A stretch of 64,000 bases of DNA from Paragordius varius (taxonomy: Eukaryota > Animalia > Nematomorpha): the NCBI GenBank assembly GCA_964247055.1, contig OZ176051.1, forward strand, positions 14,198,001 through 14,262,000, read 5' to 3'. Below are positions 1 to 64,000 of this stretch, piece by piece. Position 1 is the stretch's first letter; each line of letters begins with the position of its first letter. The position numbers were made by a program, and so were the translations under genes. The notes beneath the pieces are model-generated. The model was not told the DNA's origin. It saw only the letters and a program-made list of their open reading frames with translations, and searched no databases.

Positions 1-682
1 GCAGGAGGCCAAGCAGACGAAGTAATATACATATTTATAGGGTGAATTTTTAGCAAATTATATGCAATTTAAAATGATTTTAAACTTATAAGGGTAAAGA
101 TTATTTTAATTTTTTTTTAATTATTTTAAAATAAATTTAGATATAAATTTTTTTATCTTTATATATGGCTTAACTCAGAATGATTTTGCAATTTAACACA
201 AAGAGCCCAATATAAACCGTTAATTCGTTGACATTTATTTGAGAAATTAACATGAGGTTTAAGAAATTGAACCTAGCGACTAAAGTATAACTATTTAAAT
301 TTGCATGGAAGCCCATCATATTGAATTATAACTAAAAAGCCATATTGTACACTTATGACTATTCTGTACTGAGACATACTCAAAAGAATGTTTCAATTTA
401 CCATTTCGTTTATATAACTTGCTTTGTAGTCAATCTTAAACTAAACGGTCTGACATACCGATAGTAAAGAATTTTAATTATATATATATGGATTGATTGA
501 CAATTTGTATAAAATAATTAAATTTAATTTACATAATTGAAAAAGTATTATAATGATCCAAAATATCGCTTTGTTTTAATTAATTTTTTTGTATTTTATA
601 CGCGTTAGTCCTCAACATCTTATTTTATATAACTTTAGCAACTGCAACGACAACAGCCACAACACCTGTAGCTCCACCCTGA
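1..682 (+). CDS. Small secreted peptide gene, copy A (5'-truncated by the window edge); exons <1-21 and 639-682
   Basis: 1-21 reads (G)RRPSRR plus 1 nt, then donor GTAATA at 22. Acceptor TTTAG ends at 638. Exon 2 completes the phase-1 codon and reads TTATTTATTPVAPP-TGA. Visible coding bases are identical to copy B (12570-12590, 13197-13240). Confidence 0.65.
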
Positions 683-1541
683 CCCAAAACTCTTCAAAGA
701 AAACCCATTTCAAACTTTTGATTATTTTTTCGTTAATAAATGTTAAATAAATTTAAATTTACGATTCGCAATATTAGCTATGTACCTAAATCATTTTGTA
801 GAGAATTTATATTAATGTATATCTGATGAAATAAGGGGTACCTTTCGAAGACAATCAAATATGAGAGGTTTATATAAATTAATAAATAAACTGGTCCCTA
901 TAATCGATAAATATCTTCAGTTTATCCAAACTTACTTAATTATGTTGTGTCCATTCTGATTTATAATCAGAATCTTAAAATTTTGTGAGTATCAATATTT
1001 TATCTTTTGGTTAAATATTAATTTAATTAACGAGATTACTGGTGTCAATAATAGGAATCGGCTGTTTAAATGACAAAAACATTTAATTATTTATTATTTA
1101 TTTTTGACAATATTTTTCTGCCAGTGTTTTGAGTGTAAAATTCTGTTGAGGACAAAAAGTTTGCTATGAAGACTATACACTTATGAATTTTTAAATGCTA
1201 AAGGCCTTGTTTTTTAGTCCTATATCATATATATTTTTTTAGTTTAAAATGGCTCTGGATATTACCCTAAAACATATTAAAGTGGTTAACATTCTTCACT
1301 GAACTAAATATTAATTAAATTTGTTCATGATGCGTTATTTAGACCATATCTTACAACCAATGTCTTTATGTAAACTGACAGTATAAAAAATAAACAGTTT
1401 AGAGCAGTGGTACTCACTAAATAGCGGATGATCGCATGTAAATCAAGCTTAAAAGTCGTTTTGCACCATTTAGTTAAAAAATTAAAATACTTTGATAATT
1501 ATTTTGATGTTAACGAATTTTTGAATTTCGTTTCGTCTCAT
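1..1541 (+). repeat. Segmental duplication, copy A (direct copy at 12570-14200)
   Basis: Colinear near-identical sequence with scattered substitutions and small indels. Copy B has about 120 extra bp near 13957-14080. Homology ends at TTCGTCTCAT (1541 / 14200). Confidence 0.97.
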
Positions 1542-3710
1542 CACAGGCCAATCTTAATCGGTTAAGCGATTAATGTATGTATTCTTGGCATACTTCATTT
1601 TTAAATATGCCGTCTCACACGTGTAAGTTGATGGAAAAACAGTTAGGAAAACTTGAGCACATATTTAATATTTTCATATTTATTTGGCACATCTTGGCAA
1701 AAACATATCTTTCTTCTCCACCATTCTCCTTGAATATAGCCTCCCAACTGGAATCATTTTTAAAATCTATGAATTCTTCAATGATGCGCCTGATCAAAAC
1801 CGAAATGCTCGAGTTGTTGGATATATCCATATGTCATGAATTTTCAACGAGTTTTAAGCATTTTTAATATTTCTTAATTCTTGAAATCTTAATTTTCTCA
1901 TCGGATAATAATGTTAAATCTTTTTTTATTAAATATATCTCCGCGTTAATATTTTCTTCATAAATCGTTTTAAATGTTGGGATATATAGGAGTGTTATTT
2001 TATAATATCTTGTTTATATTTTATTAATTTTTCTTCAAAAGCAAATATTTGATTAGCAAATTGGGTTATTATTTTGCTCCCTTGAAGATTTGTATTAAAG
2101 GTACTAAGTTCTAAAGTAATGTCGCAGATGTAGGTTAACACAACCCACCATTTGTCACTATTGATTTACTCGTCAAACTTTCTGTTATCTTTTATAAATA
2201 ACAGAATTTGTCTCAAAACAAAAATCTATTTAATACTTTGCTAAGGTATAGCCATCTCACAGCGGTCTACAAAAAAATATCATCAAACTCACTGTAGATA
2301 TCTTCCAGAAGGTTTTTGAATTTACGGCGGTTAAATTATCTGCCACGGATGTGGTAAACTATATCCACCACCGTTTTAATTACTGAATTGAGTGATTTAT
2401 CTTTTACACGCGAAACCAAGTTTTGCTGATAAATAAAGCAGTGAAAGTATAAAAGACTTTGCAAATTATATTTGTTTTTCAAAAGAGGAATAAATCCTTT
2501 GCTTATTCCAATCTAAGAGGACAGCCATCTGTGCAAATCGCAACCAATTCTTTCATAGGTATACCATTCTTATCGAAAATGCTAGTTATGTCGAGAAAAT
2601 CACTTCCTTTCGTGTTATTATTCATTGGTAAAAATTTTAAATATTCCTCGTTGATTATGTTGTCGTTGCAAAATCTCACCAATTGAGGTTATGAACTATA
2701 TCAGTTGAATCAATAGCAATACTAAAATTTTACAGTTTTTTAGAGCCAATAATGTATTGTTAAAAATATATTTAGACATATCATCAATGCTTCGAGCACA
2801 TATTAAATCAGAAAGTTGATTTTTTAATTTGCCTCATGATTTGATCTTTATAATAAATTTATCAAATAAAAAAGTGCATCCATTTATTGGACATACTTTT
2901 ATTAGTTTAGAATCAGTAAACGGTTTATTTTATCTTAAATATAGTAAATTTCTTAAGAAGCTAATGTTTAGCTGCTTATTCCTGGAAGAAAGCTATCGAC
3001 ACTATAGCTTTTACTTTCTGGTACAATTCCTTAATCTTTTTATATTTTGTTTCTTTCTTCATGTTTTGGTAATTTATGAGAATGATGGATTGTAAAATGT
3101 CTTTCAATATTGTATGTTTTTATAATTATGTTGTCCTTAAAGGCAGGTAACAAAATTTTTATTTAAAACAACAAAAAATTTTTCTTTCCATTTTTATGTC
3201 AAGAGGCGATTTTCATCGGATTATATACGTTTTAGCCCAAGATGTCATCCTTAGAATTTATGTTTAAATATTATGTAAATTTTTCAAAAAATCGGAATAT
3301 AATTTGATTTATGCTACAAAAAACCGGTCGAAATTTAGTGATGTTTTGAAATTTTATGGGAATAAAACGATGCAGGATACCAATGAAAAGAATATGTATA
3401 TGCAAGTTTGGGTGAAAGGCTTGCTTAAATACAAAAAAAGTAATGCAATAAAAATCATAGAAAAGAAAATAATGCAGAAACAGAAACAACGTGTGCCAAA
3501 ATTTTAATGTAGGTAAATTTTTAATTGGGTAAAAAATTAAAATTCAAAATTAAATTTAAAGAAATAAATTAATATTAAAATAAGCGAAAATTAGTGTATT
3601 TGTATTTTAATAATTCAGCAATAAAAATAATAATTTAAGTATTAATATGATCGTAGGGCGATCTTAAAGCACTCTTAAGGCCGCATGCGGACCGCGGGCC
3701 GGGTTTGAGA
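1405..3710 (-). mobile_element. Degenerate hAT (Buster/SPIN/GTF2IRD2-like) DNA transposon
   Basis: Minus-strand fragments with stops and frameshifts: ELVAICTDGCPS*IG...FHCFIYQQNL (about 2430-2560), WWVVLTYICDIT...NLQG (about 2080-2160), FPSTYTCETAYLKMK (hAT dimerisation motif, about 1600-1645). CAGTGGTACTC terminus at 1405. GC-rich subterminal GGCCGCATGCGGACCGCGGGCC near 3680-3700; that end is not cleanly defined. Confidence 0.85.
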
Positions 3711-4140
3711 ATGTTTTATACTGTTTCTACTGCGCTTCAAATTATATTAAAACTGGACTCACCAAAATTTTGCTATAAGTTCAATATTCAAGCAAAAAAT
3801 TCATTTTTACGGAACATTTTTTATGCCAAAATTTAGCATATATTAAAAATTTATAACAGCATTTTTGCGTTTAGTTTAAAAAACTTTTCCATTTAGACGT
3901 TGAGATTATCGTAGCCCCCGCATCTATTTTCTTAATTTTATAAAATATTGTTTTGTTATTATATACAATTTATAATATATTTCTCAAAAATATTTTTTAT
4001 AAAATGTGCGCAAATTTCGCCATTTTAAAAGTGTTAATACTTTTTATTATTATTTTTAAGGCCCAAAAATCAAAGTACCAAGCTATATATAAAATAAATA
4101 TCTAGACTGCTAATGATTCACGAAGCAAGAAGACTAATTG

Positions 4141-7140
4141 CATCATCATTTCATCATTCATTTGTATGGGGATTCGCCATTGACGGTACACCCGTTCCAC
4201 TCTTTTCTTGATTTGGCTAATTCTAGATTTAGATTAAGTGATTCGAGGTCTTTTGTGGTATGGGGTCGGCCGGATTTCGCTGATGTTCGACCTTTTCATA
4301 GTTTTAAAAATGTGGGTATTTTTCCGTCTTTCAACTTGTCCAGCCCATTGTAACCGGAGATTTCTAATGACGTTGTTGATGGGGTTGAGATTGAGTATAT
4401 GGTACGGGTTGATTCGGTATAATTGAATTAAGAAGGATTGTGTGCGAATAATATTGTTTTCAATAATTTGGATTCAGCGTTTATGAGTTTGGATTTATTT
4501 GTTTTTGACATCGGCCAGGATTCGGATCCATATGTGAGGACGGGACGGGCTGTAGTGTAAATGGCACATTTAGTTTGTAGTTTGACAAATTTATTATTAA
4601 TTTAAACGAATGGTATTTTTTCCACATTTGTAATATGCGATGTTTAATTGCATGTTGTATTCCGCCACTTGAAAGGGTTGGAAATTGAGTTGATTGTTAA
4701 ATTAATAATATTATTTAAAGATCCAAGCATTTGTTATTTTATCGTAATCATTTAGAGATTGAGACTACTACATTTTTTGTGTACCCATAGAGAACAAGAA
4801 TTACAGCGTACGGAGTTTGATTTAACTTCTTTTTACACATGCCGCATGGGTTTTTAGAGGGTAAATTATCAGACATTTATTTATTGGAGAAATTGTTTAA
4901 GTCCGTAACTTTGTAGGGTGTCATTCCCCAAACAAATTTTCGCTATGAGATCGCTTTCGGATGTCGATGTTATTACGAGGTCATCGGCGCAAAGAATTTG
5001 GTGTGGCATACCAGTTGCGATGTCTTTAGTTATTTCTTCCATAATGACATTGAAGAGGGTTGGGCTTAGTATGGATCCTTGGTGGAGTCCATTTTTTATT
5101 AAAAAACTTTACTTAGTCCAAATGGAGTTTTAATTTGGGCTCTGGTATTACGGTATAAGAGCATTATTGAGGTTACAACCATTCGTCAATGCCTTAACGC
5201 CTAAGAGCCCATGGCATAGGATCTCTTGGAATGGCATCAAAGGCTCGTTCCATGTGAAGAAAAGCGTAGTATAAAGGAGATTTTTTAATGTATGCGCTTT
5301 GAAGTTGTTTTAGCGTGAATATGGCATCTATTGTACTTTTATTTGGGTTGAACCCGCTTTGCATTTTGTTTAAATACAATTTGGGCAGGATTTTAAAGAG
5401 AATTACTTTTTCATATATTTTTATAGTGTGATCTAATAACTTTATTGGACGGTAGGATTTAGGCAGGAGGGGGTCTCCTTTTTTGTATATGGGAATGATA
5501 TGGCTGTTTTCCCTGTCCGGAGGGATTTTTTCGTCTTTTATTATATTGTTGAATAAAGTTGTCCGATATGAGTCAATAATCTGAGGGTCAGTCAGTTTAA
5601 GCATGTCGACCGTGAGTTCCGAAGGGCCAGGGAGTTTTTTATTTTCATTTTTCATAAAGCGGTATGAATATCTGATTCAGTTAGGTTTTCAGCACAGCTT
5701 TGAGTAGGTGTTGATGTGATAGGGGTAGTAATGGGATTGTTAAGGAAAATTTCTGAAAAGTAGGTATGATAGCTGTTTTTAACAATAGCTGGGTAATTGT
5801 TATTGTATTTTTTACTCTCACCGATTTTGGTGCGGATGTGTTATTATTATTATTATTAATTTTAGCCTATTTATATAGTTTTGTTTTTGGTTTTCATATC
5901 GATTTCTTTCGCATACTTTAGAGCTTCTTCATTTTTGGCTTCCCTGATTTCGACATAAACTTTTGGATTCTAGATATGATTTTCTATTAAATGGTGTCTT
6001 TTCCTTGAACCAAATTTTATGTGCCAAATTTTTCTGTTTTATATGCTCTTTCACTTTATTATTCCACCAAAATTGATATTTTTTGGATGATTGTTATTTG
6101 ATTTTTTCCTCCCACCAGACATTCAACTGTATGGATATAAGTTTTTTAAAATTTTCCCAATTAGGTCGAGATTAAAGTTTTTTTTTTCAGTTATGCGTGA
6201 TTTAATTTTAGCCGTTTTCTGCGCGTCATCTGTGAGTTTTTTATAGTTTAAACAACTTATGTCAGATCTTTTGATAATCCTGTCTTCTGGAGATTTTAGT
6301 TTTACACTTGCTATGGTTGTTTCTTAGACTATCAGTGTGATTTAACTGTAGTTCGTATATAGTTTTAACATTGGGGAAATGTTTTCTGTGATATTTCTTT
6401 GTCAAGAACAATCAATCATAGACTTGTGGTTTAAAGACTCATATGTATAATAATGATTATTCCGTTTTTTTTTAAAAAAACTGTTTATTATTGTTAAATC
6501 ACTATTTTGTAAAAAAATCGATCAAACGTGATCCGTTGTCATTTATATCGTCAGTTCCATAACCTCTGTGAATATCAGCAATTTATTGCTTCCCAAAATG
6601 GCCATTGAAATCACCCATTAAAATTTCATTAATTTAAAAAAGATTTTCACACAAGAGATCGTAAAAGCTGGTTTTATGTTGGTTAGATAATCCATTTTGT
6701 GGAGCATAAATAGAGAAAAGATTAAATATTTTATCATGAAGTAAAATTTTAATGGGGAATCGGTCATATATAGTTTATAGAAGTAATATTATCATTGTAA
6801 TCACTATATGTAAGGAATCTAACTCCAGATGTCTTATTAATATTGTTGCCGGACCAATAAAGATGATAAATGAGAATCGATGTAGACCCGTTGTTTTTCC
6901 AGTGGCATTCCTGAAGGGCACATATTGGTATAATGCGCTTTTGTAAAGTTAAAATGATTTCATAGGTTTTTCCATTTAAAGAATTAAAATTAAAAAGGAA
7001 TTTTAGTTTGGTTGCGTTGAATTTGTCATAATTAGTGTTAGAATGTTGTGACATTTGCTCCTATACATTCCAGAATGTCCTTTCTTGCGGAATAACCCTT
7101 CTGAATGTGGGGAAAGAGGCTTAGAATGGGATATTTAAGA
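4141..7140 (-). mobile_element. Near full-length degenerate RTE-clade LINE
   Basis: APE endonuclease N-terminus (ICALQECHWK...LYWSG...GV) in ORF 6764-7054. RT block in ORF 5194-5655 (PGPSEL, YRPIKLL, QSGF...STIDAIF, AFLHMERAFD). (ATG)n-like 3' tail at about 4141-4160. About 3 kb long. No TSD recognised, so the ends are approximate. Confidence 0.88.
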
Positions 7141-7339
7141 TGATACAAATAAAAGAAAATTGAGGTAAGTGGTTAATTGATTATTCATTTACCAAATTAT
7201 TTTAATTAATATTGAAAAGACTGAAAGAATACCACGGAGTACAATATTGTGGGGTTTAAAACGAAAAAAACGTTCCTAAAAGTTACATAAAAATTCAAAA
7301 ATCATGTACGGCTTTCACCATCTTAAAGTTATACACAAC

Positions 7340-8155
7340 AGTAGTGTCAGATCCATTTAAATAAACCAAGGCATCTATCAGCGGTCAGCAATCAGTCCGT
7401 TGCTATTTATATGAACGAAATTTCAAAAGAAGTGGGACAAAATGGTGGCTGGTATTTGCTTTATGCAGACGACCTAATAGTGCTGTCAGACGAGTTGCAT
7501 GAATTGAAATAATTGTTAAGCAAATGGATTGATGTGTTAAGACGATGCGGTTTAAAAGTTAGTAAAAAGAAAACGGAACTCAAAAATTTTGGTGAAAAAA
7601 ACGAGAAAAGGAATTAAAAAAGGTTGCGTTTTAAAAAGTCAGGAGTAATGCAAATATATAGGAGCGATTTTAGCAGCAGATGGTTCTTTAACGCATGATA
7701 TAAATCTAAGAATTTGAAATATTTGGAAAATTATAAAAAGATCTCAAATGTTTAGTGCGATAAAAATATTGACCTAAAAGTCAAGGGTAAGATTGCCAGC
7801 AATGATGTGCAACTTACAGACATGGGCATTAAAGAAATCAGAAGAGAGGCACTTTCAGGTTACTAAAAAGAGAATGCTTAGATTGATGTGCGGTGTAACG
7901 AGGAAAGACTAGGTGAGGAATGAATACATGAGGAAGTACGGAAATCAAACCAATAACCCAAAAGATGATGTTGAATCGTTTACTTGGTTTAGACACCTAG
8001 AAAGAAGAGATAACTACATTGGTATAAAGATTGATGATTATATTGTGAAAGTGAGGGGACGAGCGCGATCTCAAACTTGATGGATAGATACGGTTAAGAG
8101 GACATGGCAAAACTGAACCTAAAACACGAGGACGCTATAGACAGGATTCATGACC
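7340..8155 (+). mobile_element. 3' fragment of a second RTE LINE (reverse transcriptase)
   Basis: LYADDLIVL...KWIDVLRRCGLKVSKKKTE at about 7460-7580, and C-terminal DMAKLNLKHEDAIDR at about 8101-8145. Many stops. Confidence 0.85.
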
Positions 8156-8958
8156 TCTCGAAAGAGTAGTATCATATAATGTAATTATTATTATTGTTGG
8201 ATTAGATTGAATTAATTATTAAAACAGCCTTCCCCATTAAATTGAAATCCAACTTAATATAAAAAAGTTTTATTTGAAATTTTATTTATATAGCATAAAA
8301 TTTTTAAAATGTTTTCTGTTCAAATCTAATTTTCGATGTTCGATTTTGAGCCCAATCAGTTTTTTAGTGTATTTGTTGCATGTAATCGATATGCTCAAAA
8401 TAATAAATAATATAGTTTTCCAAAACCATGCTATATACTGTAATGTGCAGGTGTTGATTAAGAATTAGTTACTTAAACATGCAATTACTGATATTTAAAC
8501 AGCTGTTAACACGCTTAATTAAAATATCACATGTTCTTTTCTAAACTTGCTTAAAAAGAGCCATGTATCGGATAATGAGGGTTGAATTGATTTAACATTT
8601 TGTTTGAGCAGAGTAGGAAGTGTGCAATTTCCACTTTTACAAATGGATATTTTTTACTGCAATTAATTATTGATATAAATACCGTAAAAATCGAAAGTAT
8701 ACAGAAAAAACGCAAAATTATAAAGATAAATGAATTTAAAAATTCCATGTTATAACCTTGAATTTTTCTATGTAAATTATTGCAAAGTATGAAATTGAGA
8801 TGCATATCGGTAGCACAACCAATTACATTGCTATTTAAAACAATAATATATATGGGTTAAAGTTTAAAAAATTTACATTGGTGGTTTAAAAAATGTTGTC
8901 TTTATATTTTTTACATTTTGTGCGTATAATTTTATTTATTACTGTTTAAATTTTTAAT

Positions 8959-9648
8959 TTAAATACTCATCACGTATTCATAATCTCCGTACTCCCCTTC
9001 GTCATAAATTTCATCTTATTTTTCGGGTTCTGGTGGACTAGGGGTTGGGTTTAAATAACCACATTTTTGAAGATTGTGTCCATTTACTGGGATGACATTT
9101 AAACATTTAATGTTAGATTCTGCACTGCTGCTGAGCATATCATCGCTATCACAATATACCCTATCCGTGTTGTGTGTGGAAAGGGAAATGGAATTATTTT
9201 TACCAGAACTTTTGGGTTTTCGGATAACTTGGAAATATGGTACATATTATATATATATGATTATGGTTAATTATATTACTTATGTTTGACTTTCAATATT
9301 CGGATATAGATCGACACAGCATTCAAAAGTAATGGCTAGTTTTGCATTTTTTTAAATTTAAATATATGTTTTATACATTAAAATTTAAATATTAAAACAA
9401 AAATATAAAATTTTACTTTCTATATTCCAACACCAAATTTAAATGGGAGGCTTAATTTTCATTGGTTTTACAAGTAATAAATTTTACAATAAAAAAATAA
9501 AAAATCTTATCTCCAAAATAATTGGATTCTCGGTAATAACATCCATGCCCAGTATGATTTGACAATTAAAGGTATTGTGTCGTGCTTCAGTATAATATAA
9601 GCCAATACTGCTCAAACAAATTGAAATTAATGTTAAAGTTTGATTCAT
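8959..9648 (-). pseudogene. Candidate two-exon secreted-protein pseudogene (exons about 9648-9511 and 9227-8959)
   Basis: ATG at 9648 gives signal-like MNQTLTLISICLSSIGLYYTEA. The donor-like site reads GAG|ATAAG instead of GT. Acceptor TTTCCAAG precedes 9227. Exon 2 is an 89-codon frame with one internal TAA (9018-9016). AATAAA lies about 20 nt after the final stop. Joining the exons needs a 1-nt frameshift. Confidence 0.35.
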
Positions 9649-12469
9649 ATATTTTATTTAACATTGTATTATAACAAAATTCGGTAATTATATTTTTTTA
9701 AATAACTTTTAAGTCCATATATCACCAATAAATGGAATATGATGTTAATATAACGCTAATTAATGTCGGCCCATCTACAAAAATATAAAACAAATTTAAA
9801 TCTTTCCAGTAATAATTCTATTTTTTGTAAGCTTCTGAGAATTATTACTAAAAGGAATATTATAAGAAATAAATGCAAGATTAAATGCACAAAAAAGAGG
9901 GTTAATTTTTTTAACAAAATTTTTTTTCATGAGGCTTGTGACCAGCGAAATATGCCGCAAAAATTTTTATTTGTTCCTAGTTTTTGAAATATTGAGAAAA
10001 ATCAAAATCGAAAAAGTGAATTTTAAAGTTGATTTTAAAAATAATAAAAGTAAATATATTATGGTTTATTATCATTTTAAGAAATTATATATAAACATTC
10101 TAAAATTATATAAATAGGATTTCTATTAAATATCAGTTCAAAACATGGTGTTTTTCTCACTAAGAGACAAATAATTTTTTTACTATATTAAAATATTTTT
10201 TTCAATTATTTACTCGGTAAACTCACTATTAAAATCTTAACATTCATATTTTATTCAGTAAAAAAACTTCTATATCTAAATAAAAATAAAAAAATATTGT
10301 TTTCTATTTTTTCATTTTTTGTAATTTGGCTTATACCTGTTTAAAAATTTACTGTCTTATTTTGGAATTTCACATGAGCGAGAATTATAAAGTATATAAT
10401 CAAGTAGTGAAAAATTAATCAAATATCCGTACATATTTCAGAAATATACTAATTTTTATTAAAACAAACTTTTACAGGGATTTATAAGGATTGTTGGTTG
10501 ATATTCCACTGCTTTTAAATCCTTTTAAACATAAATTATATATTTTAATCCCACTCATGTAAGATTCCAAAATAAAACAGTATAAATATTTTAAACACCC
10601 ATAAACCAGATGACAAAAAATGAAAAAGTACAAAACAATATTTTATAGTTTTATTTTGATAAGTTTTTTGTTCTAAATAAAATGTGAATATTAAGATTTT
10701 AATAGTGAGTTTACCTAAATAATAGAAAAAAATTTTCATATATTTTCATAAAATAACTCATCTGTGTGTTAAAAATGGCCATCTTTTAAACTGAGATATT
10801 TTGAAACCCCATTTATACGATTTTAGGCTGTATATATTGAAAATATCTTCTAAAATGATAATTAACCATAATATCCCAACTATCCTTAATTTTCACTTTT
10901 TGCCCGATTTTGATTTTCTCTCAATATTTCAACTAGGTCGTATACAAATAAAAAATTTTACGGCAAATGAATACGCTGGTCATAAGCTATCTCAATTATT
11001 TTGTTAAAAAAAATTTTGCACACAGTGTAAATAATTCTTCTACAGTCTGAGAGAAGGAGCAAATTTTTTTGCATAAACTTTATCTTACCTTTTAAACCGA
11101 GCAATTAAGGGCCTAACTCTTACAGTCAACATTAGGGGTGTCCAACACAAATTTCGTGAGCTGCTTTAATATTTTTGGTTTTTTAATTTATTTTAAATTT
11201 CGGTTTATATATTTCTAAATAATCGTGAAATTTCGATTATCCACAATTATTTTTTTAGAGCACTTTTTTGCACTGAACAAAGCGTGCTGGACATGCCTGG
11301 TTAACACTATTAGCGACAAGTTCATTCTTACTCAATTTTGTATTTTATCCATATTATATGAAACTTCTCAAGCAATTTATGTAAAAACTTCTTTGAATTA
11401 CAAATATATTTAAGCTTTAGGGGCCCTGTGTGTTTTAAAAATCATAGAGGATCGACCACAGTATATAAAATGATGAGCAATTTTTGGAACTAAAATTATA
11501 TGACTAAATACCCAATAAAAAACCTAGGCTTCATTGTTTTTACATGCTTTAATAAACAGTGGGGTACATATAATCTTGCCCAAAAAGTGGAAAATTGTAA
11601 ATGCGAGTGTTCATATATCATCTTTGTTAGGTATAATATTTGATGTCAAGTTTAATTGTAATTATCCTAATCGAATTACCAGAGATACTTTAATAATTTT
11701 TTTATAAAATAAAAGTATGAGTACCTTTCGGTCTCATAACTTACATAATGACCAATCAAAAATGTTTTTTAAAAAAAGTGTGATAAATAACAAAGCAGCT
11801 TTAACCACAACAACCTATAGAGGATTTTTGGTAAAAACGGTTGTTTAAACCATTTACTCGAATATTTGAACTAAAAAAAACTCATCTATTTCGCTTTTTC
11901 CAACTAGTGTTACTACGGCTGAGAGAGTGATAAATCAAATGTATAAATTAATTATCTAATCTCATGCGCTTTTCTTTTAAAGGTGTCCTAGTTTACTTAA
12001 ATTAAACTCCTTTGTACCAGTTGGATGGTGTTTTAAAGACCAAGAGTCAAAAACAATTAAAAAATTATGATTTTCTTTTGTAAAAATTTATATTTATTGT
12101 GTATTCACAAATTTTTATCTTTATTGAAAAGCTTGATGATGCAAATTAGACATGCCTTTTTTATTATCGCGCTTGGCTATTAAAAGGATCGAAAATCAAG
12201 AGTTAAAGATACTTTTTCAACCATTTTATACGTAAATTTCAAGCAGAAAGGCAAATCTACGGTTAAACGCTATAAAAACATCAAGATTAATTTTAAGGTC
12301 GGATATATAAAATTAGACAACCAATTAATTATTTAAATTAAAAGGTCCTTGACTAATATTCATCCATGAAATATTGTATAAAATATATATTAAGTATGTC
12401 AAGGTACTCAAAAAAAACTATAAAAGAGATTTAGTAATCGGAGATTTGTACTTCATATAATTATACTAA

Positions 12470-13240
12470 ATGAATATAAAATTTTTCTCTTTAAGTTCTT
12501 ATGTTTTATTAATTTTTTTCTTAATTTTTTGTGTTCATGAAACCAATCAATATCGACATCCGAATCGTGGCAGGAGGCCAAGCAGACGAAGTAATTTACA
12601 TATTTATAGGGTGAATTTTTATGAAAACTATATGCTAAAATTTTATTAATTTTATAAAAGTTAAAGTAATTATTTTAGAGTTTTTTTTAATTATTTTAAA
12701 ATTAATTTAGATATATAATTTTTTTTATCTTTGTATATGGCTTAACTCAGAATGATTTTGCAATTTAACACAAAGAGCCCAATATAAACCGTTAATTCGT
12801 TGACATTTATTTGAGAAATTAACATGAGGTTTAAGAAATTGAACCTAGCGACTAAAGTATAACTATTTAAATTTGCATGGAAGCCCATCATATTGAATTA
12901 TAACTTAAAAGCCATATTGTACACTTATGACTATTCTGTACTGAGACATATTCAAGAATGTTTCAATTTACCATTTCGTTTATATAACTTGCTTTGTATC
13001 AACTCTTAAACTAAACGGTCTTACATACCGATAGTTAAACAGTATTATATATATGGATTGATTGACAATTTGCATATTATAAAAAAATGTAAATTTACAT
13101 AATTGAAAAAGTATTATAATGATCCAAAATATCGCTTTGTTTTAATAAATTTCTTTGTATTTTATACGCGTAAAATCTTATTTTATATAACTTTAGCAAC
13201 TGCAACGACAACAGCCACAACACCTGTAGCTCCACCCTGA
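12470..13240 (+). CDS. Small secreted peptide gene, copy B (54 aa); exons 12470-12590 and 13197-13240
   Basis: MNIKFFSLSSYVLLIFFLIFCVHETNQYRHPNRGRRPSRR | TTATTTATTPVAPP*. Hydrophobic signal-like N-terminus, GTAATT donor, TTTAG acceptor with matching phase 1, AATAAA about 50 nt after the stop. Confidence 0.7.
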
Positions 13241-14200
13241 CCCAAAACTCTTCAACGAAAACCCATTTCAAACTTTTGATTATTTTTTCGTTAATAAATG
13301 TTAAATAAATTTAATTTTACGATTCGCAATATTAGCCATGTACCTAAATCATTTTGTAGAGAATTTATATTAATGTATATCTGATGAAATAAGGGATACC
13401 TTATGAAGACAATCAAATATGAGAGGTTTATATAAATTAATAAATAAACTGGTCCCTATAATCGATAATTATCTTCAGTTTATCCAAACTTAATTATGTT
13501 GTGTCCATTCTGATTTATAATTAGAATCTTAAAATTTTGTGAGTATCAATATTTTATTTTTGGTTAAATATTAATTTAATTAACAAGATTACTGGTGTCA
13601 ATAATAGGAATCGGCTGTTTAAATGACAAAAACATTTAATTATTTATTATTTATTTTTGACAATATTTTTCTGCCAGTGTTTTGAGTGTAAAAAAATCTG
13701 TTGGGGACAAAATGTTTGAGTTGACGACTATTACACTTAAAAATTTTTCAAAAACTAGGCCTTGTTTTTTAGTCCTATCATATATATTTTTTAGTTCGAA
13801 ATGGCTCTGGGTATTACCCTAAAACATATTAAAGTGGTTAACATCCTTCAAACTATATTAAATTTGTTCATGATGCCTTAATTAGACCATATTTCATAAC
13901 AATGTCTTTATGTAAACTAGTATAAAAAATAAATAGTTTAGGGCAGTGGTACTCTCAAATTTGACCAGCCAAAATGAAATATATTTTTTTTCGATAGCGA
14001 TGGACCTTATAATGACAAATGCATAGCTGATTGACACATATGCACATGTTTATACTCTAAATCAGCACAATAAATTTTTGCGGGTCGCATGTAAATCCAG
14101 CTAAAAAGTCGTTATGCACCATTTAGTTAAAAAAATTAAAATACTTTGATATCAACATTTATTTTGATGTAACCAATTTTTGAATTTCGTTTCGTCTCAT
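12570..14200 (+). repeat. Segmental duplication, copy B (copy A at 1-1541)
   Basis: Direct alignment by eye to the window start. The true 5' breakpoint cannot be seen because copy A is cut by the window edge. Confidence 0.97.
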
Positions 14201-14584
14201 AGAATTTGTGTTACAGAGTTTGAAAAACTTAAATAAATAGATATTGTATTGATTGTTTATCTTTTTGTGCCTTATTTCTTAAATTTTGACTGAAAATGAT
14301 TAAAATAATTTTCGTAAAATTCAAATTGAATGGCAAAAAAATGTTACATTCATAAACGAAAGACTTGACTTAAGTGTTTTTTCATCACCGATCTTCAATT
14401 GTAGACTTGCTGGCTTAAAATGGGAACAATGTCGAATTATTATATAGTAACTAAATAAACTTTCAAAACAGTATTTTATTTACAAAATAGAAATCTGGTC
14501 TTTAAAACTACCCCAATATGTCGTCGCGGACAAATAATTGAAAAGGTTATAAAATGTTAAATATGCGATGAAGTCACGAGTTTA

Positions 14585-15127
14585 CAGTTGGATACAGCAA
14601 ATTCATTTCAGTTCATCAATTCTAATTGGAGTTAGATACCCGGGCTTGTTTAAAGCTATTTATTTCAAACAATATGGAATAAATTGATGGGAAAAAATTC
14701 ACTTATATAGCATTAATGAACAGAAATATAAATTCATTCAAAAATACTTGATTATTTTTATTCGGAGTAAAATCCAAAGGTAAAAATCTAGCATGATATG
14801 ACTGAATAAGTTAATTATAAAAAAACAAAATAAACCACTTTTTTTGTTTACATCAATGCTAAATAGGATTTAATAAAAAAATAAACTTAATTTTAGGTTT
14901 AGAATTTAATAAATATCATATTTTGCAATATGTTGTATAAAAATGGCGTCCAAGTGGTTTGATACGGATATTTTTACCAAAACTAAATTGTAATTAAACA
15001 TTTGGCTTTTTCATATAATTTTTATAGGGATAGAAGCATAAATTTACATTGGAACCGTTTCGTAGTTTTTCAAAAATATTAGCTTAAATATTATCTGGGG
15101 GGTATTTAGATACTATGTATAGAAGTG
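14585..15127 (-). mobile_element. TTAA-type (piggyBac-derived) MITE, inverted copy
   Basis: Reverse complement of the family defined at 46061-46640. Ends in AAGTG followed by TTAA (15128-15131). Confidence 0.7.
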
Positions 15128-15378
15128 TTAAATTAAAATGTTAAGTTAAATAACTATTTATTACAATTAATACTTTATATTTAACAAATATTAAAAATGA
15201 GGTCTTAAAAATAAATCATACTGTTTTTATATCGTTTTAAAAATATTTTTTAATACCCTGTTTTATGTGAAATTCGGAATCCTGCTTATTTATGGAAAAT
15301 TATTTATTTTGGAAGGGATCAAAAATTTGGGATGTTTGGGGAATGCATATAAAATTTTTTAATATATTGTATTATTAA

Positions 15379-17420
15379 CACTTCGATTCAAATTAGGGTA
15401 TCCATATATCCCAGACCATTTTCAAATTGGTAATTTTAAAAAACTACCGAATTGAATGGCCCTAACTTAAATTTATGCTCCTATCCCAATAAAAATTTTA
15501 TAATTAATCCAAAATATCTAAATAAAATTTAGTTTTAACAAAAAATTCTCGTCTCGAATTAGTTGACGCCAGAATATTTTTGTTTTTTACAAGAGTACAT
15601 CTTACATTTTAAGTTTGCATAAACCCTCTTCCTCTAAAGATATCATTTAAAATATTTTCCGTTACGAAGAATTTATATTTTTGTTATGGAAGAATTTTCA
15701 GATAATTATGATACTAGCAGATATTAATAAAGCGATAATGTCGATAGTGACTCCTCATCTTCGTAGTCAGGTATAAAAAAAATTATTTAGATTTAATATA
15801 AGGGAAATCTACTTTATTCAAAATAATTTGTTTTTATTAAACACTTAAATCCTACTAAAATCAACCAATCCAACATGAGCCGTTTTATCCCCGGCCCAAA
15901 TCAATTGTCCAGAACCCACTTAAAACATTCAATTCTATAATTAAGGCATATTATTTATATACAAAGTTAGGTATCTTGATTGCTATGGGCATTTTGGACG
16001 AAAAAAACATAAAATCGTAACAAACTCATCTTTTTCGACTTTAGAAAAGTTATTTCGAAAAGCATAAACATTAATATGCCAAAAAGGTATAAATATTTAT
16101 ATATATTATGCAAGGTGCTATTTGTGTCCAAGAGTTGACAAAAATCCGTAATATTTTGTCAATTATGCCAAAATCCGGTGTGCAAAAACCACAGAAAATT
16201 CAATTTTTTCCGAACCATCCATTGTTTATCGAAGAGTTTGTCCCAAAAGTAAAATTATAATATGAGTAAGTTCATATATATTTTGTGTTGAGATAGATCT
16301 TGAATTGTTTGCATAAACTATGAAAAATATCTAAATAAATTATTTGGAGATTAAATTATATTATAGTCTATTTCCCTTCCATGTTAAATCGGAATGCGTT
16401 GTGATCATCCATCTAAAATACTCACCAAAATTAACGAGTCGAATAAATATATTTTATCTATTGCCACAATATAATGCCGATAAATATCACATATTTTAGA
16501 TATAACATACATCAATTTATATTAACCAATTTTGATAAATCTGATTATCATAACAAGCCAATCTAACGTCATACCTCTATGTGCTTTAAAATAATTATTA
16601 TTTTAATATGCCTTGATGCAAGTTGAGACAAAACAACCAGGGTAATATAATCGTTTTTTACGAGATGTGCATGGAACCAAATAAATTTTTTAAGAAAGGT
16701 TAAAACTGATAAATGCATTATTTTATAAAGCATAGCAATCACAAAATAATAATTTAATAATTCATGGCAAATATAGAGATGCCCGAGCGGCGGTTAGAGT
16801 TTCACTGATCTAAACATTAAACGATTAACTTCTAGAAAGCAAAAAGCAAGTTTTAATTTATTTTTAAAGATGATCGTAGAATAAAATAGATAATTAGATA
16901 CAAAGCATCAAATATTAAAACGATGTTATAAAATTATGGGTTATCAAGATTTTTATTAATTTTGTTGACCGTGACAAAATCTTGATATATGATTATATTT
17001 CAATATTATTGTATAGTTAACCTAAATATAAAATTTACTTCAGAAGCGTGGAATGTTTTGAATTTAACAAATCTCTTGCAAAATTAAGAGACTAATTTTA
17101 TTGTTGTTTCTCGAACAATAACTGTAAAATATCTTATATAAGAATTTTCAAATATATGTTATAAGCACCTATTAAAAAAATTTACTTTCAAAGATGTTTC
17201 TTTCAGTTATGGTAATGCTAAACATAAATAATTGATATTATAATCCTACTGTATGAAGCATTTATGGACTGGAATCATAATGTATCCTGTTATATTTAGT
17301 TAATTAGGAATTCGTAAATATAAAATAAGCAATAAATTTGAAGACATTAGGTGTTTAATAATATATTTGCTTTTCAAAGGCCGGGCCAACTACCCCAATT
17401 TGAATCTAAAGACTAAAGTG
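15379..17420 (+). mobile_element. Internally deleted piggyBac-like element with MITE-family ends
   Basis: TTAA|CACTTCGATTCAAATT at 15379 and ...AAAGTG|TTAA at 17420. Inside: an acidic Ser/Asp stretch near 15690-15770 and a frameshifted Cys-rich RCYLCPRVDK...FCQLCQNPVCKNH at about 16113-16195, matching the piggyBac C-terminal cysteine-rich domain pattern. Confidence 0.7.
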
Positions 17421-17823
17421 TTAAGTATCGTATTTATATTTTAGATTTTTTGAATTTAACCATTGGATATCATTGAAAAAGTTTATTTGGCATAATGTGC
17501 GCAAATTTTGAGATTTGATTGTAAACCAGAAAAGTGATTTTCTTATGTAAGGCAAGAACCAAAAACACTATCGGAATCAAGCACTTTTTAGCGTAAAAAT
17601 ACAAGACATATTAACATACTCTGTGTTAAACTAAATAATTAAAAATTGGTACAGTTTCATAAAATATTTTATTTAAATCTTCATATTTATAAAATTAAAA
17701 AATTTATAATTTCGCTAGCTTGTGTTTCAGGAGGTAGATTGTATCAGTTGACGCATTGTAAATCTGCCGGATTAGCTATTATTCACAACCAAAATTCGAA
17801 ACTGTGATACAAACGATTTATAG

Positions 17824-21102
<3,279 letters not shown>

Positions 21103-23183
21103 TCCCCCTCCCTCCATCCATTTTATTAATTTTTATACACATTTTAACAAAAACACAACCGTTTATTTCAACACTGTTGTATGTAATGTTTAAAGTTTAC
21201 TATTTATTTTCCGAACATTCGCAAAACATTTCATGTTAAACAATCCTTCACCAACTTCTTGACTTAGACTTACTTGGTCTTGGTTTAAAGCGGAATTCGA
21301 AAATGGATTTATATCTTTTTTTCATAATACCCGCTCTAAATAAGAGATATGTTATATATATCTGGTTATTGGATAAGAAGCACTAATTTTACATTGATAT
21401 ATAGCCTAATATGATGGTCCAACATGGTGTGTAAGTTCAACCAACAATCTATATATAATATTTTTTATTTTGTTCTTTTTTTAATTTCATTCTTTTGCAT
21501 TATACCACCACCACCCTTTTTAATGAAATAATTTCCTTTTTAACAAGTGTCGATTTGTATTTCAAATTGTATACAAAGGTATTTTTATTGATAAATGCCA
21601 TTTTTTACTTATTTTGCGTCTTCTTCTTTTTAATTTGTGGTCGCGATTTGGGATGGACACATACACCATACAATGAATATATAAGTATCTTCTTCTTAAT
21701 AACATATGATATCGAATGTTAAATAAATATTTATTAAACTATATTTTATTTATTATACTATATCATTATTATATTATGTCACGATTTTACGATTAAATAT
21801 ATACGAATTTAATTATATACTGTAAGATTAAAAAATGATTATCAGGAAAAAACAAATGAATATCCAAAATAAAAAAATAATTATTGTGTAAGATACAACA
21901 GAAAGGATTCATCAAGGTTTGTATATGGTATATTTATTAAATATTTTTTAAACCATGTCCTAATCATTTTTTTCTTTTGGATATTCATTTGTTTTTTTTT
22001 TCGTGATAATCATTCATTAATCTTACTGTATTTAGGGAGACGAATTTGAGTAAAGCGTTTATAGTAAGAATGATACATTGATTGTTAAATTTAGTGGTAA
22101 AAATTTGATTGTAGCATAACATTAGACCCAATTTTTTCGCCATCGGGTTTTTTGCATTTTGATTGAGACATTAATAACAAAGAATTCGATATATATCTAT
22201 ATATTAAAGTAAGCATTCAAAATAAAATTTTACGATTACGTTAATAACAACATTTGCGAAAGAGAATTTAAACTCTTTAAATTACCTATAAATAGCGGTT
22301 TTTATGTCCAAAGCCGGTCAAAGACAAAGTGGTGCAGAATTAAAAATTTCTGGTTTTATAATTCCTCAGATCAAAGATGCATCTAGAAGAAGTCACCGGA
22401 GTACTCAAACAATTGATTAATGTATAAGCGATTTTGTTCATCTAACATTAAACGACAAACACGCACAAGTTGAGTTACCCCTAGCGGCCTATTTTAAATC
22501 AGAAATCACATTGAATATTATGCTTGAAAAATAACACGTTACCACACGCATTATCAATCAGAAAAAAGCTGTTAAATGTTATGGTTTGCGGGTAGAAAAG
22601 GGGGATACTCTATCAATTTAAACATGTGGCTAAGAAATATTAAAAGTTGTGATTTAATACGAAAGAGTATGGGTGCTATAGTAGTGCGAAGCTAAATGCA
22701 AAGTTTATTCGATTATAAATTCTTACCCCAAAGCGATAATTTGAATATCTTAAAATGTAATTAAGATATTTGATCAAATTAAAAAATATGCTCTTTTTAG
22801 CATTTTAGGCGCATGCTTCAATTTTTCCTCAAAAATTAAAAAGTAAAAATCCTCATCTTGAACCTTTTCGCTGCCATCATCCCCAAGTTTTTAAATCGCT
22901 AATATAACAGGCGAATAAGCGTTTATGTTTAAAAAATGTAAATAACTAAGCCTTCAAGTTTTTTAGCTCGCAAATACCTGTGCCTAATATTTATTAATTA
23001 GCTGTTGTTTTAATCAGATATCGGAGCTACTTAATAGCCTCTGGAATTAAAAATACTATAAAAAATATAAGCTTTATTAAAATTAGTTTAAACCACTAGT
23101 TTTTAACAAGTAGCTCCGGGGTATAAAACTACCCCAAAATGTAATCGTGCAAATAATGAACATGTTATGAAGTGTTTATAGCA

Positions 23184-23983
23184 GGGCTTGGAACCGGAAC
23201 CACATGCTGGGATTTTAACGAGAATTGGTTCCATTGGCATGAAACCAACGCGGTTCCGGTTCCAACCGTTCAGGAACCAGCTCGATCCGGTTCCGCACCC
23301 TTAATTACTGGTTCCCATATGAATTTTATTATAAAAATTTTATTTTTTGAATTTGATTGTACCACTATATATTACATACGTCAAACTTTAAACCTAAAAT
23401 CAAGCGCCTAATATTATATTAGCCATACTCTCCGCGTTTTAGGCGTTTCAACTGTTCTAAAAAACTAATAGTCAAGAGTTTGTTTATAATACATATGTTC
23501 GTATATATAGGTGTCCGTTGAAAAAGGTTATTAAACCTTAATTTTCTAATTTCAGACTTGAGAAGCAGTTTGACCAGCAAATTGCTTGGTCCTATAATTT
23601 TTTAAAGTTATATAAAGATTTTTTTAAATGCCATAATTTAACACTCCTTATAAAATTTTGCATTTATACATTTTCCCATTATATTTTTATAATTTGTTCA
23701 TTTAGTATACTACACTATTTTCCCTTCACTATACATTTGGCAATTTATAATTAATTATTTGATTAATAATTATTAATATTTTGTTTATATTATTATAATA
23801 ATAATTTTGTAAATCATTTAATCAAAAGTCAGGAACTGAAAATGGAACAGGTTCTAAATGTAAAGAACCGGTTCCGGCCGCTAAGATTTTAAGAAACCAA
23901 CGGGGTTCCGTTCCATTTGTTCAGGAACCACCCGGTTCTATTTTTTAATTCATAAGAACCAACGCGGTTCCGGTTCCAAGCCC
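23184..23983. mobile_element. 800-bp non-autonomous TIR element (MITE)
   Basis: Perfect 18-bp TIR GGGCTTGGAACCGGAACC. Flanking direct repeat TATAGCA (23177-23183, 23984-23990). Subterminal GGTTCC/GGAACC repeats around an AT-rich core. Confidence 0.85.
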
Positions 23984-23999
23984 TATAGCAATTGGCAGA

Positions 24000-24620
24000 A
24001 TTACATGTATCACAAAAAACAATCAATAGATCCGATCATAGACACCAAAAATGCGAATGAACACAATTTGAATAAACGTTAAATTAAATTCGCAAAGCAC
24101 TTGTAAATTCTACTTCACCCACATGAATAGTATTATTTTTGTCGAATGTAATAAGTTTATTTTTTAAATCCAAAAATCATGACTTTTATCTTGCCAAGCC
24201 GTTTCCACAATAAGGTTAAATCTTTTCGGCGAGAAAACTATGATCTGTGTCTTGTGGGGCCAGTGCGGTATTATCTATCTAAAACAATTGATTCTCCTGA
24301 AATTGTTTATGCACAACATTATCGCTTACACCTAATACAATACCATGTATTAATCCAAAAACGACCGGAATGAGCCAAAAAACATGGGGAAACTATTTTG
24401 CTACATGACAATGCTTAGCCTAGCACAGCAAAATCAGTGAAGGATTAAAATCGCTAATGGAAATTTTTTCCGTAGTCGCTGACTCTTCTGATCTGGTCCA
24501 TCTGACTAATACAATTTCACATCAATGGGGTAAACCCTCGCAAAACAGCCCTGAAGACGTTAAAAAATGGCTTAACGAATAGATTTCCGCAAAAAGCAAG
24601 CATTTTTTTCTGGCCCGGCA
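24000..24620 (+). mobile_element. Degenerate mariner transposase fragment
   Basis: KTMICVLWGQCGIIY (24234-24278), LIQKRPE, ILLHDNA (24395-24415), followed by a decayed YSPDLAPSD-like segment. Confidence 0.85.
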
Positions 24621-24811
24621 ATCCTTTATTACTTGAGAGATGATTGAAATGTGTAGAAGCCGATATATACAATAATTTAATGAATGAAATAAATAATTGA
24701 TTACATTTCAAAAATTCCATGTTCTCATCAAAAAACTGGTAAAAATATGAGTACACGTGGATGTTTTTTCCCATTAAATTGCACAAAAAATGTGATTATA
24801 TACCATTTGCG

Positions 24812-24874
24812 CTTCAAGTTGGTCCTTAAACACTTCAAGATGGTCCTTGAACATTTCAAGTTGGTCCTTAAAAT
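24812..24874. repeat. Three tandem copies of a 21-bp unit (CTTCAAGTTGGTCCTTAAACA)
   Basis: Direct head-to-tail repeats with no spacers. Confidence 0.9.
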
Positions 24875-25908
24875 TAAATTTTTATTTTATTATTTTTTAA
24901 CCTAATTTTCTTTATTATATATTTATTTATTTAAAAATAAATAATATTATTTATAAACCGCGATTTGTTTTATAATAACTTTTTTTAATTTAACGAAATT
25001 ATAAACTTTTAAATGTTTTTAATGAAAAATTGTGAGTAAACCCAGAAAATTTATATATTTTTTAAATAAATGTTAAAATCTTAAAAATATCCAATTTAAA
25101 AAATCAATAAAGATATACGGTTTCAGAATGATAAAAAGTTGATGATTTAAAATCCATGTTAAATAGAAAAAATAGGTTAAATGCTAAAGCTTTTAGCTAT
25201 CGAACGATATATGATTCTTTATTACTCATTTGTTATCTTCTTTTTGACCCATAGTATATTTTTTAATATCATTTACAGTTCAAACTCACCTTCGACAATC
25301 CAAATTCCCTCTTGAACAATTAAATTTACCCGAAAATAAATTGTGTTTTCGAATTAATATAACTCATTATTAATAGAAATATATCTTTATGGCATAGTTT
25401 ATTATTTTTTATGTATTATTTGAATCTAAAACAAAATTTTTATTTTTAAAAAATAAAAATATAGGTAATTTTTAATCAAAAAAACATATTTTATTTGAGG
25501 GTGAATTTGAATTGTAAATTATATATATGATTAAAATAAAATAAATTTAAATTACACTTTCAATTTTTTTACATAATCAATATACTGGATTTTAAGTTAA
25601 TATTTGATATCCATACCCCAAAAAAAAATTTGATCCTTTTATATAAAATTAAATTATACTCTTTAATAAAATAAATTCATTTTTTCAAAAAACAAATCAT
25701 GAAGCAAATATTGAGTCAAGCATTTTCCCCACAATCGGGATCAGGGGAGATGGTTAAAAATTCTTAAGTATGCTGTCATCCTAACTCACTTTTAAAAAGT
25801 TAAAAAATAGAAAAATATATCAATATAGGATAGATGGACATTTTTTTCATCCCAAAACAGGATAAATTGTTAAATTATATAATAATACCTAAAAAGATGT
25901 AAAAATAA

Positions 25909-25944
<36 letters not shown>

Positions 25945-26116
25945 CCGTTTATAAATAAGCTTATAAAATTTTAAAATTCAATCACAAAATTTCCTTTATG
26001 TACAATTTGACAATCTTCCAATAATTGAGCCATGTCCAAAGACCATTCACAAACCTATATATTAAAAGAAGTTTTAACGTGTAGATAGTTTGTTACAAAT
26101 ACTTAGATTTTAACAT

Positions 26117-27492
26117 TTAAAATACTTTATTATGAAAATCGGAGTGAGATTCAGAATTTTGTTTATTAGATTTTTGTAGCACTTCATGTATTTCAGATAT
26201 AATGGTATCTGGATTTATTTCTGTTGTTTTCTGCAACACATTAATACATGATGTAAAAAAAGGATTTTAACTTTTTTTTGTAAAATTAAAAAATCGACAC
26301 ATAAATATTACCGTTTGATGAATGTAATTAATTATGTTTTGATTGGAAGCCCCTTGTACATTGTTAGGTTGGTCTGATTAACAAAATTATCATATAATAT
26401 AACAAAACTTATATATTATAAGTGGTGAATTTCCAACAATTTTTATGTTTATCATGCTATATAAAGGGAATCATATTTTATTTTTTCTTTATGATATATA
26501 AGGTTTTATTGGGTCATTTTTTTTACAAATACTATTTTTAGATCTTCTAATTTAAGTATTATTTAATACTAAAATCACCAGAATGGGGTATTTAAGAAAA
26601 AATTAATGGAAATTATGCTAAAATACATTAAGTTAGATAAATGTAATCATAAATGATAATTTATTGTTAGATATTGAAAATTGCGATTAAATAGTTAGAA
26701 TTCAATTAAAACGATAACAGATTAATTAAATTAATGGAAAATTTTTTGTTCATTTTTGTATGCTTTAAGATTACATAACTTTATCATTAATCAATTATAT
26801 TTGTTTTGTTTAGCGATTTAATTATCCTCAAAAAATATTTCCTTGCGAGATGATAGTTTTTAATTGTTACAATGTTATTTATCAAAACCCAAAACTGACA
26901 TTCTAACCCATGCTTTTTCTTATTAATGTTTTAAAACATAAACAAGCCCCACAAATAATGAAATGGGAAATTTACCTTTTTTATATAAATGAATATCTGG
27001 AATGGAAACAAGGAGGACCCGGTTTAGCTTATCAATTAAATCTTGTGGTATAAGACTTACTTCAGCCTCACTATATATGTATATATTAATTTATAAACTT
27101 TTCTTTTGATGTTTCTGACTTATATGGATTTATGCCATTGACATTAATATTATTGGTGGAATTAGCATCTGACGATACATCTATTATATAACTAAAAAGT
27201 ATGGTTTAAATATTAAAAACCTTGCTGTTTTATGTAAGATATTATTGATATTATTATCTATTGTATCAAGTTCAGGAATAAGAAGTTTAGGTAAACTTTT
27301 TGGCGATAAATCAACGCTTTTAGAAACGGGGAGAACTGATTTTTCAGACCCATTATTTTGTAACAAGGGGGTACGTTCGTTTACAGTTGCCTATAATTAT
27401 TATTTTAAACATAAAATTTAAACCTCATTATTTGGTTCATTAGATGCAAAACAACAACAAATATATTTTGTTACAAATTCGGTACAGCTCAT
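26117..27492 (-). CDS. LAMTOR1: LAMTOR1 (Ragulator p18)-like protein, about 200 aa; exons 27492-27424, 27390-27221, 27191-27099, 27070-26976, 26373-26312, 26230-26117
   Basis: Spliced reading MSCTEFVTKYICCCFASNEPNNE-ATVNERTPLL...NNILHKTA-SYIIDVSS. It has the N-terminal Cys cluster, the ERTPLL dileucine motif, and a match to the LAMTOR1 core ILxKTASNIIDVS. GT-AG introns keep the frame (603 nt). The last two exons are less certain. Confidence 0.7.
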
Positions 27493-27537
27493 TTTTATAA
27501 TATAATCATAATTTTAGCAGACATACATTAAAAACGC

Positions 27538-29018
27538 ATGGATTTGATTCCGATAGAAATGCAAAAACGCCCAAAAGAAATAAAACCTGGTGTTGTTTAT
27601 TTAGCATTTCTTCCTCCTCGAATGACTGTGCGAAGAATACGGGAAATATTTAACAAATACGGCAAAATTGATAGAATATTTTTAGACCCTTCCAAAAGTA
27701 TATTCTTACACAATTTTGTTTTTTATAGATAATAATCAATCAGGCTACTTTGATGGTACATCTAATAGTGGGCCACTTTATAACAAAGGCAGAAGGCTAA
27801 CAAAACAGTACACTGAGGGATGGATTGAATTCTTGGATAAAAGAAAAGCCAAACAAACAGCCCTTATGCTAAATGGAACGCCTATCGAAGTATATAACTT
27901 AATTCCATTTTTTATGTATTTTCGTATTGGTAGTTTTGTATTGAATTTCAGCTTTAAAACTAGACTTTGCATTTTACAGGATTTGACCATAAAACAATTA
28001 TAGGAGTCGTCTGTTTTAAATAAGGTTTGTTCAAAGCCTTTTAAATTATATTTTTAAATTGCAAACCTTCACATTAAAATTAATTTAAAACATGTGTCGC
28101 TATTTTTAAGTCATTAATTGACTTTTGTGAATTATTTAATTGGCATGGAGTTTTCCTCACTCACTTATTACGCATACTGTACTTTATAACCACACTCTAC
28201 CATACCTTTTTTAACATTCCATTACCTATTGGGGTAGTTTTATATCCCAGAGCTTCAAAAGTATTTTGGATATTAAGCTGAATTTAAAAATATGCATTTT
28301 TTTGTTTTTTGGCGCATTATATAAAAAATTCTAAAAAAATCCGCATATCAAATTTTTTTACCGCCATTGATAAATTTTTTAAATTGCTAATGCAACAGAT
28401 ATATAAATATATGTTATCGTTAGAAAAAATAATTATCTTTAAAAAGCTTTTAGGCTACATTTTACTAGCAAAAACTTGATATATATTGTTTTAAATATCA
28501 GTGGTTGATTTCGATGATCGTGCTTTGAAGCCGAGCTTATTTTAGACTCTAGAAGTCACAAAACTGTAAAAAATATAAGCTTTTTTATCTAAAATGTTAG
28601 AACAATGTTACATTATTAAATTTTAACTAATAACTTTTTAAACTGTAGGTTTTTTACAAATTTAATTCTGAGATATAAAATATACTACCCCGAAAGGTAA
28701 ACTAGGACAAAAAAAGGAAAAGGTGATGCAGCGTTAGTCATTGAGGAAATAAAAGTAATTATGAATCTTATGAAATCCAAAATAATATGAACAATATGGT
28801 AGGTTAGTCGCATATCTTTATTACTTCTAGTGGGTTTGGGTTTTATTTATTAGTAGATCTATTTTAAAGAAAGAAATCTTTTTGAAAAATTGAATATTTC
28901 CAAAATTTTCGATTCATGGTAACATCTTGTTCAGGGGATTGACTTAACTTAAACAATTTTTCACACAAAAAATGTATATATTTTAACATTATCATATACG
29001 ATTGTAAAAATTAGGAGA

Positions 29019-29076
<58 letters not shown>

Positions 29077-30069
29077 CATATAAAAATAATTATATTCAAG
29101 ATAAAATATAAACTCTAAATATTTTTTACGCGTTATCAACAATAACACTATAAAAATGTGAGCTGCATTAAGTTATTTAACTTTATATGCTTATAAATCT
29201 ATATTTATCATAAATATTTTAAACATTTTGTTGTTAATAGAAACCAAAAAAATTAGTTGTTAGCTAATTGCAATTTATGGTGTGAATTTATTTCTGTAGC
29301 ATGAAAATTTTGGACCCTTCCCTCATTTTTCTCGTATTTGCTCTAACCTTATAACTGACCTCAAAATATGGCACATTATATAATTGGGCATAGGATCAAA
29401 TTTGTTTTTGTGAAAAAAAACACGGGTGCGCACAAAAAAAACAATTTTATTAAAAATAAGTAAAAAAGATTAATACTAAACTCACAGTATATAACCGCCG
29501 TGGTATTCACCAAAAAAATTTTAAGGCCTCATAAAAATAGGTATCTTGTCACAAGGGCCGTGTACCATATAATACAGATAAAAAATTTAAAAAATATTAT
29601 TCAGGGCCATAGAACAGACCTTTTCGCCACCGTCGTTTGAGGACCATCACATATAATGTATTTTCTTTACTAGATACAAAGAAGACGTGCCCCTTACTCC
29701 GGTATGCTATGGAATGTGAAATATCTCCCAGGTTTCCAGTGGTCAGATTTGGCCCAAGTTGCGGCCTATGAAAAAGCTGTTAAAGATCAAACGCTTAGAA
29801 ATGAATCCTATAAAATTAAGCGGGAAACTATGCGATATATCGCCGCAACAACCCATAAAAATGATAAATCTTCCCCAAAGTCTTTGAAAACAAATACTTT
29901 ACAAACTACTGCATTGGAATCAAAACAAACCCCTTATTTAACTCCAAACGACACTGACAAAAAGTACATTATACCAAAACATCAGGAGGCTAAGTCAACT
30001 TATGCTGAAAATTTGGACAAAACAAAACCAGCCTATGATGTTAATCTTATAAAATCAATTTTTACTTAA
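27538..30069 (+). CDS. ABT1: Activator of basal transcription 1 / ESF2 pre-rRNA processing protein, 238 aa; exons 27538-27697, 27729-27889, 29674-30069
   Basis: PGVVYL...PP RRM start, YTEGWIEFLDK...AK, LNGTPI, LWNVKYLPGFQWSDL. The two GT-AG introns (31 and 1784 nt) join three ORF-track fragments in frame. Confidence 0.93.
29021..29070. repeat. (TA)25 microsatellite in ABT1 intron 2
   Basis: Pure TA run. Shorter TA runs occur at about 25914-25940 and 44226-44261. Confidence 0.95.
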
Positions 30070-30414
30070 TCATTGGGAATATATAGATCTATTATTAATA
30101 AATTTGCTTATCCGGTATAAAATTTGTATTGTAAATAAAAGATTTAAATGTTTGTTGCCTTTTCTTATAGAGTTAATTGTAATTTGCTTAATTAAAACCA
30201 TTTATTTTTGTTGGATAACCTTAATTGGATATAATTACAGTCCGCCTAAAATCGGGTTAAAAAATGGATGGATTATATATATATTCTGATAGAAAACTAT
30301 ATCAGGATTAACATGGTGCTTGGCTTTGGACCTTACAATGATCTAAAAAGGTTATATACACTTTTTGGTCAATGCATTAAATGGCAAAATTTGTGCACAT
30401 ATTGTGTGCATAGC

Positions 30415-30620
30415 TGTTAAGTTAGATCCTTCTGTCGTAGACACAAACGCACCTATATAATTAAACACTTATAACTCTTTGTGATACACCTAGTTAATGT
30501 TAATTGTAGCTTCAAGCAAAACAGTTAGTATATAATTCTTGTTTTATATTATCACTTACACATGTTTGATTTTTAGTATTTAATAAATGTTTTCTGTATA
30601 ATATAACTTTACATCTATCA
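30415..30620 (+). repeat. 5' LTR
   Basis: TG...CA ends; direct repeat of 34415-34618. Confidence 0.95.
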
Positions 30621-33600
30621 TTGGCGCGGTAATAAACCTGACAAAAATTTCTCCAGAAAGCTTTGATGAAAAGGAAAATTTTGACCGATACGTTTGATAC
30701 ATTCAGCGAATGTTAGCTGCAAAAAACATGACGGCAAACGATAACAATTGCAAGACGTTATTTCTCGCTTACGCAGGAATGTCGGTCACAAAGAAATGCG
30801 AACAATTCCTTTTTCCAGATTCGCTTGATAATACCTCCTGGCCGGACATCATTGAAGCCGGCAGGACAATTTACGAGAATAAGACAAACATATTCCAGGC
30901 CAGATTCAATTTTATAAAACTTCGTCGGAAAGAAACTGAAACATTTACGGAATTTCTTTTACGAGTCAAAACCGAAGCCGCCAAATGCAACTTCAAGCTT
31001 GACATCGATGAAAAAATGCGCGACGTGTTCATTGCAGGCCTGGTAGTGAAAAAATTATAATGATCTGTTTACTAGATTCCCCGATGCCATGTGGGGAAAC
31101 GAAACCGTAACCCTAAAACAAGTGGTAGACATTGGCCCTCAACTATGAAAAAGCACATCAACTAACAACAATAGATGGCCAGATATTGCAGACTACAGCT
31201 CGGAAATACCAAAACAAGTGTCAATTTTGCGGGTTTGGTCATGCACCCGGCAGATGCCCAGCTTGGGGCAAACAATGTTATAAATGCCAAGGCTGGAATC
31301 ACTTCCAACCGTGCTGTAAGATGAAAAGGATTAGCAATGTTCAGCATGTCGAATCTGGATCCACCCCCAAGATATCAATAATAATAAATGGCAAGCCAAT
31401 ACGCATGATTATAGCCACAGGTTCAAGCGTATCTATAATTGATTGTCAAGCGTGGGAAAAAATTGGGGAGCTCGAGTTGCAACAAACAGGCCCATATTTG
31501 TATAGCTATGGTGGACAAAGAATCAATTCCAAGGGTAGTTGTATGGTCACGGTACAATGCGATGGTGAAACAAAATCTCTGGCGTGTATGGTTGTAAGCG
31601 GCAAGAAGGCCCCAGCAATTCTTGGTTGGGATTGGCTACAAGAATTTCCGAATGCCATAAAACAGTTGATAAATTGTCGTAAATGTTTTAATATTATTAT
31701 ATTTGAGGAAAATTCACTTGTTAATAAATTTAATTCACTTTTTTGTGAAAAGTTAGGGTGTTTCACTGGAACTCCTACTAAACTTTTTTAAAAAACAAAA
31801 AACTAAAAATTTTTAAGTGTCGCCGCATCCCGATACCGTTAAAAGAAAAAGTCGACTCGGAAATTAAGAGACTTTTAGAAGCGGACATAATCAAACCATT
31901 AGCCCTACGACTGAGAAACTAACCTGGGCCATCCCTTCTGTTTGTATAACAAAAGCGAATGGTGCCTTAAGGTTATGTGCAGAATCGTGTTACAATAAAT
32001 CCACATACAGTAGATGACAGTCATAATATACCGACATTTGACGAATTAGTTTCCAAAATAGTTAAGGAGAGTCATTTTCGGTAATCGATTTGACAGACGC
32101 ATATCTGCAATTGCCAATAGATCAAGAAAGTCAAAAGTTACTAACAATTACCACACCCCTAGGGTATTTTACATATAAAAGGCTTCCCTTTGGCCTAACA
32201 AGCGCTTCCTGCATTTTTCTAATAAGATTTTAGGTGACTCCCTTGGAACAGCTGTATATTTAGACTATATTTTAATAACAGGAAAAAACCGAGACAAACA
32301 TAAAAGAAACTTAGAAAGGGTATTTAAGCGTCTAGACGAATATGGTTTAAAATTAAGTAAAAGCACACTAAAACATTTTCAACCGTCTGCAAGCTATTTA
32401 GGATATGTTATATCAAAAAACGGCATATCACCAGCCGCCGATAAAGTTAAAGCCATACAAGACTTCCCAAGACCCACAGACAAAACAACATTCAAGTCCT
32501 TCTTAGGCTTAATAAATTTCCACACACGATTCCTCCCGAAATCGCATGGAGGTTTGGCTATACTTCACCTAAGCAGTTATAAAAAACCCTGGATATGGAC
32601 CAAAAACCACGAGGACTGTTTAACAGAGCCAAAAATTTAATATGTCATACCGTTAAACTAACTCCGTTCAACCCTGATTTACCTATAATAATCGAAACAC
32701 ACGCCTCGAATAAAGGGTACGGAGCAGTGTCACTATAGACCACGGAGGAGGGCATAAATAAACCCATCGCCTTGCATCTAGAAATTGGTCTAAACCCGAA
32801 GAAAATTATTCAGTGATAGAAAAGGAATCAAAAGCCATACTTTTCGCTTTTTATAAATTTAAAACGTTTATTACAGGGAAGAAGTTCGAACTGCGTACTT
32901 ATCACAAACCACTAATAAAGCTGTTTGGAAATAATCGTAAATTAGACCAATAAATAATTCCAAGCTACTACGTTGGATATATAAAGCTAGCGAATTTAAT
33001 TACAATCTACGGTACATTAAAAGCCACGAAAGCATTGCATATCCATTGTCCAGCATGCCGACAGAACCACAACAACAAGACACAGAAAGCCTTCAAACAG
33101 CAGAACATGTAAGATTTGTCAATAGTAATATTCAATATAAATCGTGACCATATTGGAAGCCAGACCGAAACCGACCCTGTATTAAAACAGGTAATAAGGG
33201 CACTGAGAACAAACAACTGGTCCAATAAAATATTACATCCATTCCACTTTTTTAGAAATGAAATTGAAAATAAATACGGGTTATTGGATAGATTAATGAT
33301 TCCCGAATCTCAAAAAAGAAATATCTTACAATTATTACACGTCGGACACTCCGGATCCAAAGCAATGTACGAAGCAAAACAAATAGTCTTTTGGCACAAC
33401 ATGGAAAGCGACAAAAAAAGTGGGTAGATACGTATAAAAAGTGTCAAGAAAACCGTCCGATGCGAAAACTGCCCACATAAAATTGGAACACAAATACAGC
33501 AATATGGTAGAGATTACATCTAATATAGCATGCCCGATAGACAATTATTATTGGATAGTTCTTATTGACAGTTATTCTCGATGGGTCGAAGTTAAACTAT

Positions 33601-34414
33601 CCAAAATGATATCGACCAAAAATATCTTAAATTTCCTAGACGAATGTTTCAGTCGATATGGATCTCCAAGAATGATAGTAACCGACAACGCGTCTTACTT
33701 TACATCTGAGGAGTTTAAAAAAGTCATGGAAACGGGAAACATCAAACATGTAACATCAGCTCCCTATCATCCAAAAACTAACGGAATGGTGGAACGAATG
33801 ATATATACCCTCAAAACACATTATCGGTCAGCAAAAGACGATGACCTACATTCAAAAATAAATAACACGCTTTGGGGATACCGCACTAACATACACAGTG
33901 CTACAAATACATGTCCCGCTCAACTTTTCCCAAGTACGCTACCCAATCCAATCACATGGCTACAATACAAACAAACAGACTTCTTGGACGATGTACAACC
34001 GAATCACGAATACCATGAAAACGAAAAAGTTTATATAAATGAACTAGCGAATGGTTGGCGAGAACGAATTGTAAATAAAGGACTCGGGTTACTCTCATAT
34101 GAAATACGAGATGATAACAAAATCATCCGAAAACACGCCGACCAACTGAGACCAAGGGAAGGAGGTGAAAGAATAATGGGATAGACAATTTCACCCGAAG
34201 AAACTCCACCATCGCATGACCTATATGTTAGGTACCCTACTGCCACGACCGAAGCCCCGACCTTACCCCCCCCCCCCCAACCCTCGGAACCCATTATTAA
34301 ATTTACATCCCAAACACCCACTATAGCACCTACCACTGACACTCATACAGAACGGCGATACCCTACACGAATCCGACACCCATCACATAGATATCAAGGA
34401 CAGGGAAAGAGTGA

Positions 34415-34618
34415 TGTTAAGTTAGATCCTACTGTCGTAGACACAAACGCACCTATATAATTGAAAACACTTATAACTCTTTGTGATACACCTAGTTAAT
34501 GTTAATTGTAGCTTCAAGCAAAATAGTATATAATTTTTGTATTATAATATCACTTACACCTGTTTGATTTTTGGTATTTAATAAATGTTTTCTGTAAAAT
34601 ATAACTTTACTTCTATAA
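34415..34618 (+). repeat. 3' LTR
   Basis: About 9 substitutions and 2 small indels relative to the 5' LTR, counted by eye; terminal CA changed to AA. Confidence 0.95.
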
Positions 34619-35957
34619 ATAGCAAAGCTAATCTTTAATATGTGTAGGCTCCCTCCGTTAAAAAAGGGCAAGTTCCAAAGGCGCATAGGCCAAGATTTCA
34701 CGATAAAATTCGACATTAAAAAGAGTTTTTTCCGAAAAAAATAGATTTTTGCTCAAAAATGTATTTTTTATTGTATTTTGAAACAAGGTGGAAACGGTAT
34801 AAAAACACTATAAGATATTATATTGCTGAACATTTATATCTCAAAATTATAATTTACTCTTGGATTTAAATTTGAATGAAATTTTGTAAAAAAATAAATT
34901 ATTATAACATAAATTTAGGGTCGAACGAATGTTTACATCATAGTTCTTAAATGACTAATATGTTTAATGTTATAGAATTATATGAAAGGTTTTTTAAATT
35001 TTTTAAATCGTTTTTATACCGTTTTATCATCACTCAAATAGAATGTAATATTTCGGCTTTTTTGCGTTCATAAGAGAATAATCCATTTAGAAGGACAAAA
35101 AAATTGGGTCTTTTGGACTTTTATAAATATAATTTTTTTATGTAGTTTTTAATGTTTAGTGATATTTATTGCAATGAAGCCTATAGTTTTCTTCAAAAAA
35201 TATTTACCAAAATGTGCGCAATTTTTGCCATTTCCTTATATGAACTAGTTGCCACTTAAATGGTAAAAAGCTTATTATATCTCTCTTAAAACCCCAAAAT
35301 AAAATTGATTTTTCATTTTGGATATTATTGTAAAAACTGTGTAATTGAATTTTTACAACACTAAAAATTAAAATTGCCAAATGCGGGCACATTTTACAAA
35401 AAAATTGAAGCGTTATCGTGCCTATTATATTTGAGAATTTATATTAATTCTTAATCACTAGTTAGTGTTTTATTTTTAACTTTTAAGTTAAGTTTTAAAC
35501 TCTACACGATTGACCGATTTAACATCATATATATGTATATATGGTTATACAATTATATTGCATTTTAAATGGAAAATTTAAAATTGTGTTAAAGATTATT
35601 TTATACCGCATGTCTTGTCATATTTATAAAACACTTTTTCTAGCTATATAACTTTGAAAAATAATTTAGCTTTAAAATATTTTTTAGAAATAATGATACC
35701 ATATGGGTTTAATAAGGGGTGACTCAAAAAACCGCTGGGTAGAACGCCATATTAAGTCAAATTCGCCATTATGTAAAAAAAATAATTTGGTGCGGCACGT
35801 TTTTAAAAACCAATAATGCCATTTATATTTGTTAATGGTTTTTTTCGTATTAATTAAAACTAGCATTTTCGTAGCGTTTTTTATTGAGTTACCATATTTA
35901 ATTAACATAACTGTGAATTATAGAAACTTAACCATGTGGGGAGCGCTTGCGAAGATA

Positions 35958-36830
35958 ATCTATATATTTATAAAAATGGAAAATGCTGGCTTTGTGATCT
36001 GGTACAGGAAAACCGGTAGACCCATTCAAATCCAAACTTCGAAAAAATATAATCATTAATGAATGCCCCGACAATAGCTTCGCCTTTTTTTGAAATAGGC
36101 CCCCAGTTCAAGCCCACCCCGTGTGAAAAACGGGTTTTTTTGAAAACAGAAGTCCACGTGTTTTTGAGACAATTTTCCGGAGAACGTATTAGACCATTCA
36201 ATATCAAATATGATTTTTATTTAGTTATTTTCGATTTCGCCGAACATAGTCGTCTCGCTTTTTTAACTTAGGCCCTCTTTTTCCCGCTCCCCCCGATGCC
36301 ACCTTTTTCAAAAAACAAAGTCCACAAAAATAATTTTTTAATTCTTTTTGCCCAAGGTATGACGTTAAAATTCAATACGGATTTCACGTATTCCCTGTTG
36401 TAAGGCAAAAATTTTAGTAAAGCGTTTCTTTGATGATAGATGCTGGGTAAGGAGCTACCCGCTAAAAACTGATTCCTCATGTAACTTTGTGATCTGTTTC
36501 CGGAAAACCGGTGAATATCAAATCCAAATATCGAAAAAATATAATCATTAATGAATACCCCGACAATAGCTTCGCCCTTTTAGGAATTAGGTCCCCAGTT
36601 CGGGCCTACCCCGTGTGAAAAATGGGTTAAGTCAATTTTTTTGGAGAACGTGTTGGACCATTTAATTTTAAATATGATTTTTGTTTACTTATTTTTGATC
36701 GCGCTGAACATAGTCGTCGCGCTTTTTTAACTTAGGCCCTCTTTTTACCCGCTACCCCCGTAAAATGCCATTTTTTCAAAAAAAAGTCCACAAATATAAT
36801 TTTTTAAATCTATTTTTCCCCTAAGTAAAC
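35958..36830 (+). repeat. Dispersed repeat of about 500 bp, one full and one partial tandem unit
   Basis: 35958 to about 36480 is repeated in part at about 36481-36830, and inverted at about 62290-62782 (shared AATCATTAATGAATGCCCCGACAATAGCTTCGCC). Confidence 0.85.
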
Positions 36831-38445
36831 AATATATTAGTATGAATGCACCGTTTTAAAATTCCTCTATAATCATATTTAAATAATATTTCGAAATAAT
36901 CCACATATGTGGATCAATTTATCGTCCCTTATTTCAAATAGCCCCCCCCCCCCCCCCCCCCAAAAGTCCGATGCACTTCCTCGGGCTGCGTAGCAGCACG
37001 AGATTTAGGCTAATATTTGTATAAAGGGAAAATATTATGTCGTTCGCTTTTTCAAAGCACTGGGTAGATCTTTGCCCCCTTGGAAAGGCACCAACGTAAA
37101 AATATAATTTAGCTTTGGGAAATTTTTCGAAAAACGAATGTGACTTTAAATAATCCCCAAAAAATACATTTTCAAGTTCACACTCTTTTCACATAAATAA
37201 TTTAACTTTCATATAGTATAGTTATATAATTGCTAAGCCACGGATATTAGTTCAATCCAATTATATATTCCAATCAATACAGAATAAAAATAATGTCTAT
37301 GACAATCCTTTAAATAATTGGAGAAAATATTGTTAGTTTTGGAAAATTATATTCCTAATTCAAATTCATAAAACAAATCTTTAAATACCATAGCTAAAAA
37401 AACGCCTAATAATTTAATTTAAATCTTTAGTTAAAACCTATCAAACTCATTTTAAACTATTACATTATCTATTCCGCAAACTAAAAAACGGGATTGGTGC
37501 TATTAAAACTCATATAATGATAATATTTGCCTAACATAGCCCGACTAAATTCTATATAAATAAGGTAATTTTTATTTTTTAAATTTAACTTCCCTCAACT
37601 GGTTGAAGGGACCAAGTTATTTCTGGGGTTAATAATGTTTCATACTTTCCCGCCTGTATTTTGTGTGAGCTCATGGTTTTTGTCCCACTTTTGTTGTACA
37701 TAAAAACATGATATATGTAAACGAGAACTTATTAGAAAGGCTAGTAATTAAAAATGTGTAGTTTAAAATATTAAACAATTTTTTATTTGCCAACCGCAGT
37801 GGCGAAACTACGGGGAGCTAGGGCAGTCCGGGGGAGCCCAAGGCAAAACAGGGGCTCTTTTTTATTATTTATATTAAATTTGGACCCTTCCAAAATCTAT
37901 TACCTTTTTTATTTACAGATATGTAAGTAATGATTGCCTGATTGTAAGAATAATGACAAAGAATAAAGAGAATTATTATTGATTGATTGAAAGAGAAAGC
38001 GAAAAAATGCATTTTTTTACTATCTCAATAAGCGGTTATATTATAAGTTAATGATTAATTAACACCATTCTCCAGTTAACACTTAAAAAAGTGAAAATAT
38101 TTAAAAATAAATAAATGAGTATAGATAGTTGACACCAAAAATTGGGGCTTATAAATTTTCAAGTCCTAAATTATTTTGTTATTAAAAATTATAGTATTAT
38201 AGTTTTAAAAGATTATTTGTAATTATTTTAATTTAACAGAGAAAATTACATCTGTCATAGCGCAAATATACATTTTGTTTTTTAATGTGGTGTGAAAAAC
38301 AATTATATTTTAATTTTGATGAGGAAATGGGTTCATGTAAATTTTAATATTATTGAGTAAGGAAGAAAGAGTAAAAAATCCATTTTTACTATCCATTTAA
38401 TTTTTGCCATAATGATATTTGTTCCCTTATTATTGGCAGTTTTAA

Positions 38446-38710
38446 CACTTGGATTCAAATTGGGGTATGTAAATGCCCCAAACTGTATTTAAGTTGATAA
38501 AAACAACTGAGGGAAACGGTCCCAAATTAAATTTATGCCTCTGTATAAATATACCGAAATATCTAAATAAAAATTAATTTTGAAAAAAAAGTTCCATATC
38601 AAACTACTTTGACGCCATTTTTATTTACAACATTTTTGCAAAATATCGTGTTTATTTAATAAAACTAAAATTAAAGCGATTTTTTAAAATCACATCGAAC
38701 ATTGATAGAA
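38446..38710 (+). mobile_element. Truncated TTAA-type MITE (left part)
   Basis: TTAA|CACTTGGATTCAAATTGGGGTAT start, homologous to 46061 onward. Confidence 0.7.
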
Positions 38711-39021
38711 ACAGAAAATGTAGGGCGGGCGCGATTTATAGTTCTACCACTGGCCGATCGTATAAATTCTTTCAATTTACAAAATCTATCGATTTTTCAC
38801 GCACATAAAAAAACTGGCTCAAAATGCAGATGGGTTGGTCTTTTACTTTTATATTCGATTTTACGTCATACAGTATTTGTTATATGATTGTGTCAAACTT
38901 TTTGGCGATAGCTATCATCGATATAATATTTCATATTTAAAAAATTCGTTTTTCACTGTCATTTATTTTCGATTCAAAGAAATTTTTCAACTTTTATTAC
39001 ATATTTTGAAATTAATTATAC

Positions 39022-42000
39022 ATGAATGGTTTTAGAAATAATATTTTTAATTTACCGTATTTGAGATTAATTACAATATTATCAATCCTTGTTCAAACTT
39101 TTATCGGGTTATCACATCATCAAAAGAATTCTTTTCTAAATGACTTTAAAAATGATTTTCATTTATTACATTCGAAACACAAAAGAAACGTGATTTCTAA
39201 GGTATGTGCTATTAAATAAAAATAATTATAATTCATTTGTATGTTTTATTAACATATGTGTATACTTATTTGGTTCTCTTAAATTATGGAAAAAAATGAA
39301 GTGCCTAAAAATTATTTATCTGTTTTTTTGACACATTTATTGTATCAAAAAATATAATTTAACCCAAATTTAAAAGAAAAAAACTAATTAAAATTCTGAG
39401 ATGATAAAATATCAGCATCATCGAATTATTGGAAAAATTCTTTTTATAATACCTTAAAGCATTATACAATTTCCATCATATTAAATTTTTATCCATTAGC
39501 AATATACTTTATTGTTAGAATATATTTATAAATTTTGCACGATCCCGGCATTTGTTTATTTGATGAGAACATGCCCGTTGGGGCAAAAAATTAGGATTCG
39601 GAACTTACGTCCAAATAAAAATTTGCTTTTGGTGTATTTGACGATATATTTTATTGATATTTCATAGGAAACTGCTTTCACAAAAATTATATTGAATAGA
39701 ATGTGATTTTCCATTTTTCGATAAGGACCAGTTACCACAAAAGTAAAATTAATAATTTACTCGTAAGGGCCAAAACCAAAAACACCATGGATCCTTAAAC
39801 ATTTTCCCAGAATATATATAATACATCAAGATAATTTTTTATCCCCCCGGTTTTAAGCGCAGTAATGAAGTTTAAAAGCGTTTTTGTTACATACATTTAT
39901 ATCTTTGCTCTATAAATTATTAAATTCACATAAAAAATCCTAATTTTCAATGTGTGATATATAAAATTAAATGCCAAGACTGCGACCATAAGAGCTAAAA
40001 AGGGAATAGTAGTTCGGATAAAAGAACATAAGACGGCAGTTAAGAAAATAACAATCAGCTTTAGCATATCAATTTAAATGTAAACATAAAAAAGCTGGGA
40101 TGCCGAAGTTGTTAAAAAGAAGAAACATATAAACAAGGAACAAATTATAATGAATGACCAGAAAGAAAGATATCAACAATATAAATCCCATTACAAATTT
40201 TTTCTAAACTCTTGAAAAAAACATATTCATTTCAGTTTTTCGATTCGAATTAGGGTAGTTGGATACCCCAGGCCCGTTTAAAAATAATACTTAAAAAAAT
40301 ATGAAAGAATCATAACCATGGCAAAATTTTGCTTATATATAACATAAATAAACCGAAATATAAAAAAAATTTATTCAAAAATACTTGATATTACTAATTT
40401 TTATAAACTGAAAGGTAAAAATTAATCAACGTCATATGTGCCTTGCCTAAGTTGAAAAATAAATCAAAATAAACCACATTTCTATTTCTATCAATGTTAG
40501 AAGTAATCTAAATAAAAAATTAACTTGAATTTTTGAATTTTATATAAAAATGGCGTCAAAGTAGTAGGATATTAATTTTTTCCAAAACGAAATTTAGATA
40601 TTTTGGCTTATTTATATAATTTATATTAGGATAGAAGCATAAATTTTAATTGAGCTCGTTTCCTTCAGTAGTTTTTTTTTAAATTATCAATTTATATTTA
40701 GTCTGGGGTATTTAGATACCCCAACTTGATCGAAATGTTAAGTATGTTAAACAAAACGATTATTGGATCTAAGTTTTAATAAATACCTAATTTATATGAA
40801 GGCTTTTTGTAAATTGTAACTAAAAATGAATTCTCAAGTTTTACCATTATTATTTTTGCCCAATTTTAATTTCTTTTTAATAATTTAAAAATTAAGTTTT
40901 GCGGAAAATATATTGGCTGGTTATAAGCTACCTCATGAAAAAAATTTTTGCACACAGTAAAAGAAAATATACAATTTAGATTTAATTACTTCCCAATACT
41001 GTACCTTTATAATTTAAATTAAATAATATTAAATGAACCATCATTACACATGTGCATATAAGTTGCATAAATATAAAACAATAAATTTGAATGGTAAGAT
41101 TTTTTATGCTATAAAAATCTTTGGTTTTCATTTGTTTAGAATTAAAACGTATTACCGATTTATAGTATTTATTGTTTAGTTTATGCAAAAAACTAATATA
41201 AGTTCCCTAACCTACTACTGTAAATTGTAATTTTAATGTAATGATAATGCAATGAAACCACTGCAATTATTTTTTACCAAATATAGGGGCGAGTAACTGA
41301 TTTTATTTAGATTTTCGCTGAATAATGTGTAGATAATAGTATATTTAACACTTCAGTACCTTTTCACTTTTTAGTACTAGTTTACCTTTTAGGGTTGTTT
41401 ATCCTAGAGCTCAATTTTGTAATAGACTACAGTTTAGAAAGTTATTTTTGTTATAATTTAATTATCAAACATTGCTCTTGTATTAGATTAAAAAACTTAT
41501 TTTTTTACAGTTTGACTTCTAGACTCTAAAATTGGGACAGCTCCAGAACACGATTGTACAAACAGCTGATATTTAAATAAAAATACAATAAGCATTTGTT
41601 GGTAAATGCCTGAAAACTTTCTAAAATTAATTTTTCACATTTAAACATAACATACATTTATTTTTTTGTAGAATCCATTTTAAAATTTATAGAAAAGGCG
41701 AAATTTAAGATGAAAATTTTTTTACAGTTCTACATTATTTGAAAAAAATTATATGATGCGCCTAAAAGGCTAAAGAAAGGACAAAACTCGATTGAAATGA
41801 ACAGCTAAAACATCAAGTTTTTGTTAAAATGTAGCCTGAAAGCTCTTCAATATTAATTATTTACATTTAACCATAATATACATTTATATGTTGTTGGATT
41901 AGAGATTTAAAAAAATTATAGAGAAAATGGCGGCAAAAAAATTGAGAAATTATTACAGTTGTACATTTTTTTAAAAAAATTTTATATAATACGCCTAAAG

Positions 42001-45000
42001 ACTACGCATATTATTACTTTTTGAGATAAAGAATGGCTCTGGGATATAAAACTACCTTAAAAGGTAAAGAAGTATTACACAATCGCAAAATTAAAAAAGT
42101 GCCCTCTTTTTTATTTTTATGATCGAAGAATCAAATTTTTCTTATATTAAATATATATAAATTTTTTATAGGAAGTTGGATCGAATGTACAATCTAACGA
42201 TGGGACCGTTTCCATTACCATTTTGAGTGAGTGATAATCAGAGCTTATATAAAAAATTTAGAGTTATTCTTTATTTTGACAAATACATAATAATATCTCA
42301 TATAATTTCATTAAAATAATCTGTATGGCTTATAGTCATTACTGCGCGTTTCCCTTTTTTGGTAATATTTACAGAAATTTAAAATAAACTCTGGAATATT
42401 GTATTGTTAAATCAATAAAACTAGAATCCCTGATGTCGGTTTTATGAAAGGGAAATATTTAGGAACAATTTGTATGTATTAAAAAGCTTAAGGCGATCAG
42501 CATAATTTTGTCGCATTTGAATTTCCTATATTTTTTTAATTTGACAATCGCTGCAAAAAATTTTATACTATTATAGTTATAAATAATTATAATCGAGCAA
42601 TGCCTTGTGATATACAGCGAAATTGGTAAAATATCAGAACTTAAATCTCAAAAAACATATGGCATAATGTCATAATGTTAAAGGTCTTTATCATGCGTCG
42701 TGCCTTTTTTCAGGAGCTGTTTTATCACATGAGCTTAAGTAAACCTGAATAACAATATTGGTAAAAAATATTAAATTAAATAAACTAATAATATCCCTCA
42801 TGTTAATAAATTCATTTGTAAACTCGTACATATATCATGTGACAGATTCAAAGCCGTTAGATAATTTTATAACACAGTTTTACATCCCTCTTAACCTCAA
42901 AAAGTACCATAATGATTTTATATAAATCGATAATACAATATGCATTCTAATTACAATTGACTCTTCCTGACCTTTTGGGGTAGTTTTTAGCCTAGTGCCA
43001 TTTAAAATTCATTTATCCTAGTCTTTCGTATTTAAGCGCATGATACAAATGTGAAATTATGAAAAAATCATCTCAAAACTTTTCGCCGCCATTTTTTTCC
43101 TTAAATTGAATCTTGAATAAAACAGGCTAATCAAAAAGTATATATTGTTGGAAAAATATAAATAATAAATTTGGGAAATTTAACAGACATCCAGTAAATT
43201 TTTAAAATTTATTGAATATGGATATTTGTTTCATTATTTAAGCTATCTAAATTCGGGATTCTGTAAATCACGTAATTTACAAAATGGTTATGAAGTGGAA
43301 ACACTTTTGAAAATATATTGAGGTTTTAATCTTAAACTTATGATAATTTAAAGTTATAAAATATAGTTTATGAACAAAAACCACTTCCGCGTTCGAATAT
43401 TCCTAGTCTCTTTAGTCACAATAACCTCCCTTAATTTATATATATCGATAAAATTCAATTATATATGCTCTGTGGGGTATACTTTAAGGCATGGGTTCCC
43501 AACTTAAATGGCTTTCCGGGTCGTAAAAATTATATGGGAATTATTAAAATTTTATCAGATTTCATAAAGACTGTGAAAAATGCATTATATATAGATACTA
43601 TTCATTACACCAATTCTTTTAGTTAAGACTTCATAATGTATAACAAAATATTAATTTAACAATGATTTTGTGAGCAAATTTCGCAAATTGAATAATTCGT
43701 ATACTGGTATTTTTATCATTTTTACCGGGCCACACATACAAAACTTCAGAGGCCACATGGGCCTTGTATTGGAAACCACTGCTTTAAATTTTCCCAGATA
43801 ATCTTTTTTTAAGGATAAATAAAATAGCCAATTAATTTATATTATTATATTCAAAAACTCTAAAATTAGCTAGAGTTAATTTTTAAAAGAAAGTTTATCT
43901 AACAGGCGCACGACATTCCTCCCTATCCTTAAGTTCACTCTCAGATCATACAGATTTCTCAAGAAATAATATAATTAAAATATACTCTGTTGGTTTAAAA
44001 GCGTGGAAATGGAAGTCGTTCCAGATTCATACATTATGTGTGTGTGGATATGCCGAAATTCGAATAGCGAAAAACAATTAATCTCATTGTAATCGCTGGC
44101 CTTGAATATAAAATTCTTTGGGATTCTCAAATAAACTAATAATAATGAGAAATACGTTTTGAGAGAGTGTCATCCGACAGAATTTGAAGGTTAAATGCCT
44201 AAAACAGAACAAGGATAAAATTAATATATATATAGATATATATATATATATATATATATATAAATTATGGTAGGCAAATAGATTCAAAAAATTAGTTCTC
44301 TAATTATATTTATAAAATAAAATCACCAGCTTTCAGGCTCAAAAATAGTAATATCTGTTTTTTTAAGAATTTTTACCAAAAATTCGCTAAAACTCTTTAA
44401 TGAATTAATTTGTTTATTAACATCGAATATAAATCAAACCTTAATGCTATTTAGAGATAAAAGTAAAATGTAATTTATTATTTTTGTAATATGGGGTTTT
44501 TTAATCATTCAATATCAATTTAGCGCAACTTTTTTTTATCGAAAACATGTAAAAAATTTGGTATTTGAGTTGCGAAATTATAACCTTTTTGACTTTAATG
44601 GCAAAATATTAAGATATCTTTACTTTAAATGAGAAAATACACTTAATATGATATTTATTTCGGAATAATTTAAATAAAAATTATATTCTAAACCGAAGGG
44701 AGCTTGATGAAATAAAATGTAATAGCTAGTGTCTAAAAATAAAACGTTTTTCGACAAAACTAATTAACTACATTTATTTATAAATTACTTTGAGCTTATT
44801 TTAAATATGATATTTTCATTAGGAACGTTTTATTTGTTAAAATTTTAACAATTAAATTAAGGTATTAAAATGTCATCTTTTGATATAAAACTTTTAAGAA
44901 TTTTAGAAACCTTCTAACGGAAATTCTTGAAAAATAGTTTCTGATAAATTTTTAGTTTTTGAGCCCAATTTTTATTCCAAAAGCTGGTGAGAATTAACCA

Positions 45001-48000
45001 CATAGTTATCCCTAAATTTGGCATTAATATATAATTTAATAATTCTTATAAATTTTAATGATAGCACCTTTATTTTTTTCGTTCATGATAAAATGTTTGC
45101 AAAAAACTAAAGATATATTTTAATTTATTTTTTGTATTGTAAATTAATTATCGATCTATCAAACATCGTAATTTTCGAATTTTTTTTAATAAAAATGGTT
45201 AAATGGGATTTTTATATATTTTCGAAACTATTTATATAATCATGAATTACATCTAGAGATGAGCATTTTTTTATTATAAGAAATATTGATTTCGTTAATA
45301 AAAAACAGATTGCTACGATATTATTGGGAGAGAGGGTACCTTTGCATTCCTAGCAAATCGAGATATGAAACGCGGGGAAATATGTTCAGTTGTGGCTTTG
45401 GCTCCTTTGACAAATATTTTGGAGATAACGATCATAGAAATTAATTTGGAATGTGAAAATGCTGGAGAATTATATGTAATGTAAAGGGCACATTGTAAAA
45501 TGTGACGCGCACATGTAATCAGTTTTTTATAAATGCAACATTTTTGACATTAATGAAAATGTTTCTTGAATGTCCTTTACGTTTTATAATTGTGTTTATT
45601 AAAACAAAATATAGATTTTAGATGGCTTGGAAATGGATAACCAATTTTTTCCCCCAATTTCGGATACAAATTATGATTTAGATAATGTCAAACCATATTG
45701 TACGATGTCTATAAATAACACTAAGAATAAAAACGGAACTGCTCATAAACCGATATCAGTGTTATCGCGAGAACATGAATGGATAAGCAGTCAAAATGTG
45801 GCACATTTTCAATTCCATGCACCAAAGGAAGGCCAAGGGTTTATAATGACCGTAGCATATACCAAAAACTTACAACGTAACATATTTTTATATAAGTTGA
45901 ATATGAAACAGCAAAATTAAGTGTATGGAGATTTACTTTAGGATATATATTTGCGTAAAACAGATATATGTGTAAAAACTGTTATCCATTGTTTGTTTTA
46001 TTAACATTTTTACTTTTGGATTACAATTTAAGATTTTTTGGAAGTATGAATTTGCATTAACACTTCGATTCAAATTGGGGTATCTAAATACCCCAGACTA
46101 AATTTAAATGAATATTTTTAAAAAAATACTGAAGGAAACGGTCCAAATTTAAATTTATGCTTCTATTCTGATAAAAGTTATATAAATATGCCAAAATATC
46201 TTGATAAAATTTTGTTTTTGAAAAAAAAGTTCCATCTCAAACTATTTTGACGCCATTTTTATTTTACAAAATTTTTGCAAAATATCGTCTTTATTTAATT
46301 TTAAGAGTAAAACTAAAGCTAATTTTTTATAAAAATTACATCTAACATTGATAGAAATAGAAAAAGCGGTTTATTTTGTATTATTTTTTAATTTAACAAT
46401 TTGACACATGTCACGTTGACGAAATTTTTACCTTTCGGTTTTAGATTAAAATAAGTAATATCAAGTATTTTTGAATAAAATTTTTTATATACTTCGGTTT
46501 ATTAATGTTATATGAGTGCTAAATTTTGCCATATTTTCGATTCCTTCCATACTTTTTATAGTATTTCAATTTAAACAGGCCTGGGGTATTCTACCCCAAT
46601 TTGAATCGAAGGACTAAAATGAGTGTGTTGTATCCAAGTGTTAAGGGACTTATTCTTAGCGGTAACGGTGCTGCGGTTTTAATAAAACACCGCCAACAAA
46701 AGTTGAACCCAACCGCATCAAAACAAATTAAACGGTAGCGCGAGGATTAATTAGTCAGGCGTGATAAAGGATTAAAATTACATTTTTTATAATGTTTAAA
46801 AAAATATGTTTCTAAAAATTTTATCTTACACCGTTATAGATATTTTATATTATTTTTCATTAGTTGTTAATGAAGCAATATTAATTTTAATCATAATACA
46901 TATAAAATGCTTCACCACCTCATTACCTTTTAAGAAATTAGTGTGTGTTCGGGATATTATCCCATAGCTTAAATTTTGTATAAAATATAACACTACCAAG
47001 TGTAAGTGTTACGGGTTAAACCGAGAGACAATTATTTTATTCCAAAACTCATTTTGTTCATGTCCAACATTATTAACACACAGTTGGACTCCGCTAAAAG
47101 ACCAAATCTTATTTTTATCATTCATTAATCATGTTGAATATTGTGAAAAAGAACATTTGACACGCATTGCTTTTCTTCTTATTCTTAATGGAAAAGGTTT
47201 ATAACAAGTACCAAGTAAAGGGTATAGCGTCGGAGAAGCGTTGACGTTTTACCTTCAAGGCATTCCCTAAAAAGCTTTATCTTCGCTTGCTTGTAGAGGC
47301 ATATGGTGATGCTCTATAGATTAAAACATGTGAATCATAGTTTTAAAATTTAAAATTTGTAATTTCAACGGAAAGAAGTGGGTGTTCAAGTTTCCAGTTA
47401 AAGGATGACCCAACATAAACTCAACAGCAATAAGAAGATGCATTACACGAATCACAGAATCAGTAGATATCTACGAGCAATGGCAATCACCAATAAACTC
47501 GGGTCATATGATTGTCAAATCGAAAAAAAGGAAATCATTTTTACAATTGATTGAAGCGTATGATAAGAAATCGCTTTATTTTAGAAATCCTAAGCTTAAA
47601 AACGGTGACTTTCACCGTACCTTCTAGATGCCTCAACACAAAGGCCGATTCGCTTCCATACTTTTTGTCTAGTGAGAGTGGTGAGCCTATCGCCCACAAC
47701 TGATTAATTTGAACCATACATTAATAAAAAAACGCCAGGAAACTTTCAGAAGACCTGTCAGTGTGGTTATGATATATGTATGACAATGCTCCGTTTCAAA
47801 CCAAAACCATCAAAAGAAAAAATACCGGTTTGATGGAAACTTCTTTCGCATCCGCTGTACTCTTCTGACCTGGCGCCATCTGACTACTGCATCATTGCAT
47901 GAATGGACACGCACAAGCATGCAATAATTGACTTTGAAATATGGAACGAATAATTTGCCCATCAGTTTTTTTTGACACTGCACTCATACATTACCAAGAT

Positions 48001-51000
48001 GGGCGAAATGTATAGAAGCTGATGGAAATATTGGAATAAGATAAATAAATGATACCCTTTTAAAACTATTTTCTAAAAAACAGTTAAAAATTCATTAATA
48101 TACTGTAAAACGTATTTTCAAATATGAATATGAAGCATTAAATTATATTAGATAATTATTACAGTATATTTACTTGAAAGAAACGCCTGACCTTTTGATT
48201 TAATATCTATAATTTTACGCTAAATTTTAATAAACATTTTATAGATGATATTTAAAATTAAACCGAAAACAAAATACCCTTTAATTTTCCAAATAAGCGC
48301 ATATGAGCCGTATATCTGGGGAAAAATTTATGTACTCCAAACGGGTGTATTTAAAAATATAGTAAATGCCATATATCGGGATATGCAAAAACTTTTGAAA
48401 ACACACACCAAATATGTTGTCTTACAATTTACCTTATGCAAAGTTTATATAAAGCCTGATCTGTTTAGTAATATCTAATCTGTGATTGTTTGCTTAATTA
48501 TTGGACTACCCATTTAATTTTTAAGCAGTACAAGCGTTTTTTGCTAAATATTCAATAGATACATTAGCCTACAAATTTATACTTCTTCGAGCACAAACAC
48601 TCAAATTTTATTTATTTTAATTTCAGTGATCTAAAACAGAAAAGGGGAAAAAAATTTTGATCCCTCTAATCAGTTCAAAATATTACGGGTTTTTCAATTT
48701 TTCAAAAACAAGAGAAAATAGACAGTAAATCAAATATAACTCAGGTTATTATATTATATTTATGTCATTTAACAAAGCGTTTTACACTCTATCTATTGAA
48801 TATAAATAAGTCATTTAAATGTTAGGAAAAAAAATAGTACGGGTATAAAGATTAAAATTAGGGGTTTTTTAAGCTAATTTTAAAAATATTAAAAAAATAT
48901 TAAAAGAGGCATATTGGGTTAAAACCATCAGCCTTCAGTTGAGGTATATTTATTTCGTTAGTTTTGGTTATTTCTTGGAGTTATGAAATTTTTTCTATTC
49001 GGTTAAACTTTAAAAACAATGATATTTATGTGGCTATTATTTATTTGCAAATATCAATGGATCCGGTATATTATAAATTTCGGATAGATGTTAAGGATTG
49101 GTATTAGCCCAGACCACAAAAAGGGTACAAAGATGATTCAAAAGCAAAAAAAGAATTTTATTCAGACTAAGTATTTTAGCATTGATAGTAGCGTGATCAA
49201 GTGATTATAATGCTTTTAGTTTAACACCACAATTAACTTTTCATATATGATTGTAACCATACCGAATCACGGTAGATACTCTAAACTCTTTTTCTTTATG
49301 TTGTAAGATTAAAAGTATAAGTTATTTTTTATTAAAACATTTTTTTAATATATATCGATAACATATTTAATATATTGAATATTCCTTTATTTTATGCATT
49401 TAAAATAATTTAGAAAGCTTTACAATTTTATCTAAAATTATAATGAAATTCCTGACTGTAATATCCTTGTATCGACACTTTCGTTTGAATATTTGCATAT
49501 ATGTACAGGAGAAATAATGATTTTTTAAATTAAGCAAATAGAATAATAAAATAATCTTATTGGCGCCCTCAATTTTTTTTTGTTTTCGCCATTCCATAGC
49601 ATTAGTTAATAGAAAAAAATGGGGTTGTACAAAAACATTGTTGACTAGTGTTATTTTATTAAAAATTTCTGCTTTTAGCTTCTTAAAAACAAGGGGTTGT
49701 CGAGTTTTTCTATTTATTAAGTAATTATGTATTTTATCTATGAAATCTGTTAAATTTAACTAATAATTAAATTCATTTGCTAACTCCAAAATAACTCCAC
49801 GGAGTTGACATTGTTCCGATTATATCCTGTGTTAGTAAATGCAACACTAACTAATACCATACCTTTATACCTTTTTTTAATTTACTAATTTTTTTACATA
49901 CGCATTTAGCTTGCAATGCCATCGCTGTATCCCCCTTTGGATTTTACGATATGCGAAACTATGGACGTCAAATTAATTGCTCATTGAGTATAATCCATCC
50001 AGAAAAAATTAGGGTTAAGCAAGCAAACATTGGTGTCTTACTGGCTCCACAACATTCCGTTTCTTTTGCTTTAACAGTGGATCAACAAAATTTAGCAAAA
50101 TCATTATCAATTTCAAATGCTCAATCTATTGCTAAACGTTTTAGGGGTCATTTTTATGGATCGCCGATAGTAAATGATATAAGTTATGGTGAAGAATACA
50201 AAAGTATTTTATTAGGACAATATGCAAAACTATCCTCATTACCCATATCCTTACGTCTTAAGAGATTTTTGCGTGTTAATCCATATTTTGATTACCTACA
50301 TTCTGAATCTATAGAGAAAAAGAACAACAACAAAAAACAGGCATAATATAATATTATATTTTATATCTTGCAGATTTTTTAAATATCAACCTATAATTTA
50401 TTTATTAAAGTGTAAGCAAAATTATAATTTCAATGATGTTGTCGAATTCAAAGAAGGAAACGGAATAGATCCTTCTAAAATGGATATAACTTATGATTTG
50501 TGCGGCATATACTCTAATACAAGTATTAATAATGATTATAAGATGCTTAAATTTTTAAATAAAAATATATTTAGACTCAGAGGTGTCCGAAATCCAGCTC
50601 TTGAAATTATTTTTTAAGCTCACAGGGAATATAAAAAATATCAAATGCAAATTTAAAAAATAAAATAATGATATCTACAAAAGAATTAAATAAAAATTAA
50701 TAATAATAAAACAAAATACATGATACGTTTTTTAAGCGAAACTTAAAATGAATTGCGCTTTATTGTGTTCAAAAGGTTTATGGTCTTAAGTTTATCTAAT
50801 AAAATATTTATTCATGCCATATGGACAGACACAATCGGGAATTGTAAAAACTGATGTAATATATTTATAATAAATTATATCAGGATTATCATGGGGCTGA
50901 TGATTTTGGGCCCTACGAGTGATATAAAATATTTTTGTGGTCCATATTTGTTAGATATGGGCGTGGAATGAATTTTCCTTTAAAATGGGCAGGTTTAATG

Positions 51001-54000
51001 AAAGCGCAAAAACATGCTGATATAACGCGATTAAATAAATATATGTTGAGTTTATCCATCAAAAAACTGTTTTTACCAAAAATTTGATACTTTGCTTAAA
51101 TATTTTTTTAACAAAATTTTTGGGAAGCTACTATGGTATTTTGGAGCATGAAAACGGTATAAAAAATTCTTCATTTTATAAAATACTTTTTCCATATAAT
51201 TTAATGATGCTCAACATTACTATCACCTCAGATTTCGATTTGATTCGTCTTCAGATTTTAAATGGCCTTTTGTTAATAATGCAAATATAAATTTATCGAC
51301 AAAAATTTAATAACAAATTTGAGGTGATAGTAATGTTCAGCATAATCGATTATAAAAAAAGATTGTGCAATATGGTAGTATGTGTTTATACTGTTTCCAC
51401 TCTATTTCAAAATACTATAAACTCGCTTCACCGAAAATTTATAAAAATTTATTTTATTAATATTCGTTTTAGAAATATTTGTTAATGTCATTATTTAAAA
51501 AACGCAAAAATGCCGGGATTGCGCGATAAAATTTTAAAATATATGCTAAATTTTGACATCAAAAAATATTTTTTAAAATAACATACTTTCTACAAAAACT
51601 TTATTTTTTTGCAAAATTATGCTGAAGCGTACTTCATCCCTTTTTATGCATGATGAAAACGATATAAAAACGCTTTTAGATGTTATAAAACTTTAAATAT
51701 TTAATTTGATGATGCCAAACATTTCTATCACCTCAGATTATTATTATTCATATGTCTTCAAATTTCTGTCAAATATAAATTGTGTTTTAATATATGAGTT
51801 CACCAATAATTGAATCAAAAACCTTTAGACTTAAACTAAAGCGATGGAAATGATTGGCATCATCTAATTAAATAAAAATATTTTTACAATATCTAAATGC
51901 GTTTTTTTGCCGTTTCCATAACGATAAATATAGTACGAAGTACGCTTCAACAAAAAAATTAAATTTTTGTAAATAGTATCCATTTTTTAAATATTTTTAC
52001 TGTCAAAATTTAGCATATATCGCGCAATACCGGCATTTTTGCGTATATTTTAAAAGAAGCCCGTTGTAGAAGAGCAAAAAAGTATGGGACTTTCAGAGCC
52101 CACATCTAAAAATTAAAATATTTATAAAAATAACGTTTTACATTTTATAAGTAGTTTATGATATATTACTGGATATTTTAGAATGATTTAGATTCACCAA
52201 AAAAATTTATTACAAAAAATGTGGTAAATTTTGCCATTTCAGGTGCACTTACCACAAAATTGTAAATAACTTTCTTATATTACTCGTAAGGGCCGAAACC
52301 CAAAGCACGATGATAACCCTGATACATTATTCTATTAGAATATATATATTTCATCAAGATAATTTTTCATGACCCCGATTTTGTACACTGTGATATACAA
52401 ATAAATATTTTTATATAGCTCGTAAGGCGATATAATATATAGGAATATAAAATTTAGGCCGCATGTTGGTCACCTTTGTAAGGAATTTTTAAACCGTTTC
52501 CATTATGAAATAGTATAAAGCACGCTTCAAAAATAATTTTGCTAAAAATTAATTTTTTAAAAAAATTTGCAGTTCTTAAAAAATATTTTTAATTTCTATC
52601 AAAGTTTACCATATATTCAAATATCGGCATTTTTACTTTTATTTTAAGTGGACTTCCTCATTTGGGAAGCGCAAAAGAATTTGGGGATTTCGGGGCCTAC
52701 ATCCAAAAATAAAAACATTTTGAAAATACTGTTTTGCTTTTTATATGTAGTTTATAATATATAGCAATATTAATTGGAATGAGGTTTCTAGCTTTGACTA
52801 AAAAAATTTTTAAAAAAAAGTGCGAAGATTTTGTCATTTTCTGATATGGAGCACTTACCACAAAAGTTGAACATACTGCCGCAACACTTCGATTCAAATT
52901 GGGGTATCCTAATACCCCAGACTAAATTTGAGTTAGGTTATTTAAAAAAACTACTATAGGAAACGGCCCCAATTTAAATTTATGCTTCTATCCTAAAATA
53001 AATTTTATAAATATGCCAAAAAATTTAAATAAAATATTGTTATGAAAAAGAAGTTCCATGTCAAAATACTACGACACTATTTTTATTTTACATAATTTTT
53101 GCAAAAAATCGTCTTCATTTAATTTTAAGTGTAAAATTAAATTTAATTGTTTATTTAAATTACATCTAACATTGATATATAGAAAAAGGGTTTATTTTGT
53201 ATTATTATTTAATTTTACCATTGCACACATGCCACGTTGACTAAATTTTTACCTTTCGGTTTTAGCTTAAAATAAGTAATATCAAGTATTTTAAAATAAA
53301 TTTTTTTATGTATTTCGGTTTATTAGTGTTTTATAAGTGGAAAATTTTGCCATGGTTTTGATTCCTTCCATATTTTTTAAAGAATTTAATTTTAAACAGG
53401 CCTGGGGTGTTTAACTATTTCAATTTGAATCGAAGGACTAAAATGAATGTGTTGTATCCAAGTGTTAAATCTCTTGTAATCACCAAAACCATAAGCACCG
53501 TGATAATTCCGGTACACTTTTCTATCATATATATATTTTATCATCTTAAATTGAACACTGTGTTATTAACACTTCGGCTTTTATAATTTATATAAATCTT
53601 TATTTTCACATAAGTTGTTATCTAAATAAAGTGGCTTTAAGATATTATAAAATTTTGAAACAGTCTGAGACAAAATTAATTAATTTAACACTTTGATAAA
53701 TGTGGTATCTAAATACGCAAAATTAATATTTATAAAAAAAACTACTGAACGGTCCTCATTTATAATTATGCTTCTATCCTAATAAAAACAATATAAATAA
53801 GCCAAAATATCTAAAAATAACTTCGTAAAAAATTCATATCAAACTATTAGGACGCCATTTTTATTTTACAATTTTTTTGTAAAATATCGTGTTTATTTAA
53901 TTTAAAAGTTAAAATTAAAGCTAATATTTTATTTAAATCACATCTAATATTGATAATAGTAAAATATTTATTTGTATTATTTTCGATTCAACGCACACGT

Positions 54001-54680
54001 GTTACGTTGACTAAATTTCCTTTGGGTTTTACCTTAAAATAAGTAGTATCCAGTTTTTGAATAAAAATTTTTTATATTACGGTGTATTAATGTTAGATAA
54101 CTGAAATTTTGCCATGTTTTTGATTACTTCTATATTTTTAAAGTACTGTTTATATAACAGGCCTGGGGCATCCAATTACTCAATTTGGATCGAAAGACTA
54201 AAATGAATGTGTTGGATCCAAGTGTTAAAACCCAATAGGCTATTTAAAATTGATATAAGCACATATTAAACTTTATTATATTTTGTCGTACTGTTTGACC
54301 TTATTAAAAGGAATGTCTAAAAAAATTATATGAAATTTTTGCTCAAAAAATTTGAATTCTTTGCATTATAGGCGCATTATTGATAATAATAGGAACTTTT
54401 TTATAGGTTTTATAGCCATGTTGATTTCGGAAGATAGAAAAGAAATATGAGCTGATAATTAAAATTTAGCTAAAAATACTTCTATATCAGTAGGTTATTA
54501 AATTTAGTTTTCGCCCTCAAAATTAAATAAAAAGTATGGAAGTATTTAATCCATTGCATTTGATTTCATTTATTAGATTTGGAAGTTAAACTTAACGGAC
54601 AACATTCTGTGGTTCGAATGGTCTCGAGTGGAAAATATCAAAACTTTATTGCTTTTGATTTCGAAAAAATTTATAAATAA
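39022..54680 (+). CDS. CRHBP: Corticotropin-releasing-factor-binding protein homologue, about 436 aa; exons 39022-39201, 42172-42226, (optional 43906-43992), 45309-45475, 45615-45876, 49910-50340, 50411-50522, 54577-54680
   Basis: Family motifs appear in order: CYDIIGREGTFAF...C...ECEN, ILDG...FP...YC, SSQNVAHFQF...GQGF, NLQPCN, MRNYGRQINCSLSII, GNGIDPSKM...DLCG, VVRMVSSGKYQN. Intron phases are consistent (1311 nt). Exons 1-2 and the exon 5/6 junction (GC donor) are less certain than the core. Confidence 0.88.
39955..40160 (+). mobile_element. Penelope-like element GIY-YIG endonuclease remnant (CRHBP intron 1)
   Basis: IYKIKCQDCD (39957-39986), VRIKEHKTAVKK (about 40012-40047) and WDAEVVKK follow the Penelope GIY-YIG pattern, with frameshifts. 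Confidence 0.65.
40220..40736 (-). mobile_element. Inverted degenerate TTAA-type MITE
   Basis: Reverse complement of the 46061-46640 family (GGGGTATTTAGATACCCCAACTTGATCGAAATG near 40705-40736). Confidence 0.65.
43490..43781. mobile_element. Short hAT-like MITE
   Basis: Ends CATGGGTTCCCAA and TTGGAAACCACTG. Flanks CTTTAAGG / CTTTAAAT form a partial 8-bp TSD with central TA. Confidence 0.5.
46061..46640 (+). mobile_element. TTAA-flanked 580-bp MITE (best copy of the family)
   Basis: TTAA|CACTTCGAT...ATCCAAGTG|TTAA; short imperfect TIR; non-coding. Confidence 0.85.
47150..48050 (+). mobile_element. Degenerate mariner transposase (CRHBP intron)
   Basis: DNA(P) motif near 47780 and WKLLSHPLYSSDLAPSDY at about 47833-47886, matching the mariner HPPYSPDLAPSDY motif. 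Ends approximate. Confidence 0.85.
50829..52392. mobile_element. Foldback-like element built from nested inverted repeats
   Basis: Outer diverged IR (about 50830-50920 vs 52280-52392). Inner perfect 18-bp IR (51213-51230 vs 51320-51337). 27-bp IR with 1 mismatch (51502-51528 vs 52018-52044). Confidence 0.65.
52885..53464 (+). mobile_element. 580-bp MITE copy
   Basis: Colinear with 46061-46640. Right flank TTAA; left flank GCAA. Confidence 0.85.
53689..54224 (+). mobile_element. MITE copy, more diverged
   Basis: TTAA|CACTTTGAT ... ATCCAAGTG|TTAA; same internal blocks as 46061-46640. Confidence 0.8.
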
Positions 54681-54810
54681 TTGACTCATGTTGCCAATTT
54701 GTCAATAAATCCATTATTTATTTTTGATACACTCTGTTTGCAATTTTGAGTGAGGACTGCATGCCTTTTTAAACCAAGTTTAATACCTCGATAATTTTAG
54801 AAAGCTCCAA

Positions 54811-55107
54811 ATGGCTCCATATACTGATGATGACAACAACGATAAGCAAACAATTAAACTTGACAGTCAATCACAAAAAGCAATACTTTTAGAACAACAA
54901 AAGGCTCAATTTACAATGATGGTTCATCGATTAAACGACGTATGTTGGGATATGTGTCTTAAAGATTCAAAATTAAGTCCCAAGCAATTAGAAGGAAAAC
55001 AGAGTACCTGTTTAAATTACTGTGTTGATCGTTTTATCGATACTTCTTTGTTTATTACTCAGCGATTCGCTAACATGCTGCAGCAGACAGAAAAATCTCT
55101 TGAATGA
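54811..55107 (+). CDS. TIMM8: Mitochondrial intermembrane-space chaperone Tim8 (98 aa, intronless)
   Basis: Twin CX3C motifs (CWDMC, CLNYC), EQQKAQF...VH and CVDRFIDTS, characteristic of Tim8. Confidence 0.93.
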   Translation: MAPYTDDDNNDKQTIKLDSQSQKAILLEQQKAQFTMMVHRLNDVCWDMCLKDSKLSPKQLEGKQSTCLNYCVDRFIDTSLFITQRFANMLQQTEKSLE

Positions 55108-55166
55108 ATTATTAATTAATACCAATTTTAAAAATATAAATTAGGTTATAATCAATTTATTTAGAT

Positions 55167-55960
55167 TTATACATAATCCCATGGGGCAAAAACATCTTGA
55201 ATTTCATTTGTTCCATTATCTTTGTAATAATATCTCAAGGTAAGAATGAAATAGGTCCCCTTCCAATCAGTCAAATTAATATCGATAAAATTTTGTGTTA
55301 GCTGTATTTTTAATTGCAAATAATTTCATAAAAATTTATTTTTGATAAATGTAATAAAAATATATTAAAAATTTTTAAAACGATTACATTTATTGATATT
55401 TTTGAACAATTAATACTTCAATTATAATAATGAAGAAAATTTGATACCAGATCAAAAAATGCCTTAAATTTACCATTTTATTTTATTAACAATTTTTTGA
55501 CAGCCATCAGTTTGAACAGCAGATTTTGTTTTTCTAAATTGGCCATGTAAATGACCATTAAATCCGTATATTTTAAAAAGATTAATTAAAAGGATTTCCT
55601 CAAAAAATGATGCTTTATGATAAACTAAACAGAAATTAGTTTATATCATTTGTTATGGGACTTATGCAAAAAATTCAAGTTTTACTTTTTTGAAGTCTCT
55701 CTCAACTATCGGTGTTGTGCCTTCTATTCTCTCGATTTGTAGATCAGCTGAGGAAAAGTTTTCCGGGATTGTCCAATTTAAAACAAAAGTGTTTCCCGTT
55801 ATGTGTTTTCCATTAATGAACAAATTTTGTGTGGCTGTGCTTAATGCTAAAATATATTTTATAAGCCAATTTAAAATAATATACGCTTGTTTGAGCAGGA
55901 ATACTGCAAACCATTCCAAACAATCATAGTAATTATCACATATCGATAAAAATATTTCAT
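55167..55960 (-). CDS. Orphan secreted glycoprotein, about 174 aa; exons 55960-55885, 55846-55686, 55598-55474, 55415-55388, 55301-55167
   Basis: Signal-like MKYFYRYVIITMIVWNGLQYSCS, a 38-nt GT-AG intron, then an open exon (includes ORF 55662-55919). The terminal exon reads LTQNFIDINLTDWKGTYFILTLRYYYKDNGTNEIQDVFAPWDYV*. Sequons NWT, NFS, NCS, NLT, NGT. The middle exons are tentative (the model uses a GAG acceptor). Confidence 0.55.
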
Positions 55961-56880
55961 GATATAAAAATGCTGAAAAGATTAGAAAAAAAAACCTTGA
56001 TTTTTGTAATACAATTATAATTTATAGTTTTTTGGGTTTGTTTTGATGGTAAAAAAATAGCCCCATTATATTGCGCAATGTTTCATCATCATATTATTAT
56101 TATCAATTATATGATAATTTTGTTGTTTTCTTTTCAACTAGCCTAGAAAACATCCAAATTATAGTATCATCGAGTATTTTTGGAAACATTTTTTGTTAAT
56201 AATTTATACCAATGGTATTCAGCAAAATATTTAAAGGGCCGCAATAATATTTATCTTGTTTCAAGGGCCGGTAACCCCATGCAATACCGATAAAAATTTC
56301 ATTGTTCGACACATTTGCAGATATTTATAGTCAAAATAACTTGGTAAAAAAATTTAATAATAATTTAAACAATAAACCTTTTTAAGTCAGCATGCGGCAC
56401 GTGGGCCGCGGTTTATGTACCACTTATTTATTAATTCAAAGAAAAAATATATATATGGTCTTTCGCATTTTTGAAATTTTCGACCTTTTATTTTTGGCTA
56501 ATATCAGCAGTGTATTCATAGTAAATTAATGTAAACGTTTCGTAATCAAAACAGTCACAAAAAATATCTTGATGAATTAATATGAGAGTCCATCAGATTC
56601 TTATTATAAAAATAATTACATTTTGTTGAGCTGCATATTGCAAAATCGTAAAATTAGATTCTACGGTAAATAAAATGGTGAAAGCTAACGCTTCAAATAT
56701 ATATTCATTTTTATAAATTCTTTGGGATATCATACAATGATTCAAAAAAATGTGCGAAATTATATCTATAAGAATTTTTTCTCTTTTTATTAATTTTGGT
56801 TTTCTTTAATGTATATACATATTCCTATCTCAGTTGTAAAGATGCGTATATTTTTTCATTTTTATTTAGTGACACTAGTC

Positions 56881-59584
56881 CAGGGGTGGCCACACTTTTT
56901 TTGTCGCGAGCTTTTTTTTGGCTTTTTTGTTAAAAAAAGAGTTCGCGGTCACCCAGAAATATTTATCAAAAAAACTCAATCAACACTTTAAATGTTGTAT
57001 ATACCTGCTTTACAGATTAGAGTGACTTGTTTAAACCATTTTAAAATTGTAATTTTTTTATCTATCAACCAAATACAAAAATAATTTTAATTAAAAGACA
57101 ACGGGTTATTAACTACCTTAATTTTTTAACCAACATAAAACACTTCAAAATATTTATTTATTAAATTTCTATTATATGAAATTTTACAATATAAAAATTT
57201 AAACAATGCATTTGAAATTACAGGGGAGAATACATTATGATACAAAAAATAAAAGAAATAAAAAATAGCATTCCAATTTAGAACCATAATTTGAACATAA
57301 ATAAGAGTACATTAAAATTGTATCAGTTTTAATTCTATCCACATATTTTTTAGTAAATCGGCTTTTTCCTAAGCGAAAATACAACTCGATAAACATCCAT
57401 ATTTAATAAAGAAAAAAATATTTAAAACGCCCGACTGCGAAAAAATTCAGAAAGTTTATCTAAATTAGGTTCAAATAAAGTCAAAGCAATTCTCAAACAT
57501 GATTCTAAATGTTTATTAGTTAATTGTGACCTCTGTTTAGTTTTGATAGCATTCATAATTGAAAAAGCCGATTCACATAAATATGTGGATCCAAAAAAAG
57601 AAATGAATAATGCAGCGGTTTTCCAAATATGGGTCTTTATTTATAAATTTATATATATCTGATCCTAATGATTTTAGATGGATATCGCATTTAACATTTA
57701 TTAATTCCTCTTCCAACTCTGCTAAATTTGGTACACCAAGAAAGTGGCTGAGTTTTTGAGCAATATATTCAACATTATTATTAAATGGGCATGATAAAAA
57801 AATAGCGATGTCTTCAAGTTTATTTATAGATGAAAATCGTTTTTCAAAATCATTAATAAGCAGACCAATATCATCTGCATATTTTTCAAAAGAGAGATTC
57901 TCTATTTTTTCAGACACCGCTGCCAGATTAAAAAAATGTTTTAAATCTCGGTTTTTTAATTGTGTTTCTACTACTGTTAGTGTTTCCTTAAAAGATTTTA
58001 AAGCACCCATCATATCCATTATTGTTTTATCTTTTCCTTGTAATTGGATGTTTAATTTATGCAATTTTTCCGTGATATCGCATGAAAATGCAAGAAGCAG
58101 CCAATCTTGATCTTTCAATTCAGGGTATGAAAATTTAGAATTCTCTAAAAAAATTTCTATTTGTGGTAAAAGTTGCCTAAATCTAATTAAAAATGCGGCA
58201 CGACTCAACCACCTTACATCAGTATGTAATAAAAGTTCTCCATATTCCACGCCGCACTCATTTAACAAAATTCGAAATTGGCGGCGGGACAAGCTTTTTG
58301 TTCGAATGGCGTTAACAATTTTAAAACAGGGGTTCATTACATGATGGTATTTTAAAACTTTTGAACATAAAACTTGATTATGGATTATACAATGGTAATC
58401 AATGAACTTGGGAAATGCACTGTGATTTTTACATAAAGCGATAAAGCCGTTGTTAACGCCAATCATCGCTGGAGCTCCATCAGTAGTTATAGATGCGAGT
58501 TTTACGATGGGAAATTTCGTATCTGTGATAAATTTATAAAAAAAATCAAAAATATCCTGCCCTCTGGTTCGTTCGTGGAGAGGTATTATAGTTAATAATT
58601 CCTCCTTTGCAGATAAATCACTAAATATCATACGAATAAAAATGCATAATTGGGCGATTCCAACATAATCGGTGGACTCATCGAGTGGCAAGGAAAAAAA
58701 ATACAGTTATTAATATTTTCATGTAAAATTTCATCAAGATTATTACTAATATCTTCAGCCCTGCGCATAACGGTATTTCTCGATAAGCTTATGCTTTTAA
58801 TAGCTGTCATAATATTATTTTTGTTATCAAAATTTTCAAATAAAATATCACAAGCGCTAATAAAGGCTTCTTTTAATATTTCACCATCTTGGAATGGCTT
58901 ATTGTTCCGAATGAGTATTTCCGCTACCTTGAATGAAGCAATCGTAGCATTTTTATAGTCTTTGTTGTATTTAAGTATGCTATTTTGTGAGGCGGATAAT
59001 TGTTCTTTTAATTCCCTTACTTTAATGTTGCGTTCTTGAGTTTGTAAGGGGTAGTTTTTGGAGTAATGTGGATGCAGAGATCTATAATGTCTTTCAATAT
59101 TTGACTTTTTGGGCAAAGCAACAGTACTATTGCATATTAGACAGGTGCATGTTTCATTTATCATAATAAAAAAGTATTTATGCTCCCAATTTTTCTTGTA
59201 TCAGTACAACTTTTTTTGGCTCATTCTAAAATATAAGTTTTAAAAACCTACATTTGGTGTATCAAATCAAATCTAACTTCACGATTATGCTTCTGATTTA
59301 TGAATAAGCTTTGCTCAAAGTTTTGATTGATTTTAAGTTTTAATGCAAATGCTCCAAAACATATGTATTATAATTAATAAAATAATTTTTTTACACCCTT
59401 TACTTAGACGTTTTTTTTAATTTAAACCGTATTTTTTTGTATTTTAAATTTAAATTCGCTCAGAAGTAGCCAACTATCCGAAAAAAATCAATAAAATTTT
59501 TTAAAAAAAAATATTTTCAGGCAGTCACTTTTTGAGTTGTCGCGGTCACGAAAGTGACAGCGGTCACCTCGTTGGCCACCCCTG
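56881..59584 (-). mobile_element. Delimited Buster-type hAT transposon with disrupted GTF2IRD2-like transposase
   Basis: Perfect 12-bp TIR CAGGGGTGGCCA. Perfect 8-bp TSD CACTAGTC (56873-56880, 59585-59592) with central TA. BED-type CLIC...RHY finger, LDESTD, TTDGAPAM, HCIIH, HTDVRWLSR, GSTYLCESAFS. One early TGA after ATG 59224 and frameshifts near 58690 and 57600. Confidence 0.96.
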
Positions 59585-60019
59585 CACTAGTCAACAAATT
59601 TAACCTTTTTTAGCTGCCAATCTTGTTAATTAAATTTGATTAAAGTGCATAAATAGTATATCTGAAAAGAAAATTGGTCTAACACCTAAGATTTTTTTAT
59701 TAGGATTTATCGATTTTTTTAGCCCCGATATAATATTAAACTCGAAATTTTAAAATTCAAAGTTATATATAGAGAGCCATGTACTCTATATCATCCGAAA
59801 GAGCGTGAAAAACTACTTTCGAACAATAGATTTAAATCAATCTATGTAAAAGTTATTTGGGTTTATTTGATCAAAATTTTCAATCCTTAAATCAGTCAAA
59901 ATTCTTTACAGCCAAACTAATTAAAAAATCATATAAATTATTTTAATATAATTATTAGGTTTTATTAGTAAATAATTTAGAAAAAATCTTTGAACAAGCT
60001 TTTAGTTTGCTTTGCAAAT

Positions 60020-61238
60020 TATTCTGCCCCAGGCGCCGTTATTTGGGGGCGCCTAAATTATTTTTTTAATAAAATTTAAATTATGCAAAAATATAACACT
60101 TTCAAGCAATTTTAGCATTTACGTAATAATCCCTACAATAATACAACTATTATATAAATGAGATCAAGAGCAAACATTATACAAAAAACAACTTTCATGT
60201 AGATATTCCCTTCAACATGTGCAAAGTTATTTTTTCGCTCAAAAAACGTTCTATCACGCACATATTGTTAATTGTTTTATTGCCTTAATTTATTTTAACG
60301 TCTCTCTCTGTTCAAAACCTTATCTATAATTTATAATTCCTTTATTTTAAATCATATTCAATTACAAAACCCAATTTTATTTATTTATCCATCTATAATA
60401 AGGTAGGTTTTTATTAATATAGCCTTGTGTTTTTTATAATTACTTTCATTTCATCAGATATCAATGCCTAAACTGAGCGGTAACGCAAATAGGAAAAAAA
60501 TGGAGGAAGAGAATAAAACAAATAAAATACGAATGAGTTGAAATCTTAGTTAACGAAAATATCTGACCATAACATTGAAAAAAATGTATGCGATAAACAT
60601 AACAGTACCGCTTAATAATAGTAATTTGATACACCTGAAATCCTAGTTAATGATTCAATAAATAAAGATGAGAAAGCTACAAATATACCATTTGTGATTT
60701 CAAGCGCTATACCTACAGAGTTTAATGATACCCCCTATAAATTTATTAATAAAAATTCCCTTATTATCTAATCGCCAGAAATGATTATTTGTGGATTTCA
60801 AGGATTTCAAAATAAATGCAATCTGTTTGAAACAAAAAATCATCATCCAATGCCCCAATCTTGGTTATTTCGTGGTCGGTAAAAAAGAAGGATATGAACT
60901 TCAGAATTTTTGGCTTTTATATTTACCAAAAAACAGATCTGTGTATTCTTTTTGTTGCCTATTTTTTGATCGATCTAATCTAATTCTTTACCATCATCTT
61001 TTATAACGATGCATGGTTGTAATGGAGGAGAATTATAAAATAACATGATGAAAATAGCCTCAACCAAAGCATTTACCACTTGGAAAAGAGGCAGAAAGCA
61101 GATTGATAAAACAGGAATTGATTCTGCTTTAGAAGCTCGGGTGTTTAGGTTGCAATGTTTTATTGGCTTTAAAAGGAGAAAAGGGCGCGCCATAAGTGTT
61201 TTATGCCCCGGGCGCCCCAAATGTTCGGTACGCCACTG
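60020..61238 (+). mobile_element. Internally deleted ZMYM1-like hAT element
   Basis: MPKLSGNANRKK start near 60463. TTF-type finger remnant FWLLYLPKNRSVYSFCCLFF in ORF 60791-61006. Terminus GGTACGCCACTG at 61238. Left TIR not found. Confidence 0.6.
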
Positions 61239-62289
61239 GATGGTAGTTTTGTAAAACCAAAAAACTTAAAATAGCTGTTTTGAATGACATAAAAGCAATA
61301 AAGTGTATTACTCAAAAAACTCCCTAGCGTTATCTTTCTAGACCTTAAACTTTTGTAGTTCACCACCCCATTTATGATTGCGAGTTTTTTAACTCCCCAA
61401 CAAAAATAAAATAAAAATAGTAGTTTCTTCGAAATAACACTTAGAAATTTTTTTGATAATATTTATCAAGATTATTTCGGTTTTGAGAGATTGAAAAAAA
61501 TAAATCTACATTTTTTATAAATTTCTATAACATTCATGGTAAATTTATACAAGATACTAGCTGGCCCTGTCACGCTTCTCTGTAACGTAGTCTCACCGAT
61601 AATTATTCTTAAGAAATTGCAATAAAAAGAGAGATAAAAAATAATAATAAAACATATTTTTCAAAAAGAATGTCTTTATATATTTTTTTACGGTTTTTTG
61701 CACAGGCTGAAATATTGTTTGCTCGAAATCGTTAATCTGTCCCTTATTAAAGTTAATATTCAACTATGATGGGTATTATTTTAAGATTTTCATTTTAGGA
61801 AATCATGGTTAAAAGTTCTAATTCATACAGCTGGGATCAAGGGATATAAAAAAATCATTTGTGGTCCCTTTTTTAAGGAAATAATGATATTATACAAATT
61901 CCCAATGTTTAAAACTCGTATGGCTTCCTAAGTTTTTTGAAAATTAACTCCAAAATCACGCCATTTTTCTATGGCGTCTCAGTTTTAAACCGGTAGACCC
62001 CTATATATGGAAAAAGCGCTGAGTTAAATTCTTTGCTTTTATAGGGCAAATATTTTGGATCATCTTTGATACCATCGTCTCATGGGTTATTCGAAAAAAT
62101 ACCTCAACACTAATAATTGTTATATGATGGAGTTTTAGGGCATAAAGGCCCCAAATTAACGATTAAAACCTGACCTTAATATTTACCTAGTTACGGGTAA
62201 TATTTCAAGCTTTTAAAGAGCTCATATGGCTTCATAGATTTTCTGTAAATTAGCTCCAAAACAACGCAATTTTATATATTGGCGCAGTT

Positions 62290-62782
62290 TTAGCGGCTCT
62301 GTTTACCCAGCAGCCAATATTAAAAAAACGCAAGACTTAAATTTTTGCCTTTTAACAGAGAATAACTCGAATCCTCAGTAATTTTAACGGCATGCCCTGG
62401 GCAAAAAAATATTTAGTTTTTTGTAAAAAATGGCATTTTACGGGGAAACGGGTAAAAAGAGAGCCTTAATTAAAAAAGTAAGCCGATTAGGTTCGGCGCA
62501 ATCGAAAAGAAGTAAAAATAATTTGAAATCAAATGGTCCAACACCTTTCCAAGGAAATTGTATCAGAGACACGATTTTTCTGGACTTCTGTTTCCAAAAA
62601 AACCCGTTTTTTACAGGGGGTGGTCTCGAACTGGGAATCTAATTCAAAAATGGGCGAAGCTATTGTCGGGGCATTCATTAATGATTATATTTTTTTGACA
62701 TTTGGAGGATTTGAATGGGTCCACCGGTTTTCCGGAAACAGATCACAAAGCCAGTATTTTCCATTTTTATAAATATATAGAT
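62290..62782 (-). repeat. Inverted copy of the 35958-36480 dispersed repeat
   Basis: Reverse-complement similarity over about 490 bp. Confidence 0.85.
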
Positions 62783-63439
62783 TTTAATGATCGGAATATA
62801 AATGCTGATATAAACAGTCTTTCCGAACCAGAAGATTTTATGATATATTTATCTACGGATGATTGTTATTTTTCTTTATAACAATAATTTTACAAGTTAA
62901 AAAACATTTTTTGTTTAATTGTATTTTTATCACTCGCGACCCCAAATGGGGTCGCGACCCATAGATTAAGAAGCCCTGTTCTAGACATTCATTGCCATAA
63001 AAACAATGTTTAAGCTATTTTTACCATCAGTTTTAAAAATATTCTAATTAAACGTCTCGCTTCGCGCGTTTGTAGCTTCCTGGGTCCAATAATAACTATC
63101 AATTTAAAATATCGTTAGCATTATATAGTTTTCATTACTCTTACGATTGATATATTACAAATGGGCATTTGTTGTTTATTTTCAAAGAAAAGCATTTATT
63201 AGTAAAGTTTTGATAAAAAGGGCGCATAACCAAAAAAATTAAACTAAACAAAATTCTCAGGTGGATCATAATTTTTATTTCGGATATACTTTTAAAATGA
63301 TAGTAAATATCACAAAAAACTGTGTAAAAATTTATTTATTTTTTGGTTAGATTTTTTTTTCATTTAATTATTTTAGTGTTTATTTTTTTATTTATTATAA
63401 TACTTGGTTGTATTTTCATTTTCATGGGATTTGTTTGTG

Positions 63440-63890
63440 AAGCGTGCAGGCCATGTGCTTTGCCAGTATAAATGGTTCGTTGATAAGTAGGCTATATGAA
63501 TTAGTTTATGAGGTAAAAAAGGTAAATTTCTTTTCAGGAGACTAGATACCCTGGAAACGGCACTAAGACGTGAGATGCTAACTATAAAATGTTTTAGTTA
63601 AGGTTCTACGGATAGTTACAGTGGGAATTGCCATAATAGTCTGTCTAAGATTTGCCAATCAAGTATTTGAGGTTAGACGTGCAGAGAGTAGAATTTTAAG
63701 TATTGACCTGCTGGATAAGAGCGTTTCATCTTTAGCGTTTATGCTATCCAGATAAGGCTGACTTAACTGGAGAAAGATAATTACTATTTATTAGACGGAG
63801 AGAAAAATCATATTTTTAGATGATTTCGATGGGCATGAGGGAAAATATAGAAGAGGTTGGATTGGCATGGCAAAAGGGTGCTAATTTATT
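63440..63890 (+). mobile_element. RTE LINE endonuclease fragment
   Basis: FQETRYPGNG...YKMF and KIIFLDDFDGHEG correspond to the RTE APE motifs LQETxW and GDFNGHVG. Many stops. Confidence 0.7.
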
Positions 63891-64000
63891 AAAATTTTCT
63901 CAATCAAATAACTTAGCTATAAAAATACCATTACCTAAAGGATTAGCCATTTTTATCTATGAAAGTGAATAAATAAGTCACAGATCGATTATATCCTTGT

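Follow-up and report, generated by a model that had tools for sequence, protein, structure and literature searches.

The candidate locus and its signals

The locus lies on contig C2 of a 110.5-Mb assembly of 44 contigs, within a stretch of 64,000 nucleotides that was analyzed as a whole (the window; positions below refer to it unless preceded by the contig) and that has a G+C content of 25-36%. The contig, with 27% GC and genes of invertebrate type, is animal DNA and not human. A putative first exon on the forward strand (12470..12590, copy B) starts with an ATG at 12470 and runs for 40 codons plus 1 nt, specifying a leader and then HETNQYRHPNR-G-RR-PS-RR. The proposed phase-1 intron (12591..13196, forward strand) has 606 nt, 22% GC and the form GTAATT...TTTAG. 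It is followed by a second putative exon (13197..13240, forward strand), which consists of 2 nt, 13 codons and TGA, has 55% GC and encodes a Thr/Ala/Pro tail. With a slash for the exon border, the donor of this copy reads AA/GTAATT and the acceptor, at 13196/13197, TTTAG/CA. When joined, the exons give 54 codons in phase, made up of a hydrophobic leader, YRHPNR-G-RR-PS-RR and a tail of 14 Thr/Ala/Pro-type residues. The coordinates, the in-phase joining of the frames and the translation in the initial annotation were re-read from the sequence, and all of them are correct.

The hydrophobic stretch of the predicted leader covers residues 5-22 (18 residues), and four Arg lie within the 15 residues past the hydrophobic core. 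The Gly plus dibasic site (PNR-G-RR) occupies residues 31-36 and a second RR residues 39-40, the same in copy A at both sites, so that the candidate precursor of 54 residues holds a single Gly-dibasic unit. In exon 2, the second codon position is C in 13 of the 14 codons (the split first codon included), and positions 1 and 3 are variable.

Several signals surround these exons. A TATAAAAG box (12419..12426, forward strand) precedes the ATG by 51 nt. No other ATG occurs between the box and 12470, and an Inr-like TCA follows 36 nt after the first T of the box; the candidate ATG itself has T at -3. Two AATAAA polyadenylation-type signals (13293..13309, forward strand) follow the stop codon by 53 and 64 nt. 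Both the box and the AATAAA signals are kept in copy A. Between 8.2 and 20 kb, only three stretches reach at least 52% GC per 44 nt, and two of them are the putative coding islands, whose GC content is 48% (58 nt) and 55% (44 nt) in surroundings of 22-25%. The peptide locus (approximately 11.3-13.9 kb) is unique DNA apart from its twin, and the genome matches of the interval 12400-13300 were the twin and two intron fragments of approximately 80 nt. Taken together, the box, the AATAAA signals, the GC-rich islands in unique DNA and the forms of the splice sites would fit a small gene.

The window also contains a four-exon ARF (ADP-ribosylation factor) gene at 17830-21099, the first intron of which is 28 nt long (17979-18006). 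Its donors are ATAG/GTTCAT, CAAG/GTATTT and ACAA/GTATTT; none has G at +5, and one (ACAA/GTATTT) has A at -1. The AA/GTA donor proposed for the peptide locus is legal for this genome, as the bona fide ARF gene uses the same form. The donor consensus is degenerate, in-phase GT/AG pairs are easily found, and the splice signals carry almost no information, which is a point in favor of a chance reading frame. In DNA of 73% A+T, hydrophobic leaders and GT/AG pairs come easily. A further, phase-0 donor (AGG/GTGAAT) is present at 12610/12611, is kept in both copies, and shifts the frame of exon 2.

A second copy within a tandem segmental duplication

The initial annotation had claimed a second copy at 1-682 of the window. 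This copy (copy A) is present, and it is complete in the assembly once the sequence before the window is included. The last 21 nt of its exon 1 lie at 1..21 and the remainder at C2:14197901-14198000, so that the whole exon occupies C2:14197901-14198021 and begins approximately 100 nt before the window start. An intron of 617 nt (22..638) and an exon 2 identical to that of copy B (639..682) follow, all on the forward strand. Copy A is upstream of copy B, at a spacing of 12.56 kb. Searching the entire 110.5-Mb assembly at the DNA and the protein level, to make the paralogue count that had been proposed at the outset, gave these two copies and no more.

Both copies belong to a larger repeated unit. 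Block B (7203..13954) is homologous to block A, which starts 5302 nt ahead of the window and ends at window position 1415; the two are arranged head to tail. The duplicated blocks measure at least 6.7 kb, the repeat unit is approximately 12.5 kb, and weaker homology extends further left; the whole duplicated region takes in window 1-14200 and 8.4 kb ahead of the window. Divergence between the blocks is a mosaic: each end differs by approximately 8-10%, the interval 8745-11532 by 0.3%, and the peptide locus in patches. A reverse-transcriptase-bearing insertion (approximately 4140-7200) is carried by the second unit alone. The mosaic suggests an older duplication that was partly homogenized by gene conversion, this being the pattern expected of such a history. 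The two peptide copies are passengers of a recent tandem duplication of approximately 12.5 kb, not the result of a gene duplication in the narrow sense.

At C2:12.80-12.83 Mb, three paralogous blocks of greater age are 71-73% identical to window 8405-9885. They have the neighboring minus-strand gene in common with the window and not the peptide locus, which favors a chance origin of the latter. A search of the three blocks for a diverged peptide copy found no comparable ORF, the homology ending at approximately 11508.

The neighboring gene itself (8405-9885, minus strand) has an ATG at 9648 and a 70-codon exon at 9022-9231 with a codon LLR of 17.9. Paralogues of this exon are found at C2:14194450-14194659, C2:12801627-12801809, C2:12807465-12807638 and C2:12833584-12833769. 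The five genes of this family, all on C2, probably encode a secreted Cys-containing protein. They share a signal-like first exon (MNQ[TI]LT) and 57-68% protein identity, every frame is open, and the family has no Pfam match. The member in the window is 2.8 kb from the peptide locus, in divergent orientation. Between the two lies a large imperfect palindrome of the foldback type (9908-11035, arms of approximately 500 nt), with relatives ahead of the window start and at C2:12.83 Mb. The same neighborhood holds a dispersed repeat of approximately 170 nt (11130-11300). A high-copy dispersed repeat of approximately 270 nt (approximately 13935-14200; 536 first-look candidates, 81-84% identical) begins where the duplicated block ends on the right.

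The initial annotation had stressed that all comparable coding nucleotides agree between the copies in the presence of intron variation. The observations themselves hold: within the window, copies A and B agree at all 65 coding nt available for comparison, and the intron alignment of 625 columns has 38 substitutions and 27 gap columns. As evidence of conservation they fail, since recent duplication with patchy homogenization accounts for the identity. Within the intron, 42% of 21-nt windows and 25% of 44-nt windows are perfect between the copies, and the intron contains a perfect run of 172 nt; the runs surrounding the exons reach 87 and 81 nt. The identity of the exons is thus no higher than that of intron windows of equal length, and the support that exon identity had lent to the gene is lost. 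That the duplication covers at least 6.7 kb, diverges by 0.3% to approximately 10% in patches, and has longer perfect runs in the intron than around the exons argues instead for a chance frame carried along by its surroundings. The proposed peptide architecture itself is written in the DNA, with the leader, the Gly-dibasic site, the second dibasic site and the Thr/Ala/Pro tail.

Comparison of the full exon 1 between the copies revealed 7 substitutions, all within the first 40 nt. Five of the nucleotides fall in 4 non-synonymous codons (N2K, F5N, L8S, S10F) and 2 are synonymous, and the differences look neutral. An alternative alignment, in which compensating +2/-2 indels in the leader replace the 4 substitutions, was judged less likely from standard alignment scores and from the local substitution-to-indel ratio. 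Over all exon sequence, 7 of 165 nt differ between the copies, and the excess of conservation over the intron is non-significant. The mature peptide part is identical in both copies; longer intron stretches are identical too, and there are two recent copies only. Given the mosaic divergence, the longer perfect runs in the intron and the neutral-looking ratio of 5:2, a selection test between the copies is uninformative, as is the identity of two recent copies in general. Against a chance frame, both copies are open and free of indels, even though indels flank the ORF.

Coding potential, chance expectation and competing readings

Codon usage was scored with a codon LLR trained on 8,783 codons from long ORFs at kinase loci, a measure with low power here. 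The leader scored -4.7, the mature part of exon 1 +2.9 and exon 2 +5.7. The total for exon 1 was -1.8, lower than that of any of the 208 real coding segments used as a test. In both islands the annotated frame outscored the other two sense frames. One antisense frame of exon 2 reached +5.1, and over the GC islands the antisense and sense values were 6.1 versus 2.9 and 7.2 versus 6.3. Because antisense frames score alike or higher, we take the positive scores to reflect mainly GC content. The codon usage of the leader is background-like, and this, together with the antisense scores, counts toward a chance frame. The third island mentioned above (15874-15920, at least 52% GC), which lies in AT-rich unique DNA, contains a minus-strand frame with a codon LLR of 8.0.

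Searches for relatives gave no family, in line with the initial annotation, in which the peptide had not been recognized. A word search with exon 1 over 5.8 billion proteins produced no candidate relative, Pfam had no match for the candidate peptide, and the ESM Atlas gave no usable match (recognition score 2098, compared with the 2300 reached by 91% of known-family proteins). The lack of relatives and of a family match in these searches again favors a chance frame.

How often such a locus arises by chance was estimated from a 3-Mb Markov-3 sequence, with a signal-like ATG ORF carrying G[KR][KR] within 40 residues as the criterion. Per 64 kb, this null produced 3.7 leader-like ATG ORFs, and 0.064 that also carried G[KR][KR]. 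Reversed real DNA (248 kb) yielded 8 leader-like ORFs and 0 full matches, with a motif rate that implies approximately 0.03 per 64 kb. A leader plus a Gly-dibasic site is therefore expected at approximately 50-110 chance loci per genome, and the features listed in the initial annotation by themselves prove little. When all features are required, including the box and AATAAA, the null estimate falls to about 1-2 chance loci per 110-Mb genome, a value uncertain by a factor of a few because the leader filter was written after the candidate had been seen. In a set of 670 random ORFs from this genome, TATAAAA at -70..-35 was seen in 5%, AATAAA after the stop in 25.5% and both in 1.8%. For a promoter control, a candidate CCHamide-like gene at C2:7.95 Mb, the peptide exon was located and the first exon was not.

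We slightly prefer, and only tentatively, to read the locus as a real, lineage-restricted orphan gene of two exons, the secreted product of which would be cut at the Arg-Arg sites. It is also quite possible that there is no gene here, and that the frame arose by chance in AT-rich, TE-rich intergenic DNA, crossing two GC-rich relic islands. The apparent duplication and conservation would then be due to the recent copying of a 12.5-kb segment and its partial homogenization by gene conversion, and the 50-110 loci with a leader and a Gly-dibasic site are expected anyway. Three observations sit poorly with chance. A well-placed TATA box and AATAAA are jointly rare (the 1.8% given above), the GC-rich islands in unique DNA call for an explanation, and the 13 of 14 second-position C in exon 2, a post hoc count, has a probability of approximately 3% under uniform decay of an ACA repeat. 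If the gene is real, it adds one more orphan peptide-precursor gene, missed by standard gene finders in a little-studied, very AT-rich parasite-like genome, and a candidate signaling or secreted effector peptide. If it is not, the locus is a caution that 73% A+T and degenerate splice sites readily yield leaders and in-phase splices, and that "conserved exons" arise easily inside young segmental duplications.

A third reading, which we regard as unlikely, is that the locus is transcribed and gives another product. One version is an unspliced product, of 59 aa from copy B or 50 aa from copy A; the read-through tails are unlike each other and hence unconserved, which speaks against it. Another uses the stronger-looking donor at 12610/12611, whose retention in both copies is in its favor, and joins exon 2 in another frame to give a Gln-rich decapeptide. 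That frame of exon 2 has a codon LLR of -1.6, compared with +5.7 for the annotated one. The 54-mer may alternatively be a single-pass membrane micro-protein, its 18-residue stretch serving as an uncleaved anchor and its Arg-rich segment remaining in the cytosol according to the positive-inside rule; the unclear signal-peptidase site and the strong positive charge directly past the hydrophobic core are consistent with this. Finally, it may be a cationic, glycosylated defense or effector peptide in which the Arg-Arg sites stay uncut. The uncut mature part, 33 residues long and including 8 Thr and 5 Pro, would have a net charge of approximately +5, and it shows neither the amphipathic nor the Pro-Arg-Pro repeat pattern of known proline-rich antimicrobial peptides.

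Other explanations fared worse. A structured non-coding RNA gene was rejected: Rfam gave no match for window 1-20000 at E up to 1, and the folds of the two islands were unremarkable on either strand, with z-scores between +1.3 and -0.9. An ORF derived from a transposon or repeat was rejected since dispersed copies are absent and the locus is unique save for its twin. The origin of exon 2 from a decayed CAA/ACA microsatellite is doubtful, as TRF finds no array.

Proposed processing, known peptides and other features of the window

If the preferred reading of an orphan secreted-peptide gene is right, transcription would start approximately 30-36 nt past the TATAAAAG box, and the 606-nt phase-1 intron would be removed. 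The hydrophobic N-terminus would direct the 54-residue product into the secretory pathway, and the leader would be cut, probably near Cys21 or Thr25 and not before Gln27. Convertases would then cleave at both Arg-Arg sites. A carboxypeptidase and an amidating enzyme would convert YRHPNR-Gly into an Arg-amide peptide of 8-12 residues, the length being set by the leader cut. The Thr/Ala/Pro 14-mer would be freed as a C-terminal peptide, possibly O-glycosylated. These steps are modeled on the established actions of prohormone convertases, carboxypeptidases and peptidylglycine amidating monooxygenase. We infer from the sequence that the candidate would be transcribed, spliced, secreted, cleaved, amidated and possibly glycosylated, and likewise any signaling role.

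The leader passes a simple hydrophobic filter. It is without a canonical site with small residues at -3 and -1; the candidate sites are after Cys21 or, with His at -3, after Thr25. The initial annotation had pointed out that an N-terminal Gln could cyclize to pyroglutamate. Such a start is unlikely, because a cut before Gln27 puts Asn at -1 and Glu at -3 and so breaks the established -3/-1 rule for signal-peptidase sites.

A full-text search of the literature did not find the hexapeptide YRHPNR or a catalogue of hairworm neuropeptides. In a literature search on peptide endings, a paper on natalisin ranked top and was, among the best 15 of 968 matches, the only one to use PNRamide as a peptide ending. 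Natalisin and tachykinin-related peptides end in FxxxR-amide, and those of Diptera in FxPxR-amide, for example DPFVPNR-amide (PMC4730192). Drosophila NTL5 has the last three residues of the candidate, Pro-Asn-Arg-amide (PMC4730192, PMC5825034), and the processing signal of Gly plus a dibasic site is present in both. However, the defining Phe of natalisin is at -5, where the candidate has Arg, with Tyr at -6. Natalisin precursors carry many peptide copies over hundreds of amino acids, whereas the candidate has one peptide in 54 aa. Natalisin has been reported from arthropods only, and no sequence homology to the candidate is demonstrable. Because the defining FxxxR-amide feature, with its aromatic residue at -5, is absent, and multiple peptide copies are absent as well, we do not file the candidate with natalisin.

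The candidate also resembles in form the small amidated precursors that hold a single peptide. Like these, it would have two short exons, a leader, one Gly-dibasic site shortly past the leader and a C-terminal spacer; unlike these, its mature peptide fits no family and a clear signal-peptidase site is absent. The reading as a peptide gene is plausible, and if the gene is real, it would belong to the known kind of small orphan secreted propeptide genes.

Drosocin and pyrrhocoricin, proline/arginine-rich antimicrobial peptides of insects with O-glycosylated Thr and infection-induced expression, are short, secreted, cationic peptides with Arg, Pro and Thr, as the candidate would be; a defense peptide was the second proposal of the initial annotation. 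Peptides of the drosocin type are defined by a Pro-Arg-Pro-type motif, which they repeat, whereas the candidate has only H-P-N-R and R-P-S-R. Its Thr residues are in a separate neutral tail and not in the cationic core, and the organism is not an insect. Lacking Pro-Arg-Pro repeats, the candidate is a poor fit to a drosocin-type antimicrobial peptide. The nlp-29 and cnc clusters of nematodes resemble the candidate in being tiny two-exon genes for secreted peptides that are arranged in tandem and homogenized. They differ in that their peptides are Gly/Tyr-rich and their repeats gene-sized; here the unit is 12.5 kb, includes transposons and another gene, and is present in two copies.

If the worm is an arthropod parasite, a secreted peptide specific to the parasite could, with its Pro-Asn-Arg-amide end, imitate hormones of the natalisin/tachykinin type at the receptors of the host, as an effector of host manipulation that was recently amplified in tandem beside a secreted-protein family. 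We consider this idea very improbable.

Other features of the window were noted in passing. An LTR retrotransposon at 29686-34454 contains pieces of gag, aspartic protease, reverse transcriptase and integrase in several frames (Pfam), with direct repeats at 30526-30625 and 34524-34623. On the minus strand, 57573-59164 holds two long adjacent or overlapping frames (372 and 178 aa) that include a zinc finger of the Spin-doc/ZBED type and a body resembling a hAT transposase; a decayed relative is present at approximately 1500-3430. A weak match to CRF-binding protein was also seen within the window. A single-exon ORF of 98 aa at 54811-55107 has a twin Cx3C pattern that, by eye, resembles the small Tim (Tim8/13) chaperones of mitochondrial import.
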